NCBI GenBank assembly: GCA_965230975.1
Contig: OZ246402.1
Location: 379,819-443,818 of the forward strand
Length of the DNA stretch: 64,000 nt
Reading direction: 5' to 3'
DNA from: an uncultured Candidatus Saccharibacteria bacterium
GTDB taxonomy: Bacteria > Patescibacteriota > Dojkabacteria > J137
Shown piece after piece: positions 1 through 64,000 of this stretch. A program made the position numbers and the translations under genes. The notes beneath the pieces are model-generated. The model was not told where the DNA came from. It searched no databases and saw only the letters and a program-made list of their open reading frames with translations. How positions within the stretch are numbered: the stretch's first letter is position 1; each line of letters starts with the position of its first letter.

Positions 1-108
1 GAACCTAAAAAAGTGATTTACATTAAAGATAGAATTTTAAGCTTTATTGTTTAATTAGTTTCTAGTACAAATAAACTTAAGTCCTCAGTGTAATAGCTGA
101 GGACTTTT

Positions 109-666
109 TTAAACCAGTTTGTGCCTAAAGCAGTAAACAGCATGGTCATTCACTAAACCGCATGCTTGCATATGGGCATAAATAATTGTTGAACCTACAA
201 ATTTAAAACCTCTCTTTTTCAAGTCTTTACTTAGTGCATCTGACTCTTTGGAAGTTGCGGGAATATCCTGCATAGATTTAATATTGTTTACAATTGGTTT
301 ATTACCAACAAAAGACCAAATGTATTTATCAAAACTGCCAAATTCCTTTTGGATTTGAATAAAGCATTTGGCATTGGTAATTACAGAATTTATTTTAAGC
401 TTGTTTCGAATAATCCCAGCATCGTTTAATAGTCTATCTATATCTGTTTGGTCGAAGTTTGCAATTTTATTAACATCAAAATCTGCAAAGGCCTTTTTGT
501 AGCCATCTCTTCTTTTTAAGATTGTTGCCCAGCTTAAGCCAGCTTGTGCCCCTTCTAAAACCAAAAATTCAAAATGTTTTTGATCATCGTGGACCGGGAC
601 TCCCCACTCTTTGTCGTGATAGTCTATATATTCTTGAGAGCCTAAAGACCATTCGCATCTATTCAT
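109..666 (-). CDS. tag: DNA-3-methyladenine glycosylase I (Tag)
   Basis: 185 aa. Sequence is typical of Tag (EWGVPVHDD...LVLEGAQAGLSW, C-terminal HAVYCF), a zinc-dependent 3mA glycosylase. Confidence 0.85.
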   Translation of the reverse strand: MNRCEWSLGSQEYIDYHDKEWGVPVHDDQKHFEFLVLEGAQAGLSWATILKRRDGYKKAFADFDVNKIANFDQTDIDRLLNDAGIIRNKLKINSVITNAKCFIQIQKEFGSFDKYIWSFVGNKPIVNNIKSMQDIPATSKESDALSKDLKKRGFKFVGSTIIYAHMQACGLVNDHAVYCFRHKLV

Positions 667-801
667 ATTTGTAACAAACTAAAGTAATAAACACTCTTAA
701 AATTATAATTCACAAATTTAGTATTGGTAAGGTAGATAATTTTAAACTGTAAGGATCTTGTAAGATTTGAATATTAAAATAGGAGATATAATTATTATGT
801 T

Positions 802-1050
802 TTGGCTATGTTAAAACTAAAGATGGCTATTAAAAATGGAATACAAATAAATGTTGTTTTTCAAGAAGAGCCCGCTGGAGGTTATTCTGTTTATGTCCCT
901 AGCTTGCCAGGGTGTATATCTGAAGGGGAAACTTTTGAAGAAGCTAAATCTAATATAATCGAAGCAATCTCTCTTTTTATTGAAGATTTAAGCAAAGAAG
1001 AAATTAAAGAAGTCAGCCTAATAAATAAAAGTGCGGTCTTACACAGGTAG
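802..1050 (+). CDS. HicB-like / UPF0150 family antitoxin-like protein
   Basis: 82 aa. Motif YSVYVPSLPGCISEGETFEEA is characteristic of the HicB/UPF0150 fold. No adjacent HicA-like ORF is seen. Confidence 0.5.
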   Translation: MAMLKLKMAIKNGIQINVVFQEEPAGGYSVYVPSLPGCISEGETFEEAKSNIIEAISLFIEDLSKEEIKEVSLINKSAVLHR

Positions 1051-1106
1051 AAGTCCCATTAAATGCTTAATGTATGTCATGATCTGCGATAGAGTATAAT
1101 ATCTTT

Positions 1107-1730
1107 ATGGTAATAACTTCTATAGAACAAGCCAAAAAACGAGAAGAAAGAGTTAATGTTTTTTTGGATGATAACTTTTGGGTGGGTTTAGATAAAAATC
1201 AATTAATCCAGTTTGGGCTGCATAAGGGCAAGGTTATCACAGAAGAAGATAAAAGACACATAGAAGAGGAATCGATGTTCTACAAGCTACTTGAGCGCGT
1301 TATTAACTATACTTTAATACGACCAAGATCTAAGTTTGAAATATTTCAGTATCTCACACTTAAAAAAGATGTAGATGAACTAACTGCTAATAAAGTTATT
1401 GAAAGGGTGGAGGAAAAGGGTTTTTTGTCAGATGAAAAATTTGCTGAATGGTACATACAAACTAGAACAAGTCATGGATTTCATGGTCGTAATAAAATAA
1501 GTTCAGAACTGGCTAAAAAGGGAGTAGAAAAATCAATAATTCAAAAATTCTTAAAAGAATCTGAAGAAGAAAATGACAACTCTGATAAAATAAGGCAACT
1601 TTACGAAAAGATTAAAGACAAAGTTAAGTTCACCTCTGAATTTGAAAGAAAAAATAAAATTTATCAAAGAATTATGGGTAGAGGATATACTTTTGCAGAA
1701 ATAGAAAAAGCCTTAAAAGATATAATCTAA
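1107..1730 (+). CDS. recX: RecX-family regulatory protein
   Basis: 207 aa. Repeated helical modules and overall similarity to RecX (FLDDNFW...LIRPRSKFEI...FLSDEKFAEWY). No recA in the window. Confidence 0.6.
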   Translation: MVITSIEQAKKREERVNVFLDDNFWVGLDKNQLIQFGLHKGKVITEEDKRHIEEESMFYKLLERVINYTLIRPRSKFEIFQYLTLKKDVDELTANKVIERVEEKGFLSDEKFAEWYIQTRTSHGFHGRNKISSELAKKGVEKSIIQKFLKESEEENDNSDKIRQLYEKIKDKVKFTSEFERKNKIYQRIMGRGYTFAEIEKALKDII

Positions 1731-1743
1731 TAAGGCTTTTTCT
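1706..1743. terminator. Possible bidirectional stem-loop between recX (+) and rnpB (-)
   Basis: aaaagcctta...taaggctttt inverted repeat with flanking T/A runs. It overlaps the recX stop. Confidence 0.3.
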
Positions 1744-1747
1744 TGGG

Positions 1748-2175
1748 TTATCTATTCAATAAGCCGGATTCTGTTCCTTAATATTGCTATTAAGGTGAGA
1801 ATTATTTATCTATGCCCCGTTTAAAACGAGTTGCTCCAACCAGGGGTTACAAGCATCCTGATATTGCTATCAGAACCGGTGAGCTCTTACCTCTCCATTT
1901 CAACCTTGCTCGCATCTCGACAAGTCGAAACCGTTAGCGGTGTCTTTTCTGTTGCCCTTTTCAGAAATGTGTAAATTTTGCACAAAACTGAATTCATCTC
2001 CCTAAGATCACTCCCAGCCAGTGCTTAACAAACTTGCGTTTATTAACTTCGTGGTGGCTATCACGTTGCACTTCGTAATGTATTGCAATTACAGTTTGCG
2101 TACGTGACCAAAATGGAGTCCGGACTTTCCTCTCTATAACAAAATGTTAACGAGCAATTCTCTAGAATAGATGTG
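1748..2175 (-). ncRNA. rnpB: RNase P RNA (bacterial type)
   Basis: Minus strand carries GAGGAAAGUCCGGACUCC (P4 5' strand), GGUUGAAAUGGAGAGGUAAGAGCUCACC (P10.1-P11 region) and ACAGAAUCCGGCUUAU (P4 3' strand). The P1 halves UCUAUUC/GAAUAGA are complementary at the ends. No ORF covers the region. Confidence 0.8.
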
Positions 2176-2236
2176 TAATTATAGCATATTTCGCAAATCC
2201 TATAGTACTGGTTGTGAAATTGAAATGCTAATTGGT

Positions 2237-2884
2237 CTAAGGTTTTATAAATTGTGCAAACTTAAATACAAATTCAAAAGGGTATTCAAAAGGCATTAGG
2301 CTAATATCTGCAATTAGAGACTCAATTCTTGCCTCTTCTACTTTATCTAAATCTAATATTTTTTTATTTGTGGTAAAAACTTCTTCTGCAAATGTAGAAA
2401 CCCTAAAGTAGTTATATATACAAAAAACAAATAAGAATAATTGTAAAACCAAAGATGCGATTAAGTATGTGTTTACAATTAATCCAAAAAATATAGAACC
2501 TAAAACCAAAAAGAAGATTTGAACTCCAAAAATAACATTTTGATAAATTTTATAATCTCGAATGTATCTGTTTTTATTTAAAGCTAAATAAAAATAATAC
2601 AAAAATTTGTAATTTATATATAAAGTATTCTTACTTAGATCTGACTTATTAATTAAAACCAATTGATCTTGCAAAGATGCAACATCATCTAAATTTTCAC
2701 TAACCTTTATAGTAACTTTACTAAACTTTTTTTCATTTTGACTTAACATTTTTTCGGGAGTTATTTGAGAACCTAGTGGCTTTGAATATTTCTTTTTTAA
2801 TTTATCTGTAGCGTTAAAACCTATTAATGCAAGTGAGATTTGCACTATCAAAAGTAGAATTGTAATTATAAATAGAATTATCAT
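2237..2884 (-). CDS. Hypothetical polytopic membrane protein
   Basis: 215 aa with hydrophobic N- and C-terminal segments. No recognisable motif. Confidence 0.45.
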   Translation of the reverse strand: MIILFIITILLLIVQISLALIGFNATDKLKKKYSKPLGSQITPEKMLSQNEKKFSKVTIKVSENLDDVASLQDQLVLINKSDLSKNTLYINYKFLYYFYLALNKNRYIRDYKIYQNVIFGVQIFFLVLGSIFFGLIVNTYLIASLVLQLFLFVFCIYNYFRVSTFAEEVFTTNKKILDLDKVEEARIESLIADISLMPFEYPFEFVFKFAQFIKP

Positions 2885-2944
2885 GAAGGTTTTATACTAA
2901 TTAACATGATATATCCTAATACATTTGAAAAAAGTATTAAAGCA

Positions 2945-3412
2945 TTAAATGCCGAGTAGGTTGAATTCTAAAACAGTATTTTCTAAAATTTCAGGTCTAA
3001 TTTCTTGAATTGTATTAAAATTGCTGTCTTGTATTAGTACAAGGGCCGGTGTTATTGCAACTTTATAATTGCTAGAAAAATTTCTAAAAGTTTCTATATC
3101 TGCAATATAAAATTCTATATCTGAATAAGTTTTTGCCATTGTTTTTAATTTTTCCTTCATGCTTGAGCATGCACCACACCAATTTGATGTAAATAAAATT
3201 ACACTTTTACCATCATCGCTTTTAATTAAGTCAAATGTATCTTTGTTTGAAATTTCTAAGTAGTTTGAAGGGATTTCTAGTATTTGGTTATCTGTTTGAG
3301 ATTCTACTTGTACTCTAATTATTCTAAAACCGGCTAATGCAGTTATTCCAATTGCAAAAATTATAATAAACGTAATAGTTCTTTTAATATGGTTTTTATC
3401 TTTTTTCTTCAT
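2945..3412 (-). CDS. Membrane-anchored thioredoxin-fold protein (WCGAC motif)
   Basis: 155 aa. N-terminal TM helix, then FTSNWCGACSSMKEKL, resembling the thioredoxin/TlpA CxxC active site. Confidence 0.6.
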   Translation of the reverse strand: MKKKDKNHIKRTITFIIIFAIGITALAGFRIIRVQVESQTDNQILEIPSNYLEISNKDTFDLIKSDDGKSVILFTSNWCGACSSMKEKLKTMAKTYSDIEFYIADIETFRNFSSNYKVAITPALVLIQDSNFNTIQEIRPEILENTVLEFNLLGI

Positions 3413-3478
3413 TATTTGTTTAAAATACCAAGTTTTATTTTATGCTATTTATTGAGTGATACTATCTTATCACAATTA

Positions 3479-4243
3479 TTATATGTTGCAAGCTATGTCC
3501 CTTAACTCAGATGGCATTTCGTTTACCGCTTTAGGGAAAGTTTTAACAATATCTTTAATAATCTCTTCTGTGCTAATTAATAGACCTTCTTCTTTTAGCT
3601 TTTGTAGGTAATAATCCTTGCCGTTTTCCCAAAATTCGTTTTCTATTTCAGAAAGTGGCTTTTCAACTTTCTTTCCTAATGCTTCAAAAATGTATTCTAA
3701 TTCTTGTGCTATCTTCATTTCAGAGTTATCTAATACTAGGTTGTATTTTTGAATAACGGTATTTAAATCTAGCCAGTCAAGCCCGCATAAAGCTTTGTAA
3801 TGTTGTTGTGCCTTCTTTTCTCTCTCTTCTAGTAATAAAACCTCTTCTGTCCTACCATCCACTTCCAGTCTTTTCTTTCTTGATTCTAATGATGGTGCAA
3901 GAAAGATTGAGAAGAAGTTATCATTTAATCCTAGTCTAAAAGCTGCAATATCACTTTCGACAAGATAGTTTTTTTTATTTAGAAGAATATAATCAACATA
4001 CTTATCGTATACTGGTCCCCAGTATTTATCTAAGTACTCGTCCGCTTTTACTCTTCCTGCTCCATTTAATGAATATCCTAACTTAGTACCTAAAAGCCTA
4101 TTGGTCTGACTACCTAGAAACAAATTAAACTTTAAATAGTAAGAGATTAAAAGGGCTAATGTAGTTCCTCCTGCTCCTGGCCAACTAGACACAACTATGT
4201 TCATATATGTTATATAATCAATTAGATATTTCATTATATACAA
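3479..4243 (-). CDS. Cytidylate kinase-like P-loop NTPase family protein
   Basis: 254 aa. Divergent P-loop SSWPGAGGTT and SIFLAPSLESRKKRLE, resembling the Cmk KIFLTAS..RA.RR segment. Confidence 0.4.
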   Translation of the reverse strand: MYIMKYLIDYITYMNIVVSSWPGAGGTTLALLISYYLKFNLFLGSQTNRLLGTKLGYSLNGAGRVKADEYLDKYWGPVYDKYVDYILLNKKNYLVESDIAAFRLGLNDNFFSIFLAPSLESRKKRLEVDGRTEEVLLLEEREKKAQQHYKALCGLDWLDLNTVIQKYNLVLDNSEMKIAQELEYIFEALGKKVEKPLSEIENEFWENGKDYYLQKLKEEGLLISTEEIIKDIVKTFPKAVNEMPSELRDIACNI

Positions 4244-4246
4244 GAA

Positions 4247-5182
4247 ATGGCAAAAGTGTTTAATGTTGAAGAAAAAGATGCCGGCAAGCGGGTAGATTTG
4301 TTTATGCTTGAAAAGGATTTGACTATGACCAGAACTTCTAGCAAGAAGTTGATTATGGAGGGTTTGATTAAAGTAGATGGTGTACAGGTTAAGCCTAACT
4401 ACAGGTTAAAGCCAAATGAAAAGGTTGAATACATGGCTAGTGAATCTAAAAAATTTATAGATTCAGGCGAGTTGACTGAGATTTCTGCAACTAAAATGCC
4501 TATTGATGTAATTTATGAAGATGAAAATATTATTATTGTGAATAAGCCCGCTGGTCTTGTTGTTCACCCTGTTTATAATCATAAAGATGATACTTTGCTT
4601 AATGGTTTGACTTATTATTTTCAGCAAAAAAAAGAAGAGGTTAAGGTTAGGCCTGTGCATAGGTTAGATAAAGAAACTAGTGGTGTTATTTTGTTTACTA
4701 AGAATAAAGATGTTAATGAATTTTATTCTAAGCTTTTTGAAGGGCATAATTTAGAGAAGACTTATTATGCTGTTGTTAAGGGCGATTTTGCAGATTTTAT
4801 GCAGCGGAAAAATCGCCCGGACGTTTTTGAGTATGTGACTTATATTTCTAAGGAAAAGACTGTTGATAGGGCTTATTTTAATACTTCTAAAGAATTGGGT
4901 GTTATTGCCAAGACTAAGTTTTTCTTTGCAAATTATTTTAAGCATGCTCATGATGATAGAGTTTATTCTTTAGTTAAGGTTATGCCTTTGACTGGTAGGA
5001 CTCATCAAATTAGGGTGCATTTATCTTCTTTAGGCTTTCCAATTCTTGGGGACTTGCTTTATTCAAGAAATCCATACAAGCGTATGATGCTTCATGCATA
5101 TTCGTTAAAGATACCTGTAAGGAGTACGAGTGGGGTGGAGGAGAGAGTATTTGTGGCTAAGTTGCCGAAGGAGTTTAAATAA
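4247..5182 (+). CDS. RluA-family (RluD-like) rRNA pseudouridine synthase
   Basis: 311 aa. S4-like N-terminus, HRLDKETSGVILFTKN catalytic Asp motif and RTHQIRVHL motif. Confidence 0.85.
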   Translation: MAKVFNVEEKDAGKRVDLFMLEKDLTMTRTSSKKLIMEGLIKVDGVQVKPNYRLKPNEKVEYMASESKKFIDSGELTEISATKMPIDVIYEDENIIIVNKPAGLVVHPVYNHKDDTLLNGLTYYFQQKKEEVKVRPVHRLDKETSGVILFTKNKDVNEFYSKLFEGHNLEKTYYAVVKGDFADFMQRKNRPDVFEYVTYISKEKTVDRAYFNTSKELGVIAKTKFFFANYFKHAHDDRVYSLVKVMPLTGRTHQIRVHLSSLGFPILGDLLYSRNPYKRMMLHAYSLKIPVRSTSGVEERVFVAKLPKEFK

Positions 5183-5235
5183 AATTCTGGTGGTTATTTC
5201 CTAAAGTGGTAATATGAATTTAGTTAAATCTTCCA

Positions 5236-5814
5236 ATGAAGAACTTAAGTCCTAAATCATGTATTTTGCTTTTAGGTTTATTGTTCTGTATAGCAGTCTT
5301 CTTAGGAAGTCTAAACAATAAAAATTCCTCATATATTGCTTTAGATCAAAATAGCGGACCTACAGTTTCATATCCAGTTAGAAATTGCAGTAATATGATG
5401 ATTACTAAAAGATGTGATAGTTGTAATATTGCCAAAGCAGTTTACTCAAGAGCAGATTGTTCTGAGTACACAGAATTAATTGAAGATACAAAATGTTCTG
5501 ATTTATGCCCAAAATGTATTCAAGACGAAGAAGTAAGCAGAACATGTAGTGGTTGTGATACTGCTTCTGTTACTTACAAGAATAAAGATTGTAGTGAGTC
5601 TTCTAAAACCATAAGTGATACTTCCTGTAAATCTGCATGTCCTTTGCCTGTAGTTGCTCCTAAACAAGTTACGAATGGATTTGCTTGTAACTGCAGCAAA
5701 ACTTGCGAGCAAATGACTAGTTGTACAGAAGCATATTATCAATTAAACACATGTGGCTGTTCTAAACGTGACGGAGATCATGATGGAGTTCCTTGTGAGA
5801 GTATTTGCAATTAA
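5236..5814 (+). CDS. Secreted cysteine-rich protein with C-terminal Excalibur-like Ca-binding motif
   Basis: 192 aa with an N-terminal signal peptide and about 28 Cys. C-terminal DGDHDGVPCE fits the Excalibur DxDxDGxxCE motif. Confidence 0.5.
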   Translation: MKNLSPKSCILLLGLLFCIAVFLGSLNNKNSSYIALDQNSGPTVSYPVRNCSNMMITKRCDSCNIAKAVYSRADCSEYTELIEDTKCSDLCPKCIQDEEVSRTCSGCDTASVTYKNKDCSESSKTISDTSCKSACPLPVVAPKQVTNGFACNCSKTCEQMTSCTEAYYQLNTCGCSKRDGDHDGVPCESICN

Positions 5815-5957
5815 AAAACAGATTGTCTCAGGCTTGCAGATTTCTCCGGTGGCCTCATCAAGTGTAAAAACACTTTCAATCTGTTTCGAATATTATACCA
5901 ACCTCATTTTAAGGAGTGCAATAACTTTTTTTCAAATTGTAAGATTTGTGGCAGAAT

Positions 5958-6386
5958 CTAATGCCCGGCTCTATTCAAAGCCAATTCAGACATCCTCTCG
6001 TTAATTAATTGGTTCAAAAGATCCTTATTAGAATTATTGGGGTCATCGTTCACCTTAATTCTTAAATCGATTAGAAATGCCCAAAGGGATTGAAAGAGTG
6101 TAAATGTAAAGAACTCATAACTTAACTCTATGTTTGAATTTATTCGGGCTCTTAAATTTGTAATAATTTCACCAATTTCATTTAAAATTAGTAGTTCAGC
6201 ACCAAGCCCTTCTTCTTTTCCGGTTTCTTCCCAGTATTCAAAAATACATTCGAATAATAATCCGAGATTATAAATATATTCACTATCTGTATCAGCCGAA
6301 TTAAGAATCGATTTTAATACATCGTATCTTTGATTATAAATATGGTTGGTAGGATTAGCCATGTCTAAGACAAATAGTGTGCTCAT
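5958..6386 (-). CDS. Hypothetical acidic protein
   Basis: 142 aa ORF with no motif. It does not overlap real neighbours. Confidence 0.35.
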   Translation of the reverse strand: MSTLFVLDMANPTNHIYNQRYDVLKSILNSADTDSEYIYNLGLLFECIFEYWEETGKEEGLGAELLILNEIGEIITNLRARINSNIELSYEFFTFTLFQSLWAFLIDLRIKVNDDPNNSNKDLLNQLINERMSELALNRAGH

Positions 6387-6482
6387 ATTTGAATCTTATC
6401 ACCAATATCAAAAATTTAATATATTGAAGTGAAAATCGCAGTATTGAAATAAATCAATTAGTCAACATGCTAAAATTAAGCT

Positions 6483-7841
6483 ATGACTAAAGACCAAGCA
6501 ATTAAAATTCTAGAAACCACTAAAGGTTTATCCAGGGAACTTGTACAGGCCATATCTGTTTACAAAGAAGAACCAGATTGGATGACAGAAATACGTCTCA
6601 AGGCATACGATCATTACGTAACACGAGACGTACCACACTGGGGTGCAGATTTAAGCGCATTAAAAGAAGGAGACATAAAATTTTACACAACACCAGAATC
6701 TAAAAAAGGCAGAACATGGGAAGAAGTTCCTGCAGAAATAAAAAAGACCTACGAAGACTTAAAAATCCCCGAAGCAGAAAGAAAATACTTGGCGGGAGTA
6801 GAAGCCCAGTTTGACTCTAACGTAATATACGGGCGAGTAAAAGAAATATGGGAATCTCAAGGTGTAATCTTTACAGATACTGACACAGGACTAAAAAAAT
6901 ACCCAGAAATTTTCAAAAAATATTTTGGCAAAGCAATACCACTTACAGACAATAAATACGCAGCTTTAAACACCGCATGCTGGAGTGGAGGAAGTTTTGT
7001 TTACGTACCAAAAAACGTAAAAGTTACCATACCATTACAAGCTTACTTTTATATTCAAACTAAAAACCTTGGCCAATTTGAAAGAACCTTAATAATTGCA
7101 GATGAAGGATCTGAAGTACTTTACGTAGAAGGCTGCAGTGCGCCAAACTATTCCACAGATGTATTGCATTCTGGGGTAATAGAATTAATAGCTTTAAAAG
7201 GTTCTCGTATCAGATACACAACAATCCAAAACTGGTCTAAAAATGTTTACAATCTTGTTACGCAAAGAGGGTTGGCCTACGAAGATGCAAAAATCGAGTG
7301 GGTAGATTGCAATTTAGGTTCTCACGTCACAATGAAGTACCCAAGCGTTGTTATGGTTGGAGATAATTCAAAAGGTGAGATACTTTCAATAGCATTAGCA
7401 GATGGTAAACAGCACTTAGATAGTGGTGCGAAATTGATACATATTGGAAAGAATACAAGTGGTGTGATCACAACAAAATCAATTTGCAAAAATGGCGGAA
7501 GAACAAGTTATAGAGGTTTAGTAAAAGTAACAAAAGGTGCTAAGAATGCAAAAGTTAAGGTAGTATGTGACGCGTTAATATTAGATAATGATTCACAAAC
7601 TGATACGTATCCATACAACGAAATTTACGAAAAAATGGCTAAAATAGAACATGAAGCCAGTGTAAGTCGAGTATCAGAATCTCAGCTTTACTATTTAATG
7701 AGCCGTGGAATTTCTGAAGAGGAAGCAGGTGGTTTGATAGTCTCCGGGTTTGTAGAACCAATAGCAAAAGAATTACCCATGGAATATGCAATGGAGATGA
7801 ATGATTTGATTAAAATGAGCATGAAGGGGAGTGTAGGGTAA
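6483..7841 (+). CDS. sufB: Fe-S cluster assembly protein SufB
   Basis: 452 aa. Hallmark SufB blocks: YVEGCSAPNYS, GKNTSG...GGRTSYRGLV, VVCDALILDNDSQTDTYPY, SRGISEEEA. Confidence 0.9.
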   Translation: MTKDQAIKILETTKGLSRELVQAISVYKEEPDWMTEIRLKAYDHYVTRDVPHWGADLSALKEGDIKFYTTPESKKGRTWEEVPAEIKKTYEDLKIPEAERKYLAGVEAQFDSNVIYGRVKEIWESQGVIFTDTDTGLKKYPEIFKKYFGKAIPLTDNKYAALNTACWSGGSFVYVPKNVKVTIPLQAYFYIQTKNLGQFERTLIIADEGSEVLYVEGCSAPNYSTDVLHSGVIELIALKGSRIRYTTIQNWSKNVYNLVTQRGLAYEDAKIEWVDCNLGSHVTMKYPSVVMVGDNSKGEILSIALADGKQHLDSGAKLIHIGKNTSGVITTKSICKNGGRTSYRGLVKVTKGAKNAKVKVVCDALILDNDSQTDTYPYNEIYEKMAKIEHEASVSRVSESQLYYLMSRGISEEEAGGLIVSGFVEPIAKELPMEYAMEMNDLIKMSMKGSVG

Positions 7842-7886
7842 CTTAAATCTATAGAATCTCCAATTATTGCACTATAGAGCAAGTCG

Positions 7887-8408
7887 ATGCTAAAATATGG
7901 CAACAATTATCCGAATGTAATGACTCTTGGAGACGGAATTAGAGAAAATTCATATTATCTAAAATCTATATTTTACGGAAGATCAAGTTTACCTAAGCCA
8001 ATAGCTGATAATCTTGATGGTTTTGTAAATGATTTTCGTAATACAATAATATCCAGTTCTCCACATTTAATGCATAGATTTTTGCAGTTATTGGCCACAC
8101 GTCAATCAAAAGAACTTATGAACTTTTATGTGCTATGTGTTGCAATTGGCTTTGAAATTTATACTCTAATTTACGATAAAATTATTAATGAGGTAGATTT
8201 AGAAGCTGATCTTTATCCAAAGCTAAAAGAGGTACTATACTCTGAATTTCTAATAATTAATATGTCTAGTTATAACCAGGTTGGTCCAGAGGAATATTTA
8301 AAAATGAAAGAAAATTTGATGAGTTTTGTTAAGATGGGGGTAGATATAGGACGTACTAGATATGAGCCATTTTTCCCAGAAGATCCTCTATTATACATAG
8401 AAAACTAA
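7887..8408 (+). CDS. Hypothetical protein
   Basis: 173 aa ORF with no recognisable motif. Confidence 0.35.
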   Translation: MLKYGNNYPNVMTLGDGIRENSYYLKSIFYGRSSLPKPIADNLDGFVNDFRNTIISSSPHLMHRFLQLLATRQSKELMNFYVLCVAIGFEIYTLIYDKIINEVDLEADLYPKLKEVLYSEFLIINMSSYNQVGPEEYLKMKENLMSFVKMGVDIGRTRYEPFFPEDPLLYIEN

Positions 8409-9208
8409 CTCACTCGTCTTAATACTTCTCCAAATTTAGCAACATAAAGTACAATTGAATACTTTCCCATTATTTCTCCGGCAATTTTTTCTAAGTTTTC
8501 GGGATTTTCAAACTCAGCTTGTGTTATTAAAGCTAAATCACTATCACTTGGGATTTTTGAGTTTGTTGTTTTGCAAGCAATCCAAAGCTTATTTGTTACT
8601 AATCCAGTTAAAAACAAATTAGAATTAAAGAAAGATTGCATATCTTGCAAAGAAAAGAATGTATAAATATTCTTATTAAATTTTGGATATTGAGTAACGG
8701 GGTGTGTGTGAAAATTTGCAATAAATATTGGTTTATAAAGCCCACTTTGAATAAGCTCATTTCTTTTTTTTAAAGAGTCAGAGTTTGGCCATATAACTTT
8801 ATCTACTTTAAAGTCATCTAGTAGCAAATTATCTACGCATTCCTGGGATTCAAAATTAAAGTCACTTTCTACTTTTAATGAGTGACTGCTACGAACCTCA
8901 GTATAGCTTTTAGAGTTCTTAAATTTGCTATAGTAAAATTTATTATGAAAGTAAGCCATTATAAACGAATATTCCCACCCCGTAGATCCATTATATTCTT
9001 TATCTTTTTGAAAACTATTTAAAGATGCATCTGTAAACCTTCTTATAGATTTAATATTATCCCAAAATATATTTGAACTACTAAAGAATCCGGAGGTTTT
9101 TTCTGAAGGAGCATGTATAAAAGCTGGCCAGTCTGAAGTTTCAAACAATTTAGTTGAATCAAGAATTTTATTTGCAATATTTATTAAATTTACACTTTCT
9201 TGTGGCAT
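8405..9208 (-). CDS. Hypothetical protein with possible JAB/MPN-like HxH...S..D motif
   Basis: 267 aa. FHTHPVTQ...SLQD loosely fits the JAMM motif with a longer spacer. Tentative. Confidence 0.35.
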   Translation of the reverse strand: MPQESVNLINIANKILDSTKLFETSDWPAFIHAPSEKTSGFFSSSNIFWDNIKSIRRFTDASLNSFQKDKEYNGSTGWEYSFIMAYFHNKFYYSKFKNSKSYTEVRSSHSLKVESDFNFESQECVDNLLLDDFKVDKVIWPNSDSLKKRNELIQSGLYKPIFIANFHTHPVTQYPKFNKNIYTFFSLQDMQSFFNSNLFLTGLVTNKLWIACKTTNSKIPSDSDLALITQAEFENPENLEKIAGEIMGKYSIVLYVAKFGEVLRRVS

Positions 9209-9316
9209 AAATTAAGTATAGCTATTCTTTAAGTAGAATAGAATAGTTATTGAAATTTGTAGACGTTTTAATAGCAAGTTGTTAATATAACAGTATTAGA
9301 TTTTAGTAAAATCTTT

Positions 9317-9706
9317 ATGAAATCTCCTTCTGTAGAGCAAATTCGAAATACCTTATTAGCTGTCTGTGTGGCTGTTTCTGCAAGTTTACTTGGATATTTA
9401 CAAAGAGAACCAAGTGCCTCTGAAATTCGTTCTGAAGAAGATTTGTCTAATGAAATTAAGGGCCGATGTGAATCAGATAATATAAATTTAGCAAGTTACC
9501 AAGAAACACTAGATTTCATTAATAAAATAGAAGGTGATTTAAATGCTACCCAACAACTTGTAGTTATAAACGATTCAAGTTTGACTGGGGTAGAGGGGGA
9601 GTATGTTATTGTATTAATAGATACCAATAAAGATTTAAGTGTTTTACCACTAGCAGATTTTAATAATCTACCACCAAATACAACTTCATTTTGCATTGAA
9701 GGCTAA
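9317..9706 (+). CDS. Hypothetical secreted protein
   Basis: 129 aa with a hydrophobic signal-like N-terminus. Confidence 0.35.
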   Translation: MKSPSVEQIRNTLLAVCVAVSASLLGYLQREPSASEIRSEEDLSNEIKGRCESDNINLASYQETLDFINKIEGDLNATQQLVVINDSSLTGVEGEYVIVLIDTNKDLSVLPLADFNNLPPNTTSFCIEG

Positions 9707-10812
9707 TTAATTAGTTGGTTAATTATATTTTGCACTTCGGTAATAGAATTAGCCGTCATTAGTTTGGTTCTGGCTTCCCTTGCCCCATCAAAACCTTTTA
9801 TATACCAACCAAAATGTTTTCTCATTTGAACAAATGCTTTTGGGTCTCCATTTTTTTGTATAAACAAGTTTGTGTGCTTAATCATCACTTTTAAGCGCTC
9901 GTTTAAGGGGATGTTGTCTAAATTAATATCCTTAAAAACCCAAGGGTTACCAAAACTGCCTCTACCAATAAGCGCCCCAAAAGCACCTGTTTCTTGAATT
10001 GCTTTTAAGGCATCTTGCCTATTAAGTAAATCACCATTAATTAAAACTGCTTTAGATGTAGAATTTACTGCTTTTTTAAGTTCATTTCTATCTGCAAACC
10101 CGGAGTACATTTGTTTCAGTAGCCTGCCGTGAACTGCTATCCACGAAGGGTTTGCAGAGTCTAATGTGCTTATCCATTGTTCGGTTATTGGTTTGTCATA
10201 ACCAATTCGTGTTTTTACAGAAACTGGTATTAAAACTCTTTGATGTTTAGTTTTATTATCTTGTGCAAGTAAATTAATTTGCCCGGCCGAATGTTTGCTG
10301 TCGGGTTTGTGAATAGTTTCTATCTCCTTAATCTTAACTTTTATTGCTAAATCAACTGCTTTAAAGGTTTTCTCGTTTAAGCCAGTGAGTTGACCATTAT
10401 CTACCCAATCTGCAACACCTTTTTTTACAGATTCTATAATTTCTAAGGCAAGTTGTGGGGTTTTGATTAAACCTGCACCTGCGCCGGATGATGCAACGTT
10501 TTTTGCAGGGCAACCCATATTTATATCTACACCATCAAAACCTAAAGCAGCAATTATTTTGGCGGCGTGGTAAAAATATTCTGGTTCTTTGCCATAAATT
10601 TGCCCAATTATAGGTCTTTGAAGTTCTGAATATTCTAACTCTTTTAAAGTATTAAACCCTGCAATACAAAGCCCCATCACATTTACAAATTCTGTATATA
10701 TTAGATCCGGATTCCCGTATTCTTTTACAATCTCACGCGTAGCGTAATCAGTTATTCCATCCATTGGCGAAAGACCAATTACCGGACTTTGTAAGTTTAA
10801 TATTGATTTCAT
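9703..10812 (-). CDS. tRNA-dihydrouridine synthase (DusB-like)
   Basis: 369 aa. SPMDGITDY, TEFVNVMG and DINMGCPA (catalytic Cys) motifs of the Dus family with a C-terminal helical domain. Confidence 0.85.
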   Translation of the reverse strand: MKSILNLQSPVIGLSPMDGITDYATREIVKEYGNPDLIYTEFVNVMGLCIAGFNTLKELEYSELQRPIIGQIYGKEPEYFYHAAKIIAALGFDGVDINMGCPAKNVASSGAGAGLIKTPQLALEIIESVKKGVADWVDNGQLTGLNEKTFKAVDLAIKVKIKEIETIHKPDSKHSAGQINLLAQDNKTKHQRVLIPVSVKTRIGYDKPITEQWISTLDSANPSWIAVHGRLLKQMYSGFADRNELKKAVNSTSKAVLINGDLLNRQDALKAIQETGAFGALIGRGSFGNPWVFKDINLDNIPLNERLKVMIKHTNLFIQKNGDPKAFVQMRKHFGWYIKGFDGAREARTKLMTANSITEVQNIINQLIN

Positions 10813-10831
10813 TAGGGTATTTTAGCATATC

Positions 10832-11818
10832 CTATAGAGTAGCATTTTCAGGTTCGATTTCTATTTCTAATATTTCAAAATTTGTTCCAATCCTTAACCT
10901 TGTTTCTGATGCTCCCACTCCAGAAGATAAAAGTAGTTTTGTGGTTTTAGAAATTTCATAAATACCTTGTGTTAACCATTTTCTCATTGTTGGCATAGGC
11001 AATCTAAATCCTAAAAAGTTTATTTGCCCGCTGTGATTGTGTCCGGAAAGTATTAAATCGATATCATTTAAATCTTCTGTGTAAGAGATTATGTCCGGGT
11101 TGTGAGAAATTAGTATTTTATATTGATTATTTTTAGATCCTTTTAAGGCTCTATTAATATCAAAATCAAGAGTGTATAAGTCTTTTATTCCCCCTATAAA
11201 GATTTCATTGGTTAATTGATAACCTTCATTTTGTAAAACTTGAATATTGCACTCTTCAAGCTTTTTAATCAATGCTACTTCGGTTTCTTTTGTATATTCT
11301 TTAGATATGTAAAGGTGGTCATGGTTGCCTAAAACTGCCAGTTTTGACCCATTGATATTTTTAAGAACAGACACTAACTTGGGTGTAAAGTTATGATTTA
11401 AGATATCTCCTCCTATTATTGTTACATTTGGGTTTAATCCGTTAATTATATTAATAATCTTATTTAGTTTGTATTTATTTGTTTCTGTCCAAAAGTAGCC
11501 AATGTGTAAATCGCTAACAAATGCTATTTTGACCGGTTGAGTAATTTTGTTGCTTACAAATGTGTATCTTTTTACCTTTATATTATAAAAATTTATTGTT
11601 ATATAAATAATCCAAAGTAAGCTAAAAAATAGTGCTATAGAGTAGAGGATTGCAAATAGCTCAATTGTTAATGTTAAATAAATATTTAAAATAACTGGAA
11701 TTATTGGTAGTAGTGCAGGTATAAAATCTATGCAATACCCAATAATTTGGTGATATACTTTGGTAATTATAGACGCCTGAGGAATATTAATAGGTTTGGA
11801 TTTATAAATTTGGATCAT
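10832..11818 (-). CDS. Membrane-anchored calcineurin-like metallophosphoesterase
   Basis: 328 aa. Two N-terminal TM helices, then VSDLHIG, GGDIL and GNHDH motifs. Confidence 0.75.
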   Translation of the reverse strand: MIQIYKSKPINIPQASIITKVYHQIIGYCIDFIPALLPIIPVILNIYLTLTIELFAILYSIALFFSLLWIIYITINFYNIKVKRYTFVSNKITQPVKIAFVSDLHIGYFWTETNKYKLNKIINIINGLNPNVTIIGGDILNHNFTPKLVSVLKNINGSKLAVLGNHDHLYISKEYTKETEVALIKKLEECNIQVLQNEGYQLTNEIFIGGIKDLYTLDFDINRALKGSKNNQYKILISHNPDIISYTEDLNDIDLILSGHNHSGQINFLGFRLPMPTMRKWLTQGIYEISKTTKLLLSSGVGASETRLRIGTNFEILEIEIEPENATL

Positions 11819-11853
11819 ATGCTTGTATAGTTAATCTTAAATTGGTTTAAATT

Positions 11854-13263
11854 TCAATTGTTTTCATTTAAAGCAACTATAATTGATTCTGTCGTGATAT
11901 TGGACAGAGTGCAGATCTTGTGGATAACTTCTTGGATCTGCGAAGTAGAGTGCCTAAAACCTTTTTGTGAAATATATGCATCATCTTCTAGTAATGTTCC
12001 AAATTCTTGAAGATATGTACCGTTTTGAAAATATGCTTGTACATTTACTATGCTTAAAATTCTAGATTTGAGCTCTTCTTGGGTGGTATTATCAAATATT
12101 TCTGGCCTACATAACTTGACTCCTGTTAAAATTGTTTTTGTGGATAAGTCTTGGGCTCTTTTATTTTGTAAAGAGTATTTTGCTATTAATTTAAAGTATT
12201 GATCCTCGCCTAACTCATGTTTAATGTTAGAAAAGGTTTTAGGGTAAAAATAAATTGGTTTTAGCCCTAAAGATTCTAAAAATCCAACCTCCTCTATAAA
12301 ACCTAAAGACGACTGCTCTACTGTTAAATTTACAATTCTAATTATTGATTTAGTTTTTAATTCTTGTGAATAATATTTAATCCATGGATATGAATTGGTC
12401 TCCGAACCCGGTGGTATTACTATTAAATCTGAATTATTTATTAAAGAGATGATCTCTTTAGATTTAGTTGCCTTTGAATTTGTTTTTGGGTCAAATGCCT
12501 CATAAAATTCAACTTTTACCGGAAACTCTATTGTATCAATATTCCCCTCTCCTTTTTCAATAACCTCTCCCCTTTTGTTTTGAATTAGCAAATCTAATCT
12601 TTTGTTATCTATTAAATGAATAAATATATTTTGTGGAAATATTCCTATATTTTGAATGATCTCACAGATTTTTGAGTATGGATTTTCATTAAATATTTTT
12701 TTATACGAAAACATTAATGCTGAAAAAAACAAGTTACCAATAGTGTGTTTGTTGTAAAGATTATCTTCTTTTTTTAGTAATGATTCGTATCCATTGATGT
12801 ATTTTTCTAAATACTCTTCTAAAATATTCTCTGGCAGGTACTTCTCTATTTCATTTCCATTTTTGCAATAGATTTTTACAAGAGATATTAAGGCTTTCAA
12901 TTCTAACCAAAGCGAATCTTTTAATTGATTTAAATTATTATTAAAGCCTATTCTCTTTTGAATCAATTGCGACATTACGTCATTTTGAATACTATCTGCC
13001 CAAATATTTCTTAAATCCCCAAGGGGAATATAATCGACATTAATTTCTTCTGATATAAGTCTTAGTAGTCCACTATGGCCTCCATCATCCACAACTCCAA
13101 TGCAAAGGTGAGATTCGATTTTTGTGCTATTGTTTGGTTGTTCCCAGGCTAGTTTACAGGCAGTTGTTCCATGCCCACCAGCCACAAAGTATGTTACTAT
13201 TCTTTTTCTTTTCAAATTTTGAAAATAATGTAGAGCTATTTTACACCATGTTTGTGTATTCAC
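11854..13263 (-). CDS. YvcK/CofD (UPF0052) family protein, extended
   Basis: 469 aa. VAGGHGTTA and VDDGGHSGLLR resemble the GGGTG and DDGGSSGRLR signatures of the gluconeogenesis-factor/LPPG transferase family. Confidence 0.5.
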   Translation of the reverse strand: MNTQTWCKIALHYFQNLKRKRIVTYFVAGGHGTTACKLAWEQPNNSTKIESHLCIGVVDDGGHSGLLRLISEEINVDYIPLGDLRNIWADSIQNDVMSQLIQKRIGFNNNLNQLKDSLWLELKALISLVKIYCKNGNEIEKYLPENILEEYLEKYINGYESLLKKEDNLYNKHTIGNLFFSALMFSYKKIFNENPYSKICEIIQNIGIFPQNIFIHLIDNKRLDLLIQNKRGEVIEKGEGNIDTIEFPVKVEFYEAFDPKTNSKATKSKEIISLINNSDLIVIPPGSETNSYPWIKYYSQELKTKSIIRIVNLTVEQSSLGFIEEVGFLESLGLKPIYFYPKTFSNIKHELGEDQYFKLIAKYSLQNKRAQDLSTKTILTGVKLCRPEIFDNTTQEELKSRILSIVNVQAYFQNGTYLQEFGTLLEDDAYISQKGFRHSTSQIQEVIHKICTLSNITTESIIVALNENN

Positions 13264-13319
13264 AATAAACTATGGTATTTTAAATTGCTAGATGATAAAA
13301 TTCATAAGCACACATTGAC

Positions 13320-13532
13320 AAAGGTTCCCAGCCTTTTGAGTGGTTAGAAAACGGTTCTTTACTTTAAGAAAATAATCTAATTTAGTAAGCTTACTAAAGC
13401 ACAAAATTAAGCAAGCTGTTAAATGCAGCTAACAAGGTTTAAATAGTAATATTTAAACAAAGTAAGGTGGTACCATGAGTTTAAACCTCATCCTTGCAGA
13501 TAATATTTTGTCTGTAGCGATGAGGTTTTTTT
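13320..13532 (+). promoter_or_regulatory. T-box leader (antiterminator/terminator) upstream of proS
   Basis: 13465-13493: AAGG-UGGUACC-AUGAG uuuaaac CUCAU-CCUU. This is the canonical antiterminator, with helix A1, a 7-nt UGGNACC bulge and helix A2. It overlaps an alternative terminator, aaccucauc...gaugagguu plus U7 (13484-13532). The bulge UGGU pairs with the ACCA of a tRNA with discriminator A (tRNA-Pro). The stem I position is not resolved. Confidence 0.5.
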
Positions 13533-13880
13533 ATGACTAGAATAACGTCTACAAATACTGAATATTTTAGGGAAAAGAATTTACAAGTTTGTTTGGAACT
13601 TCTTTCTGATAACGGAATGGACAAATCAGAAAAAACCATACTTTTAGTTGGGGCCTCTGCAAAAGAGTTAATCTCAATAAGAATTCTTGCTCTTAGAATG
13701 GGATTGTCAAAATACAAATTTGTTGGCATAAATAATAATGATGAACAGGTACAAAGATTCTTTGAATACCAAAATGATTCAATTTACGATACATGGCTTA
13801 GCCCTGAATTGCCACTAGAAGTTAATGTATACACTAAATCACAAAACAATCCCGTTGTGGGTGAAAATAGATTAAAATAA
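13533..13880 (+). CDS. Hypothetical small protein between T-box and proS
   Basis: 115 aa ORF starting immediately after the terminator U-run. It may be co-transcribed with proS or spurious. It overlaps an alternative minus-strand ORF. Confidence 0.3.
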   Translation: MTRITSTNTEYFREKNLQVCLELLSDNGMDKSEKTILLVGASAKELISIRILALRMGLSKYKFVGINNNDEQVQRFFEYQNDSIYDTWLSPELPLEVNVYTKSQNNPVVGENRLK

Positions 13881-13905
13881 CTTTATTTAATATTATTTTT
13901 AAAAC

Positions 13906-15609
13906 ATGAGATATTCAAAATTATTTGGGAAAACAATAAAAGAAGCTCCAGCAGATGCAACAACAGCATCTCATAAACTATTGTTTCAGGCCGGATTTAT
14001 TAGGGAATCAGTTGCAGGCAGATATTACTTTTTACCTCTTGGAAATTTAGTAAGAAAAAAGATAATGCAAATCGTTAAAGAAGAGATGGATAAAGCTGGT
14101 GCAGAAGAGGTTTTAGCTCCAACCTTACACCCTTTAGAACTTTGGCAAGAGACAAATAGAGTTGATTCTTCCAATTTTGAGTTAATGACAATCAAAGATA
14201 GAAGAGGTGCAGGCTTTGCATTAGGTGGAACAGCAGAGGAGATGATAGTGGATTTGGTTAGAAAGTTTCAAATTAGTTATAAAGACTTGCCATTTAATAT
14301 CTACCAATTTTCAACAAAATTTAGGGATGAAATGAGAGCAAAAGGCGGTTTAATGAGAGCAAGAGAATTTACTATGAAAGATGGCTACTCTTTTCATGCC
14401 ACATCTGAGGATTTTGAAAAAGAGTACAAAAACATGTGGGAAACATACGAAAGAATTTTTGGTAGATTAGGTTTAGATGTAATAGCAGTTGCTGCAGATA
14501 ACGGCTATTTTGGAGGAGATTATTGTCATGAATTTGATGTATTAACTGATGTTGGAGAAAGTATATTCTTTGTATCTGAAGATGGAAAATATATAGCTCA
14601 CGAAGATATAGCCACTTTTGTAGTAGATGATAAGAATAGCTCAGAAGAGATGGGCGAATTAAAAGAGGTAGATGCAGTTAGAGGAAACACAATGGAAGAT
14701 GGAGTTGCATTCCATGGCTTACCTGATTGGCAACAGATGAAAGATGTGATGTTTACAGATTTAAAAGGTAATTTATACTTAGCAATAATAAGAGGTGATC
14801 TAGATGTGAATAAATCCAAGTTAGAACATGTAGTTGGAAAGATAGGTCAATTATCTGCTGCAACAGAAGAACAGATTAGATCAATTGGTAGTGAGCCTGG
14901 CTTTATTTCTCCACTTGGTTTAGAAACTAAAGTAACAATCATTGCAGATAAATCAATTAGAACTGTAAAGAATTTTTATGGAGGTGCTAATAAGAAAAAT
15001 AAAGATGTTTTGAATATGAATATTGATAGAGATTTTAAAGCTAAATTTGAAGCGGATATAGCTATGGCGCAAGAAGGTTTTGAGTCTTTAGAAAATCACG
15101 GTAAGCTTATCAAGAAAAAAGGGGTAGAAGTTGGAAATATTTTCCAACTAGGTCAACATTACTCTACTTTAATGAAGAATGCTGTATTTACAGATGCCAA
15201 TGGTAACTCAGAGAAATATTACATGGGTTGTTACGGTATTGGAATTGAAAGAACTTTATCTACAATAGTAGAGGTTCATAATGATGACAAAGGAATTATT
15301 TGGCCAGAAGCTGTTGCACCGTTTAAAGTTCATTTAGTTGGTTTAAATTTAGAAGATGAAAGTGTTAGATCTAAAGCAGAAGAGTTGTATAAGCAATTGA
15401 CTGAACAAGGAGTGGAAGTTTTATTTGATGATAGAATTGAAACTAGACCAGGAGAAAAATTTGCAGATGCAGATTTAATTGGAATACCTTACAGAGTTGT
15501 TGTTAGCAAAAAATCTATGGAACATGGCGGGTTTGAATTAAAGAAAAGAAGTGAGTCAAACTCAGAAATAGTTAAAGAGGAATCTTTAATTACTAAGCTT
15601 TCAAACTAG
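13906..15609 (+). CDS. proS: Prolyl-tRNA synthetase
   Basis: 567 aa. MRYSKLFGKT...FLPLG N-terminus, class II motifs, an anticodon-binding domain and a C-terminal domain. Confidence 0.9.
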   Translation: MRYSKLFGKTIKEAPADATTASHKLLFQAGFIRESVAGRYYFLPLGNLVRKKIMQIVKEEMDKAGAEEVLAPTLHPLELWQETNRVDSSNFELMTIKDRRGAGFALGGTAEEMIVDLVRKFQISYKDLPFNIYQFSTKFRDEMRAKGGLMRAREFTMKDGYSFHATSEDFEKEYKNMWETYERIFGRLGLDVIAVAADNGYFGGDYCHEFDVLTDVGESIFFVSEDGKYIAHEDIATFVVDDKNSSEEMGELKEVDAVRGNTMEDGVAFHGLPDWQQMKDVMFTDLKGNLYLAIIRGDLDVNKSKLEHVVGKIGQLSAATEEQIRSIGSEPGFISPLGLETKVTIIADKSIRTVKNFYGGANKKNKDVLNMNIDRDFKAKFEADIAMAQEGFESLENHGKLIKKKGVEVGNIFQLGQHYSTLMKNAVFTDANGNSEKYYMGCYGIGIERTLSTIVEVHNDDKGIIWPEAVAPFKVHLVGLNLEDESVRSKAEELYKQLTEQGVEVLFDDRIETRPGEKFADADLIGIPYRVVVSKKSMEHGGFELKKRSESNSEIVKEESLITKLSN

Positions 15610-15615
15610 ACTTTT

Positions 15616-15640
15616 AAAACGGGGCCCGAAGGGCCCCGTT
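15616..15640. terminator. Bidirectional stem-loop terminator between convergent proS and hypothetical gene
   Basis: Perfect 10-bp GC-rich stem aacggggccc-gaa-gggccccgtt. A U-rich run follows on the minus-strand side. Confidence 0.6.
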
Positions 15641-15717
15641 GCTTAACAACTTTAATTAGCGATTAAACTACTGAATTACATCTCAGCAGGCTGAGATTGC
15701 TTTATATTCCAGCTAAA

Positions 15718-17439
15718 TTACATTTCTACACATTGAGATTCTATTCTAGTATTTAATTCATTAAAAAATCTCTTTCGTTCTGATTCGTTTCCTCTAAAAC
15801 AGTCATGAAAATGTATTAAGGCTCCTTGCATTTCTCTCACTCGTAACTGGAGTTCTTTAAATTTATCAGGAGATATATATTCTAGAATACTAATAAGTTC
15901 ACCCGTTCGTAAATCTACCAGATTAAAACTAATCTGATTATTAATAATGTCTAATAAACCCTCGTCATCTAAATTAAAGTGATGAATTCGCAAAAAACCA
16001 TCTTCTTGATGATATGAATTTGAATGTTCTTTAATTAATTTTGCAGCCATTTGAAGCATATATGTAAAAGCATAAAGTTCTGTTGCCTCTTGATGATTTA
16101 TATACCACCATAAAGAAGTTTTTAAGTCGTATACATCTATTTGATTGCCATATTGACCTCTAGTTTTAATTTCAATATCTGGCCTGCATTTTAAAACTAG
16201 ATAATAAACTGCTTCGTCCAGGCTAGTTATTGTTTCGTCCTTTTCATCGTAAAACAAAGCAATAGGTTGCCTCTCAGATTGAGACGCTTTTATTATTGCT
16301 TTCTTCTTTTTTTCATCACGAATTCCACTTAGCCTAACTTTTGGATTATATGGGTGCATGTATCCATTTGGCGATTTAACTGGCAGTGTATGCACATGAG
16401 TTGATTGTTCTATGTTTATTTCTTGAATATCTTGGGTGTAAATATTGTTAAAAAATATTGCAGAGGTTAGTAAGTTTAAAATTAGCTCTCTAAAGTTTAG
16501 AATAATTAATAGCCTATATTGCTCGATTTTTTCTTGAAGAAGCGATTCTTTATCTGGGCCATCAATTGGGTCCTCCACTTTCAAATCCATAACTTCTTGC
16601 TTGAGTTGTAAAAATAGAATAGTGCTAAAAACTATAAGAGATTTACCAATTGCATCTTTAAATGCTTTGTCTTTGCTGGGGTGTTGTGCAAATTGATTAT
16701 TTAAAAACTCATTTTGAAGCAACTCAATTGGGAATAATTGCAAATATGCACCATGAGTTTTTTCTAGTAAACTTAAGTCAGATTCCATTACATTTTCAAT
16801 TCCACTTAAGTAACTTACAAGTCTGCCAACTTGCTCTCCATACTTTATATTCAAGGCCTTTTGAGCCTCTATTTGCACTTCTTGAGAGTGTGTATATCCA
16901 ATCCACCCTAGGTTTCTACCAAGTTCAAAAGCGAAAGGTGAAACTCCATAGGAAAGTAAATGGTTCATCTCTCCTAAAATCATTGACTCAGTTTTTTCTG
17001 TTTCTACCTCTTGAACTTCCCTGACTTCTATACAATTGTTAAAAATCTGATCATTAAATTTCAGAGCATCGTGTGCGCTAAAGGAGGTAGTAAATCCAAG
17101 TGGTTTAAATGATTTTATTCTTTCAGTCTGGTTATGATTTTCATCTTTTGGAACTGGCCTTCGTTTTCCCCATACCCAAGTGTCTATATACCCTAGCACT
17201 CTCAAAGTCTTAACCTGCTTTTCCTCGATTTCTGGTTCTGGCTCCTCAGGTTTTTCTGAGTGCCTTAAGTTACATTCATGATTTAGTAGTTCGGTAATAA
17301 ATCTTTGGTAAGGAACGGTTAATTGATTTGGGTGTTCTAAAATCTGGTAAACAATATTTGGTTGTTGTGCAATTTCATAATCTAAATTTAGGGACGATTG
17401 GCCTTGAGATGGGTTGAATTTTGGCCTTCCCCAAGGCAT
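15718..17439 (-). CDS. Hypothetical protein (573 aa), no recognisable domain
   Basis: Long uninterrupted ORF co-oriented with the downstream 141-aa ORF. No motif recognised. Confidence 0.5.
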   Translation of the reverse strand: MPWGRPKFNPSQGQSSLNLDYEIAQQPNIVYQILEHPNQLTVPYQRFITELLNHECNLRHSEKPEEPEPEIEEKQVKTLRVLGYIDTWVWGKRRPVPKDENHNQTERIKSFKPLGFTTSFSAHDALKFNDQIFNNCIEVREVQEVETEKTESMILGEMNHLLSYGVSPFAFELGRNLGWIGYTHSQEVQIEAQKALNIKYGEQVGRLVSYLSGIENVMESDLSLLEKTHGAYLQLFPIELLQNEFLNNQFAQHPSKDKAFKDAIGKSLIVFSTILFLQLKQEVMDLKVEDPIDGPDKESLLQEKIEQYRLLIILNFRELILNLLTSAIFFNNIYTQDIQEINIEQSTHVHTLPVKSPNGYMHPYNPKVRLSGIRDEKKKKAIIKASQSERQPIALFYDEKDETITSLDEAVYYLVLKCRPDIEIKTRGQYGNQIDVYDLKTSLWWYINHQEATELYAFTYMLQMAAKLIKEHSNSYHQEDGFLRIHHFNLDDEGLLDIINNQISFNLVDLRTGELISILEYISPDKFKELQLRVREMQGALIHFHDCFRGNESERKRFFNELNTRIESQCVEM

Positions 17440-17556
17440 TTTACTTAATTGTAGTTAATAGAAGTAATTTCATGGCTAGGGACAGAATATTACTGCTAAC
17501 TACTTAGGTCAATGAAGTTTTTTACTATGAGATATTTGGTAGTAAATGAAATAATC

Positions 17557-17982
17557 CTAAAACAGTTTGTTTCTATTAAGGTCTTTGTAGGTGCGTCTTT
17601 CTTGATCACGATAACCTTTACTAGCACCCCGAATTTCTGCATGAAGATATGCAGCTGATTTAATAGAATTAATTCTATCAATTTCATACTTCGCATAATT
17701 AGCTAATTCACTTGCAGATGATTCACTTTGGAACATAACCCTAAGTTTTCTAATGGCTTCTAATACAGCTTCTCTTATTTGCTTTATTGCGATTTGTTCA
17801 AAATTTTGATGACATATGTCATCATTACCTAAGCTATTCGAAGTGAGACTTCTGCTAAACTCATCGGGGAGAGATCTTACAGGAATAGGTGTAATTAACA
17901 TATTTAATTGGTTTATTGCATCTTCTAATATTTGTTTTTTACTTGGTAGTAAAGTATCTAACTGTATTTTATTTTCAGACAT
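17557..17982 (-). CDS. Hypothetical protein (141 aa)
   Basis: ORF upstream of and co-oriented with the 573-aa ORF. Confidence 0.4.
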   Translation of the reverse strand: MSENKIQLDTLLPSKKQILEDAINQLNMLITPIPVRSLPDEFSRSLTSNSLGNDDICHQNFEQIAIKQIREAVLEAIRKLRVMFQSESSASELANYAKYEIDRINSIKSAAYLHAEIRGASKGYRDQERRTYKDLNRNKLF

Positions 17983-18043
17983 AGTTGATTATATATCAAG
18001 TATATAATTATAACATGACGCTGATAAAATTTAGAGTAGTGTG

Positions 18044-19840
18044 TTAATCTACAAACTTTCTTAACCACATTTCTGTAATGAAAAGTCTCCAAAAGAACAT
18101 TATGTCGCCTTTCTTCTTGCCATCCAGTGCTTCTTGAAACTCTTTAATCGCAAGTTGTGCGTCCCAGAAAGGTCTATTTTTAAAGCTTTCAGACTCAAAA
18201 ATTTCCATAAATTTATCTCTCTTTCTTTCAATCCATTCCCACTCAGGATTTGTAAAACCAACTTTAGATCTTCTTAATCTATTCTTTTCTGGAATTAAAC
18301 CTTTAACAGCGTTTCTGTAAATAAATCTATTCCATCCATGCTTGATTTTTTGATCTATAGGAAGATTGAAAATATATTCAACAACTACATGGTCAAAGAA
18401 TGGAACTCTGGATTCTAAAGAATTTGCCATAGAGTTTTTATCTTCGTACCTTAAAAGTGATGGAGTAGTAAGCTTTGTTACATCTTCGAATAATCTTTCG
18501 TTTAAATTTTTAAATGATTTAAATTGAACTTTATTTTCAGAAACTTTATTAACAATCCCATGAATATCTATTCTAGCCTCGTTTTTAAATTGTTGAACTA
18601 ATCTATCAAAAAAGAACTTTGAGTATAAATCTTTCCCAGCAAAAATTTCTCGCAAACCATCTAAATACTTTCCATTATCAATTGCAGAATTTAGATAGGT
18701 TTGAAAATACGGAATATACCCTGCGAGAAGCTCGTCACCGCCTTGTCCGCTTAGTAAAACCGTTACTTTTTTGCGAGCTTCTCGCATAACAGTATAGTAA
18801 GCATAAGGTGCTCCACTAATTACAGGTTCTTCTTGATAGTAAAGCCAATTATCAAAATCTTCCCAAAATTTATCTACTTGGGGGATTATCTTTACTGATG
18901 TTGCACCTGTAAAATTAACAACTTCATCTATGTACTCCTCTTCGTTTATAGTTTCTCCTGGGTGAACTGCAGAGAAAGCATAAAATGGTTGCTCTGAATG
19001 TTTTTGTTTGTACAATGCAGTTGCAATAGATGTTATTCCACTAGAATCTAATCCTCCAGATAAAGTTACTCCGACTGGTACATCTCCAACTAAATGTAAA
19101 TCAATTGCATTAACAAAAACCTCTTTAAATTCTGCTGCATACTCTTCATCTGATTTACTAGATGCAAATTGTGTGGTGAAAGTAGGGTCCCAATATTTTT
19201 CTATTCTAAAATTGCCCTGGTTGTCTAAAATCATGTTATGGCCGGGCATTAATCTTTTTATATTCTTAAAGAATGTATTCTTGCTGTCATCATGCACTCT
19301 ATATCTTAAGAACTTTTCTACTTCATGTGCATCTGCACTTCTATCAATTGGAAATTTTAAAATTGCTTTTATTTCAGAAGAAAATAAGATTCTTCCATCA
19401 AATTCTGTGTAGTATAGTGGCTTAATTCCAAGTCTATCTCTTGAAATTATTAATACATCTTCTTTTACATCGTAAATAACAGTTACAAACATTCCTCTTA
19501 ATCTTTTTATAATGTTTAATCCCCATTCTTCATAACCATGAGCTATTACTTCTGTGTCAGATTCAGTTTTAAAGGTGTGTCCAGCTGCAATTAGTTCTCT
19601 TTTAATTTCCTGATAGTTATAAATTTCTCCGTTTAAAAATACTTGTACACTTTCATCTTCTGTTTTTACGGGGTAAATATTTTTATGAAGGTCAATAATT
19701 GCAAGTCTTCTAAAGCCAACACTAAAATTTTGAGTTTCCAAAAACGCCTCGTCATCTGGGCCTCTATGAATAATTGAATCTGCCATCTTTTTTATCATGA
19801 CAGAATTTCTGCTCCCACTAAAACCAACTAATCCACACAT
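18044..19840 (-). CDS. asnB: Asparagine synthase (glutamine-hydrolysing)
   Basis: 598 aa. N-terminal MCGLVGF (Ntn Cys2) and SGGLDSS PP-loop. Confidence 0.9.
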   Translation of the reverse strand: MCGLVGFSGSRNSVMIKKMADSIIHRGPDDEAFLETQNFSVGFRRLAIIDLHKNIYPVKTEDESVQVFLNGEIYNYQEIKRELIAAGHTFKTESDTEVIAHGYEEWGLNIIKRLRGMFVTVIYDVKEDVLIISRDRLGIKPLYYTEFDGRILFSSEIKAILKFPIDRSADAHEVEKFLRYRVHDDSKNTFFKNIKRLMPGHNMILDNQGNFRIEKYWDPTFTTQFASSKSDEEYAAEFKEVFVNAIDLHLVGDVPVGVTLSGGLDSSGITSIATALYKQKHSEQPFYAFSAVHPGETINEEEYIDEVVNFTGATSVKIIPQVDKFWEDFDNWLYYQEEPVISGAPYAYYTVMREARKKVTVLLSGQGGDELLAGYIPYFQTYLNSAIDNGKYLDGLREIFAGKDLYSKFFFDRLVQQFKNEARIDIHGIVNKVSENKVQFKSFKNLNERLFEDVTKLTTPSLLRYEDKNSMANSLESRVPFFDHVVVEYIFNLPIDQKIKHGWNRFIYRNAVKGLIPEKNRLRRSKVGFTNPEWEWIERKRDKFMEIFESESFKNRPFWDAQLAIKEFQEALDGKKKGDIMFFWRLFITEMWLRKFVD

Positions 19841-19960
19841 GTTTAAATTTTAAGATTTAAATTGTACTCGTTTATATTACCACGCAAGGTAATTTGTAGA
19901 TATAAAAATTTGAATCTGTAAGGACTTTGTAAGAAACGATTTGTAGAATTATTTTATCAG

Positions 19961-20548
19961 TTGAGGTGCTTTCTGGTAAAAGTCGAACTACTTACTAATA
20001 TATTTTGGGCGAACTTACTTGCAAAGCACGTCGGCTCGATAAGCGTAGATAATTGTATTTTAAATATGCAAAAGCCAAATAACTATATTAATTCTGCTGT
20101 TATTTTTGCGGAGCAATTGCCAAAGTTAAATAGAGTCTTAAAAAGAGCAATAACTGGGATTTTATTCAGATACAAGATTTCATATTTAGAGTGGTTAATT
20201 ATTTTGAAAACCGTTAACCCCCAAGGTTTAAGTGATATTGCTAACGATTTGGGTATGATTGAAAGTGTTGTGTCTAAGTATGTTGTTCAACTTGAGAAAA
20301 AGGGTATTCTAGTTTCTGACTTTGATTTTACTGATAATAAGTTTAAGTTGATTTGTCATAATCCAGATTTTAAGGAATTGTTTCAAACTTTAAATAAAGA
20401 GATTGTCACTTATTTTGATAGTGTTTTAGGTATTTTAACCTACTCTGAGATTGAGAAATTAGGTGAATTATTGTTTAAGCTGAATGGAGAGTATATCTCT
20501 TATGTAAATCAAATTTTAGGTATACACCAAATGAGTGTACCAGAATGA
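19961..20548 (+). CDS. Winged-helix (MarR-like) transcription regulator, putative
   Basis: 195 aa. LSDIANDLGMIESVVSKYVVQLEKKGIL resembles a wHTH recognition helix and wing. Confidence 0.4.
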   Translation: MRCFLVKVELLTNIFWANLLAKHVGSISVDNCILNMQKPNNYINSAVIFAEQLPKLNRVLKRAITGILFRYKISYLEWLIILKTVNPQGLSDIANDLGMIESVVSKYVVQLEKKGILVSDFDFTDNKFKLICHNPDFKELFQTLNKEIVTYFDSVLGILTYSEIEKLGELLFKLNGEYISYVNQILGIHQMSVPE

Positions 20549-20709
20549 GCTTTTAGAAATAGAAGATTCTACAAACCATTACCAGTAATTGTATTTCAGA
20601 AGTCTTGAAAGTCAATGGATACCAAACCTATATACAAAAGGTGTGTACCTAAATCTTAATAAAAAAAACTATATATGATCATCTATACTTAATGAGTTTC
20701 TAAAATTAT

Positions 20710-21654
20710 TCACTCAAACTTTTGTGGTAAATTCCCTTTACTTTTACTAACTCTTAATAGAATTGAAACTAAGTTTACAATTCCAATAAATGCTGCAAGA
20801 GCAATTACTACAATCATAAATGTAGACAAATTTTTGTTGGTAGTAAGTTGTGACTGTAATTCTTGGTTGGTGGTATCATTTGAACCAGTGGTGCTGGTTA
20901 CGGCGTCATTGGAATTATCTGTTGCAACGGAACTGTCTACTAAACATTCAGCCTTAAGATTCCCAATTTTAACTTGCATGGTATCAAAGATTGTTGCTGG
21001 GTCTGATCCTGGGCTGTTAGATATTACTAAAGAAGGGTAGAATCCGACATCAGTTGGATATGCGTTTACACTACTTATTAATATTTCTTCTCCTCCTTGA
21101 GAGTAATAACCAGAAATTGTACTACCTTTTCTTTCTACAATTAGTTTAAGGTTGTTCAAACTAGTTAACGTCTTAATAGGTTCTGCAACATAGCTTTTAC
21201 TATTTAAAGTTGGATTGTAAGTTATGTAAGTTCCCTTTGCATTTTTATGTGCAGATATTCTGTAAGAGTAGGGCACAACGTCAGAAGTTAAATTCATAAT
21301 AAAAACAAAAGATTCGCCTGCGTCGTAAGTTGCAGTGTAAGAATCAATATCTATACTTATTCTAAAATCGCCAGTCATTTCTTCAGATGCACCTGTTCTA
21401 ACAACACACCTTGCAGAACCTGCTGTGCAAGTTAATGTTGCTTTGCCACCTGTTTCAAAGGTTAAAGTACCATTATCCTGTGCATTTTTTGTCCACAAGC
21501 TTTGAGTTAAAGATTGATAGGTTGTGGGAACAGAGCACGTGGTTGCATTTGTAGGATTGGCGCTAAGTGTCGTTGCTTCTTGTGCAATAACTTTTGAGCC
21601 TGCTAAGCTAATTAAAATTCCAAATGCTAATACTAATTTTGTTTTAGAATTCAT
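20710..21654 (-). CDS. Secreted, C-terminally tail-anchored surface protein
   Basis: 314 aa. Signal peptide, Thr/Ser-rich region, then a C-terminal hydrophobic helix and a basic tail (LLRVSKSKGN). Confidence 0.5.
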   Translation of the reverse strand: MNSKTKLVLAFGILISLAGSKVIAQEATTLSANPTNATTCSVPTTYQSLTQSLWTKNAQDNGTLTFETGGKATLTCTAGSARCVVRTGASEEMTGDFRISIDIDSYTATYDAGESFVFIMNLTSDVVPYSYRISAHKNAKGTYITYNPTLNSKSYVAEPIKTLTSLNNLKLIVERKGSTISGYYSQGGEEILISSVNAYPTDVGFYPSLVISNSPGSDPATIFDTMQVKIGNLKAECLVDSSVATDNSNDAVTSTTGSNDTTNQELQSQLTTNKNLSTFMIVVIALAAFIGIVNLVSILLRVSKSKGNLPQKFE

Positions 21655-21663
21655 ATTATTAAT

Positions 21664-23064
21664 TTAATAAGTTAAATCTGTACTTACTGCAGTTTCTATT
21701 CTGCCTGGGCCAGTGCCAAAAATAAACATATACATTTTACCGTTTTCGTAAAGCATATCTGTTGCGCCAAATCCATTGAAATCTAAAGTACCTTCTGTGC
21801 CTCTATACAAGTATCCATTTATATTCAATCCATTAGAAAAAGTTTCGTAGTCTAGCATACCATTGTTGTATTTAGTCCAACTCAAGCCGTCTGTGCTTGT
21901 GGCATAAGAAATTGACTGCATTCCAGTTTCTGGGGCACTTACATACCACATATGATATTTACCATTTAGTTTAACTACAGCAGGATTTCTCAAATACTTT
22001 GAATCTCTTGCTCCAGATAAACCATTACCTAATCTACCATTTGTACTTGTTGTATTTGTTTTGGCAGGGATAGTATTGTCAATTTTTGTCCAAGTTAGGC
22101 CATCTGGGCTTGTTGCCATGCCTATGTAGCCTGGGTCTACAGATGAATACCACATTTTGTAAATAGAATCTTCTTCGTCCCAAATCACCTCTGGAGAACA
22201 TGCATCAATCGCATCAAATCTACCGGATGTTCCATTCCCAACGCGGCCTTTTGTGCTTGTAGTATTAGATACAGTAGGTATTGTATTATCGTATTTTGTC
22301 CAAGTTAATCCATCTTTACTAGTAGCATAAAGTACAACCCTGTTAATGGTGTCATACCCACAGTACCACATTTTATATTCACCATCTTTGTATAAAACAG
22401 AAGGATTTGCAACAGACTTACTGTCCGCCCTACCTGCGGTTCCAACTGGAATTCTACCATTTGTTGATGTTGTATCTGAGTTTGTTGGTACAGAGTTGTC
22501 GTATTTAGTCCAAGTCATTAAATCATCACTTTCTGCATAATAAATTCTTGCAATGCCATTATCATCATCTCCTGTGTACCACATTTTGTATGTGTTCCCT
22601 ACCTTTAAAACTGTTGGATGTGACGTCCCTTTACTGTCGCCTGTCCCAGTTAGTCCTAAAGAAATTCTACCTGCAGTTGAAGTAGTATTTGTTGGTTCCT
22701 CTATTGCATTGTTTATTTTTACGAAGTTTGTAAAGTAATCTGGAGTAGTTTCAGCTTTAGTACTTTGATTAGTATTTTGCGTATTGTTTGCTGTAGGGCT
22801 TTGAGTGTTAAGCTGTGTTAAGGCATAAATAATAAACCCTACCAGCGCAATGATAATAATGACTATTATTACTAAAACAACATAAAACTTTGTATCATTG
22901 CGCTTAGGTGTAACAGGTTGTACAAAGTTTGACATTGGTGCCACTGGTTGTGTATATGCTGGTGTAGGGGAAGATGGCTGTGTGTAGCCTGGTGTTTGTA
23001 CAACAGGATTTACGGATGGTACTTCAGGTATTGGATTCATAGGAGTGTTCATATTTTTAGACAA
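21664..23064 (-). CDS. Membrane-anchored BNR/Asp-box repeat beta-propeller protein (sialidase-like fold)
   Basis: 466 aa. Pro-rich N-terminus, TM helix, then four or five ~70-aa blades. Each has KMWY and an Asp-box S-x-D-G-L-T-W (SKDGLTWTK, SPDGLTWTK, STDGLSWTK, SDDLMTWTK). A ~210-bp periodic repeat is visible at the DNA level. Confidence 0.6.
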   Translation of the reverse strand: MSKNMNTPMNPIPEVPSVNPVVQTPGYTQPSSPTPAYTQPVAPMSNFVQPVTPKRNDTKFYVVLVIIVIIIIALVGFIIYALTQLNTQSPTANNTQNTNQSTKAETTPDYFTNFVKINNAIEEPTNTTSTAGRISLGLTGTGDSKGTSHPTVLKVGNTYKMWYTGDDDNGIARIYYAESDDLMTWTKYDNSVPTNSDTTSTNGRIPVGTAGRADSKSVANPSVLYKDGEYKMWYCGYDTINRVVLYATSKDGLTWTKYDNTIPTVSNTTSTKGRVGNGTSGRFDAIDACSPEVIWDEEDSIYKMWYSSVDPGYIGMATSPDGLTWTKIDNTIPAKTNTTSTNGRLGNGLSGARDSKYLRNPAVVKLNGKYHMWYVSAPETGMQSISYATSTDGLSWTKYNNGMLDYETFSNGLNINGYLYRGTEGTLDFNGFGATDMLYENGKMYMFIFGTGPGRIETAVSTDLTY

Positions 23065-23108
23065 GAATATAATAATATACTATAAATAATTTAGAGTAAG
23101 ACTTCAAC

Positions 23109-24194
23109 TTATAAAACCTTGTAAAGGTCATAGTCTTTTATTGTTATTGAGCTTGCGCCTTCACCATAGATTTCTGTAAGAATATATGTTCCAAGTAAAG
23201 TTATTTTAGATTGTTCTTGTTTTTTTACCCAATCTGCTGATTTAAAGACTTTGCTGATAGGTATTACAATTTCATTATATGAACTTAATTCTATCGGAGT
23301 ATAGTTACTGAATAAATTCGAAAACTCAAAGCTTTGGGCCATTCCGTTGTAATCGTAATATACTATGTCATATTTATAAAAATCATTTGCAGATCTTCTA
23401 TCTAAAAACCCTTTAACATCGCACGGCAAATCTACTCCGTCACCACCTAAATTAATATCTGTACATAAATCAAAATTTGTAGTTTTAATCAAATTTAGTT
23501 CTAAAAAATATCTTCTTCCATCGCTGTCTTCTGCTCCGAAGGCAAGAAATATTCTATTTTTGTCTGTAGTTTTTAAAGTAGTAAATTCGTTAATTTTTAT
23601 TTTAAAAGATAGGTATATGTCTTGGTCTAGGGTGATAGGTTGTTTTAAGTACCAATCGTTAAATCCGTAAGCTGTATAATTATTTTTATCTACATTTTGT
23701 TCGAAATTGATTTTATCTAGCTTAAAGTTGATTTCGTATTTACTTGGGTTTTCTAAAGTTGGTACAAAAGAATAACTGTATCCACCTATCTTTCCCCAAT
23801 CAGCTACTGTGCCACCCGTAAAAAGATCGTTTTCTACTGTAGTTGAGAAAATCCATGGTCCATAACTCCCAGCATTAGTGCAGTCTCCTTCTGTTTCTTC
23901 AAACCACTTTGGTTGAGGTGCGGTTTTTTTTCTGCAATTTGAAGTAATTCCCGGAGAGAAAGTTAAAGATACCTTTTTTGGTTTATCTTCAATAGGCAAC
24001 GGAGTTACATTTTCAGAATTATTAGCATTATTAGTCTCAGATTCAAAATTATTCTTATCAATCTGTGCTTTATTTAATTGCAGAACAATTATTATTGCAA
24101 TAAAAATAAGTATTAAAATTAAGCCCAAAGAACCTATTAGTATTATTTTTTGAGTTTTAGTCATAAGCCATTCTAAATTTATATAGTTTATCAA
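23109..24194 (-). CDS. N-terminally anchored extracellular hypothetical protein
   Basis: 361 aa. One N-terminal TM helix. The first gene of the three-gene minus-strand surface-protein cluster. Confidence 0.45.
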   Translation of the reverse strand: MINYINLEWLMTKTQKIILIGSLGLILILIFIAIIIVLQLNKAQIDKNNFESETNNANNSENVTPLPIEDKPKKVSLTFSPGITSNCRKKTAPQPKWFEETEGDCTNAGSYGPWIFSTTVENDLFTGGTVADWGKIGGYSYSFVPTLENPSKYEINFKLDKINFEQNVDKNNYTAYGFNDWYLKQPITLDQDIYLSFKIKINEFTTLKTTDKNRIFLAFGAEDSDGRRYFLELNLIKTTNFDLCTDINLGGDGVDLPCDVKGFLDRRSANDFYKYDIVYYDYNGMAQSFEFSNLFSNYTPIELSSYNEIVIPISKVFKSADWVKKQEQSKITLLGTYILTEIYGEGASSITIKDYDLYKVL

Positions 24195-24488
24195 AATTTA
24201 ATATAAGTTTGTTTAATTTGAACTCTGCTATTGAAAATTTAACAATCCTTGCTAAAATTACACCAATGAAAAACACAAGATTTTTCACAACTTCAACACT
24301 TACAGTGTTAACAACAACTACAACCCCTTAAGGGGGACAAAAAACACATCCACAATTTAGGCCGCATATATAAATTCAACAAAATCAAACGTCAATGACG
24401 CAAAACTAATTTATTTTGTAAAAGCAGTAATAAGAGGATAAAATCAATCAGATCAAATAATAAGTAATTTAAAATTTAATTTAAAACA

Positions 24489-26240
24489 ATGAATAATTCC
24501 GAATACGAAAATTCGCAAATGTACAAAATCAGACATTCTGCCGAACATGTTTTTGCACAAGCAGTGAAAGAAATCTATGGAGATAAAGTGCAACTTGGCG
24601 TGGCTCACATATCTGAAGTAGGTTTTGCAAATGATGCAAAATGGAGTGTAGAACTTAAACCAGAAGATTTTGAAAAAATCGAAAAAAAGATGCAAGAGAT
24701 AATTGATGCAGATTTACCAATTGTTAGAAAGGAGATAAGCGTAGAAGAAGCAAGAGAGATGTTTAAGAATAATCCATTCAAATTAGAGTGGGTAGAGCAA
24801 TGGTCTAATGAAGGTAAAGGTTTAACAGTTTACTGGACAGGTGATTCTTATGTAGATTTATGCAAAGGCCCTCATGTAGAAAAGACAGGAGAAATTAAAG
24901 CGTTTAAATTAATGAATATTGCGGGTGCATATTGGCGAGGAGACGAGAAAAACGAGATGTTAACAAGAGTTTACGGTGTTGCATTTGAAAATAAAGAAGA
25001 GCTAGACAAATATTTATTTATGCTAGAAGAAGCTAAGAAACGAGACCATAAAATCTTAGGTCCAAAATTAGGGTTATTTATGTTCCATGAGTCTTCTCCA
25101 GGAATGCCATATTGGTTACCTAATGGTTTAAAACTTTATAATGAGTTAGTAGCTTTTTGGAGAAAAGAGCACGATATCCATAACTATAAAGAGATCTCAA
25201 GTCCGTTGTTGAATAAAAAAGAATTATATGAGACTTCTGGACATTGGGAACACTACAAAGATGACATGTTTATTGCAGATATGGGTGAAAATGAAGTTTA
25301 TGGAGTAAAACCAATGAACTGCCCTAATGCAATGTTGGTTTTCAAATCAATGCAAATTAGCTACAAAGATTTACCGTTAAGATTATCTGATACAGACAGA
25401 TTACACAGATACGAGAGATCTGGGACTTTAAATGGTTTGTTAAGAGTTAGATCGTTTCAGCAAGATGATTCTCATAACTATATCTCTGAAGATATGATTG
25501 AATCTGAATACGAACATGTTTTTGAACTTTGTAAGAAATTCTATTCAATTTTTGGCTTAGAATATTCTTTCAGAATGGGAACTAGACCAGAAGGATTCTT
25601 GGGAGATATAGAAACTTGGAATACTGCAGAAGAGGCTTTAAGAAAAGTTTTGTCAAAATCAGGCAAGGATTACTATATAGAAGAAGGTGATGGAGCATTT
25701 TATGGTCCAAAGGTAGACATTTTAATGAAGGATTCTTTGGGTAGACAATGGCAAATGGGAACTATTCAACTTGATTTTCAACAACCAAGAAGATTTGAAT
25801 TAGAATATACAGATAAAGATGGCAGTAAAAAAACTCCTATCGCAATTCATAGAGTTATTTATGGGTCTTTAGAAAGATTTATAGGTATTATTATTGAGCA
25901 TTTTGCTGGTAGTTTTCCTGTATGGATTTCACCTGTGCATGCAACAATATTGCCAATTTCTACAGATAAACATGGAGATTATGCCAATTCTTTAGCTAAA
26001 GAGTTAAAGTCGGCTGGTTTAAGGGTTGAAGTAGATTCAAATGCAGAGACTTTAGGTAATAGAATAAGGAAAGCTCAAGAGCAAAAAATCCCTTATGTAA
26101 TAGTAATTGGAGATAAAGAGATGCAAAATAATAGTGTTAATGTAAGATTAAGAGGTGGTGAATCTTTAGGAGAAATGAGTTTGGAAGAATTTAAAAACAG
26201 AACACTAGAAAAAATATCTTCAAAGGCGTTGGATTTGTGA
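24489..26240 (+). CDS. thrS: Threonyl-tRNA synthetase (lacking N-terminal TGS domain)
   Basis: 583 aa. Editing-domain RHSAEHV motif, class II core and an anticodon-binding domain. It starts at the N2 domain. Confidence 0.9.
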   Translation: MNNSEYENSQMYKIRHSAEHVFAQAVKEIYGDKVQLGVAHISEVGFANDAKWSVELKPEDFEKIEKKMQEIIDADLPIVRKEISVEEAREMFKNNPFKLEWVEQWSNEGKGLTVYWTGDSYVDLCKGPHVEKTGEIKAFKLMNIAGAYWRGDEKNEMLTRVYGVAFENKEELDKYLFMLEEAKKRDHKILGPKLGLFMFHESSPGMPYWLPNGLKLYNELVAFWRKEHDIHNYKEISSPLLNKKELYETSGHWEHYKDDMFIADMGENEVYGVKPMNCPNAMLVFKSMQISYKDLPLRLSDTDRLHRYERSGTLNGLLRVRSFQQDDSHNYISEDMIESEYEHVFELCKKFYSIFGLEYSFRMGTRPEGFLGDIETWNTAEEALRKVLSKSGKDYYIEEGDGAFYGPKVDILMKDSLGRQWQMGTIQLDFQQPRRFELEYTDKDGSKKTPIAIHRVIYGSLERFIGIIIEHFAGSFPVWISPVHATILPISTDKHGDYANSLAKELKSAGLRVEVDSNAETLGNRIRKAQEQKIPYVIVIGDKEMQNNSVNVRLRGGESLGEMSLEEFKNRTLEKISSKALDL

Positions 26241-26272
26241 AATACACTTTGCTGATAAATAAAGAAATAAAT

Positions 26273-26293
26273 GGCGCCGGCTGAGCCGGCGCC
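26273..26293. terminator. GC-rich stem-loop between convergent thrS and hypothetical gene
   Basis: ggcgccgg-ctga-gccggcgcc perfect hairpin. A/T-rich flanks on both sides. Confidence 0.55.
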
Positions 26294-26305
26294 TTAATAG
26301 CTTTC

Positions 26306-26758
26306 TTAATTAGGGTGTCCAGCCTTAGCTAGCCTTAATGACGTTTTTAAATGATCCATGTCTTTCTCGGGCATAAATCCATGAATTGCTTCCAATATAC
26401 TTTCTTCTTCTGCAACTGATAAAACGTTTGCATATACACCAGGTGTATTCTTTGCCAGAGTAAGAATATGTTCTATAAATTGGAGTAAAACTGTATACTT
26501 CTGCCTGTTAGTATCATTTATACCAACTTCAGTCAGTAGATCCATGTATATTTGCCCTGTTTTTGGGTAACTGTAGTTCCACCCTGCACTAGTGTCGGAA
26601 GTCTTCTCAACCTGATTGTTTTTCAAATAGGTTTCGTTATACCATGTTTTGAATCCTGAATGAGTAGCTAATAACCCCTTAATATATGCTTTTTCTGAAA
26701 CTTCCGTTCCAATTTCTTGTTGAGGAAGGAAGGGGGAGGTTACAACATTATCTGCCAT
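26306..26758 (-). CDS. Hypothetical protein (150 aa)
   Basis: ORF downstream of and co-oriented with the 370-aa ORF. Confidence 0.4.
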   Translation of the reverse strand: MADNVVTSPFLPQQEIGTEVSEKAYIKGLLATHSGFKTWYNETYLKNNQVEKTSDTSAGWNYSYPKTGQIYMDLLTEVGINDTNRQKYTVLLQFIEHILTLAKNTPGVYANVLSVAEEESILEAIHGFMPEKDMDHLKTSLRLAKAGHPN

Positions 26759-26890
26759 AATAAAATCTTAATAAGTAATTATTTAATTCTATTAGATTTA
26801 GTGAATTATGGCAAATGTAAGCGGAAAAACGTATTCTCTACAAGTAGAATTCTTCTCTATATGCAAAAGTGTCAGTTATAACTGATTGCT

Positions 26891-28003
26891 TCAGGCAGAC
26901 ATTGGTAAATTTTCTGTGCGATCTGTAACTTGATCCGCAGCTTGTCTAAGATCACCCAGAGTTACAACATCTGGCTTTGCTGGTACTGCAGGTATTGATT
27001 CCTCTTGAATAAATGGTGGTTGCTTAAGTTTAAGTATTAATAACTCTATTTCATTGATAACATCTCTGGCGTATTTCTCCATGTTCAAGCTTGCATGCGG
27101 ACCTAAATTTTTGCAGAAACCTAACTCAAACTCAATGCCTTTCAAAATTGCTTTATTCGAGATAAGGTCAATTCCTTGCCTCTCAATTGCAATTTCTAGA
27201 ATACTGCATAGAACTTTAAGTTTTAATAATTTAAAAATTGAGTTAGAGTCATCTTCTCTATGCTCTATTGCTAGGCTTAATTCAACATCTAATTTTGAAA
27301 ATGCCTGCCTGTATTTATCTGCAATTTTAACTAAGGCTAGTTTAATATTATTTACAAACTCTGTGCTTATCTCTAACCTATTGTTTCTTACAATATTAAC
27401 GAATCCATTCTCGCTCTCATCTACATAATCTGGCCCTATATTATAAATAAACAAAATAGAAGCGATAAATAAAGGACTTAGCTCGTTAAAAATGTTTGAT
27501 TCATCTATGCCTAAATCCTTAGCTATTTTTCTTATTGTCTGTAATGACATTTGTATATTTAATATCCTTCGCCTTTCTACCTGCCCTTTTGCTTTAGAAA
27601 ATGGAGACTCTGGATGTTCAATCTCTTCAATAAGTCCGAGAACTCGCATATATGTTTGTTCATCATCTACATTCACGGTTGTAAATGCATTTAAATTCAT
27701 TATAACGTCTACGTATCTGTAATCGTAATTGAATTCAACCATATTAGTTGTAATATTTTTTGGCTGAATACAACCGCACTGTATTAATATATTTAAGACG
27801 GAGACTCTAGTGTTTACACCTTTGTGCTCTTTGCTGGGTACATCTATATAGTAATTTGCTAGTCTCTCTTCTACTTGCTTAGGCAACTCTTTCCTAAATT
27901 CAAAATTATTATTCCATATTAGTGCTAGGTCAGCTTCTTCTAGACCTTCAAAAATCCTCTTTAAAGAGTTAGATTCGTCAGGTGCCCTTTCTATTGCATT
28001 CAA
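26891..28003 (-). CDS. Hypothetical protein (370 aa)
   Basis: Long ORF with no recognisable motif. Confidence 0.45.
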   Translation of the reverse strand: MNAIERAPDESNSLKRIFEGLEEADLALIWNNNFEFRKELPKQVEERLANYYIDVPSKEHKGVNTRVSVLNILIQCGCIQPKNITTNMVEFNYDYRYVDVIMNLNAFTTVNVDDEQTYMRVLGLIEEIEHPESPFSKAKGQVERRRILNIQMSLQTIRKIAKDLGIDESNIFNELSPLFIASILFIYNIGPDYVDESENGFVNIVRNNRLEISTEFVNNIKLALVKIADKYRQAFSKLDVELSLAIEHREDDSNSIFKLLKLKVLCSILEIAIERQGIDLISNKAILKGIEFELGFCKNLGPHASLNMEKYARDVINEIELLILKLKQPPFIQEESIPAVPAKPDVVTLGDLRQAADQVTDRTENLPMSA

Positions 28004-28169
28004 TATATCTGTTTCTGTCGCGTAGAGTTTTGTAATAGTGTAATATCTAATAATTAACTCTTAATGATATTAAAAATCCCCTTTTTTTTCAACCTTATTC
28101 CCTTTTGCTACTTGCAGATTTTGCTTGTTTCTAGTATCATTCAAATGCTTAAATTATTCGAAATAAATC

Positions 28170-28484
28170 ATGTCTAAATTTGCAATCGTAAAATTGGGTA
28201 CAAGCCAATACAATATTGAAGAAGGAAAAACATACGAAGTAACACAATTCAAAGCTGAAAACGGCAAACTAAGCATTGAAAATGTATTAGCAGCAGGAGA
28301 CGAAAAATCAATCGTAGTTGGCAAACCAACTATCGAAAAGGCAGTTGTAGAAATTGAAGTATTATCTACAGAAAAAGGTGAAAAAGTAACAAGTAGAATA
28401 TACAAAGCAAAATCAAGATATAGAAGAACAAGAGGCTTTAGAAAACAAGTAGTTAAATTCAAAGTTCTAAGTATTAAATATTAA
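28170..28484 (+). CDS. rplU: 50S ribosomal protein L21
   Basis: 104 aa. MSKFAIVKLGTSQY...YKAKSRYRRTRGFRKQ. Confidence 0.9.
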   Translation: MSKFAIVKLGTSQYNIEEGKTYEVTQFKAENGKLSIENVLAAGDEKSIVVGKPTIEKAVVEIEVLSTEKGEKVTSRIYKAKSRYRRTRGFRKQVVKFKVLSIKY

Positions 28485-28495
28485 GCTAATAGCAA

Positions 28496-28858
28496 ATGGC
28501 ACATTCCGCAAGTACAGGATCCGCAAAACGAACAGTAGACGTAATTGGAAAAAGACTAGGAATCAAAAGATTCGGTGGTCAAATTGTTAATGCTGGTGAA
28601 ATAATCGTAAGACAAAGAGGTTCAGAATTTTACCCTGGCAAAAATACAGATCAAGGTAGAGACTTTACAATCTTTTCTAAAATTAACGGGATTGTTTCTT
28701 TTAGGCAAATGACAGGCTACAAAAGAAATCAAAAATATGTAGACGTTTTACCTGAAGAAGTAAAAGTTGCAAAAAAGGCACCAAAGTCAGAATCTGAAGA
28801 AGTTAAAGCAGAAAAGAAACCTGTAGCTAAAAAAACTACAAAAAAAGTAACAAAATAA
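28496..28858 (+). CDS. rpmA: 50S ribosomal protein L27 with Lys-rich C-terminal extension
   Basis: 120 aa. MAHSASTGSAKRTVDVIGKRLGIKRFGGQ...RQRGSEFYPGKN. Confidence 0.9.
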   Translation: MAHSASTGSAKRTVDVIGKRLGIKRFGGQIVNAGEIIVRQRGSEFYPGKNTDQGRDFTIFSKINGIVSFRQMTGYKRNQKYVDVLPEEVKVAKKAPKSESEEVKAEKKPVAKKTTKKVTK

Positions 28859-28876
28859 ATTGAAATAAGAATTCTA

Positions 28877-28906
28877 AAAGCCCCGACTTTGTCGGGGCTT
28901 TTTTTA
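28877..28906 (+). terminator. Rho-independent terminator after rpmA
   Basis: aaaagccccgac-tttg-tcggggcttttttt: a 7-8 bp GC stem followed by a T7 run. Confidence 0.75.
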
Positions 28907-28921
28907 TGCTTTTAATATTTT

Positions 28922-29416
28922 TTACTGCTCTTTAGATTCAATACTCTCTAAAATGTGGTTGCATAAATTAAAGTATACTTTTTCAAATAACCAAGGCATA
29001 CTTCCAGGTTTAAAAATCTCATCTACATTTGTAGAATACTCAATAATTCCATATTTACGTTTTGCAGCATGCTTTCTAATAGAATTAACCTCTCCAACTT
29101 CAATCCTGGCTTTGTACCTAAACTCATGAATAAAATTCACTAGATTTGCATCATCAAAGTAAAATCCGGTTTGATCATATCTATTTAATAAAAAGGTATA
29201 AGCATCTTTTCTGTTATATCTTTTGCCCATAATAATATCTGCATCTGGACCAATCAGAACGCTTACAAATTCCCTTAGGTTTTGATCCATTTTCTTTATA
29301 AGCATAAAAAGCTGTCCTTTTTCATCTTGAGAGTAATCTTCTGGAGAATCACCAAACCCTACAATAAATGCATCTAGGTCAGGAGTAATATTTCCATCTA
29401 AATCATCCATAAACAA
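28922..29416 (-). CDS. Hypothetical protein (164 aa)
   Basis: ORF with no motif. Confidence 0.4.
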   Translation of the reverse strand: MFMDDLDGNITPDLDAFIVGFGDSPEDYSQDEKGQLFMLIKKMDQNLREFVSVLIGPDADIIMGKRYNRKDAYTFLLNRYDQTGFYFDDANLVNFIHEFRYKARIEVGEVNSIRKHAAKRKYGIIEYSTNVDEIFKPGSMPWLFEKVYFNLCNHILESIESKEQ

Positions 29417-29583
29417 TATATAAAAAATATTGTTAGGATTATCTTTCTATATTGCTTTTTGAATTTGACAGATTGTGTCTAAATGCTTGTGTATTTAGAC
29501 ATTTGGAGTAGAAATTTAAAAATTAGGGATTAGGAGAATTTATTCAATGGTTCCAAAAGGTGTTTTAGAAAATCAGTAGAGCT

Positions 29584-30039
29584 TTAAACTAGCTCATTTT
29601 GTATTTCATCTATGGTATAGCTACCTGTCCACTTTTTCAAAAGATTACCGTTTTCGTCAACTTGTACAAATGTGTGCTGTACAGTTACACCATATCTTGC
29701 TCTCATAGAGTTTTCTTTTTCAAAATCAACCTTGTAAATTGTTATATTTGCTGGAATAGATGCAATATCTTTACTTAAGTTTTCATCTGCAACTGTGCAT
29801 GTTGAACACCAATTTGCTTTAAAAAACAAAATATTTTTTGAATTTAAAAACTTTGTGCCAGATTGATAATCTATGTAAGTAGATAAATTTACAGGTAACT
29901 CAGAAATGCTGGATTTTGTATTTGCACCATTAACTACACTTGCAAAGATAGTTACTACTAGTATAGCCAATCCAACAGCTACAATTTTTATATAATCTTT
30001 ATTAAATTTCATGTGACTAATTATACCATTTTTAGGCAT
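29584..30039 (-). CDS. Membrane-anchored thioredoxin-fold protein (WCSTC motif)
   Basis: 151 aa. N-terminal TM helix and FKANWCSTCTVADENL. Paralogous in architecture to 2945-3412. Confidence 0.55.
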   Translation of the reverse strand: MPKNGIISHMKFNKDYIKIVAVGLAILVVTIFASVVNGANTKSSISELPVNLSTYIDYQSGTKFLNSKNILFFKANWCSTCTVADENLSKDIASIPANITIYKVDFEKENSMRARYGVTVQHTFVQVDENGNLLKKWTGSYTIDEIQNELV

Positions 30040-30143
30040 CTAGCATGATTTTTCATAGATTTTTATTTATATAGAGTCTTCTAAAAAACTTTGTATAATA
30101 AAACAACTTTTTATGCGAAAATCTTAACAATTAGAATAAAAAT

Positions 30144-30842
30144 ATGAATATATTTAAAAAGTGGGCTTTAAAATCATCAAGAAAAAATGCTGAAAAGTAT
30201 TTTAATAAAACGCCTAAAGATAGAACATTAGAAGATTATTCAAGAATTTTTGGAGCAGATATATTAAATAACCTTATTAAAAGCTTAACAACAGAATCTG
30301 TAGTATTAGATTTAGGTGCAGGCGAGGGTAGAGCTGTTCATCAATTACGACTTTTAGGCTTTAAAACCGTTTTAGGGCTAGATATGTTTGCAACTAATCA
30401 ACCTTTAATTGTTGGAGACTTTTCAAATTTGCCTTTAAAACCACAAAGTATTGATGCCATAATTTCTTGTAGTGCAATGGGCTTTTATGCAAATACTCGA
30501 AAAGAGCTCTTAAAACAGTTTGAAGAGGTTAAGAGGGTTTTAAAACCTGGCGGATTATTGTTAGCTGTATTTTCTGCATCTTTAGATCAATCAACAAAAG
30601 ATTTGGTTGCGCAAAGAAATGGAAAGCTAGTTTTTAGGGAGCAGTATCAAATTGATATAAATAACAATCCAAATGCTTATAAATTTGAGCTTTGGAAGTA
30701 CAATGGTTCTCAAGATAAACCAAAGACAGATGATTCTAATACTGTTTTTATAAGGCTTGAAGAGATTGAAAAAGTGGGTTTTAATGTTAAGGCAATTAGT
30801 TATAATTATGGGTTGGTGAGTGTGTTGTTTATAGTGAGCTAA
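30144..30842 (+). CDS. Class I SAM-dependent methyltransferase
   Basis: 232 aa. VLDLGAGEGRAV (motif I) and LKPGGLLL (post II). Confidence 0.7.
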   Translation: MNIFKKWALKSSRKNAEKYFNKTPKDRTLEDYSRIFGADILNNLIKSLTTESVVLDLGAGEGRAVHQLRLLGFKTVLGLDMFATNQPLIVGDFSNLPLKPQSIDAIISCSAMGFYANTRKELLKQFEEVKRVLKPGGLLLAVFSASLDQSTKDLVAQRNGKLVFREQYQIDINNNPNAYKFELWKYNGSQDKPKTDDSNTVFIRLEEIEKVGFNVKAISYNYGLVSVLFIVS

Positions 30843-30886
30843 TATTAACTTTATATTTATTATTATCTAAAAAATTCTTTAATCAT

Positions 30887-31600
30887 ATGGATCTACAAGC
30901 CAGACCCGAATCAATTAGTTTTAACTTACAAGGTATTCTTGATTATCGAAGAGGCTGGACTATATATCAGCCAAATCAAGATTTAGTAGGATTAGGGAAA
31001 CTTAAAACTGAAGATCGTGAGCTAGCAGATAGGTTTATAGATAGTACAAAATCTTTTTTACATCCGGATTATGCTTCAGAATCAGATAAAGTACGACAAG
31101 TTGAAAGAAGAACTTTTAAAATTCACTTAAAACTACCCTTGGAAAAAAAATCCCAAGTTTTGGAATTGCTAAAATCAAAGGCATTTGAACTAGGTTGTCC
31201 CACTTTTAAAGTTTACGAGGACTCTACTGAAATCAAAGATGCGAGATCAAATCCGACTGACCCTATAGCCAGCATGGTCTTTTATTTTGAGGGCGCCGGA
31301 GATAAATCTCCATCAGAAATTGCCAAGGCTTCAGTGGAATTTGCCAAGCGTTTGTCAGATGCACTGAAGGATATAACTAAAGATATTTATGCTCAGCCAA
31401 TCCCAAGATTCAGTTTTTCACTTCCATTTGCTGACCACTATATGAGCTTAACCCAAGGAGATGCGGATTTTAAATTAAGATGTTTTTGGCCTCCGATTTC
31501 ACAACCAAGTGACACCAATCCTTTTAAGAGTGATTCAAACAATGCTTTCTTTAAAGAGGACAATGAATCTATTTTAAGAATAATTGACAATGCTGTATGA
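30887..31600 (+). CDS. Hypothetical protein (237 aa)
   Basis: ORF whose stop overlaps the next gene's start (ATGA). Confidence 0.4.
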
Positions 31601-31947
31601 ACAATCCAAGAATTTACACAATGACTTTTGCAAGTGTTTACCCTCTTTATATTAAAAAGGTAGAAAAGAAGGGTAGAACTAAAGCCGAAGTAGATCAGGT
31701 TATTACATGGCTTACAGGATATAGTGAATCAGAACTTAGAGATCAAATTAATAAACAAAGCACTTTTGAGCAATTTTTTGCCCAAGCTCCTAAAATGAAT
31801 CCTAATAGATCTTTAATTACAGGTCTTATTTGCGGAATAAGGTTAGAAGATATTCAAGAACCTTTAATGAAAGAGATAAGATATTTAGACAAGCTTATTG
31901 ATGAATTGGCAAGAGGAAAAGTGATGGAAAAGATTTTGAGAAAATAA
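31597..31947 (+). CDS. DUF2200 family protein
   Basis: 116 aa. [37 protein letters not shown] matches the conserved N-terminal block of DUF2200 proteins. Confidence 0.55.
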
Positions 31948-32919
31948 TTAAGTGTTTATATTTACTTCGGGATAATAGTGGGGTAAAGATAAATCTTGTG
32001 TAAAAAGATCACCTACCTCTGAAGGAAAACTCATAAAGTCAGATTTATTATGGATGCTTCTAGTCAATGTTGTACCATTCATATATTTGAAAATAGTATC
32101 TTGCACATTAGATTGATCTAAAGGCTCTTGTTCTCGCTGTGTCAAATACCACGTATATATTGCTCTAACACTAAAAAAACTTCTTATCTCGGGTATATCA
32201 CCTATAAGCTCGTATAGTGATTTTACCTTTTGTATTCTAGATATGGTGATTTTCTGATTGTAACTTTCTCTAAGTGTAAGTATTCTTTTACACGAAGTAT
32301 CTGTTGCTCCAGCCAAATATATTTTTGTTATAAACTTATGCTTTGCATGCCGTAAGAGTATTCCTAGTTCTGTAGTTAATTGCCCCCCTTTATAAGCACA
32401 ATCATCAATAACTCTCACCTCTTCATCATTAAATTCTAAAGAGTCTGATTTGCTATATTTTAGAATTTTTACAATTATTCCCCTTTTTCTGGCTTCTTTT
32501 AAGACTAATCTAAGCATGTACTGATTGCTATTAAAGGACTTGTTGCTTTGAATGTTAAATTCTTCACCTGATTGCATTGCATCATAAATATAAAATGTAA
32601 CATGATCACCTTTTTTTAGGCCTTCTAATGCAACTTCAGCTGTTTGCATAAGTGTTTGTTCATCTATAAAGGAGATTTTGCTGATTAAAGCAGATTGCAG
32701 TGTTTCGACTGCTTGCATATTTATAGTAGGCTTATCATCTAAAAAATATGTTGATATGAAAGTCTGAATTTCTCTAAGTGTTAGAGGGTTGTTAACTCTT
32801 TTGTCTTGCATTATTTCTTGCAAGTTATTATAAATCTCAAGGCATTTATTCACCAACGCTTCGGTCATATTGTCAATATTATGTTCGGGGATTTTAAAAT
32901 CCAAGGGTTGGTAAATCAT
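31948..32919 (-). CDS. Hypothetical protein with phosphoribosyltransferase-like (PRT) motif
   Basis: 323 aa. VRVIDDCAYKGGQLTT resembles the PRTase PRPP-binding loop (hydrophobic-hydrophobic-DD-hydrophobic-x-x-G-x-T). Confidence 0.4.
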   Translation of the reverse strand: MIYQPLDFKIPEHNIDNMTEALVNKCLEIYNNLQEIMQDKRVNNPLTLREIQTFISTYFLDDKPTINMQAVETLQSALISKISFIDEQTLMQTAEVALEGLKKGDHVTFYIYDAMQSGEEFNIQSNKSFNSNQYMLRLVLKEARKRGIIVKILKYSKSDSLEFNDEEVRVIDDCAYKGGQLTTELGILLRHAKHKFITKIYLAGATDTSCKRILTLRESYNQKITISRIQKVKSLYELIGDIPEIRSFFSVRAIYTWYLTQREQEPLDQSNVQDTIFKYMNGTTLTRSIHNKSDFMSFPSEVGDLFTQDLSLPHYYPEVNINT

Positions 32920-32993
32920 AAATCTAATATTTCAGTTATATTAGTATATTACATATTTAAGGAAAAAAAGTGCTTTTTAAGGATTTTAGCTAA

Positions 32994-33078
32994 TGCAGAC
33001 GACAGGACTCGAACCTGCACCCCATTAACTGGGACTAACACCTCAAGCTAGCGCGTATACCAATTCCGCCACGTCTGC
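32994..33078 (-). tRNA. tRNA-Leu (anticodon GAG)
   Basis: GCAGACG acceptor stem, D-arm GCGG/AAUUGGUAUA, anticodon stem CUAGC/GUUAG with loop UUGAGGU, long variable arm, T-loop GGUUCGAGUCC. CCA not encoded. Confidence 0.85.
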
Positions 33079-33304
33079 ACCTTCAATTGTATAAAAACAT
33101 CACTTCTTATAATAATTATGCAATTCTCCCGACGTGTCGGGACTAAGATCTTTCAATTCTCGTTACCCTCGAATGAAATCTCTTGAGCGCCACGTCTGCA
33201 TAAAAATTTGAAGTATGCAATTATACTTTAAAAATTCAATTTATTACTAACAGTAATAGCAAAATTTAAAAATTTACGTTAAAATACATAGCTTCCAAAG
33301 AACT

Positions 33305-33381
33305 GGAGCGGTAGCTCAACTGGTTAGAGCATTCGCCTGTCACGCGAAAGGTTGCGAGTTCGAATCTCGTCCGTTCCGCCA
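33305..33381 (+). tRNA. tRNA-Asp (anticodon GUC)
   Basis: GGAGCGG acceptor stem, GCUC/AACUGGUUA/GAGC D-arm, anticodon loop CUGUCAC, T-loop GUUCGAAUC. Discriminator G and CCA encoded. Confidence 0.9.
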
Positions 33382-33447
33382 ATAAAACAAATTCCTCTTT
33401 TCTAATACAAAACTCATGTTAAAATCTTCGCATTTAAATTTAATTAC

Positions 33448-34521
33448 ATGGGAGATTTAGAACAAGGATCTAATGAAACAGAAAATACTAGCTATAGGTT
33501 CAGGGCATATTTTAATGACAAGCTAGATAATTTTAGGGCACAAGTAGATGGCTTGATAGTAGACTATAACTCCCAAAATTTTGATTTAAACGAAAAGGGT
33601 CTAATCTTATTAAGAATAATCGAAATTTTCAGAAAAGACTACTTTCAAATACTTGCAGAAGTTCAAGAAATGTTGCCACAGGTAGAATCAGATAAAGACA
33701 GCTTAATCGATCCAGAAATAATAGATGACATTAGAATTTCCCCAAACAACTTTAAAGAAATAGAATTAGAATACTTAGCTAGTAAGTTAAATATTACTCA
33801 ATCAGACTTTGACACTATTAAAAATCAAATGCTTGGGTATTTAGATTCTGAATTAGCAGATTTAGAGACTAAATTGAATGCTACTCGCAATGCAAAAGCA
33901 GCAGCACTCCATTCAGGGGTTAAACTTACCTATAGAGTTTATCAGTATAGCAGAGAAGAGAAAAAAGTCTTTTACGCTACTCAACAAAAACTAAAAAGGC
34001 ATCGAGATATAATAGAAAGAGCAATTAAGAAAAATACGTTTAAAGAGATTATTGTTGAGCCCAACGAGTTGAATTTTTTTGACAAAAAGAATTTACTAAA
34101 CATTCTGTTTACACGAACACTTGAAATTTCTAGAAATGATGCAAAATTTCCGAGCATATCAAATTATTTAGCATATATTGCTTTAGTAATAATAATGATA
34201 GAGGGTCTTCAAAACCTTAACTTACCAGATATAAATAAAGATGTAGTTTTAATAGATGCTATAGAGACTATTATTTCTGTAATTCTTTTAGAGATTAGCT
34301 TTTTAGAAGTTAAACGTTGGGTGGAGTATAGAAAATTTAAAAGAGATTTAAAGAGCAATTTAAATGCACAAATTCAATCTTTAGTTAAAGAAGATGAAAA
34401 GCAAAAGATTCAACCTGCTCTGGATGCTATAGATCATTTATTAGATGAATCTACAGAAGATCTGTCTAGAATAGAATTGGATGATGATGGAGAATTGACT
34501 GAGGGTGGAAGGGAACAATAA
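33448..34521 (+). CDS. Hypothetical protein (357 aa) with C-terminal hydrophobic segments
   Basis: ORF with an acidic C-terminus and no motif. Confidence 0.4.
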   Translation: MGDLEQGSNETENTSYRFRAYFNDKLDNFRAQVDGLIVDYNSQNFDLNEKGLILLRIIEIFRKDYFQILAEVQEMLPQVESDKDSLIDPEIIDDIRISPNNFKEIELEYLASKLNITQSDFDTIKNQMLGYLDSELADLETKLNATRNAKAAALHSGVKLTYRVYQYSREEKKVFYATQQKLKRHRDIIERAIKKNTFKEIIVEPNELNFFDKKNLLNILFTRTLEISRNDAKFPSISNYLAYIALVIIMIEGLQNLNLPDINKDVVLIDAIETIISVILLEISFLEVKRWVEYRKFKRDLKSNLNAQIQSLVKEDEKQKIQPALDAIDHLLDESTEDLSRIELDDDGELTEGGREQ

Positions 34522-34539
34522 TCAAGTTTTATTAAAAAA

Positions 34540-35559
34540 TCACGTTTCTTTCAAGTATTTTTCAATTTTCTCGCAAATACTACCTGTATAATGATAAAGT
34601 TGTCTTAAAGTGTAGCCGGTCTCTCGCTCAATAGATAGTAAAGATTTATACCTACCTCTTTGGTCCATTTGTAAAACTTGATTAAAAACAATAATTTCAT
34701 TTTCAGATAATAAATTTGTAAAACTTGAAGATTCTATAATAGGATTTTCTAGGTTAACAAAAGTATTTACAATAACAGAATGTCTTTCTGTTAATGGCTC
34801 ATTTTGATCATCTAATAGAGTATCTTGTGAGTACGGATTTTCTATTTTATACAAAATCTTTTTTATTTCTGCAGATAATCTAGACTGCCTAGTTTCTAAT
34901 ATTTGAGCAATTGAAGTTAAAGTTGCATATTCACCATTTTGCATTCTTGATTTCAAAAGCTCATTAACTATACTTTCTTGAAATGGAGTAAGCTGCCAAT
35001 CTTGTGGAATAGAATTTAAAGAATTAAGTAGTTTTAATAGTTTTTGATGAGGATTATCTGAAATTTCATCTTTTTTAGTAATAGAAAAGTTAAATTTCTT
35101 TGCAATACTTTCCAACCATCTTTTAGATGACTGAGGCGTTATTTCTAGCATATTGGCAATTTCGTAATAGCTAGTAAAAGTACCACTTAAATATAAATCT
35201 TTAACAAAGAGTAAAAGAAATACTTGATCTATTAGCTCTAAGTTTGTAAATGGAATATTTTTTACTTGTAAAACGTAAGTAGCCAAAAGATAGCTTGGTG
35301 TCTGATAACCATTGTATAATTGAACGATTTGCCTAGAATTAGAATAGTTTAATGTTCCAATTTCAAAATTTTCTTTAAACTTTTTTATTATTCTTAGTAT
35401 CAAAAATTTAATAGCATAAGGATGATACGTTTTTAACCATACAATAATTTCAAGAGTTAAGGGTATTTCAAGTACTAGAATTTCGCGTAGGTTGTATTCC
35501 TTAATAGTGTTCTCTCCAAAAGTTTCAAGCAAGAGTCTTTGCTGGTTATTAGCAGTCAT
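34540..35559 (-). CDS. Hypothetical HTH-containing protein (sigma region-4-like repeats?)
   Basis: 339 aa. Two segments (ATLTSIAQILETRQSRLSAEIKKIL and SLLSIERETGYTLRQLYHY) resemble region-4-type HTH. Confidence 0.35.
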   Translation of the reverse strand: MTANNQQRLLLETFGENTIKEYNLREILVLEIPLTLEIIVWLKTYHPYAIKFLILRIIKKFKENFEIGTLNYSNSRQIVQLYNGYQTPSYLLATYVLQVKNIPFTNLELIDQVFLLLFVKDLYLSGTFTSYYEIANMLEITPQSSKRWLESIAKKFNFSITKKDEISDNPHQKLLKLLNSLNSIPQDWQLTPFQESIVNELLKSRMQNGEYATLTSIAQILETRQSRLSAEIKKILYKIENPYSQDTLLDDQNEPLTERHSVIVNTFVNLENPIIESSSFTNLLSENEIIVFNQVLQMDQRGRYKSLLSIERETGYTLRQLYHYTGSICEKIEKYLKET

Positions 35560-35669
35560 TTTTTTATGAATCAGTTTTTAATTGCGTGATTATATTAATA
35601 GACTTGATTTTTAGCAACATTAACAAAAACTTAAATGACAAAATGTTTTTTCTATAATAGAATTGATGT

Positions 35670-35945
35670 ATGCCAAGATACAAAAAACTATTTAAAGATA
35701 TGTTAGAACAAAATTCTGAATTATTTACAGAATTTGAATCTTTACATAATGCCAAACCTAGAGATGTTAAAGAATTTAACAGAGTAGGTGAGCAGGTTAT
35801 GGATTTAATAAGACAGTACATTGATGATTTGTGCAGAACTTCGGAAGGCTCCGGTTATGGTTCTACTACTCAAAACTTAAGCGACAAATTTATGAACGAA
35901 GTACGTTCAAAATTCCCCGATATAGATGATGTAGGTATTGAATAA
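35670..35945 (+). CDS. Hypothetical small protein
   Basis: 91 aa ORF. Confidence 0.3.
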   Translation: MPRYKKLFKDMLEQNSELFTEFESLHNAKPRDVKEFNRVGEQVMDLIRQYIDDLCRTSEGSGYGSTTQNLSDKFMNEVRSKFPDIDDVGIE

Positions 35946-36006
35946 ATATAAAATACTGACAGAAATAAACAATAAGTGTTAGAATCCCCTCAATAAAAAG
36001 ATTTAT

Positions 36007-36933
36007 ATGCAACCTCAACTTGCGATTAATTGGGAAATACCCGAAGACTTTAAAGACACATGTTTAAAATATAATCCAAGTTGGGGTAAGGAAAGAATTG
36101 AACTAGAGTTAACTTACCTTGAATTAATAAAAGCATATAAATTAAATTTAGAACTATATAATTCTACGGGAATAGCAAGTTATCAAAGACTTTCAGAAGA
36201 AAATCTTACTACAATACTTAACTTATTAGAGAGGTATATAAAAGGTGTAATTGTCAAAAGTCTACCAAAGGGTATTTGTTTAGCGTCGGTTGAAGATGAA
36301 TTGCTCAGCATAGCAAATACAATAACAGTTAAGTATATTCAGGAAAAATATAAACCTCCAGTCCCATTCACTTCATACATAGCAAAACCTATAAGAGCTT
36401 ATTTTAACCTATATTTTAGGCAGGTCACTAAAGAGGATATGCATATTTCCTATGAAGATGGCGAATTAGAAATATATTCAATTTTTGAAGATCCAGCATA
36501 TGTTTATGAGGAAAAAAACACATTTGAGACAATTTTAGAAATTTTTTTAGAAAAATATTCTCCGAATATAACTAGAATATCGGTAATACTAATAGAATTG
36601 GGCTATGATTTTGAATTTGTAATGCGAAAGCTTAAAGAAAAGTACTTTGAACTTTTACAAAAGATTGTGGATAGCTCAAAAACTAGTGTAGCAGAAAGAG
36701 AGTTGTTAGTTAGTTCACTATTATTTTGTATTCAATCTATTGATAACTATTTACTTTCTTATAACACTTTTAAGCAAGAGATGAATATCAAAGGTATTAT
36801 TGTTAATAATTTAACCTTCTCAATGCTTGCTGAAATCTTCTCGGAAAATCCTCATAATATTAGATACTATATCCGAAATGGGAAGACCTTTGTTAAATCT
36901 TATTTCCAAGATTTAGAACAATCAGAAATTTAA
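36007..36933 (+). CDS. Divergent sigma-70-family-like protein (putative)
   Basis: 308 aa. PFTSYIAKPIRAYFNLYFRQ resembles sigma region 2.2-2.3 (FSTYAtwWIRqaI). Confidence 0.35.
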   Translation: MQPQLAINWEIPEDFKDTCLKYNPSWGKERIELELTYLELIKAYKLNLELYNSTGIASYQRLSEENLTTILNLLERYIKGVIVKSLPKGICLASVEDELLSIANTITVKYIQEKYKPPVPFTSYIAKPIRAYFNLYFRQVTKEDMHISYEDGELEIYSIFEDPAYVYEEKNTFETILEIFLEKYSPNITRISVILIELGYDFEFVMRKLKEKYFELLQKIVDSSKTSVAERELLVSSLLFCIQSIDNYLLSYNTFKQEMNIKGIIVNNLTFSMLAEIFSENPHNIRYYIRNGKTFVKSYFQDLEQSEI

Positions 36934-36939
36934 ACGTCC

Positions 36940-36974
36940 TTGACGTACACCTGGGGGGGAGGTATAGTATAGTC
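36940..36974 (+). promoter_or_regulatory. Sigma-70-like promoter overlapping a CsoR-type operator
   Basis: TTGACG-17 bp-TATAGT. The spacer holds the G7-centred pseudo-palindrome ACCTGGGGGGGAGGT, typical of CsoR operators. The csoR ATG lies 7 nt after the -10, so the mRNA may be leaderless or very short-leadered. Confidence 0.5.
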
Positions 36975-37244
36975 ATGACAGATCACGAACATCACCAAAA
37001 TAAACAAAAAGCAGCTATTGCAGTAAAAAAAGCTAGTGGATTAACTACAAAAATAAATACTTTAATAGACCAAGATGAATATTGCCCAAATATAATTCAG
37101 CAAATAGATGCAGCTATAGGATTGTTGCAAGCTTCTAAAAAAACTTTGTTAAAAGGACACCTAAACCATTGTTTAGAAGAGAATTTAAAAAAAGATAAAA
37201 TAAAAGCAGTTGAAGAATTAGTGAAAATTTTTGATTTAAAATAA
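36975..37244 (+). CDS. csoR: CsoR/RcnR-family copper-sensing repressor
   Basis: 89 aa. The C-x(n)-H-x3-C metal-ligand triad (YCPNI...HLNHC) on the DUF156 fold. Leads the cop operon. Confidence 0.8.
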   Translation: MTDHEHHQNKQKAAIAVKKASGLTTKINTLIDQDEYCPNIIQQIDAAIGLLQASKKTLLKGHLNHCLEENLKKDKIKAVEELVKIFDLK

Positions 37245-37249
37245 AAAAT

Positions 37250-37687
37250 ATGACTATTAAAAAAAGTACGCTAAAAAATATAGCTTTAGCTACAAGTGCA
37301 ATTTTTTTTGGAGTAGCACTTTTAGTATTCCTAACATCAAACAAACCTATTTCAGGAGGTGTAAATAACCAAAACTCAACAGCAAATACAAACACTACAA
37401 CGGCTCAAATAGTAGATGGCAAACAAATTGCAGAAATAACGGCAAATTTTAATGGATACCAACCAGCAGTTTTAGAATTAAAGGCAGGAATACCAACAAC
37501 CTTAAAAGTAACTTCTGTAAATAATTTTGGATGTGGGTCTGCATTAAGAGTCCCAAAGCTTGGAATATCTGCAAATTTACCAATAAACGGAGTAAATGAA
37601 ATCGATTTAGGAACACAATCATCTGGAACAACTTTGGATGTAATGTGTTCTATGGGAATGTATAGAATGAAACTTAAATTTGTTTAA
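37250..37687 (+). CDS. Secreted/anchored small protein of the cop operon (possible cupredoxin-like Cu-binding protein)
   Basis: 145 aa. Signal/anchor, FGCGSAL...CSMGMY Cys/Met motifs. Sits between csoR and copZ. Confidence 0.4.
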   Translation: MTIKKSTLKNIALATSAIFFGVALLVFLTSNKPISGGVNNQNSTANTNTTTAQIVDGKQIAEITANFNGYQPAVLELKAGIPTTLKVTSVNNFGCGSALRVPKLGISANLPINGVNEIDLGTQSSGTTLDVMCSMGMYRMKLKFV

Positions 37688-37695
37688 TAAATAAC

Positions 37696-37932
37696 ATGAC
37701 TTATCAAATAACAGTACCACAAATAAAGTGCAATGGGTGCACATCTTTAATAACATTAACATTAGAAGATACTTTCGAAAATATAGAATCTAGTGTAGAA
37801 AACAAAACAGTAAAGTTTGAAAGTGATTTGAGAGAAGAAGATATAAAATTAAAACTAGATAAGCTATTCGAAGAACTTGAAGGTAATCAACATAAATACC
37901 ATTATACAGATTTAATTGTTTTGAATTCGTAA
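37696..37932 (+). CDS. copZ: Copper chaperone CopZ-like (HMA domain, CNGC variant)
   Basis: 78 aa. ITVPQIKCNGCTSLI fits the HMA ferredoxin-like fold with a CxxC metal site. Confidence 0.65.
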   Translation: MTYQITVPQIKCNGCTSLITLTLEDTFENIESSVENKTVKFESDLREEDIKLKLDKLFEELEGNQHKYHYTDLIVLNS

Positions 37933-37978
37933 ACAGATAATTACCAAATAATTAACGATAAGTTATTATATTTATTCC

Positions 37979-40336
37979 ATGCAAAAGACAACAATCCCAG
38001 TCAAAGGAATGCATTGTGCAAGTTGTGCATTAACAATAGAAAAAACGTTGAAAAAAGTAGATGGGGTTCAGGTTTGCGAGGTAAATTACGGGACAGAAAA
38101 GTTAAAAATTGAGTTTGATCCTAAAAAGACAGATTTAAAAACTTTAAATAGCAATATTGAACCCTTAGGATATAGTATTGATTCTGAAGTTGTAAGTCAA
38201 TCTTCACAATCACTTTCGCATACTATGCCCAATGGAACCGTAATGAAAGCATTGGAGCATGGAGTTCATGGAATGGATCATTCAGAGCATTTAGGTTTAA
38301 ATCAATTAAAAGAATCAAAGTTAAAAGAGCTTGAAGAACAAAAACAAAAGATTAGACTAATTTTACCAATTACATTGCTAACCTTTATATTAATGATGTG
38401 GGAGATTGGTTCAATGAGCTTCAGTTGGGTGCCCATGTTTTTAATTCCAAAAGAGATTTATTCAGCTGGGTCATTTTTGTTAGCAACATTAACTCTTTTT
38501 TGGATAGGAAAACCTTTTTTAAAAAGGGTTTTAACTTTTATTAAATATAGGGTTGCAAACATGGATACCTTGGTAGGAATTGGGACTTTAACTGCATATA
38601 TTTACAGCACAATTATTTACCTGCTTCCATCTGTTAGAAATTTATTAAATATCTCCGATTTTACATATTTTGATGTAACAATTGTTGTTATTGGCTTTAT
38701 AACATTTGGAAAATATTTAGAAGCTAGATCTAAATTAAAAACCGGCGAAGCAATTGAGAAATTAATTGGTTTGCAAGCAAAAACAGCATTGGTAGAAAGG
38801 GATGGAAAAGAATTAGAGGTTGCAATAGAAAATGTTGGAATTAATGAGGTCGTTATAGTAAAACCAGGTGGGAAAATCCCTGTAGATGGAGTAATTATTG
38901 AGGGTAAATCTAGTGTAGATGAGTCTATGATTACCGGAGAACCAATCCCCGTAGATAAAAATATTGAAGATACAGTAATTGGCGGAACAATAAATAAACA
39001 GGGTGCTTTTAAATTTAGGGCAACAAAAGTAGGCTCAGAAACGTTATTGGCAAACATAATAAAAATGGTAGAGGAGGCGCAAGGGTCACGAGCTCCAATT
39101 CAAAGACTAGCAGACCAAATTTCAGGTGTGTTTGTTCCGGTTGTATTGGTTTTAGCGGTTTTAAGTTTGATTGGCTGGGTTTTGATTGGGTCTCAGTATA
39201 TGCCGTTAAACCAGGCGTTTTCTTTTGGCATAGTTAATTTTGTGGGTGTTTTGGTTATTGCCTGCCCTTGCGCCTTAGGGTTAGCTACTCCTACTGCAAT
39301 AATTGTTGGGACTGGTAAAGGAGCAGAAAATGGGATTTTAATTAAAGATGCAGAAAGTTTAGAAAAACTGCATAAAGTAAATACTATTGTTACAGATAAA
39401 ACAGGAACTATTACAAACGGGAAGCCAGTTGTAACAGATATAATCGTAATAAAGTCCGAGAAATCATTCAACGACTCTAAAGCTTTGCAAATTTTAGCTT
39501 CGCTAGAAAAGAATTCGGAGCATCCATTGTCACTAGCTATCTTGGATAAAGCTAATGAGAGTGGGCTAGAACTTTCAAAAGTTGAAGACTTTGAAACAAT
39601 TTCAGGCAAAGGTTTAATGGGTAAGATTGATGGAGAAATTTATTACGCTGGTAACTTAAGGTTATTGGAAGATTTAAAAATTAATTTAAATGTTTCTCAA
39701 CTGGATACCTTATTAAACTCTGGAAAAACTCCAGTATTATTAGCTACAAAAAAGGAATTATTAGCAATTATTGGAATTGCAGATACATTAAAAGATAACG
39801 CAAAAGATACTGTGGCAAAACTTCACAAACTTGGAATTAAAGTGGTAATGCTTACGGGTGACAATCGAAAAACAGCAAATTATATTGCTAAACAAGTTGG
39901 AATAGATACTGTAATTGCAGAAGTTTTGCCACAAGAAAAGAGTATAAAAATCAAAGAGCTTCAAAAAGAGGGGCGATTTGTAGCTATGGTTGGGGATGGT
40001 GTTAATGATGCGCCCGCCTTGGCACAAGCAGATGTTGGTATTGCAATGGGAACAGGAACAGATGTTGCAATTGAATCTGCATCTATAACATTGTTAAAAG
40101 GTGATTTTTCTAAAGTTCTTAAATCAATAAGGTTGTCTAAATTTACTATGAGAGCTATAAAGCAAAATCTATTTTGGGCCTTTATATATAATGTTATTGG
40201 AATACCAGTTGCAATGGGTTTACTGTATCCACTCTTGGGAATATTACTAAACCCAGCAGTGGCCGGCGCTGCAATGGGATTTAGTAGCGTGTCGGTTGTT
40301 TTAAATTCTTTAAGACTAAAACTAACAAAGATATAA
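37979..40336 (+). CDS. copA: Copper-translocating P1B-type ATPase
   Basis: 785 aa. N-terminal HMA (GMHCASCA), CPC in TM6 ([10 protein letters not shown]), [17 protein letters not shown]. Confidence 0.92.
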
Positions 40337-40414
40337 ATTCTCAATATTTTTGTTTGAGCCTATGCAATAACCTCATTATCAAAAAAAAAGACTTACAACT
40401 TAAAACTAAAAAAC

Positions 40415-41452
40415 ATGTCAAACGAGAAATATAATTGCGAATATCAAGTAGAAGGTATGCATTGTGCAGCTTGCGAACTTGTTATAGAAAAGAAATTATC
40501 CAAATTTAAAGGGGTAAAAAGTGTAGACGCAGTTTTAAACCAAAATAAAGTATTTGTGCAATTTGAAGATGGAGTAGTGGGTTCAGCAATACGAGAGGAG
40601 CTTTCTAAATTAATTGAGCCGGATGGCTATAAACTTGTAGAAAACAGAGATTCAAAAAAACTAAATTATAAAGAATTAGTAATCGGTGCAGTTATTTCAA
40701 TTGCTCTATTGGCTGTATTCTTGCTAATTCAAAAATCAGGTTTAATTAATATTCAAGGAACTCAAGAGATTACTTTGCCATTTGTCTTTTTTATAGGAAT
40801 TATTGCATCCATTTCTACCTGTATGGCTGTCGTTGGTGGATTGTGTATCTCTATCTCATCAAGTTATGCAAAAGAGAATAAATTTTTGCCCTTGGCACTT
40901 TTTCATATTTCTAGAGTAGTTGGATTTTTTGTTTTAGGTGGTTTAATTGGATTGTTGGGATCGGCTTTTGTTTTAACTCCAGGGTCATCTTTTGGTTTAA
41001 ACTTAATTCTTTTTGGTGTAATGGTAATAATGGGAATTAACTTATTAGATATTTTCCCGTGGGCAAAAAGACTTCAAATAAGTATGCCCAAATTTATTTC
41101 AAGAAAAGCTTTTAAAGTTCAAGATGAAAACTCAAATAAAAAAGGATATTTAATGCCAATATTGTTAGGAGTTATTACCTTCTTTTTGCCCTGTGGATTT
41201 ACGCAATCTATGCAAATTTATTCTTTGGGTACAGGTAGTTTTATTAATGGGGCTTTAACTATGTTATTTTTTTCTTTAGGAACCTTACCGGTTTTAGGAT
41301 TAATTAGTTTTGCATCAGTTAAACTATCTAAAACTTTGCAATCAGGAGTATTCTTTAAAACATCAGGTTTTTTAGTTTTACTGTTCGCAATTTATAATTT
41401 GCTAAATGCTTTGTCTGCAGTGGGTTTTATAGAACCTATTTTGGGTTTTTGA
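40415..41452 (+). CDS. HMA-domain fused polytopic membrane protein (TauE/CcdA-like metal transporter family, putative)
   Basis: 345 aa. N-terminal HMA (EGMHCAACEL), then about 8 TM helices with an intramembrane FFLPCGFT motif. Confidence 0.55.
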   Translation: MSNEKYNCEYQVEGMHCAACELVIEKKLSKFKGVKSVDAVLNQNKVFVQFEDGVVGSAIREELSKLIEPDGYKLVENRDSKKLNYKELVIGAVISIALLAVFLLIQKSGLINIQGTQEITLPFVFFIGIIASISTCMAVVGGLCISISSSYAKENKFLPLALFHISRVVGFFVLGGLIGLLGSAFVLTPGSSFGLNLILFGVMVIMGINLLDIFPWAKRLQISMPKFISRKAFKVQDENSNKKGYLMPILLGVITFFLPCGFTQSMQIYSLGTGSFINGALTMLFFSLGTLPVLGLISFASVKLSKTLQSGVFFKTSGFLVLLFAIYNLLNALSAVGFIEPILGF

Positions 41453-41907
41453 ATTTGAGTTTTACGACTTTGATAACACTTAGCTTTTCAATTTATTCCT
41501 AAATCCAACTACATTCTCCCATCTTAAACGTTAATCTTAATTTAGGTATCCGACAAAGTTCATCGCAAGTGGTATACACTCATTTTTAAAACTATTACCT
41601 AATAAAAGATTTGGATGTAAATCTCACTAAAAGCCATAGAACAAAGTCGTGTACCAAAGTTATTGAAGGTAAATTTAATGCTCAGTATAGTTTGTAACAA
41701 TAAACAATAATAGATTAGAAGAGCTATATTAAAAGATATTAATTTTGCCAGTAAATTTATTGTAAAAAGATTTTTCAAGGGCGTCTAAACCTTTGCTAGG
41801 TTGATATATTCACATTTAAAGAAAGAAGTGCTTATATTTTAAAAAACTTGCTATAATCAAGTACGCCAAATTTATTTGACGTATCTTAAAATTGAAAGTA
41901 AAAGTAT

Positions 41908-42465
41908 ATGGATTTATCGTATAGAGGTTACAATTTTAAAACTGTAACTATTAAAAAAAACCGACATTTTTACTTTTCTATATACCCTTACAAATATTCA
42001 GAAGAATTAAAGAGATATAAAATAATTTGCCACTCATATTTTGTAGAAAGGTTAAAACCTTACGATATTGAGTTCTTATTAAAAGATTTTCAGCACTTAG
42101 AAATTGAAAGTTTTCTGCAAAATAATCCCGAATACAATAAAGACAATACCATCTTTTACACTTTAATGGAGCTAGAAAAAGGGTTAAGCTTTTCACCAGA
42201 TATTAAAACACAAAAGCTTTTTTATTCTGTAAAGTTTAATTTAGAAGATTCAAAGGGAATTATTTATGGTCAAATTTTAGGGTTGATTCCTCAATTTTAT
42301 AATAAGCTAATGCACATAATTTCAAATAGTTTTTTTGGGATGAGGCGGGGCGAAGGGTATGATTTTTCAGATAATTACCAAGATGTCTTAAAAAAGATAG
42401 ATAGTTTTAATACTATTATTTCAAAAGGTAATCTCCCCGATTTTATAAGAAAAGAAGTTCTATAA
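41908..42465 (+). CDS. Hypothetical protein (185 aa)
   Basis: ORF following a 455-bp non-coding gap. Confidence 0.35.
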   Translation: MDLSYRGYNFKTVTIKKNRHFYFSIYPYKYSEELKRYKIICHSYFVERLKPYDIEFLLKDFQHLEIESFLQNNPEYNKDNTIFYTLMELEKGLSFSPDIKTQKLFYSVKFNLEDSKGIIYGQILGLIPQFYNKLMHIISNSFFGMRRGEGYDFSDNYQDVLKKIDSFNTIISKGNLPDFIRKEVL

Positions 42466-42529
42466 AATCATTTATCAAAAGTGTTGACAATTAAAGTATA
42501 ATTATTTTATTAACAGTAATCTTCTTTTT

Positions 42530-43273
42530 ATGGAGTTTTTATATAGTCTTTTGGCAGCTTTTTTAGTTAGTTTGGTTTCGTTTTTAGGTATTGCTTTGTT
42601 TATTAAAAAATTGAATACAAAAAAATTATTTTTATCTGCACTTGTTTCTTTTGCTGCAGGTGCATTATTGGGGGATGCGTTTATTCACTTAATTGGTGAG
42701 TATATTGAAACAAACGGCTATTCTATAGATTTAATTATTCCAATTTTTGTTGGTATATTATTAATGCTTATTATTGAGGCATATTTTCACTGTAGTCATG
42801 ATTCAGAAGAAGAGCTTTCTCATCATGTTGCAATGGCAAAAAATAATTTAGTTGGAGATTCTATACATAATCTTTTGGACGGGATTGCAATCGCATCAAG
42901 TTTTATTGTTAACCCGGTTGTTGGAATTAGTTCAACTATTGCAATAATTATTCACGAGATCCCACAAGAGTTTGCAGATGCCGGAATTCTTTTATATTCA
43001 GGTTGGAGTAAGAAAAAAGTATTCTTAGCTAATTTTATTACAGCTTTAACTGCGGTTTTTGGAGTAGTTTTAGTTTTTATTCTTCAGTCACAAATAGAGG
43101 GTATTGAGAACTTTTTAATTCCACTAGCTGCGGGTCAATTTATTTATATTGCCCTGGCAGATTTGGTTCCAGAAATTCATAGAAGAAAGGGAGCTTTAAA
43201 ATATATTGTGGAAATTACTACATTCGTTTTAGGCTTTGTGGCCATGTACGCTTTAATTCTATTAGAAGCATAA
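42530..43273 (+). CDS. ZIP-family divalent metal transporter (ZupT-like)
   Basis: 247 aa. HEIPQEFADAGIL and HxxxD motifs in TM helices. Confidence 0.8.
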   Translation: MEFLYSLLAAFLVSLVSFLGIALFIKKLNTKKLFLSALVSFAAGALLGDAFIHLIGEYIETNGYSIDLIIPIFVGILLMLIIEAYFHCSHDSEEELSHHVAMAKNNLVGDSIHNLLDGIAIASSFIVNPVVGISSTIAIIIHEIPQEFADAGILLYSGWSKKKVFLANFITALTAVFGVVLVFILQSQIEGIENFLIPLAAGQFIYIALADLVPEIHRRKGALKYIVEITTFVLGFVAMYALILLEA

Positions 43274-43418
43274 AAAGTCTACCTATCAAATTCACTTAAC
43301 AATGGGGAGTATTTTTTATAGTCTCCTTAATTTTGAGATATTTTTTCAAACTGTAAGTTTTTTGTAAGATTACTTTACTAGAATATTAATAGTCTCTTTA
43401 CATTTTACTATTAATATT

Positions 43419-44051
43419 ATGGACTTTTTACCCAGAGAAAAGCTTTTAAAATATGGCCCTGATAAACTTTCAGATTCGGAGCTTTTGGCATTATTACTTA
43501 GAACTGGCAAAAAGGGCCAAAGTGTAACTATTTTTTCTAAGATTATTTTAAAAGATCTGTTAAAGATTGGAGTAAGTAATTTAACTTTAAAATCGTTAAT
43601 GAATATACAGGGGTTGGGTCTTGCCAAATCTTGTGAGATTTTGGCAGCTTTGGAGCTTTCAAAACGTTTATTGCAAGGCAAAAAAAACACAATTATTATG
43701 TCTCCTAAAGATGTTATGCTTGCCATGCAAGACATTGTTTTATCTAAAAAAGAGCACTTTGTTGTGTTTTATTTAGATAGTCGTAATCAAGAAATTATTA
43801 GGGATATTATATCTATAGGTTCACTAAATAATAGTTTTGCCCACCCAAGAGAGATTTTTGAGAATGCTATAAAAAACAATGCGGCGTCTATCATTATTGC
43901 GCATAATCACCCTTCTCAAGACCCAACCCCGTCAAATGCTGATATTGAAATTACTAAACGAATTTTAGAAGCAGGTAAAATTTTAGGCATAGAAATGCTA
44001 GACCATGTAATAGTTTCAAAAAATAAATGGTGGAGCTGGAAAGAGGGTTAA
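43419..44051 (+). CDS. radC: RadC-family JAB-domain protein
   Basis: 210 aa. HhH N-terminus and HNHPSQDPTPSNADIEITKR JAMM motif. Confidence 0.85.
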   Translation: MDFLPREKLLKYGPDKLSDSELLALLLRTGKKGQSVTIFSKIILKDLLKIGVSNLTLKSLMNIQGLGLAKSCEILAALELSKRLLQGKKNTIIMSPKDVMLAMQDIVLSKKEHFVVFYLDSRNQEIIRDIISIGSLNNSFAHPREIFENAIKNNAASIIIAHNHPSQDPTPSNADIEITKRILEAGKILGIEMLDHVIVSKNKWWSWKEG

Positions 44052-47000
44052 TCGTTATTCAATATGAGATTAATCAACTTTAGGCTCAACGTAGGGTTTT
44101 GATACTCTTTTATTTGTTCCAATAAGTGTGATAAGGCTGTTAATAAATCTCTTAGCATTTGTGCAAATGCACTGTCTTGTTCGAATGTAAATCCGGCAAG
44201 TATTGCTAACTCAACAAGAGCGTAATATATATCGCCTGAACTTGCAGTATTATTGATTAATGACTTATTAACTTTTGCTGATTGGCCATCCAAAATTAAT
44301 ACTAGTAACTTTTTTAGCATTTTTATCTGTTCCTCAGTTGCAACTTGGTATATTTGCGCAAATTGGTTATTAAACAGAGCAGTATAATATGCAATTACTT
44401 CATTTGCTCTTCCTCCGTTCAGTCGTTTTTGACTGCTTTTTGAAGCGTAATTTTCTATAAGTATTTGATTCTCGTTGATAAGTTGGCTAATTCTTGCATT
44501 AGCATCTCTTTTTTTTGTTTGAGTATTTAGCTCATTTTCAAGTTGAGTAATTCTTTTTTGTGATTCCACTTTAGCTTTTTCTGCATTTAGTTTGTTAATC
44601 TCTACATCCTTCTTTCTTAACTCCTCTGCTAGATTTGCTTTAGCTTCAGCATTTAGTCTTGCTTCATTGGCTTCTGATATATATTTTGCACTATCTGCAA
44701 TCAATCCAGCATTTTGATCTCTAATTTTTCTTTCTTCTTGGATTGATTCTCTTCGTTCCTGATCTACAGCATCCATCTGCTCCCTAAGACCTTCTATTTC
44801 AGCATTTAATCTAGTTACTAAGTTTCGAAGTTCTGTTATTAAATTCTCATTAGCTTGAGTGTTGGCTTGATTCATTGCATCCATGCGTTCTAATAGTTGA
44901 GTTGTGATTTGATCGTGCTGATCTATTATAGCTTGTCTATCTTGAGCGTTAGCAACTCTATTTCTTTGAGCCTCTTCAGCTTGGTGGGCTAATAAAGCAT
45001 TTATAGTATTAAAAGTACCTTCATTAATTGCACTAATAATTTCTGCTACATTTTGTTGTGGTGCTACTGGAGCAGGGTTACTAGGCAGTGGATTTGGTAT
45101 TTGTGGTCCTGCAGGTGCTGGTGGGGTAGGATCATCTGGTGTTGGTCTAATATCATTCAGATTGTCGTCTTGGGTTACAGGCCTATCAAAGTATTTTTGG
45201 ATTTCAGTTAATAATCCATCATAATTATTATATAGTTCATTAATTCTATTTTGTATATTCCTCATGCCATCTTGTGTAGGATTTTGAATAAATTCTCTAA
45301 CTTCTTTAATCAGTTCCCTAATCCTTACATCTAGGGTTTTTAGTCGAGTTTCAAATTCTCGTCGAATTTCTGGTGATAATTCTCTAATATAATCAACTTC
45401 ACCTAATAATCTTCTTAAATCGTCAATTACTGAATTTGCATTATCAATCGCATTTAACGCATCTCTTAAATTTTGCAACTCAGTATTAATTTCGGACAAG
45501 TCTCCAATGATAGCTTGTCTATTCTGGTTAGCCTCTACAACTAATCCTAAAGATATATTGTCTTTAACATTACTATTAGCCCTTTGGTTTACAATGTTTT
45601 CATTTTTAGGGCTTAGTCTGTTAATAAATTCTCTTAAAAACCTCCCAATTTTAGTATTTGGCCTGTCCCAGAAATTATTTATTAAGAAATTGATTAAACT
45701 TGCATATTGATTAGGTAGCTTTTGAATAGTAGCTTGCTCATCTGTCTGTGTAGTATTATTTAATAATTGTTGTAGCCTTATAAGTTCTCCTATAAATTTA
45801 TTTAACTCAGCCCTATTGATATTAGGGATTCTATTTGCATCAATAGGTTGTAATTGTGGCGGGATGTGAGTTTGGTTTCTAATTACTTGGAACTGTTGTA
45901 TACCATTTGGATCTAAATTCAATATATCTTGTGGTTGCACATTTTGTAGTCCTTGATCTTGGCTTACAACTGCTGGTCTAACTGGTGTTGGTACCTGATC
46001 TGCTACTGGGGCTGGTGGTACAACTGGTTGAGGTCGCACTCGGTTTGGATCAGCAACCGCTGGTTGACCTTGTCTTCGAGCAACTTGTGCCCTTTGTTGT
46101 TGATTGGCATCTGCGCCTGGATCTCGTGCAGGAAAAAATCCTAAATCTCGTTGTAATTCAGCAATCCTTCGATCAAATTCATCGATCTGATCTTGATCCG
46201 CGACAAGATCGTCGTCATCGTCGAAATTGAGGTCATCAAATTGATCATCGTTATCAAAATTAAAATCTGGTAAGTGATCAGGTTGATCAACTTGTGCTAC
46301 ATCCCTTTGATTTGGATGGGCACCTACATCTACAGCAGGATCATTTACTTGATTTTGTGCAACTTGCCTAAGCCCAGGATCTCTTATATTTGCATTGTTG
46401 TAAGCTAGTACTATATTTGCTAAAAACTGGTTTATTTCCTCAATTTCCTGCGGATTTGCTCTATTAATACCTCTTCTATTTATAACTTGTAACAATCTTC
46501 TTGCTTGGAATTGTAATATTCTCCATTCCGCTAAATTTCCAGCAAACTCCTGTGGAATAGCAAGCACAGCATATGCTAAGTCTCTTAATTGATTCACTCT
46601 TTGAGTGTTAAGTCTTTGCCCATTAGGAGTATTTAAATTTGCAGTTATTCTGCCTAAATCAGGAACCCCAGGAATAATTAAATTATAGTTATTGTTATTT
46701 CTGTTGCCAAAATTATCGTGAATAGGTTGTTGTTGGACAACAGCCTGTTGAACTACTTGAGCTTGAGGTAATACTGGATTCACTCCAGCCGGAGGATAAG
46801 CCAAAAAGTATTGTCTTAATACATCATCTATGGCAGCATTTATAGCTTGAGGGTTAGGTCTTCTGGCATTTAAAAGAACATTTAAATTAAAGAGTGCTTG
46901 TAAAATTGGTATATTTTGGTTAGCGTTATTAGGAAATATTCCTCTTAAATTGTTTACTAGGTTCCTTAAATCTGTTCTTAGCTGTCTATTTCTACGCCAT

Positions 47001-49780
47001 GTTAAAACATTTGCTGGCCATCTCAAGTTTGGATTTAGCAACATCACTCGTATTTGATATGGCAAAACAATAAACTGTTCAGGTGTTAATATGAATGGTT
47101 GTCCAAATAAATTATTTATTGCATAGTTAGGATTTTGAGGGTTTCCTGGTCGCTGAACATTTATAGGTGGATAAGCAAGTGGAGCATTAGCGCCGTTACC
47201 CAGTGCATTGTTTTGTGCATATTGTTGATTCCCTGCATTATTTCTTCTTCGTAAGGCCAAAAAACCTAATATCCCTGTAGTAATAATTCCTACTCCTGCT
47301 GCAACTTCTCTGCTAACTCCGAGCTGATTAAAAAGAAAATCACTTGGCCCTGCTCCAAAATCTACAGGTCCTATAACAATTCCAGGTCCACCGGGCGGTA
47401 ATAATCCTCCCAATGCCGGTGTTGCACCAATACTAGGTGTGCCTATAAATCTTAAAACCCCAGGGTAAGCAAATCCATGAGTAATTGGATTGTTTTGAAA
47501 TATCTCTGGTCTTGCAGCTATCGCTCTTTGTGCTGCAGCAACTGCAATACCATGATCAGGGTGATTTACATTTAACATAGCATTAATATCAATCCCTGCA
47601 AAGCCAGATGTCCTAGCATTTGAAAGTATTGCTCCAATTCTTGCAATATCCTCAGCTGTAATGTCAGCAGTTGTATTTCCATGTCCTAATATTTCATGAA
47701 TAGCTCTTTCTGCTCCTGCCGGGTCAAATCCTGCACCTGGTGCTCTAAAGTAGTTTTGAATGTCTTGAATAGCATTTACTAATTGAACTCTATCAGCAAC
47801 TGGGTTTCCCCATTCATTAGCCCAAGCATTTGCTGCATTTTCATCTATTAATTGTGTTGTGGTAGCACCTGGAAGTATTCTCTCCATAGTCCTCCCAGCA
47901 GAATTTTTGGCATCTTCCAAAACTTGATTCCCAGCATTCCCATTTGGTGTATTTGCATCACCATCTAAGACAGGTTTGCCACCTACGTTATTATTTAAAA
48001 GCTCGTTTTCTTGATTTAAATTACCACCTTTAATATTCAAATCTTTATTTCTAGCTTCGTCTATTTCATTAAAGATAGCACCTTTAACCGGAATGTTTTT
48101 TGCTCTTAACTCGTCTTCTAAAGCCTGCTTAACTTCTCCAATATTCTTTTTCCCATCTAACAGTCTATTTAATTCAGGATCATTTTCTTTTGCTAACTCA
48201 AAATGCTTAACAGCTTCTTCATGAGAGATATTGAATGTTTCTCTTAAAGATCTAATTATAGGATTGTTTATTGCATTCAAAATACCGCTCATATCTCCGT
48301 AAAATCTCATCATACCCTGACTTTGTTTAGCATATTTTTCCCTAATTGCTAGTTCCTCTCTTTCTGTTGCACCTTCTAAAGCTTCAATTTCTGCCTGTGC
48401 CATTTGATCTGCTACTTTGTTCATTACACCAGCTGTTATTACTCCTACAATTGCACCAGCGCCTGATCTGAAAATTGGATTTTCAATGTTACCTGTTCCC
48501 GCTTTAGCAATTAGAGCCATGGTAGTAACTATTCCAAGATTTTTTCGTACTTCAGGATCTATCTTATCTAACTCTTTCACTCCAAATCTTGCTAAATCAA
48601 AACCACTCCTTACAGCATCTGTAAGAATATACAGAGGACTGTTTGTGACTCGGGCTGCAACATAAAGACCAGACATAGCACCTCTTGTTCCTGCTTCTAC
48701 AACCATTCTAGAATTAACTCTATCAAAAGATAAATTCTTATCAAACTTATTAATCATTGAATAGATTTTGTGCTCGTCACTTAAATCTAGTCTTAAAATC
48801 TCAGGATCTAGTATGTATTTAATTAATCTTGTAAATTGCTCATTACCTTCTTCAGTATGATTTTTTATTAAGTTAAGATCTTTTTTTGTTAAATCTAATT
48901 TTTGCTTTAGAAAGTCAAAGGCATGATTACTACGTGGATTACCAGATCGAATAAGCATTAATTGTCTTAGTAGGAATACTCGGGGGTTTGCTTGCATTGC
49001 TTCATCTGATAAATCAATTGCAATAGGAATACCAGTCTCTTCATCTACGTACCCATCTATTACATTAATTCCCCATGTTCCTGAATGTTGACCAGGAATT
49101 ACTACGTTTTGGTTGTATTTGTAAAAGCCAGTATCTTCTAAAGAAGTCATTTTTTGCTTGATATCTTTTAGCCCAGGAATTATTTGAGTTGCTGAAACTG
49201 CCGTTCTTAAACCAAATTTCCCAAGCCTATTTAAAAGTGAGACCTCTTTTCTGTTAGTTTGAACCGGTTCTGTATTTTGTTCTGATTCCCGCTCAACACC
49301 CATAAAGTAATCTAGATCAGCTTGACTTAGTTCTGACTGGTTGCTTTTAACCAAGTACTCGGTTGGAGCCACTACTAGATTCTCCATTCGGAATTTTGAT
49401 GCAAATATTTCAAAATCTTGGGTAGGTTGACCATCTTTTGTTTGGTACTCGCATAAAACAAAAGAACCTCTATTGGTTTTAAATACTAGAATGTTTTGAG
49501 CTAGTAATAATTGAGCAACTTCTTGATTAATTTGAACATCTTTAATTACAACTGGGAATTTAAGTCCTAATAATCTAGTGACAAATGTTTGTATATTGGG
49601 ATTTGCTGGTCTTTCAAATCCATCGGGTAACGGTGGAAGAGTATCTCTAATTTGCGAGTTGTAAAGTTTAGCTACAGGTCTCTCGCCAGTCACTTGTCTA
49701 GCTCGCATATCTTCAAACGTAAACCCTTCTTTTTGGGCTTCTGCTCTTAGTTCATCTGTAGGTCTGCCAAATAACTTCAT
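44048..49780 (-). CDS. Giant protein (1910 aa): N-terminal globular region, central hydrophobic segment, Q/N/P-rich low-complexity and acidic tracts, C-terminal coiled coil
   Basis: Single uninterrupted ORF. Central GVGIITTGILGFLALRRRNN TM-like segment, poly-Asp (DDDDD) tract, PxxP-rich segments and a long heptad-like C-terminal region. No catalytic motif recognised. Confidence 0.7.
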   Translation of the reverse strand: MKLFGRPTDELRAEAQKEGFTFEDMRARQVTGERPVAKLYNSQIRDTLPPLPDGFERPANPNIQTFVTRLLGLKFPVVIKDVQINQEVAQLLLAQNILVFKTNRGSFVLCEYQTKDGQPTQDFEIFASKFRMENLVVAPTEYLVKSNQSELSQADLDYFMGVERESEQNTEPVQTNRKEVSLLNRLGKFGLRTAVSATQIIPGLKDIKQKMTSLEDTGFYKYNQNVVIPGQHSGTWGINVIDGYVDEETGIPIAIDLSDEAMQANPRVFLLRQLMLIRSGNPRSNHAFDFLKQKLDLTKKDLNLIKNHTEEGNEQFTRLIKYILDPEILRLDLSDEHKIYSMINKFDKNLSFDRVNSRMVVEAGTRGAMSGLYVAARVTNSPLYILTDAVRSGFDLARFGVKELDKIDPEVRKNLGIVTTMALIAKAGTGNIENPIFRSGAGAIVGVITAGVMNKVADQMAQAEIEALEGATEREELAIREKYAKQSQGMMRFYGDMSGILNAINNPIIRSLRETFNISHEEAVKHFELAKENDPELNRLLDGKKNIGEVKQALEDELRAKNIPVKGAIFNEIDEARNKDLNIKGGNLNQENELLNNNVGGKPVLDGDANTPNGNAGNQVLEDAKNSAGRTMERILPGATTTQLIDENAANAWANEWGNPVADRVQLVNAIQDIQNYFRAPGAGFDPAGAERAIHEILGHGNTTADITAEDIARIGAILSNARTSGFAGIDINAMLNVNHPDHGIAVAAAQRAIAARPEIFQNNPITHGFAYPGVLRFIGTPSIGATPALGGLLPPGGPGIVIGPVDFGAGPSDFLFNQLGVSREVAAGVGIITTGILGFLALRRRNNAGNQQYAQNNALGNGANAPLAYPPINVQRPGNPQNPNYAINNLFGQPFILTPEQFIVLPYQIRVMLLNPNLRWPANVLTWRRNRQLRTDLRNLVNNLRGIFPNNANQNIPILQALFNLNVLLNARRPNPQAINAAIDDVLRQYFLAYPPAGVNPVLPQAQVVQQAVVQQQPIHDNFGNRNNNNYNLIIPGVPDLGRITANLNTPNGQRLNTQRVNQLRDLAYAVLAIPQEFAGNLAEWRILQFQARRLLQVINRRGINRANPQEIEEINQFLANIVLAYNNANIRDPGLRQVAQNQVNDPAVDVGAHPNQRDVAQVDQPDHLPDFNFDNDDQFDDLNFDDDDDLVADQDQIDEFDRRIAELQRDLGFFPARDPGADANQQQRAQVARRQGQPAVADPNRVRPQPVVPPAPVADQVPTPVRPAVVSQDQGLQNVQPQDILNLDPNGIQQFQVIRNQTHIPPQLQPIDANRIPNINRAELNKFIGELIRLQQLLNNTTQTDEQATIQKLPNQYASLINFLINNFWDRPNTKIGRFLREFINRLSPKNENIVNQRANSNVKDNISLGLVVEANQNRQAIIGDLSEINTELQNLRDALNAIDNANSVIDDLRRLLGEVDYIRELSPEIRREFETRLKTLDVRIRELIKEVREFIQNPTQDGMRNIQNRINELYNNYDGLLTEIQKYFDRPVTQDDNLNDIRPTPDDPTPPAPAGPQIPNPLPSNPAPVAPQQNVAEIISAINEGTFNTINALLAHQAEEAQRNRVANAQDRQAIIDQHDQITTQLLERMDAMNQANTQANENLITELRNLVTRLNAEIEGLREQMDAVDQERRESIQEERKIRDQNAGLIADSAKYISEANEARLNAEAKANLAEELRKKDVEINKLNAEKAKVESQKRITQLENELNTQTKKRDANARISQLINENQILIENYASKSSQKRLNGGRANEVIAYYTALFNNQFAQIYQVATEEQIKMLKKLLVLILDGQSAKVNKSLINNTASSGDIYYALVELAILAGFTFEQDSAFAQMLRDLLTALSHLLEQIKEYQNPTLSLKLINLILNND

Positions 49781-49781
49781 A

Positions 49782-50189
49782 TTAATTTGTTACCTCTTTA
49801 TAAATTTGTTCTAAATCCACAGTTTCATCAGTATCTTTCTTATGCTTTTGAATAACATCAGTTGCTTTGTTTAAACTTTCTATAAAATTATTTAAAAATT
49901 CATTAATAAAATCGTCTACTTTTTTACCAGTTTTTTTTTCAAAAGAAATAGTTAACATTCTTGCTATTTTTAATTCATCTGTAATGTTTTTTAGATCAAT
50001 ATATGCCTTAAACTTGCTAATTTCGGATTGGTTGTGAGCATTTAAAACTAGTCTAGAAACATAAGCAGATAGTAACGCTTCTAGCTCTGCGTAAAACTGT
50101 ACAGCCAATTCTTTTGGCATGTTTAAATCTTTAAAAAACTCTAAAACCTTAGAGTGGGTATCAAATGTAATATGTTGTAATGAATTCAT
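49782..50189 (-). CDS. Small acidic hypothetical protein translationally coupled to giant gene
   Basis: 135 aa. Its stop TAA lies 1 nt before the giant ORF's ATG (TAAtATG). Confidence 0.4.
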   Translation of the reverse strand: MNSLQHITFDTHSKVLEFFKDLNMPKELAVQFYAELEALLSAYVSRLVLNAHNQSEISKFKAYIDLKNITDELKIARMLTISFEKKTGKKVDDFINEFLNNFIESLNKATDVIQKHKKDTDETVDLEQIYKEVTN

Positions 50190-50354
50190 TATTTAAACAG
50201 TTTGAAAAGCCTTATACAATAACTTATTTGCGAATTGCTAAAAAAGATATTTTTACATATCAGCTCATTCTATACATTCTAATTTAAGGTTTCAATACTA
50301 ATTGCAATAAACCCTAAATTAATCTAACATTAAATAGTATTTAATTATAACAAT

Positions 50355-50837
50355 ATGGACCAAAAAGATATACTGGACTACGATTTGGAGGATTTACTAT
50401 TTCTTGAACTAGACGACCTTCAATACGAAACAACCATTCAACAAATAAACCTAGAAGGCTGGTTAGATTTCTTACTGAACGGATTTAGAACACTCACAAC
50501 ACAAGAAGCCTATCAAGAATCGCTAATATTCTTATCTACATATTCAGATAAACTTAAAACATTGCAAGACATAGAAAATATACTTGAAGAATTATCAAAA
50601 AAAGCGAAAGTAACAAAAGATACAATACTTGAAAATTTAAGGCTAGCAATATCATTGGCAACAAAAAAATACATAATGTCATATTTAAATGCTCTAGAAA
50701 CAAACCTTGGAGAAGACTACAAAACACAGTTTGATGAAATATATTCAACTCTAGAATCTAATGATTTTGAAAAATACTTAGAACAAATGGAATCTTTAGT
50801 TAAAAGTACAAACCAAGATCAAGAATCTCAAGAATAA
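50355..50837 (+). CDS. Hypothetical acidic protein (160 aa)
   Basis: ORF immediately upstream of the PrgI-family gene. Confidence 0.4.
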   Translation: MDQKDILDYDLEDLLFLELDDLQYETTIQQINLEGWLDFLLNGFRTLTTQEAYQESLIFLSTYSDKLKTLQDIENILEELSKKAKVTKDTILENLRLAISLATKKYIMSYLNALETNLGEDYKTQFDEIYSTLESNDFEKYLEQMESLVKSTNQDQESQE

Positions 50838-50852
50838 AAATTAAAAAACTAA

Positions 50853-51959
50853 ATGGAACCGCACCCAGTACCACAAAACATAATAGATGTAGAATTCAAA
50901 TTATTTGGCTCATTCAGCTTAAGACAATTTGGCCAAATATTAATAGGGTGCATGGTTGCAGTTATTGTGTACTTTATACCAATTGTTCCAATAATAATAA
51001 AAATCCCTGTAATTATAATTGCAGTTATTTCAGGGCTTTTATCTGCGGTTATTCCAAACTTTGGAACCTGGATGATTGGTTTTGCAAAAGCTTTAATAGT
51101 AGATCCTAGATACGTTTGGGTAAAAGAACCTGCCAGAAGTGATATTTTAGAACAAACCAAAACACAGCCAACAACAAAAGCTGTATCAAAAACTGATGAA
51201 ACTAAAGCAGATAAACTTGAATCTTTAATGATTGCAGATGCTATAGATGAAAAAGATGATGTGATGGAAGACTTTTTAATGAATGGTAAAGCACCTCAAA
51301 AGGATGGATTTAATAATTTATACGATAGAGTTTTTGTAGATGCAACTCCTAAGCCCATTGCCTCACAACAAGTTGATGATTCAAAATCAACTAATGAACC
51401 GGGCTTTCAAAACATTCAACAAACACAATTAGAGCAGGTTAAAGAAAAACCTTTAGATATAACAGATAATGCGAATCTGAAAGAAGTTAAGCCTTTAACA
51501 AAAGAAGATATTCTTAAGCAAATGGAACAGTTGAGATTGCAGTTAAGGCAATACAGCAAAGAATCTAATAAGGAAAAGGAGATGGAGGTTATGAGTCAAA
51601 TTAATGATTTGTATAATCAATACAAGTTAATGCAAAAAGAAGAACCAAAAGTAGTTGTAGCTGGTTCTAAAGAAGTACAAAACTTTGCAAAAAATGTTGA
51701 TCAAGGCAAAATTATATTTGGAATTGTTGTTACAAAGTCTGATAAACCTGTAGCAGACGCAGAAATTACATTAACTAATTTTGAAACCAAGGAGTCATTT
51801 ACAGGTAAAAGTAATTCTGATGGTAAATTTTCTACTGCTAAAAAGCTTCCTTTTGGAAAGTATGATGTTCAAATATTTCACCCAAACTTAACTTTTCATA
51901 CTTATAGGGTAGAAGTTGTAGATTCTTTATTACCTGCTTTTAAGTTTAGAGAGAAGTAG
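50853..51959 (+). CDS. PrgI-family (VirB3-like, type IV secretion-associated) membrane protein with C-terminal carboxypeptidase-regulatory-like domain
   Basis: 368 aa. N-terminal VPQNIIDVEFKLFGSFSLRQF plus two TM helices, as in PrgI-family proteins. C-terminal GIVVTKSDKPVADAEITL...SDGKF resembles a CarboxypepD_reg beta-sandwich. Confidence 0.5.
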   Translation: MEPHPVPQNIIDVEFKLFGSFSLRQFGQILIGCMVAVIVYFIPIVPIIIKIPVIIIAVISGLLSAVIPNFGTWMIGFAKALIVDPRYVWVKEPARSDILEQTKTQPTTKAVSKTDETKADKLESLMIADAIDEKDDVMEDFLMNGKAPQKDGFNNLYDRVFVDATPKPIASQQVDDSKSTNEPGFQNIQQTQLEQVKEKPLDITDNANLKEVKPLTKEDILKQMEQLRLQLRQYSKESNKEKEMEVMSQINDLYNQYKLMQKEEPKVVVAGSKEVQNFAKNVDQGKIIFGIVVTKSDKPVADAEITLTNFETKESFTGKSNSDGKFSTAKKLPFGKYDVQIFHPNLTFHTYRVEVVDSLLPAFKFREK

Positions 51960-52334
51960 TTAAATTATAGGTGGGTAGCTAAATTCAATGCCTTTAATCT
52001 CTTCTTCTGTAACTGTTGCGACCTCAACCCACTTTGTTAAAGAAGGTATTCTATCATCAGGGTAGCCAGTAAATTTTTCTTTAGTGCACCGAACTATAGA
52101 AGGAGTTCTATTAGCAGTCAACTGGTTATAAAATCCTATAGAATCTCCCTCAAAAGAAACTCTTGCATATGTCCACGGTATTTCATTTATTGTTTTTTCA
52201 TCATGATAACTGTTATTGTATCTATACTTTACTACACCTTTTTTATCAGCAATATCTTTTAACCTTTCGAATGCTTCTTCTTTAGAAATTATTGGGGTTT
52301 CTGGTAATTGTTCAGGAAATGGATTATTTGACAT
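51960..52334 (-). CDS. Hypothetical protein (124 aa)
   Basis: ORF between the PrgI-family gene and tRNA-Leu. Confidence 0.4.
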   Translation of the reverse strand: MSNNPFPEQLPETPIISKEEAFERLKDIADKKGVVKYRYNNSYHDEKTINEIPWTYARVSFEGDSIGFYNQLTANRTPSIVRCTKEKFTGYPDDRIPSLTKWVEVATVTEEEIKGIEFSYPPII

Positions 52335-52425
52335 TTTTATTTATTAATTATTGAATATCATACATCAAATAGTTTTTATTGCCAATTTGTTAAGGTTGAG
52401 AAACTTAATCTATATTGAAGTATAA

Positions 52426-52508
52426 TACCGGGGGAGGGACTCGAACCCTCACGCCCTTAAGGGCAACGGATTTTAAGTCCGTCGTGTCTACCATTCCACC
52501 ACCTCGGC
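52426..52508 (-). tRNA. tRNA-Leu (anticodon UAA), imperfect acceptor stem
   Basis: D-arm GUGG/AAUGGUAG, anticodon stem ACGGA/UCCGU with loop CUUAAAA, long variable arm, T-arm GAGGG-UUCGAGU-CCCUC. The acceptor GCCGAGG/CCCCGGU has a G1-U72 pair and an A-C mismatch. Confidence 0.65.
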
Positions 52509-52650
52509 ATTTAAATAACTTGCTTTGAAGAGCATTGAATTATAACCTCTGCCTTAAAATTTTTAAATAGATAATTTCTTAAATATGTTCTGACTGTTTT
52601 AAAATTTCGATTTGTGGGCTAATTTAAAAAATCCTCAAGTACAAATTTTG

Positions 52651-52712
52651 AAATTGTTAGCCAATTCTTCAAATTGTGAGCCAATTTTTTCAAATTGTAA
52701 GAAGTTTGCAAA
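52651..52712. repeat. Iteron-like direct repeats (~20 bp x 2.5)
   Basis: aaattgttagccaattcttc / aaattgtgagccaatttttt / caaattgtaagaag tandem units. Confidence 0.5.
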
Positions 52713-52760
52713 CTTTAGAAAGTATAATCCTCTATACTACAGAAACAGTGTCAAAAGAGT

Positions 52761-52810
52761 GCTAATTTGTTAGTAAAATTAGCAAGATTTAGTGCTAAGT
52801 TTAGCACTGT
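52761..52810. promoter_or_regulatory. Paired palindromes upstream of RHH-like gene (putative operator)
   Basis: gctaattt-N7-aaattagc and agtgctaa-gt-ttagcact, each with 8-bp arms. Confidence 0.4.
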
Positions 52811-52882
52811 TTATGTAGTGACTCAAAACTCTTAAGTAAAAAATTCAAGATTAAGAGGCCTTATAAACTTATCAATAAAAAA

Positions 52883-53161
52883 ATGTATAAAATAAATAGA
52901 CATACAATAAGAAGAAATATTTACCTAACACCCCAAATCTATGAACAGTCAAAAATCATAGCCAATAAACTAGGTGTTAAATACAACGAATACATAAGAT
53001 ATTTAATATCACAAGATATCTCTAGGTATGAGCTAAACGAGATTGACTTTATAACTCAAAAAGAAAAGATAGAACTAAGGCGAATAATAATTGAAATAAG
53101 AAATCATAGACATGTTGCTTCAAAAGACATCGAAAAAGTACTAAGAAGATTGATAGATTGA
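52883..53161 (+). CDS. Ribbon-helix-helix-like small DNA-binding protein (putative)
   Basis: 92 aa. RNIYLTPQIYEQSKIIANKLGVKYNEYIRYLI fits a beta-strand then two helices, as in the CopG/Arc/MobC-type fold. Confidence 0.35.
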   Translation: MYKINRHTIRRNIYLTPQIYEQSKIIANKLGVKYNEYIRYLISQDISRYELNEIDFITQKEKIELRRIIIEIRNHRHVASKDIEKVLRRLID

Positions 53162-53194
53162 AACTACTTATTACACAAGCTTTTTGCTATAATT

Positions 53195-53770
53195 ATGGGT
53201 AATTCTAACAAAAACAAAATGCTAAAAATATTGCAATATGGCAGTCCAATTTTGGAAAAGCCAACAAATAAAGTTGAAAACGTAAAAGATCCTAAAATAT
53301 TAAAACTAATAGACGAAATGCTAAAAGTTTTAGAAAAAGAAGAGGATCATTCTGCAGGCCTATCTGCACCACAAGTGGGGCAAAGTCTAAAAATCGCAAT
53401 TTGTAGAAGATTAGATTTAGAAGATGAGCTACAAGATAAAAACAAACAACAAAATATTGTAAAAAAAACAGAAGCAATTTGGGAAGTAATGATAAATCCG
53501 CAAATAACATATAAATCTAACGACAAATCTACAAAATGGGAAGGTTGCTTAAGTGTAAACCAGGGTGAATTATTTGGTGAAGTAACAAGGCCTAGAATAG
53601 TAAAGGTTAAATATACAACTATTGAAGGTAAAGAAGTTGAAATTATTGCAGATGGATACTTTTCTCATGTTGTGCAACACGAATTAGATCACTTAGACGG
53701 CGTTTTATTTTTAAAATATATAAACGACCCAACAAAACTGTACACTCCGGACGAAATAGAAGATCTATAA
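53195..53770 (+). CDS. def: Peptide deformylase (with internal insertion)
   Basis: 191 aa. GLSAPQVG, EGCLSV and HELDHLDG motifs. An extra acidic/K-rich insert lies between motifs 1 and 2. Confidence 0.85.
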   Translation: MGNSNKNKMLKILQYGSPILEKPTNKVENVKDPKILKLIDEMLKVLEKEEDHSAGLSAPQVGQSLKIAICRRLDLEDELQDKNKQQNIVKKTEAIWEVMINPQITYKSNDKSTKWEGCLSVNQGELFGEVTRPRIVKVKYTTIEGKEVEIIADGYFSHVVQHELDHLDGVLFLKYINDPTKLYTPDEIEDL

Positions 53771-53811
53771 AAATCATTGATAGCAACCAATATTAAGATT
53801 ACAATAGATTC

Positions 53812-55260
53812 ATGATTAAATTATCTGCAGAAGAATTCTTAAAATTCATACCTGGATATATTATTGATATATCTGAAAAGCTACAAGAGTCCGGTTATCA
53901 CGCCTATCTTGTTGGCGGATCTATTAGAGACATACTTTTAGAAAAACAACCAGACGACTTTGACATTGCAACAAACGCTTACCCTGAAGAAATAATGAAA
54001 ATATTTCCCAAAAGCATTCCAACAGGAGCTAAATTTGGAACAATCACAGTAATCGCAGAAGATGAGAACGGAGAGAAATTTGAAGTCCAAATAACCACAT
54101 ATAGATCAGAGGCAGATTACATAGGTGGCAGATGGCCATCTAAAGTTGAGTTTAGTAGAGAGATTGAAGATGACTTATCCCGAAGAGATTTTACAATTAA
54201 TGCTCTAGCTCTTAACTTACAAAGATTTGATGAAAAAGATATTGCAGTAGATCAGTTGATAATAGATCTATTTGGTGGCTTAAATGATTTAAAGGCTAAA
54301 AGAATTAGGGCGGTTCGAGACCCTTTCGAAAGATTTTCAGAAGATGGCTTAAGATCAGTAAGAGCTTGCAGACTAGCCTCACAATTAAATTTTAAGATAG
54401 AGCCAAAAACTTTTAATGCAATAAAACAAGCGTTGCACATTACAAAAATGGTATCTGTTGAAAGGTTTAGAGATGAACTAATGAAGATTTTATTAAAATC
54501 ATCTCAACCTTCTAAAGGATTACTTTTATTAAAAGAGAGTGGAATATTAAATATTTTTTTACCTGAGTTATTAGAAGGTATTGGAGTAAATCAGCCACAA
54601 TTTCATGCAGATGATGTGTTTATCCATTTATTAAAAACTGTAGATGCTGCTGAAGATAGCATTAAACTTGCTGCACTTTTTCATGATATTGCAAAACCTA
54701 GAACAATGACGGTAGATGATAAAGGCGTTCATTTTTATGGACACGATGTTATGGGAGCTCAAATGACTAAAGATATTATGAAGAGACTGAAGTTTTCTAA
54801 TTCAGAGATAGAAAAAACATCTAATTTAGTAAGATGGCATATGTTTTACTACCCTTCGGCCGATTGGAGAAAAACAGAAGAAAGTAAAAGATCTGCAGAT
54901 TTAGGCTGGACAGATGCAGCAATAAGAAGGTTTATTCAAAATGTTGGTGGAGAAGATGCAGTAGATGACCTTATGAAATTGAGAATTGCAGATGCAGCTG
55001 GTAACCCAAAAAGTGAATTTGATGCTAAAGAGTTAGATGCCCTATCTCAAAGAATAGCAGAGGTTAGGGCAAAAGAGATGGCTTTAAAAATTACAGATTT
55101 AGATATTACTGGTCACGATTTAAAAGATAATTTTGAAATTGATGGCAAACAACTAGGCGATGTTTTAAGGTATTTACTTGATAAAGTAATAGAGGAGCCC
55201 GCATTAAATAAAAAGATAGATTTACTTAGATTGGCAGAGGAGTATATAGATAAAGAGTAG
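53812..55260 (+). CDS. cca: CCA-adding tRNA nucleotidyltransferase with HD domain
   Basis: 482 aa. Pol-beta head (GGSIRDILL, DFDIAT) and HD domain (LFHDIAKP). Confidence 0.85.
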   Translation: MIKLSAEEFLKFIPGYIIDISEKLQESGYHAYLVGGSIRDILLEKQPDDFDIATNAYPEEIMKIFPKSIPTGAKFGTITVIAEDENGEKFEVQITTYRSEADYIGGRWPSKVEFSREIEDDLSRRDFTINALALNLQRFDEKDIAVDQLIIDLFGGLNDLKAKRIRAVRDPFERFSEDGLRSVRACRLASQLNFKIEPKTFNAIKQALHITKMVSVERFRDELMKILLKSSQPSKGLLLLKESGILNIFLPELLEGIGVNQPQFHADDVFIHLLKTVDAAEDSIKLAALFHDIAKPRTMTVDDKGVHFYGHDVMGAQMTKDIMKRLKFSNSEIEKTSNLVRWHMFYYPSADWRKTEESKRSADLGWTDAAIRRFIQNVGGEDAVDDLMKLRIADAAGNPKSEFDAKELDALSQRIAEVRAKEMALKITDLDITGHDLKDNFEIDGKQLGDVLRYLLDKVIEEPALNKKIDLLRLAEEYIDKE

Positions 55261-55302
55261 TTTTGAATATTATTTACTAAAATATATTCAGCTTAAGTTA
55301 CT

Positions 55303-56835
55303 ATGGAGCAAAACCAGCAAACTAAAAGAAAAAAGATAATTGTTATAGCACTATTAGTATTAACAATCCTTTTAGGTGCGGTTGCTGTCTTCATCTCTTA
55401 TTATATTCAGCAAAACCAAAGCCCAGAAAGTAGTAGTGCAGATGCTGCTTGTGATACCGCAGATCAATGTTTTACATTTGAACTGGCAAATAGTATTCAA
55501 TGTCAAAAGTCTGGAGCTACAAAAAATTGCTGCCCTGCAGGGACTCAAATAGATAATTCCATTAGAGCTTGTATATCTGCTTGTAATGTTAAAAATAATA
55601 ACTGTACTCCAGTTACTACTCCCCTATCTGGTTCTACGAGGTGTTATTTTGCAGATCAGATTTATAATTGTTGCCCCGGAACTCAAATTGCTCAAAATGG
55701 AACATGTGTAGATGGCAGTTCTTCCTCTGCGACTTGCCCATTCGGTACAAGTATAAATTCATCAAAAACTTTATGTGTTTGCGACAATAATAGTACCTTT
55801 ACTTATCCTATTGGAACAGTAAGTGCAAATTGTCCAAAATCTTGTAGTGATGCGGGAGGATCATGCCAAACAAGTGCTTGTAAAACAGGCCAAACTACAG
55901 TAACAAACGGCGTTTGTAATGGGGGAGGTTTTTGTTGTAGTGGTACAGCAACTAGTACGGATACTCAAAACCCCGATACCCAGACCCCTGGTGGCCAAGT
56001 TAGCGGCTCTTGTGGAAACGGTGGTTCATGTTTTTTACAGGGTGGAAGTTTTAATGGGGTTACTGTAAATAACTGTGGAAGTGTGGGTAGGGTTGACTCA
56101 TCACCAAATAGTTGTGGGGCGGGATATTTATGTTGTAGTTTAACGAACAGTGGAAGCTCTTCGTCTGGCAACTCAAATAACGGAGCAACAACTACAACAA
56201 AATCTCAATGTGGAGGTACTTGCAATACAAGTTCTGACTGTGCTGCTTCTGCAACTGGTGTTACTGTAACATGTAGAAATGGTGTTTGTGAAAATGCATC
56301 TTGTACCGTTGGTAAAACAGTTCCAGGAGCAAATTGCGAGTGTAGTACTTTGAATGCTTGTGGACAAGCATGTAGCGCAAGCTTAGGTCTTTGTCAGTCC
56401 GGATCAGAGTGTGGGTTTATTGGATCTCCAACTTCTTGTGTTCAAAACGAGGGTTTAAATAATGGAACCCAATTTTGCCTTCCGCAAAACCCATCTAAAG
56501 GCTATACACTTACTTCTTGCACAGGTTTATCTGCTCTTAATTTAAGAAGCCCTTTGGGTACAAATGTAACAAGTCAAGCACAAGTTTTAGAAGCGTGTAA
56601 CTTGATAACTCAATCAAGTGGAGTAGGAAGTTCAGGGCAGTCAAGTGCGTCAGTTTGTGGAGATAGTGTTTGTTCTGCTAATGAAAGTAGCTTCACTTGT
56701 CCTGGAGATTGTACTTTGCCGGATACCGCAATAGTATCAGATAGATTTGATAGGGTTATAATAGGAATTTTTGTAATAATCTTGGGTATAAGCTTAGCAG
56801 GCGGGTTTGATAAACTAAGAAGAGTAGTCAAATAA
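55303..56835 (+). CDS. Secreted Cys/Gly/Ser/Thr-rich protein with C-terminal tail anchor
   Basis: 510 aa. N-terminal TM/signal, more than 50 Cys in repeated CxxGxxC-like spacing, then a C-terminal hydrophobic helix and RRVVK tail. Confidence 0.5.
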   Translation: MEQNQQTKRKKIIVIALLVLTILLGAVAVFISYYIQQNQSPESSSADAACDTADQCFTFELANSIQCQKSGATKNCCPAGTQIDNSIRACISACNVKNNNCTPVTTPLSGSTRCYFADQIYNCCPGTQIAQNGTCVDGSSSSATCPFGTSINSSKTLCVCDNNSTFTYPIGTVSANCPKSCSDAGGSCQTSACKTGQTTVTNGVCNGGGFCCSGTATSTDTQNPDTQTPGGQVSGSCGNGGSCFLQGGSFNGVTVNNCGSVGRVDSSPNSCGAGYLCCSLTNSGSSSSGNSNNGATTTTKSQCGGTCNTSSDCAASATGVTVTCRNGVCENASCTVGKTVPGANCECSTLNACGQACSASLGLCQSGSECGFIGSPTSCVQNEGLNNGTQFCLPQNPSKGYTLTSCTGLSALNLRSPLGTNVTSQAQVLEACNLITQSSGVGSSGQSSASVCGDSVCSANESSFTCPGDCTLPDTAIVSDRFDRVIIGIFVIILGISLAGGFDKLRRVVK

Positions 56836-57052
56836 AACCAAAATTTGTAACTTTACTATTAATGAACTATAATCTACCAAGAAGTTTTAGGAGATTTATC
56901 GCTTCCAAAACCAAATTCAAAACAAAATTATATTAAAATGTAATTTCGTTTTGGGTTTGGAACCCTTTCTCCTTATTAAACTTTCCTTAATATTGGCATA
57001 AGTCATAATAGACTTTTTGCATATTTTGAATATATTTATTAATTTTGCATTC

Positions 57053-59365
57053 ATGCAAGAAATTAAAAAGACATATAGTCTTAATGGTGTTGAAATTGAA
57101 ATTTCAACCGGCAAGTTGGCCACACTTTCAAGTGGTTCAGTTTTAATTAAAATGGGTGGCACAGTAGTTTTAGCTACTGCAAGCATAGATAAAAAAGATG
57201 CTCAGCAAGACTTCTTCCCACTATCTGTAGAATACATTGAAAAAATGTATGCAAGAGGAGCAATCTCTGGCGCTAGATTCGAAAAAAGAGAAGGTTTCCC
57301 ATCAGAAGAAGCAATCGTAAAAGCAAGACAAATTGACCACTCAATTAGATCTCTATTCCCAAAGAGTTATAGAAAACCAGTAATGGTAATAATAACTGTA
57401 ATGGCATATGATCAAGAAAACGACCCAGAAATCTTAGCAGTATTTGGTTCAAGCTTGGCGTTGTTATTGTCAGGTGCTCCATTTTATGGACCAAGTTCTA
57501 GTGCTGTAACTGGCATTTTAGAAGATGGATCAATTGTTACAAACCCTAAAGTTTCTCAACACGAAGGTTTGATGGCAGAATTGTTAATCTCAGGTTTAGA
57601 TGATAGATTACTTAACATTGAAGGATGGGCAAAAGAAATTACAGAAGATGTAATGGGCAAGGCTTTAGATTCTGCAAATGAAGTAATAAAGCAAATGAAT
57701 CAAATTCAATTAGACTTTGTTAAAGAATGTGGCGTAACTTTAAATAACCAAATTGTTAAAGAAGCAGACGTTCCAGTTTCTGTAGAATTAATCGAAAGAA
57801 TTAAACACGACAAACACGATGATATTGTAAAAGCTTTGTTTGTAGAAAAAGATAAAGATACAAGCAGAGGAGAAAACTTAGGTGCTATTAAAAATGCTTT
57901 ATGGGAAGAGATTTCTAAAGAGCAATCAGCAAATGCAGAGCTATCAGAAGATCAGAAAGTTACAGAATATCAAATTGACCTTGGCGTAGAATACGTTGCT
58001 AGAAAAGTTTTGAGATCTGCAGTTATGGAAGAAGGTAAAAGAGTTACAAAAAGAGGATTAGAAGATATTAGAGATTTAAAAGCAGAAGTTGATTTATTAC
58101 CAACAGTTCATGGATCTGCATTGTTCTGTAGAGGTTTAACACAATCATTATCAATTGTGACTTTAGGTTCTCAAGGTAAAGAACAAATCTTAGATGAAAT
58201 GGAAGGTGAAACTTATAATAGATTCTTTCACCATTACAACATGCCTCCATTCTCAACAGGAGAAGCTGGTAGATACAGTTACAAACCAGGTAGAAGAGAA
58301 ATTGGGCATGGTGCAATAGGTTTAAATGCATTAAAAAACATGCTTCCATCTCAAGAAGAATTCCCATACACAATAAGAGTTGTATCAGAAATCTTAACTT
58401 CAAATGGATCTACATCAATGGCTGCAACTTGTGCATCTAGCATGGCATTAATGGCTGCAGGTGTCCCTTTAAAAGAAGCAGTAGCAGGTATCGGAGTTGG
58501 TTTGGTGACAAACGATCAAAATGAAGATGACTACAGATTACTTTTAGACATTGAAGGAATAGAAGACTTTTATGGAGATATGGACTTTAAAGTTACAGGT
58601 ACAAAGAATGGTGTAACAGCAATTCAATACGAAAATAAATTAAGAGGTGTAAAAATTGAAGTTTTGAAAAAAGCATTTGCATTGGCTCAAAAGGGTAGGA
58701 TGCAAGTATTAGAAGTTATGAATAAAGCAATTACTGAACCAAGAAAAGAGCTTTCCCCAACTGCACCAATTGTTGGATCTATTACTATTAAGCAGGACAG
58801 CATTGGAATGTTGATTGGCCCAGGAGGCAAAAATATTAAAGAGCTTGTAGCAAGATCTTCAGAAGATTATGCTGCACCAGCGGACATTAATATTGATGAT
58901 TCTGGAAAAGTTACTATTACTGCATCAAATAAAGCTCAATTAGACTTTGTAATAGGCCTAATTAGTGACATGCTAGGAGAAGCAGAAGTAGGTAAAGTTT
59001 ATACAGGAATTGTTGATAGAATAATGCCATACGGCGTATTTGTAGATGTAACCTCAAATATTTCTGGGTTATTACATGTAAGTGAGATCTTTGAAAAACA
59101 AGGTAACTTTGATGTTTCTAAAGTTTTTACAGAAGGTGAAAAGGTTAAAGTTAAAGTTACAAAGATAGAAGATGGCAAGGTTAGTTTTAGTGTAAAAGGT
59201 GTTGAACAAGATTCGGATCTTTTAGCTAGAATCGAAGCTGCTCCAATTGCAGAAAGAACTTTTGACAGGCCACAAGGTGACAGAGGAGGAAATAGAAGGG
59301 GCGGTTTTAATGGTGGCGACAGAAGAAACAACGGTGGTGGAGATTTTAGAAGATCAAGATACTAA
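57053..59365 (+). CDS. pnp: Polyribonucleotide nucleotidyltransferase (PNPase) with Gly/Arg-rich tail
   Basis: Two RNase PH domains, KH (IGPGGKNIKEL), S1, and a C-terminal RGGNRRGGFNGGDRR tail. Start chosen at MQEIKK (57053) rather than the upstream in-frame ATG at 57017. Confidence 0.9.
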   Translation: MQEIKKTYSLNGVEIEISTGKLATLSSGSVLIKMGGTVVLATASIDKKDAQQDFFPLSVEYIEKMYARGAISGARFEKREGFPSEEAIVKARQIDHSIRSLFPKSYRKPVMVIITVMAYDQENDPEILAVFGSSLALLLSGAPFYGPSSSAVTGILEDGSIVTNPKVSQHEGLMAELLISGLDDRLLNIEGWAKEITEDVMGKALDSANEVIKQMNQIQLDFVKECGVTLNNQIVKEADVPVSVELIERIKHDKHDDIVKALFVEKDKDTSRGENLGAIKNALWEEISKEQSANAELSEDQKVTEYQIDLGVEYVARKVLRSAVMEEGKRVTKRGLEDIRDLKAEVDLLPTVHGSALFCRGLTQSLSIVTLGSQGKEQILDEMEGETYNRFFHHYNMPPFSTGEAGRYSYKPGRREIGHGAIGLNALKNMLPSQEEFPYTIRVVSEILTSNGSTSMAATCASSMALMAAGVPLKEAVAGIGVGLVTNDQNEDDYRLLLDIEGIEDFYGDMDFKVTGTKNGVTAIQYENKLRGVKIEVLKKAFALAQKGRMQVLEVMNKAITEPRKELSPTAPIVGSITIKQDSIGMLIGPGGKNIKELVARSSEDYAAPADINIDDSGKVTITASNKAQLDFVIGLISDMLGEAEVGKVYTGIVDRIMPYGVFVDVTSNISGLLHVSEIFEKQGNFDVSKVFTEGEKVKVKVTKIEDGKVSFSVKGVEQDSDLLARIEAAPIAERTFDRPQGDRGGNRRGGFNGGDRRNNGGGDFRRSRY

Positions 59366-59774
59366 TCTATATTCTAGACTAGTAAGTTAAAGACCAAGCC
59401 CGGTATTAGAGAAATCTTTTACCGGGTTTTTATATGGTTATATGATTATCCCTTTTAACTCGGTAAATATGAATATTTGCAACTTTTTATGTGCAAACTA
59501 TGGGAGGTTTATCTAACTCTTTTTTTAGACTTGATAAATTGGTATACACCTTTGGAGTGTACGAATATACTTTAGTCTTTTGCAGTTGCTTTACAGTTAA
59601 GAGATAATAGCTTTATAGTATACCTAACCCATATGCAAAAGGCGTATACCAAAATCTTGGTTTGTTAGAAAGGTAAGCGGGTATTGGTGGCAGTAGATAT
59701 TAAATAGGGTAAGTTTCTTTTTCACTTTACATGCGTATTCCCTTTTGTTTAAATAGAATATCTAAATCCAATTT

Positions 59775-60353
59775 ATGAAACTATCAGAAACTAATTTTGC
59801 AAAAATAGTAAGCATAATTTTTAATCCTTTCTTGGTTTTAACTCTGGCTTTAGTTTTAGGAAATTTGATTTGGGTTCAACTGCATACGGGCCCAGTGATA
59901 TTTGTTATATCGGTACTGATTTTTTTACCATTTATTGTTTATACTGCCAAGATTTCTACTAAAAAAGCAGGATTTTGGCATCCGCACAATCTTTTAAGAA
60001 AAGAAAGGGACAGTGTTTATATTTTTGGAATGTTTGCCTCTTTAATTTCAATCCTAGCTTTTAGTTATATTGGTATAAACTATTGGCTGGGAAACAGTTT
60101 TATAGCATTCTTGCTTATAGCATTGTTATTTTTAGTAAATAAATATATTGATAAAGCAAGCGTTCACACTGCAGTATTTTGCTTTTCAGTTTTTTACCTT
60201 ACAGATAAATTTGATACAAGCATAGGCTTGTTTTTAATAGCCTTACCTATTATTATGTGGGCCAGAGTTAAATTGCACCAACATACGTGGGTTCAGCTGT
60301 TTCTTGGGATTATTGTAGGAATGTTGGTTGGTCTACTAAGTTGGACTATTTAA
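59775..60353 (+). CDS. PAP2-family phosphatase-like membrane protein (putative)
   Basis: 192 aa polytopic. KASVHTAV and ARVKLHQHTWVQ resemble PAP2 motifs 2 and 3. Adjacent to murJ. Confidence 0.4.
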   Translation: MKLSETNFAKIVSIIFNPFLVLTLALVLGNLIWVQLHTGPVIFVISVLIFLPFIVYTAKISTKKAGFWHPHNLLRKERDSVYIFGMFASLISILAFSYIGINYWLGNSFIAFLLIALLFLVNKYIDKASVHTAVFCFSVFYLTDKFDTSIGLFLIALPIIMWARVKLHQHTWVQLFLGIIVGMLVGLLSWTI

Positions 60354-60417
60354 TGTTGCATTTTTGCATAACTAGGTAGAAAATAGACCTTTGTATCGTA
60401 TTCTTTATTAACAACAC

Positions 60418-62172
60418 TTGATTAAACGACGTATAGATAAAATTCGAAATCTTTTAAGTAAAGAGCAGACAGAGATATTAGAAACAGCCTTGCTATTAAT
60501 GCTCCCATCTTTGTTAACCAAGCTATCTGGTTTGTTTTTTAACCTTATAGCAGCATCTTATTTTGGAACAAGGCAAGAGGGTTGGAATCAATTCTTAATT
60601 GCAAGTGCTATTCCGGAAATGTTAACAAATATTTTTTTGATTGGAACACTTGGATCTGTTGTTGTCCCAACTTTAATCTCTTGCAAAAAGAAAGAGGGTA
60701 TAGAAGAATTTAAGAAGGTTTATAACTCAGTCGTAAACTTATCAATTTTAATCTTTTCAATTATCGCCTTAATATTAATATTTACAGCAAGGCAATCGTT
60801 CCCATTTATTTTAAGTTTAGTAGAGCCAAATATAGTTATCTCTCCTCAAGATTATAATTCAATTATCAATATGATGAGGGTATTGTTTATACCTCAAGTA
60901 GTATTAGGGGCTAGCATATTTATTTCTAGTGCATTAAATGTTTATAACAGGTATTTGGTACCACAACTCGCGCCACTTTTTTATAATGTGGGAAGGATTT
61001 TAATGTTGTTCATTTTAGTTCCGCTAATGAACTACAGCCCTTGGGCTATAGTAATAGGTGTTTTTGTAGCATCATTCTTGCACCTTTTTGTTCAATTACC
61101 TTTAGTAGCACAGTTAAATTTGAGCTATATACCTGTTATTTCTTTTACAAATAAATATGTTAAAGAAATTTTAGTAGTTGGTTTGCCAAGAATTTTCGCT
61201 ATCGCTTCAGAACACATAGCATTTACTTTTAACAAATTCTTGGCATTTGGAATTACCGGTAATTTAGCGGCATTAACATATGCGAATTCATTATCTTTAG
61301 TTATTCCATCTCTATTTGGCTACACATTTGCTGTGCCAGCATTTACAGTTTTATCAGAATTTTTTGAAGAAAAAAATCATGAAAAAGCACATTCTGTAAT
61401 TATAAAAACTTTAAATGAAATGTTGTTTTTGTCTTTGCCGTTTATTATTAGCTTTTTGGTTTTAAGAGTTCCAATTGTCAGATTAGTATTTGGTATTATT
61501 CCAAAAACTAACTTTGCTTTAGAAGATACTACTTTAACCGCCTGGATCTTACTTTGGTTTACTGTAGGTCATATTTTTGTGTGTGGCAGATGGTTTATGT
61601 ACAGAGTATTTTATGCTGCAAAAGATACTAGAATTCCATTCTTGGTTTCTTTTGTAAGTCTATTCTTAACTATATTCTTATCTATAATATTTTCAAATTT
61701 ATTTAGTCATAATAAAGATTTCGCAATAAGTGCAACAGTAGTGACTTTAGAAAATTTATTGACAAGAGATACCAGTGTTGCGGCACTTGGAGGTATAGCT
61801 TTGGCCATGAGTATTGCTTATAGCATAGAGTTTTTTGCTTTAATGATTTTGTTTAGCAAAACCAAAATTAAAATTAAGTGGAGTGAATTAATTAAAACCA
61901 CTTTGCCTAAGTTTATTGCCGGTGGAGTAATGATTTTAGTAATGTACTTTATGTATAAAATTTGGAATTTTGTTGCATATGCATTACCTGTATCTGCAAC
62001 AGAAGGTTATTTAGGTTCCACTACAATCAACTTGATATTCTTAACGGTAGTAACAATGGTTACTTCCTTTATGGTTTACTACTTAGTTTCTTTGCTTTTA
62101 AGGGTAGAGGAATTAAAAATATTAAGACGATATTTAAACCCAATCTTTAGGATTGGTGGTTTAAGAATTTAA
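60418..62172 (+). CDS. murJ: Lipid II flippase MurJ (MOP superfamily)
   Basis: 584 aa. About 14 TM helices. N-terminal YFGTRQEGWNQFLIASAIPEMLTNIFLIGTLGSVVVPTL parallels the MurJ FG..D.FF.AF.IPN.L...F.EGAFS.AFVP block. Confidence 0.65.
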   Translation: MIKRRIDKIRNLLSKEQTEILETALLLMLPSLLTKLSGLFFNLIAASYFGTRQEGWNQFLIASAIPEMLTNIFLIGTLGSVVVPTLISCKKKEGIEEFKKVYNSVVNLSILIFSIIALILIFTARQSFPFILSLVEPNIVISPQDYNSIINMMRVLFIPQVVLGASIFISSALNVYNRYLVPQLAPLFYNVGRILMLFILVPLMNYSPWAIVIGVFVASFLHLFVQLPLVAQLNLSYIPVISFTNKYVKEILVVGLPRIFAIASEHIAFTFNKFLAFGITGNLAALTYANSLSLVIPSLFGYTFAVPAFTVLSEFFEEKNHEKAHSVIIKTLNEMLFLSLPFIISFLVLRVPIVRLVFGIIPKTNFALEDTTLTAWILLWFTVGHIFVCGRWFMYRVFYAAKDTRIPFLVSFVSLFLTIFLSIIFSNLFSHNKDFAISATVVTLENLLTRDTSVAALGGIALAMSIAYSIEFFALMILFSKTKIKIKWSELIKTTLPKFIAGGVMILVMYFMYKIWNFVAYALPVSATEGYLGSTTINLIFLTVVTMVTSFMVYYLVSLLLRVEELKILRRYLNPIFRIGGLRI

Positions 62173-62964
62173 TTTTTCATAAAGTACCTCCCATTGCTCA
62201 GAACTTACTTCCGAAGCTCGAGCTTTCTCTGATAGACCTATACTATTAATTATGCTTAAAATATCTTTGGTTTCCCACTTTCTAGAGCTTTTTAAATTGT
62301 TGTATAAAGTTTTTCTTGGAGATATATAAGATATTTTTAATAATTGTTCTAGTTCTGAAATATTAATGGGCAATTTATTCTTTGGTTCTATAACTAAAAT
62401 ACCTCCATTAACTTGTGGAACCGGAAAAAACTGGGATTTGGGAATAGACTCCATCTTTTTAACGCTTGCGTAAAGGTTTGTTAAGTTTGCTAATAAACTT
62501 GATTTAGGTGGTTTAGATGCGTAATCTATGGCAACTTCTTCTTGAACAATAAAAGCCATTTTTTTTACCTTATATTTTGTTTGTTCAAAATTAAATTTTA
62601 AAATTTTTAAGATTATTTTTTTTGATATGTTGTAAGGTAGGGAGCCGGTAAACTTTACATCTTGTTTAGAATTATATTTATCTAAAACTTGAGTTAAGTC
62701 TAGCTGTAAAAAATCTTCATTAACTAAATTAAAGTTTTCTTTTTCAGAAAACCTTTTTATTAACTTTGGAAGCAACGTATAGTCAACCTCTACAGATATG
62801 GTTTTACAATCTTTTTGAGTTAGTAAATTTGTAACTACCCCTTCTCCTGGGCCAATCTCTATTACAGTATCGGTTTGACTAATTGAAAGATAGCCAACCA
62901 TTTTTTCTGGGAACCGATTGCTTCTTAAAAAATTTTGTCCAAAATGCTTTTTAAATTTATGCAT
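62161..62964 (-). CDS. rsmA: 16S rRNA (adenine1518/1519-N6)-dimethyltransferase
   Basis: 267 aa. FGQNFL and VIEIGPGEGVVT motifs. Its stop overlaps the murJ 3' end. Confidence 0.85.
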   Translation of the reverse strand: MHKFKKHFGQNFLRSNRFPEKMVGYLSISQTDTVIEIGPGEGVVTNLLTQKDCKTISVEVDYTLLPKLIKRFSEKENFNLVNEDFLQLDLTQVLDKYNSKQDVKFTGSLPYNISKKIILKILKFNFEQTKYKVKKMAFIVQEEVAIDYASKPPKSSLLANLTNLYASVKKMESIPKSQFFPVPQVNGGILVIEPKNKLPINISELEQLLKISYISPRKTLYNNLKSSRKWETKDILSIINSIGLSEKARASEVSSEQWEVLYEKLNS

Positions 62965-63036
62965 ATGCTGTTTTATGATATCTTTAGTTTGCGCTTATAA
63001 AAATAATGATCTAATTTTAACAATTATATTGTAATA

Positions 63037-64000
63037 ATGCGATTGGTAATAGCAAGTGTGGTTTTAATATTAATATCTTTATTATTTGGTATAAAAACCA
63101 AAGCAATATCTACAGAATTAGATAGTTCAACTCTAAGTGTTCAAATAGGGTCTCCATCTAGGCTTACATATAACTTTAACTATTCATCTTATACCTCTCA
63201 ACAAGTAATAGAAAAAATCAGTTATAAATTCCCTTTTCAAGATATTTCAAACCTAACGGTAAGATCTAACGGTAAGGATATTAAGTACGAGTATGTAGAT
63301 GATGGCAATCAAAAAGTTTTAACTTTAATATTGAGCGCTGCTGGTAAAGAGTTTCAAATAGATCCCAAAATTGAGTTGTCTTTTACAACAAATATGGTTT
63401 TAAAAAAATATCCAAAAGGAGAGTATTTTTATTTGCCTCCATTTGTAAGTGATTACACCTTTCAAAAAATGGATTTTGATATTGATTTTTCTTATATTAA
63501 ATATTCACCCAAAGAGGTTTTTACAAATAACTATGCTGTTCAAGATACAAAAATTATAGGAAGTACAGATGGAGGTATTCTAGCTTTTTGGGAAGAGATG
63601 CAAAGCTTTAATATAATATTTCCAAATCTTACATCACAAGTTCAAGATCCTTTATTATTAAATTTACCTGTAGAAGATGATTATGAAATATATTACATAC
63701 AAAACCCAATATTTGAATTTGGTTTAGTAGATCAAATGGGAAATAGATATGGCCTAGTAAACGACGGTACAGATTTGACAACAAGTTTTTTTGCCAAAAA
63801 AAGAGATAGTGTTATTAACCCAAACCTAAACTTTAATGAATTTCAGAGTATTCAACTGGATTCTGAAATAGAAAGTATGTCTCAACTTAGTCAAATAGAT
63901 TTGCTTAAATCGTTAAACCTATATGTTATAGATAAACTATCGCCATTGCTTGTAGAAGAAACAGATTTAAATCTTTTAAAAGACTTGAATACAAGAATTG
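63037..64000 (+). CDS. Hypothetical secreted protein, 3'-truncated by window end
   Basis: Open frame from ATG 63037 to the window edge (>320 codons) with a signal-like N-terminus (MRLVIASVVLILISLLFG). Not in the ORF track because no stop lies within the window. Confidence 0.35.
   Translation, partial: MRLVIASVVLILISLLFGIKTKAISTELDSSTLSVQIGSPSRLTYNFNYSSYTSQQVIEKISYKFPFQDISNLTVRSNGKDIKYEYVDDGNQKVLTLILSAAGKEFQIDPKIELSFTTNMVLKKYPKGEYFYLPPFVSDYTFQKMDFDIDFSYIKYSPKEVFTNNYAVQDTKIIGSTDGGILAFWEEMQSFNIIFPNLTSQVQDPLLLNLPVEDDYEIYYIQNPIFEFGLVDQMGNRYGLVNDGTDLTTSFFAKKRDSVINPNLNFNEFQSIQLDSEIESMSQLSQIDLLKSLNLYVIDKLSPLLVEETDLNLLKDLNTRI

Follow-up and report, generated by a model that had tools for sequence, protein, structure and literature searches.

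A giant protein gene with variable modules and a small upstream partner in Candidatus Dojkabacteria

A gene for a giant protein of 1910 amino acids and the small gene directly upstream of it are, judging from sequence comparison across genomes, a two-gene module specific to Candidatus Dojkabacteria. Two findings are new in the present analysis: a sharp mosaic of the giant within a single species, and a conserved family of small open reading frames (ORFs) upstream of giants. The reading favoured here, with a probability of roughly 0.4, is that a lineage-specific partner and a membrane-associated fibrous giant with recombining variable modules may act as a strain-specific determinant of recognition or attachment.

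Outside a few cultivated Saccharibacteria, host recognition and attachment by ultra-small CPR bacteria are, to our knowledge, largely unknown. In the cultivated Saccharibacteria, type IV pili and a type IV secretion system (T4SS) have been implicated in host attachment. The locus described here is a concrete host-recognition candidate in a different, uncultivated class, the Dojkabacteria.

The locus and its genes

The window is the whole stretch of DNA that was analysed, 64,000 nucleotides long. Its sequence assigns the host to Candidatus Dojkabacteria within the CPR/Patescibacteria (SufB is 80-85% identical to Dojkabacteria MAGs), in agreement with the first-pass annotation, which had suggested a small-genome bacterium. 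The locus contains the following features.

44048..49780, minus strand: giant ORF, 1910 aa; the stop codon occupies 44048-44050, and the 3' end overlaps convergent radC by 4 nt
49778..49784, minus strand: TAAtATG stop/start junction between the two ORFs, small to giant, preceded a few bases upstream by AGAGG
49782..50189, minus strand: small partner ORF, 135 aa, helix-prone, pI 5.57, of a Dojkabacteria-specific family whose members always directly precede a giant ORF
50267..50295, minus strand: promoter-like site, TTGAAA and TAGAAT with a 17 nt spacer between them, some 78 nt upstream of the start codon of the small ORF

The promoter-like site matches the consensus at 10 of 12 positions; the match is to the consensus only, and sites of this kind are not enriched over shuffles in the region. 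The stop/start junction was found as first annotated, and translation of the two ORFs is probably coupled. In relatives, they overlap by 8 or 4 nt or are separated by a gap of 9 nt. The small ORF had been described as acidic; its length was right, but it is only mildly acidic, and the pI of its homologs ranges from 4.1 to 6.4.

The giant ORF is a genuine gene. The uninterrupted 5.7-kb frame reported earlier was recovered, and 1910 stop-free codons have a chance of about 10^-66.7 at the local base composition. A 1.19 Mb NCBI contig and two separate Logan assemblies also encode exactly this protein, and a further run yielded a 2.3 kb contig that is 100% identical over the 5' part of the gene. 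A chimeric assembly, named at the outset as a possible refutation, or a decaying pseudogene might be suspected, given that mis-assembly is possible in low-complexity DNA and that homologs of the giant protein are confined to one clade. However, this explanation is effectively refuted, because the identical ORF is present in at least three independent assemblies from different runs. In addition, no tandem or long DNA repeats were found in the region, an orthologous 1867-aa ORF in a second strain and an 1877-aa ORF in another genus are intact as well, and the conserved blocks show measurable purifying selection (omega 0.3-0.6).

The immediate neighbours of the module are housekeeping genes. The locus had been placed between radC and an orphan PrgI gene. 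The radC gene does adjoin it, but on the other side the small ORF is separated by a 160-aa ORF from a 368-aa gene, whose PrgI-like N-terminus (E 9.4e-6) scores 26.5 bits, under the curated Pfam cut-off of 27. Nor is the adjacency conserved: the PrgI-like gene is missing at the other four module-bearing loci, and its sole homolog found (L008) is in a locus without the module. For this reason the adjacency implies no functional link to type IV secretion, and the PrgI neighbour appears incidental. No secretion machinery was found within about 10 kb on either side of the giant gene, no T5SS, T6SS or T7SS genes were seen among the annotated window ORFs, and VirB4, a coupling protein and VirB6 had no match among the window ORFs scanned.

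The giant gene also lies near tRNA-Leu, beside which strains differ by insertions.

Architecture of the giant protein

Asparagine (10.3%), glutamine (7.4%) and proline (5.7%) are abundant in the giant, and an acidic run occupies aa 1165-1203 (nt 46172-46288), as expected from the Q/N/P-rich and poly-Asp low complexity noted earlier. The protein contains the following recognisable features.

48914..49234, minus strand: stretch conserved across the three-member family, aa 183-289, with TGFYKY at aa 217-222 and G(T/K)WGI at aa 234-240
48422..48538, minus strand: Gly/Ala-rich hydrophobic helix pair, hairpin-like, aa 415-428 and 440-453; its hydrophobicity is higher in the family members P0004 and P0005
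47237..47305, minus strand: Gly-zipper-like hydrophobic helix, aa 826-843, and RRRNN, aa 844-848; helix and Arg cluster are kept in all three family members
44435..45550, minus strand: heptad-like long-helix region, aa 1411-1533 and 1590-1782, with a Pro-rich linker at aa ~1534-1589 between; it has only generic coiled-coil profile matches

The stretch at aa 183-289 is the best conserved in the family and the sole part recognisable in the distant relative P0005. A single transmembrane (TM)-like segment had been reported. The main peak stands, since the strongest Kyte-Doolittle peak (1.84-2.04) is VAAGVGIITTGILGFLAL, aa 826-843, followed by RRR; the helix pair at aa 415-453, however, forms a second, weaker one. 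With an Arg cluster on the C-terminal side of the main helix, the 1060-aa C-terminal part is predicted to lie in the cytoplasm, and no export route is obvious for the 825-aa N-terminal part. This arrangement argues against a simple N-in/C-out topology.

The N-terminus, read directly from the sequence, carries no signal peptide, profile searches found no recognisable export or secretion domain, and no internal protein repeats were found in the giant.

A sortase-anchored (LPXTG) surface protein was considered and rejected. The N-terminus is not hydrophobic, an LPxTG motif is absent anywhere in the protein, and the helix and RRR are located at aa 826-846 of 1910, far from the C-terminal end where an anchor would be expected.

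The heptad-like C-terminal region described earlier corresponds to proline-free stretches at aa 1411-1533, 1616-1753 and 1863-1895. AlphaFold, which had been proposed as a check, places long helices at aa 1417-1531 and 1590-1782, but the confidence of both models is low (mean pLDDT 38 and 43) and they give no fold evidence for any function.

The giant is predicted to be an all-alpha protein of three modules joined by Q/N/P/D-rich linkers and a coiled-coil stalk. The N-terminal module comprises the TGFYKY...GxWGI core and the Gly/Ala-rich hydrophobic helix pair, the middle module a juxtamembrane domain ending in the glycine-zipper-like helix and the Arg cluster, and the C-terminal module the end of the coiled coil and a helical bundle.

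Homology searches

Neither the giant protein nor sub-regions of all three family members, searched separately as had been suggested, have a match in Pfam, NCBIfam, PHROGs, PADLOC or PDB sequences. In Pfam, NCBIfam, PHROGs and PDB sequences, no significant match to tape-measure, SMC or known adhesin profiles was obtained. The profile matches of the giant are sub-threshold coiled-coil noise (ATG17_like, 32.7 bits with a cut-off of 43; BST2, E 0.01).

With aa 1-850 as the query, 1.84 billion representatives were scanned exhaustively with HMMER and only P0004 and P0005 were returned; phages, plasmids and IMG/VR contigs yielded no relatives. The giants P0001, P0004 and P0005 are mutually related. 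By these profile and sequence criteria the giant is a new family, unlike any known one, which bears out the earlier statement that its architecture fits no nameable family.

Mosaic alleles within one species

The window was compared by blastn with the L003 allele, from a second strain, and substitution rates were calculated by the method of Nei and Gojobori. Identity is 96-99% in the flanks and in giant aa 555-634 and 851-1684, and the rest of the gene is unmatched. In the flanking genes dS is 0-0.12 (def 0.12, CCA enzyme 0.06, others 0). The giant gene is divided into the following blocks.

48119..49780, minus strand: variable block V1, aa 1-554, the N-terminal domain; ~29% protein identity, pS 0.75 (saturated), no blastn match
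47879..48118, minus strand: conserved block C1, aa 555-634; 97.5% DNA identity to L003, dS 0.074, omega 0.32
47231..47878, minus strand: variable block V2, aa 635-850, the juxtamembrane domain and TM helix; ~25% protein identity, dS 1.44
44744..47230, minus strand: conserved block C2, aa 851-1679; ~97% DNA identity to L003, dS 0.043, omega 0.61
44051..44743, minus strand: variable block V3, aa 1680-1910; ~24% protein identity, dS 1.32

Block C2 contains the Q/N/P-rich linkers, the acidic run, three helical clusters and the first coiled-coil segments, and V3 comprises the final part of the long helix together with the helical bundle at the C-terminus (aa ~1792-1908). In the variable blocks dN is 0.73-0.99 and dS is above 1.3 or saturated, so that dN/dS is unreliable there. 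The breakpoints are sharp: at aa 1679/1680, for instance, identity falls from ~97% to ~24% within 1-2 residues. Both haplotypes of the gene recur in independent samples. Housekeeping proteins are 58-76% identical between genera, compared with ~24-29% for the variable blocks between strains. By this divergence, the three modules are anciently diverged alleles within one species, which may be swapped by homologous recombination with the conserved blocks as anchors.

Diversifying or balancing selection and a handful of chance imports from a diverged lineage fit the two alleles and the single distant homolog equally well.

The low-complexity regions and the coiled-coil core belong to the blocks that are ~97% identical between strains (omega 0.3-0.6); the low-complexity regions are not dispensable filler.

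The small ORF is itself divided. Residues 1-43 do not differ between the strains, and divergence is confined to the remainder (dS 0.79, dN 0.24), the diverged C-terminal two-thirds being contiguous with V1. By comparison, radC is identical in both strains, and the 368-aa and 160-aa genes differ very little and show no co-variation with the giant.

The module in other lineages

The module was defined as an acidic ORF of 135-162 aa of the small-ORF family (A4) that ends -8 to +9 nt from the start of a same-strand ORF of more than 1600 aa. It was found in the window and in L003/L004, L005, L015, L016 and L017; an HMM built from A4 had no other match in 85 loci. The pair therefore recurs, in the synteny check that had been proposed, in a second strain and, via homologs of the small ORF, in four other Dojkabacteria lineages. 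In these four (L005, L015, L016 and L017) the small ORFs are next to ORFs of 1647-1997 aa, all beside sufB, and in most lineages the module occupies a stable position between sufB and dus.

The small ORFs share LQPL[VI]xE[YH]-like and [FY]E[EK]K[TV]GK motifs. The giants P0001, P0004 and P0005 give no phmmer, hmmsearch or hhalign signal with those of L015/L016 or L017. What the partnered giants share beyond synteny is a loose layout, in which a hydrophobic Gly/Ala-rich cluster comes before a helix that is rich in Gly and Leu and has an Arg-rich tail. From these searches, the small ORF stays recognisable across Dojkabacteria while the giants have diverged past sequence and profile detection. The small partner family can be used as a practical marker to find otherwise unrecognisable giants in other genomes.

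Favoured function

The giant is proposed as a candidate recognition protein because its folded parts are highly diverged between strains that are otherwise near-identical. It evolves faster than everything around it, and discrete haplotypes with swapped domains are the pattern expected of an arms race or a specificity determinant. The variable modules would make contact with something that varies from strain to strain or co-evolves with the modules. In a putatively epibiotic CPR bacterium, this would most plausibly be the surface or membrane of the host cell; phages or competitors are less likely.

The small partner may bind the N-terminal module as a chaperone or adaptor, and it may shield the hydrophobic helices of that module. 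Such an interaction is suggested by adjacency, coupling and shared divergence.

The same three features are also expected from plain linkage within one recombination tract.

A host-interaction factor, as a giant surface or effector protein, was the role put forward by the first-pass annotation. The extreme divergence of three blocks between near-identical strains gives indirect support to the host-interaction part, whereas the missing signal peptide and secretion domain and the position of the Arg cluster do not fit a simple surface topology. A more detailed version is unlikely: a class of CPR device for cell-cell interaction not described before, made up of the small partner and a Sec-independent, partner-assisted, membrane-inserting fibrous protein, unrelated to known families, whose three recombining modules would set which host cells can be attached to or exploited by a given Dojkabacteria strain. 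Such a host-range determinant would follow a logic like that of phage receptor-binding proteins.

Alternative explanations

The giant could instead belong to an effector system resembling polymorphic toxins, delivered to neighbouring or host cells, with the variable modules as membrane-inserting toxins and the small ORF as a cognate chaperone or immunity protein. The Gly-rich, glycine-zipper-like hydrophobic helices or the C-terminal bundle would be the toxin candidates, and the sharp boundaries (including that of the variable C-terminal ~230 aa), the coupled small gene that co-varies with the adjacent module, and a giant that, like LXG- or Rhs-type cargo, has no signal peptide are all in keeping with this. 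It is nevertheless unlikely, as LXG, PAAR, Rhs, TPS, VENN and toxin domains are absent in all alleles, nearby secretion machinery is missing, the place of a downstream immunity gene is taken by convergent radC, and orphan cassette copies are absent from the window. Moreover, an upstream small ORF that is conserved across lineages with unrelated giants is more in keeping with an adaptor than with an immunity protein. A scaffold or cytoskeletal coiled-coil protein, intracellular or membrane-tethered, with a role in shape, division or an attachment structure, is an equally doubtful candidate. Weak constraint on fibrous and disordered sequence would then explain the fast divergence, and the mosaic would be a by-product of recombination, which the patchy flank dS indicates is active in the species. 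An all-alpha protein with long coiled coils, disordered linkers and no export signal suits such a role, as do the relaxed omega of the core (0.61) and an Arg cluster that would put the C-terminal part in the cytoplasm. Weak constraint, however, predicts the opposite of what is seen, namely divergence in the predicted-folded modules (including the only motif conserved across genera) and conservation in the low-complexity stalk; the three blocks are sharp-edged at domain boundaries, and they are more diverged than housekeeping proteins are between genera. Even if the giant were intracellular, it would still show that low-complexity parts can be conserved while folded modules are exchanged.

An anti-phage or anti-invader membrane sensor, acting by abortive infection or exclusion, would use the variable modules to recognise proteins of phages or mobile elements. 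Modules that are hypervariable within a species and set between conserved blocks are typical of specificity subunits in defence, and the gene is near a tRNA with strain-specific insertions beside it. This is very unlikely, though, because the giant matches nothing in PADLOC and lacks effector domains such as an NTPase or a nuclease, and the one weak, HamA-like match of the small ORF (E 0.0019) was taken as noise. In addition, the module is found in most lineages at the stable sufB-dus position and not in a defence island, and its immediate neighbours are housekeeping genes. Least probable among these functions is a substrate or accessory of the Patescibacteria T4SS, a reading prompted by the neighbour that resembles PrgI/VirB3 and is transcribed divergently. 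Homologs of PrgI/VirB3 occur widely across Patescibacteria and, in one Saccharibacterium, were reported to be essential to epibiotic growth (PMC12102498), and the giant has no Sec signal peptide. Against it are the sub-threshold PrgI score, the T4SS components that had no match among the window ORFs scanned, the module loci that have no PrgI-like gene, and the near-identity of both neighbouring genes between strains.

Relation to known systems

Polymorphic toxins. These include Rhs, CdiA and LXG proteins; LXG toxins have small helical Lap partners and use type VIIb secretion. Like them, the giant is large and has no Sec signal peptide, and its conserved regions meet highly divergent modules at sharp boundaries. 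Its alleles are probably exchanged by recombination, and a small helical protein, apparently matched to the adjacent module, is encoded directly upstream. Unlike them, it lacks an LXG, PAAR, Rhs, TPS or toxin domain, a co-varying immunity gene downstream and nearby T7SS, T6SS or T5SS genes, and it has a TM helix in mid-protein and three variable modules (N-terminal, middle and C-terminal) rather than a single C-terminal one.

Translocators of type III secretion. Translocators are paired with class II chaperones, as in IpaB/IpgC and YopB/LcrH. The resemblance is that a small acidic gene is directly upstream of a coiled-coil protein with a hydrophobic helix pair. The giant, however, is 3-4 times larger and has no homology to translocators, the TPR signature of the chaperones was not found in the small ORF, and we know of no T3SS in CPR bacteria.

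Mosaic surface antigens and receptor-binding proteins. A conserved scaffold is combined with variable domains in phage tail fibres and in streptococcal M-like fibrillar proteins. Flagellin is a further example (PMC7018530). The giant is similar in that its fibrous alpha-helical and coiled-coil scaffold is conserved within the species, and that its discrete domains form very old allelic lineages, among which homologous recombination has probably done the shuffling. It differs in that a signal peptide, a cell-wall anchor and a flagellar or phage setting are all missing, that it shows similarity to them neither in sequence nor in profile, and that the TM helix is inside one of the variable blocks.

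Giant proteins of ultra-small prokaryotes. Very large, lineage-restricted ORFs with a proposed role in cell-cell interaction, in host-dependent lineages, are a feature that the giant shares with giant proteins of episymbiotic and predatory ultra-small prokaryotes. Giant genes are reportedly rare but implicated in cell-wall degradation by predatory bacteria, to go by the title of one study (10.1101/2023.11.21.568195). Compared with such proteins, as that title presents them, the giant described here has no recognisable domain, is predicted to be all-alpha, and is defined by its conserved small partner and its intraspecific mosaicism.

The giant gene and its partner

The two genes at issue lie next to each other on the minus strand of the window.

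44048-49780, minus: giant open reading frame (ORF), 1910 aa, uninterrupted
49782-50189, minus: small ORF, 135 aa, directly 5' of the giant

The first-pass annotation had described a 1910-aa ORF directly behind a 135-aa ORF with a TAAtATG junction, and both the ORF positions and the junction sequence agree with this. A Shine-Dalgarno-like element, AGAGG, is found upstream of the junction. At the base composition of the window, stops are expected about every 13 codons, and the probability of 1910 stop-free codons is approximately 10^-66.7.

Assembly errors can be dismissed as the source of this gene. The same 1910-aa protein is found unchanged on the 1.19 Mb NCBI contig and in two separate Logan assemblies, and a contig of another run matches the 5' part of the gene at 100% identity. 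Because of these identical copies, it is extremely improbable that the giant is an artefact.

Features of the giant protein

The giant is rich in N, Q and P, carries an acidic run at aa 1165-1203, and has heptad-like segments without proline between aa ~1411 and 1895, as had been noted from the sequence earlier. Its main hydrophobic helix, VAAGVGIITTGILGFLAL, covers aa 826-843 and is followed by RRR, which places an Arg cluster on the C-terminal side of the transmembrane (TM) helix. The earlier description of a TM-like helix stands (aa 826-846 with the RRR), but "single" holds only approximately, as a weaker pair of Gly/Ala-rich hydrophobic helices occupies aa 415-453, with greater hydrophobicity in the relatives. 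The protein has no signal peptide and no hydrophobic N-terminus, and self-BLAST reveals no internal domain repeats.

For aa 1-640 and for aa 851-1910, AlphaFold predictions from three-sequence alignments are both poor (mean pLDDT 38 and 43, respectively). Secondary structure alone was used, since fold matches of such low-confidence models are meaningless. The giant is an all-alpha, partly hydrophobic protein.

Search for relatives

The giant has no match in Pfam, NCBIfam, PHROGs or PADLOC. Among PDB sequences, the sole match is a marginal coiled-coil similarity to BST2. Pfam scans of sub-regions of three family members, with E up to 5, return generic coiled-coil noise below the curated cut-offs. 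Matches to tape-measure, SMC or known adhesin families are all missing from the profile scans, so the giant stays outside known families, as first proposed.

When aa 1-850 are scanned exhaustively with HMMER against 1.84 billion cluster representatives, two proteins are found: P0004 (1867 aa, E 2.6e-101), from a second strain, and the more distant P0005 (1877 aa, E 3e-7). Word-indexed searches are uninformative here, because low-complexity and coiled-coil words saturate their 8000-candidate prefilter; the full-length giant retrieves itself alone, and aa 1400-1910 miss even the query's own protein. Scanning GTDB species representatives with the three-member giant alignment gives no relative, and JGI metagenomes contain no match to the conserved core of the giant or to the small-ORF alignment. 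Phage, plasmid and IMG/VR collections also lack relatives of the giant, and an origin in a mobile element is rejected on these grounds.

For the small ORF, a PDB profile search with its family gives nothing below E 0.03. A match to PHROG 28843 (E 5.5e-5) is taken as chance, because just one of six family members shows it. No description of the giant's family or of the partner-plus-giant module was found in the literature. Neither the sequence family nor the module has been described, while the general kind is familiar: a large, mosaic interaction protein that evolves fast and has a dedicated small partner.

Two mosaic alleles

P0004 is the ortholog of the giant in the second strain. At its locus (L003) the gene order is that of the window: a 137-aa ORF, the giant and a convergent radC. 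Flanking DNA of the two strains is 96-99% identical by blastn. Within the giant gene, blastn matches are limited to aa 555-634 and 851-~1684, at ~97% identity, and the other three stretches give no match.

Table. Divergence between the window and L003 (Nei-Gojobori)
Region; dS; dN; omega
radC, Zip, 185-aa and 510-aa genes; 0 (identical); 0; n/a
Remaining flanking genes; up to 0.12; up to 0.016; 0-0.5
Giant, conserved blocks aa 555-634 and 851-1684; 0.04-0.07; 0.024-0.026; 0.32-0.61
Giant, aa 1-554; saturated (pS 0.75); 0.73; not computable
Giant, aa 636-850; 1.44; 0.96; unreliable
Giant, aa 1685-1910; 1.32; 0.99; unreliable

The giant is thus built of three allelic modules with sharp recombination boundaries: at aa 554/555, 634/635, 850/851 and 1679/1680, identity switches between ~100% and ~25% over one or two residues. 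In the small ORF, residues 1-43 are identical and the remainder has diverged (dS 0.79, dN 0.24). The first variable tract thus extends from residue 44 of the partner to residue 554 of the giant, and the partner co-varies with the N-terminal module.

The variable blocks, judging from predicted secondary structure, correspond to folded modules. Just one motif can be recognised across genera (aa 183-289, TGFYKY...GxWGI), and it lies in the first block (V1, aa 1-554) together with the hydrophobic helix pair. V2 (aa 635-850) is a small helical region with the TM helix, and V3 (aa 1680-1910) is predicted to comprise the last part of a ~140-residue helix, followed by a helical bundle at the terminus. 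The parts kept between strains are the Q/N/P/D "low-complexity" linkers and most of the coiled coil.

Both haplotypes recur across independent samples, that of the window in SRR12762303/4/5 and ERZ795034, and that of L003 in SRR12404957 and SRR32414321 (99.6% identity). These are two stable, discrete allelic forms rather than products of ongoing hypermutation. The locus is free of tandem DNA repeats, and it shows neither long repeats in direct or inverted orientation nor silent cassettes of the kind that point to a DGR, a shufflon or cassette switching, so these mechanisms are rejected. Homologous recombination with divergent alleles, using the conserved blocks as anchors, would be the simplest mechanism.

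The flanks also show patchy dS (53195-55260 and 40415-41452; def 0.12, CCA-adding enzyme 0.06, HMA-DsbD 0.035) beside the identical radC, Zip, 185-aa and 510-aa genes, suggesting that short stretches recombine frequently throughout the chromosome.

A module conserved in Dojkabacteria

The small-genome CPR host proposed earlier is borne out by the window's SufB, which is 80-85% identical to the SufB of MAGs assigned to Candidatus Dojkabacteria (WS6) or to "Patescibacteria group"; the window's G+C is ~32%. The genome encoding P0005 is a more distant member of Dojkabacteria, with housekeeping proteins 58-76% identical to those of the window. At its locus (L005), an acidic 162-aa small ORF stops 9 nt ahead of the giant's start. 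Three further loci (L015, L016 and L017), drawn from sufB loci fetched for taxonomy, have a homologous acidic ORF of 140-154 aa that overlaps the start of a 1647-1997-aa ORF by 8 nt. The pairing thus recurs in the second strain and in these four loci. All six small ORFs match one another by phmmer, and an HMM built from them has no further match in the fetched loci. This HMM is a practical marker for locating such giants.

The partnered giants form three groups, between which phmmer, hmmsearch and hhalign detect no similarity. None has a Pfam domain, and no group has a signal peptide. They share a loose layout of Gly/Ala-rich hydrophobic segments and a later Gly/Leu-rich helix with an Arg-rich tail. 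In L005, L015, L016 and L017 the partnered giants adjoin sufB, and in L005 and L017 dus flanks them on the opposite side.

It is most economical to read the two-gene module as vertically inherited, the partner evolving slowly enough to remain recognisable and the giant diverging extremely fast, and as having moved in the window lineage from sufB-dus to the radC/tRNA-Leu locus. The window's own sufB-dus interval (6483-10812) holds three small ORFs (173, 267 and 129 aa) and no partner-plus-giant pair; their presence at this ancestral position indicates that the module was relocated or replaced.

Another type of ORF, of 1300-1355 aa and without a small partner, begins 18-44 nt after sufB in four other Dojkabacteria genomes. 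These ORFs form two sequence groups unrelated to the window giant, and the site flanking sufB appears to be a general location for giant genes in the class.

L006, 11362-15312
L007, 4202-8110
L010, 11318-15253
L011, 11375-15439

In L005 (GCA_034680565.1, JAXOUH010035941.1), a 166-aa ORF (15631-16131) overlaps the giant's stop codon by 4 nt and has no counterpart in the window or the remaining module-bearing loci. That assembly has >35,000 contigs, so the contig's source is probably a large assembly of mixed or host-associated origin.

Neighbouring genes

A gene resembling secretion components lies upstream of the pair.

50853-51959, plus: 368-aa gene, sub-threshold PrgI/VirB3-like two-TM N-terminus and C-terminal CarboxypepD_reg beta-sandwich

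PrgI/VirB3 homologs are common in Patescibacteria (PMC12102498). No VirB4 was found near this gene. The sole homolog found of its product, in Dojkabacteria KatS3mg085 (L008, 19092-20108, E 5e-57), occurs at a locus where the module is absent. On present evidence its adjacency to the giant is incidental, because the 368-aa gene and a 160-aa gene are near-identical in the two strains and missing from other module-bearing loci. The wider flanks consist of housekeeping genes and a copper-handling cluster.

Proposed function

The partner-plus-giant pair is real, selected and lineage-specific. The partner may serve as a chaperone or adaptor that binds the N-terminal module, the giant is probably membrane-associated, and the variable modules would contact something strain-dependent or co-evolving, for which the host cell is the most plausible candidate. 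Taken together, a partner-bound, membrane-associated giant could act as a strain-specific recognition or attachment determinant through its variable modules, with two alleles known; we give this reading a probability of about 40%.

Alternatively, the giant could be a polymorphic-toxin-like effector, with the upstream ORF as its chaperone or immunity protein. It has no trafficking or toxin domain and no co-varying gene downstream, and this explanation is unlikely. An intracellular scaffold in which recombination is incidental is equally unlikely, as the diverged parts are folded modules and not fibrous ones. An anti-phage membrane sensor is a good deal less probable than either. Least convincing of these is a T4SS substrate or accessory component; the PrgI/T4SS link is rejected, as the linkage is not conserved in other module-bearing loci.

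The recognition or attachment reading makes the giant a candidate specificity determinant of interest to CPR biologists, with a putative function in an uncultivated organism.

Other features of the window

The copper-handling cluster (~36000-41452) encodes a CsoR-like repressor, a cupredoxin, a CopA-type P-type ATPase and an HMA-DsbD_2 protein. A strain-variable stretch lies beside tRNA-Leu, of which the window has no att-like duplicate: a 124-aa ORF (51960-52334, minus) is present in the window and L004, a locus grouped with L003, and not in L003. In addition, L004 has an insertion of ~7.5 kb (275-7760) that neither the window nor L003 shares, with genes for glycosyltransferases, a GH31 enzyme, an epimerase and a methyltransferase. 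Two ORFs lack Pfam matches, one of 573 aa (15718-17439, minus) and one of 510 aa (55303-56835, plus), the latter identical in both strains.

1745-2173, minus: bacterial class A RNase P RNA (130.5 bits)
37979-40336: CopA-type P-type ATPase
40415-41452: HMA-DsbD_2 protein
42530-43273: Zip-family transporter, after the copper cluster
52425-52509: tRNA-Leu(taa)

Follow-up and report, generated by a model that had tools for sequence, protein, structure and literature searches.

What are short direct and inverted repeats doing between a tRNA gene and the housekeeping genes def and cca of a Dojkabacteria chromosome, upstream of a small hypothetical ORF? The first-pass annotation offered two answers: a replication or partition control region of the plasmid or ICE type, or an autoregulated operator array. 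The analysis of the window (the whole stretch of 64,000 nucleotides) and of related contigs favours the second. We give a probability of roughly 0.55 to negative autoregulation of a solo, antitoxin-like ribbon-helix-helix (RHH) repressor through a promoter-operator located here. The locus is most likely an ordinary kind of regulatory cassette in a chromosome of the Dojkabacteria (CPR), and not an origin of replication or partition.

The interval between tRNA-Leu(UAA) and def

The RHH gene and the tRNA-Leu(UAA) gene are transcribed divergently and are separated by a gap of 373 bp (Table 1). This gap had been described as ORF-free, which is not strictly true: a 53-aa ORF with a TTG start crosses the repeats. 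It is frameshifted in strain L003 and was rejected as a gene. On the left, homology with the relative L005 spans positions 52425-52616, and the promoter-like site of the tRNA gene lies inside the part of the gap common to both. Strain comparison places a variable junction at the 3' end of the tRNA (~52421-52424). On the right, an extended -10 motif precedes def and recurs in three relatives (TGGTATAAT in L005 and L011, TGTTATAAT in L008); judging from this conservation, it is the promoter of def and marks where the cassette ends on the right. The same motif points to a def start at 53219, giving a product of 183 aa, rather than at 53195; the def orthologues are 183 aa long. The promoters of tRNA-Leu(UAA) and of def flank an accessory cassette of ~0.55-0.6 kb (roughly 52617-53165). 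A gene for a PrgI-like membrane protein lies 1 kb away.

The cassette is carried by four near-identical strains, and a 33%-identical version occurs in one related lineage (L011). It is missing from two other relatives, in which tRNA-Leu and def lie 135-282 bp apart. The gene and its repeats are thus, on comparison of these sequences, accessory and strain-variable, and it is in this one respect that the locus is unusual beside def-cca, as had been supposed. In one strain, the far side of the tRNA is occupied by a mobile element whose genes include those for an AAA_25 protein and a large serine recombinase; the cassette is found with or without this neighbour. Profile searches of genome contigs, using Def and an RHH pair alignment, returned no further copies of the cassette, and a search of metagenome and viral contigs with the RHH alignment returned no further relatives of it. 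Plasmid and phage collections, searched by tblastn, yielded no relatives.

Table 1. Features of the tRNA-Leu(UAA)/def interval, in window coordinates
Feature	Position	Strand	Basis or remark
tRNA-Leu(UAA)	52425-52509	-	ARAGORN; Rfam tRNA, 57.3 bits; strain comparison
Promoter-like site of tRNA-Leu, TTTAAA-17-TATAAT	52539-52567	-	consensus scan, 10/12 matches
53-aa TTG ORF crossing the repeats (rejected as a gene)	52612-52773		broken by a 1-bp indel in strain L003
Outlying GCTAATTT box	52618-52625	+	box count; L005 alignment; approximate left edge of the window-specific segment
Tandem 20-21-bp units, AAATTGTnAGCCAATTyTTC	52642-52704	.	Tandem Repeats Finder, repeat search, pattern counts
Individual tandem units	52651-52670, 52671-52691; partial 52692-52704; degenerate 52640-52650		
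Perfect 10-bp palindrome GTTTGCAAAC	52704-52713	.	read from the sequence; between tandem repeats and -10 box
TATAAT, inferred -10 box of the RHH gene	52723-52728	+	sequence, strain alignment
Nested inverted repeat (~85 nt)	52736-52819	+	repeat search, box and palindrome counts, folding
Outer arms of the inverted repeat	52736-52750, 52805-52819		15 nt, 1 mismatch
Palindrome 1, perfect, 9-bp arms TGCTAATTT/AAATTAGCA	52760-52784		inside the inverted repeat
Palindrome 2, perfect, 8-bp arms AGTGCTAA-gt-TTAGCACT	52791-52808		inside the inverted repeat
Small stem CTCTTAA/TTAAGAG, 15-nt loop, putative leader	52829-52857	+	fold of 52735-52900
92-aa protein, predicted RHH	52883-53161	+	family alignment, AlphaFold model, Foldseek
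Probable promoter of def, extended -10 TGCTATAAT	53185-53193	+	conserved in L005, L011, L008

The 92-residue protein and its family

The 92-aa ORF is, as its alignments indicate, a real gene encoding a conserved protein. Its family is rare and unannotated, being confined to a handful of metagenomic sequences (~16). The window protein and its def-linked relatives group with sequences annotated as Dojkabacteria. Its closest relatives, in L011 and L015, are 33% (L011) and 49% identical. An AlphaFold2 monomer model, built on the alignment of the 16 family sequences, has a pLDDT of 78, rising to mostly >90 over residues 11-45 and to 91-97 over residues 11-40. It displays an extended segment (residues ~8-16) followed by two helices (17-30 and 34-51), that is, a beta-alpha-alpha arrangement, and a C-terminal helical extension follows this N-terminal unit. 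G31, located between the two modelled helices, is invariant in 16/16 family members. A Foldseek search of the PDB with this model returns RHH proteins as 14 of the 16 top matches and most of the top 30, including Arc, CopG, ORF56, AtaR, KacA, Rv0298, VapB, NikA, and AmrZ; short RHH repressors reach probabilities of 0.9-0.99 and target-normalised TM values of 0.7-0.8, with lower values for full-length antitoxins. The modelled structure thereby bears out the RHH-like N-terminus that had been proposed from the sequence, and the protein is predicted with confidence to have the RHH fold.

Profile searches do not reach the Pfam thresholds for RHH families. The window protein matches CopG_antitoxin with an E-value of 0.037 (15.2 bits, where the cut-off is 28) and the NikA-like family with an E-value of 0.04, the best NikA-like match of any family member being 3e-4 (21.2 bits against 27). 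PHROGs, NCBIfam, PADLOC, and PDB sequence searches returned nothing significant for the protein. The gene is undisrupted in the four strains, and comparison with L001 reveals four synonymous and three non-synonymous changes.

No toxin gene lies beside the RHH gene, the next gene being def with its own promoter, and a toxin partner is likewise absent in L011, L012, L015, L016, L017, and L018. The most distant family member (L013/L014), however, overlaps a gene for a YafQ-like toxin (Pfam E-value 1e-5, under the cut-off) and has a palindrome with 11-bp arms 20-45 nt upstream, a layout that by analogy is the classical autoregulated toxin-antitoxin arrangement. The family is related to type II antitoxins. 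Other members occupy ordinary chromosomal contexts, beside pyrG, ldh, or def.

Palindromes also precede the genes of solo relatives. In L018, a TAAGAC-ttgaca-GTCTTA palindrome overlaps a TTGACA-17-TATAAA promoter, and in L016 a nested element of three palindromes carries six copies of the half-site AGTATG. A shared operator is not derivable from the five family members with upstream sequence. A motif, TTGTAAGAA, and a 21/22-nt match, CTGTAAGnTTTTTGTAAGAAT, are found upstream of the genes in L012 and L016 and resemble the third tandem unit of the window. A metagenome scan located the motif on ~14 distinct further contigs, 0 of which encode an RHH relative; this number is roughly that expected by chance or from an unrelated response-regulator-type box, and the motif was therefore rejected as evidence for an RHH operator.

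Repeats, palindromes, and the putative promoter-operator

The repeats are real and depart from chance. The association described by the first-pass annotation, direct repeats and twin palindromes upstream of an RHH-like gene, is recovered by Tandem Repeats Finder, by the perfect palindromes, and by box counts. The array and the perfect palindromes stand, although the units number 2.8 rather than ~2.5 and the arms of palindrome 1 measure 9 bp rather than 8 bp. The array (52642-52698, period 20, 83% matches, score 77) is one of only two in the 64 kb to score at least 50. An AATTG-N5-CAATT dyad is present in each of the first two units; exact sites of this type number three in the window against 0.43 expected, and two of the three fall in the tandem units.

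Within the inverted repeat that encloses the palindromes, the AGTGCTAA box occurs three times and the GCTAA core five times; the tandem units contribute one more core, at 52657. Three of the four copies of AGTGCTAA in the whole window fall in the gap (Poisson p ~1.7e-7), as do three of the seven copies of GCTAATTT (p ~2e-6). A close pair of perfect 8-bp-arm palindromes is not rare by itself: the 64 kb contain 28 such palindromes, of which several besides these occur in pairs.

A TATAAT hexamer lies 7-8 nt ahead of the inverted repeat. No good -35 element accompanies it, which is why the promoter consensus scan made no call there. The hexamer is invariant while both of its flanks vary between strains. 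The GTTTGCAAAC palindrome, of which the window holds a single copy, is also invariant across strains, and the nested inverted repeat, its palindromes, and the TATAAT are unchanged in four strains within what is a hot spot of divergence. Variation peaks in the tandem units, which are ~13% different between strains that are otherwise ~99% identical and which look shifted by one between strains, unit 2 of L003 being identical to unit 1 of the window. Variability of the repeats beside a conserved gene, which had been named in advance as a point against a functional array, is therefore found for the iteron-like units but not for the palindromes, which, like the gene, are almost invariant. The inverted repeat is a candidate for the main operator and the tandem units are candidates for an auxiliary operator or an upstream element; their variation suggests that the latter may be free of sequence-specific constraint.

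We infer three things for the autoregulated operator: the boxes that are bound, the start of transcription, and the repressive effect. RHH dimers would bind the repeated GCTAA-core boxes (AGTGCTAA three times and GCTAATTT three times), set as two perfect palindromes within the larger inverted repeat from 7 nt downstream of the TATAAT, so that the bound protein would block transcription of its own gene. The 20-bp tandem units occupy the position expected for a -35 element, and could act as weaker auxiliary sites or as aids to cooperative binding or DNA bending, while evolving through repeat slippage. This reading is favoured by the over-representation of the boxes, by the RHH fold, by the palindromes upstream of the relatives' genes, and by the invariance of the palindromes between strains. 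Against it, the boxes are located downstream of the putative -10 element and not over it, the TATAAT lacks a -35 partner, the tandem units vary between strains, the + strand folds better than the - strand, and the Pfam matches to RHH families stay under threshold.

RHH repressors such as RelB, Arc, and CopG are known to regulate their own promoters, where they act on tandem or inverted repeats (e.g. PMC2812701). As in the operators of RHH antitoxins and repressors (RelB/relO, CopG, Arc, ParD, AtaR, and KacA), several short direct and inverted repeats here mark the 5' region of a gene for a small protein whose RHH lies at the N-terminus, ahead of a C-terminal helical extension, and one member of the family is paired with a YafQ/RelE-type toxin. 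The window and most relatives differ from these systems in having no toxin, the protein in reaching no Pfam RHH threshold, and the palindromes in lying past the putative -10 and being nested in an inverted repeat of 85 nt.

Other readings of the inverted repeat and of the cassette

The position of the inverted repeat, starting exactly 7-8 nt past the TATAAT, is also what would be expected if it acted as RNA, its palindromes being stems rather than protein sites. It might then form a 5'-terminal stem-loop that stabilises or attenuates the RHH mRNA, or a separate small RNA; we hold this to be a possible but rather unlikely alternative. If transcribed, the repeat is predicted to form a long 5' hairpin (-31.6 kcal/mol, z -4.8 on the + strand), and among 3195 100-nt windows, ordered by the lower free energy of the two strands, the segment takes 14th place, level with the tRNA genes and the RNase P RNA. 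Folded as DNA, it has a z-score of -4.5. The + strand folds better than the - strand (z -2.5) because of seven G-U pairs, an advantage that hints at a role at the RNA level. An attenuation route is conceivable, in which the long hairpin competes with a short terminator-like one: hairpin 2 and the TGTTTATGT that follows it are called terminator-like where 0.1 is expected by chance, and the extended hairpin (-31.6 kcal/mol) and the two-hairpin form (-25.0 kcal/mol) exclude each other. Further downstream, the small stem of the putative leader covers its sole AAGAGG, 25 nt before the ATG. The element of L016 forms a comparably strong structure (z -7.2), but one that folds equally well on both strands. 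Both palindromes of the window are perfect Watson-Crick dyads, as expected for the sites of a dimeric protein, and they are not the stems formed in the minimum-energy RNA fold; moreover, the U-tract is absent after the full hairpin. All available strains carry the element unchanged, so there is no covariation signal to read. Rfam 15, applied to the window at gathering thresholds and to 52300-53300 at E-values up to 10, identified only the tRNA, other matches in the latter segment being far under the gathering score with E-values >1; no Rfam family therefore matches the hairpin.

It is rather improbable that the repeats are largely non-functional, the locus being an orphan antitoxin cassette with a decaying operator and duplication scars, in which tandem units arise and shuffle by slippage and are bound by nothing. 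The tandem units do vary most and appear displaced by one unit, the toxin partner is no longer present, the distribution of the cassette is patchy, and its protein diverges very fast (identity between the window and L011 is 33% for RHH, against 87% for CCA and 72% for Def). These traits have to be set against a gene that is intact in four strains, with four synonymous and three non-synonymous changes, against the invariance of the palindromes and the TATAAT inside the divergence hot spot, and against an over-representation of boxes far above chance.

A broader reading, which we regard as speculative and doubtful, would make the nested palindrome the defining cis-element of an undescribed solo-RHH family with metagenomic members only (Dojkabacteria/CPR in the lineage of the window). 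This element would consist of an outer inverted repeat of 15-20 bp around two palindromes of one half-site, and would serve either as a structured operator co-evolving with the DNA specificity of the RHH protein or as a three-way-junction RNA leader. The L016 element (1005-1092, upstream of P0124) offers a parallel: its outer inverted repeat encloses two palindromes of one half-site, it is very stable, and P0124 is a solo RHH homologue, ~30-39% identical. It differs in its half-site (AGTATG vs GCTAA here), in its distance from the start codon (95-182 nt vs 64-148 nt here), and in the equal folding of its strands. Under the same doubtful reading, the cassette would be a 0.6-kb mobile or replaceable unit that repeatedly fills the tRNA-Leu/def gap: the RHH proteins at this one site are much less alike than the CCA enzymes of the same genomes.

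An origin or centromere of plasmid or ICE type is very improbable, and this part of the first-pass annotation is largely refuted. On this view the tandem units would serve as iterons or as a parC-like site, or else the inverted repeats would form an oriT, and the RHH protein would be a copy-control, ParG/omega-like, or relaxosome accessory protein. The likeness is superficial. Tandem direct repeats of ~20 bp with helical-turn spacing, here beside inverted repeats and an RHH gene, recall the iteron origins of pPS10, RK2, and F (oriS), whereas the window has just 2.8 imperfect copies, differing between near-identical strains, in a chromosomal context of conserved synteny, without a Rep gene, DnaA boxes in the gap, or an identified AT-rich unwinding element. 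The RHH fold, the weak NikA-like Pfam matches, and the adjoining inverted repeats similarly recall the RHH relaxosome proteins at oriT (NikA, PcfF, TraY, and MobC-like proteins), and the PrgI-like gene and the recombinase/AAA_25 element across the tRNA in one strain add to the resemblance. Yet Pfam finds 0 Rep, ParA, ParB, relaxase, coupling protein, or integrase in the 23 ORFs of 33.4-63 kb, nor is there in the neighbourhood a ParA/ParM-type NTPase as would belong to a ParG/omega-type partition locus; the RepE match of a 124-aa ORF is meaningless (E-value 0.029, 13.7 bits against a cut-off of 342). The cassette is present irrespective of the recombinase element, no family member examined has a plasmid or ICE context, members elsewhere sit in ordinary chromosomal settings, and the plasmid, phage, and viral collections yield no relatives. 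The origin-like skew that had been suggested as a check is not seen either, the profile following gene orientation only, with no inflection.

Least credible of all is a type III toxin-antitoxin system, with the tandem repeats as RNA antitoxin, then a terminator hairpin, then a toxin gene: the order of repeats, hairpin, and small ORF mimics ToxIN-type loci, but the ORF is predicted to be an RHH DNA-binding protein and not an endoribonuclease of ToxN/AbiQ type, there are merely 2.8 units of 20 nt, the sole -10-like box sits between repeats and hairpin rather than upstream of the repeats, and neither PADLOC nor Pfam gives a toxin-antitoxin or toxin match, respectively. An integron attC site was rejected as well, the arms misfitting the R''/R' consensus (RYYYAAC/GTTRRRY) by eye and the Pfam scans giving no integrase.

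If the autoregulated promoter-operator is the true reading, the locus would be a routine example of a small DNA-binding gene that regulates itself. A hypothetical 92-aa ORF gains a name, as an RHH protein whose family is small and unannotated, and the start of def is likely corrected to 53219. In these reduced CPR genomes, accessory genes turn over in the interval between tRNA-Leu and def. Even with no toxin at hand, antitoxin-like RHH genes persist beside housekeeping genes in very small bacterial genomes, which suggests that they have been recruited as ordinary regulators.

Architecture of the tRNA-Leu/def gap

The window is a chromosome segment with a GC content of about 31%. Among relatives of its peptide deformylase (Def), the best-named come from Candidatus Dojkabacteria (WS6, CPR), and an identical protein is also encoded on a 1.19-Mb contig. 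The 373-bp gap between tRNA-Leu(UAA) and the gene of the 92-aa ribbon-helix-helix (RHH) protein harbors a series of elements, listed below with neighboring features.

Features of the tRNA-Leu/def region, with the RNase P RNA (window positions)
Feature	Position	Strand	Remark
RNase P RNA, bacterial class A	1745-2173	minus	130.5 bits
1910-aa ORF	44048-49780	minus	no Pfam domain
368-aa membrane protein	50853-51959		weak PrgI-family N-terminus, CarboxypepD_reg-like C-terminal domain
tRNA-Leu(UAA)	52425-52509	minus	
Promoter-like site of tRNA-Leu(UAA)	52539-52567	minus	leftmost of the gap elements
Isolated GCTAATTT box	52618-52625		in gap
Tandem array	52642-52698		period 20, 2.8 copies, 83% matches
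Tandem units	52651-52670, 52671-52691, 52692-52704 (partial)		AATTG-N5-CAATT dyad in each of the first two
Perfect palindrome GTTTGCAAAC	52704-52713		
TATAAT	52723-52728		between GTTTGCAAAC and the two larger palindromes
Larger inverted repeat	52736-52819		encloses both palindromes below; added to the first-pass annotation
Perfect palindrome, 9-bp arms	52760-52784		one of two in the first-pass annotation
Second perfect palindrome	52791-52808		the other of these two
92-aa ORF	52883-53161	plus	followed by def and cca
Extended -10 of def, TGCTATAAT	53185-53193		ends 1 nt before the ATG at 53195

Only two tandem arrays in the 64 kb score at least 50, one of them being the gap array, and no further close copies of its 20-bp unit occur elsewhere in the window. 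The other array (43374-43431, period 30, 1.9 copies) is found where the RadC gene region begins. AATTG-N5-CAATT sites number three against 0.43 expected, two of them in the gap array, and the gap also holds three of the four window copies of AGTGCTAA (Poisson p about 1.7e-7) and three of the seven of GCTAATTT (p about 2e-6). Perfect palindromes with 8-bp arms, in contrast, are not rare (28 in 64 kb, several paired in intergenic regions). The repeats and palindromes reported at first pass are therefore confirmed as real by their shared boxes, which exceed chance, unlike such palindromes alone. Another pair of this kind (13381-13398 and 13437-13458) lies just upstream of an ORF that starts at 13533; here, too, plus-strand folds of the 100-nt windows are unusually stable (-32.3 kcal/mol).

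Gene def possesses its own extended -10 promoter, conserved as TGnTATAAT in the related loci L005, L008, and L011. This promoter places the probable def start at 53219 (183 aa, the length of its orthologues) rather than at 53195, and argues against simple co-transcription with the RHH gene.

The 92-aa protein and its family

Among 5.8 billion proteins, a word-indexed search returned a single match to the 92-aa protein, a 97%-identical copy. When 1.84 billion representatives were scanned exhaustively with HMMER, 11 proteins had E-values of 0.001 or below, among them this copy (E 1.6e-48) and, as the closest other, a 49%-identical homologue (E 9e-20); a profile search added five further members. 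The 16 family sequences can be aligned end to end, with invariant G31, Y37, and L41 and a core motif G-x(4)-EYIRYLI-x(2)-DI.

The AlphaFold model built with the alignment (pLDDT 78 overall, 91-97 over residues 11-40) displays an extended N-terminal segment, helices 17-30 and 34-51, then two C-terminal helices. Foldseek analysis against the PDB returns almost exclusively RHH proteins (ORF56, Arc, AtaR, KacA, Rv0298, CopG, StnY, VapB, NikA, AmrZ, TacA). Short RHH repressors reach probabilities of 0.9-0.99 and target-normalised TM-scores of 0.7-0.8, and full-length antitoxins score lower; the weak E-values are expected, since the matches span only about 45 residues. As Pfam gives only sub-threshold matches (CopG_antitoxin and NikA-like), the RHH assignment, first suggested by the N-terminus, is supported by the predicted fold and not by curated sequence families.

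Distribution and turnover of the cassette

The gene and its gap are carried by four near-identical strains, L001-L004 (97-100% nucleotide identity); the gene differs from that of L001 by four synonymous and three non-synonymous changes. Both gene and repeats are missing from the tRNA-Leu/def gaps of L005 (Def 78%, CCA 89%; only 135 bp) and L008 (Def 64%, CCA 76%; 282 bp). In L011 (Def 72%, CCA 87%), a family member lies directly upstream of def, although it is only 33% identical. Elsewhere, the closest homologue (L015, 49% identical) is followed by a small membrane protein instead, the family member of L012 is found upstream of pyrG, those of L016, L017, and L018 are flanked by unrelated genes, and the most distant member (L013/L014) overlaps a YafQ-like toxin gene. 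Given these absences, this divergence, and these varied contexts, the unit of roughly 0.55-0.6 kb is an accessory, fast-evolving cassette, derived from an antitoxin but mostly found without a toxin.

In the more distant relative L007 (5130-5912; Def 65-67% identical), two other small ORFs of 112 and 129 aa, neither with a Pfam match, occupy the tRNA-Leu/def gap, consistent with a site of accessory-gene turnover. In four independent assemblies (L001, L011, L015, and L017), only 20-215 bp precede the RHH start codon, and that of L001 starts inside the tandem units, which suggests that this upstream region is heterogeneous in populations or hard to assemble.

A strain-variable junction is located at the 3' end of tRNA-Leu(UAA) (window 51962-52424; L003 9536-9544; L004 1-2688). 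In L003, the PrgI-like gene directly adjoins the tRNA, the window's 459-bp segment with a 124-aa ORF being missing. L004 carries at this point an element with genes for an AAA_25 protein, a protein of 69 aa, and a large serine recombinase of 527 aa, the called ORF of which runs antisense through the tRNA gene. The order Zip, RadC, 368-aa membrane protein gene, tRNA-Leu, def, cca is kept in L008 and L010. The 1910-aa ORF aligns only in patches between strains that otherwise share 97-100% identity, measures 1867 aa in L003, and is missing in L008, where RadC is directly followed by the PrgI-like gene.

Proposed control of the RHH gene

Negative autoregulation by the RHH protein is the best-supported explanation of the cassette, with a probability of roughly 0.55; binding, transcription start, and repression are all putative. 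RHH dimers would bind the GCTAA-core boxes, which start 7 nt after TATAAT, and the tandem units, situated in the -35 region, may serve as auxiliary or architectural sites. The RHH fold and the non-random boxes, together with the well-known autoregulation of proteins such as RelB, Arc, and CopG (e.g. PMC2812701), favor the autoregulated operator array proposed at first pass.

Strong palindromes are present wherever upstream sequence of relatives exists. They include an 11-nt-arm palindrome 20-45 nt before the start codon in L013, ATGTAA-tattg-TTACAT in L012, and, in L018, TAAGAC-ttgaca-GTCTTA overlapping a canonical TTGACA-17-TATAAA promoter. L016 harbors a nested element (1005-1092) in which an outer inverted repeat of 20 nt encloses two palindromes composed of six AGTATG half-sites (fold z -7.2 plus strand, -6.2 minus strand); its geometry is like that of the window, but its sequence is unrelated. 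TGTAAG-N5-TGTAAG (CTGTAAGnTTTTTGTAAGAA; L012 424-447, L016 818-842), located upstream of two RHH relatives, was considered as a common RHH operator and dropped, because a metagenome scan found it widespread and not tied to the family. Such direct repeats also occur in about 14 unrelated metagenome contigs (L020-L039), some with 3-6 copies at 11-bp spacing, and resemble an OmpR/WalR-type response-regulator box.

The main alternative, an action of the 85-nt hairpin at the RNA level, appears unlikely. The plus-strand RNA of the larger inverted repeat forms one long hairpin (-31.6 kcal/mol, z -4.8), against z -2.5 for the minus-strand RNA and z -4.5 for the plus strand folded as DNA. When the 3195 100-nt windows are ordered by their lowest free energy on either strand, this segment comes 14th, close to the tRNA genes and the RNase P RNA. 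The strand asymmetry of the RNA folds, due to G-U pairs, would fit a role in RNA, as would the start of the hairpin at the predicted +1 and the competition of a terminator-like hairpin 2 with the long one (-31.6 vs -25.0 kcal/mol). However, the dyads are perfect, no Rfam family matches, the inverted repeat is invariant between strains and so offers no covariation, and the L016 element lacks strand asymmetry.

Decay or slippage as the source of the repeats is rather doubtful. Between strains, 12 of the 13 gap differences fall in one 93-bp stretch (tandem units and TATAAT flanks), which thus diverges by about 13%; no difference occurs in the left 129 bp of the gap, in the TATAAT hexamer, or anywhere in the 85-nt inverted repeat. 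The tandem units seem displaced by one register, unit 2 of L003 being identical to unit 1 of the window.

The plasmid/ICE replication or partition region also envisaged at first pass, taken together with an oriT, is highly improbable: Pfam analysis of 23 ORFs spanning 33.4-63 kb reveals no Rep, Par, or relaxase gene, the gap has no DnaA boxes, the skew profile tracks gene orientation, and plasmid, phage, or viral relatives were not found. The RHH fold of the 92-aa protein also rules out a type III toxin-antitoxin layout.

The locus thus belongs to an RHH family that lacks annotation, and its repeat-rich control region is typical. What remains novel is that the nested-palindrome architecture recurs and that the cassette turns over at the tRNA-Leu/def gap.
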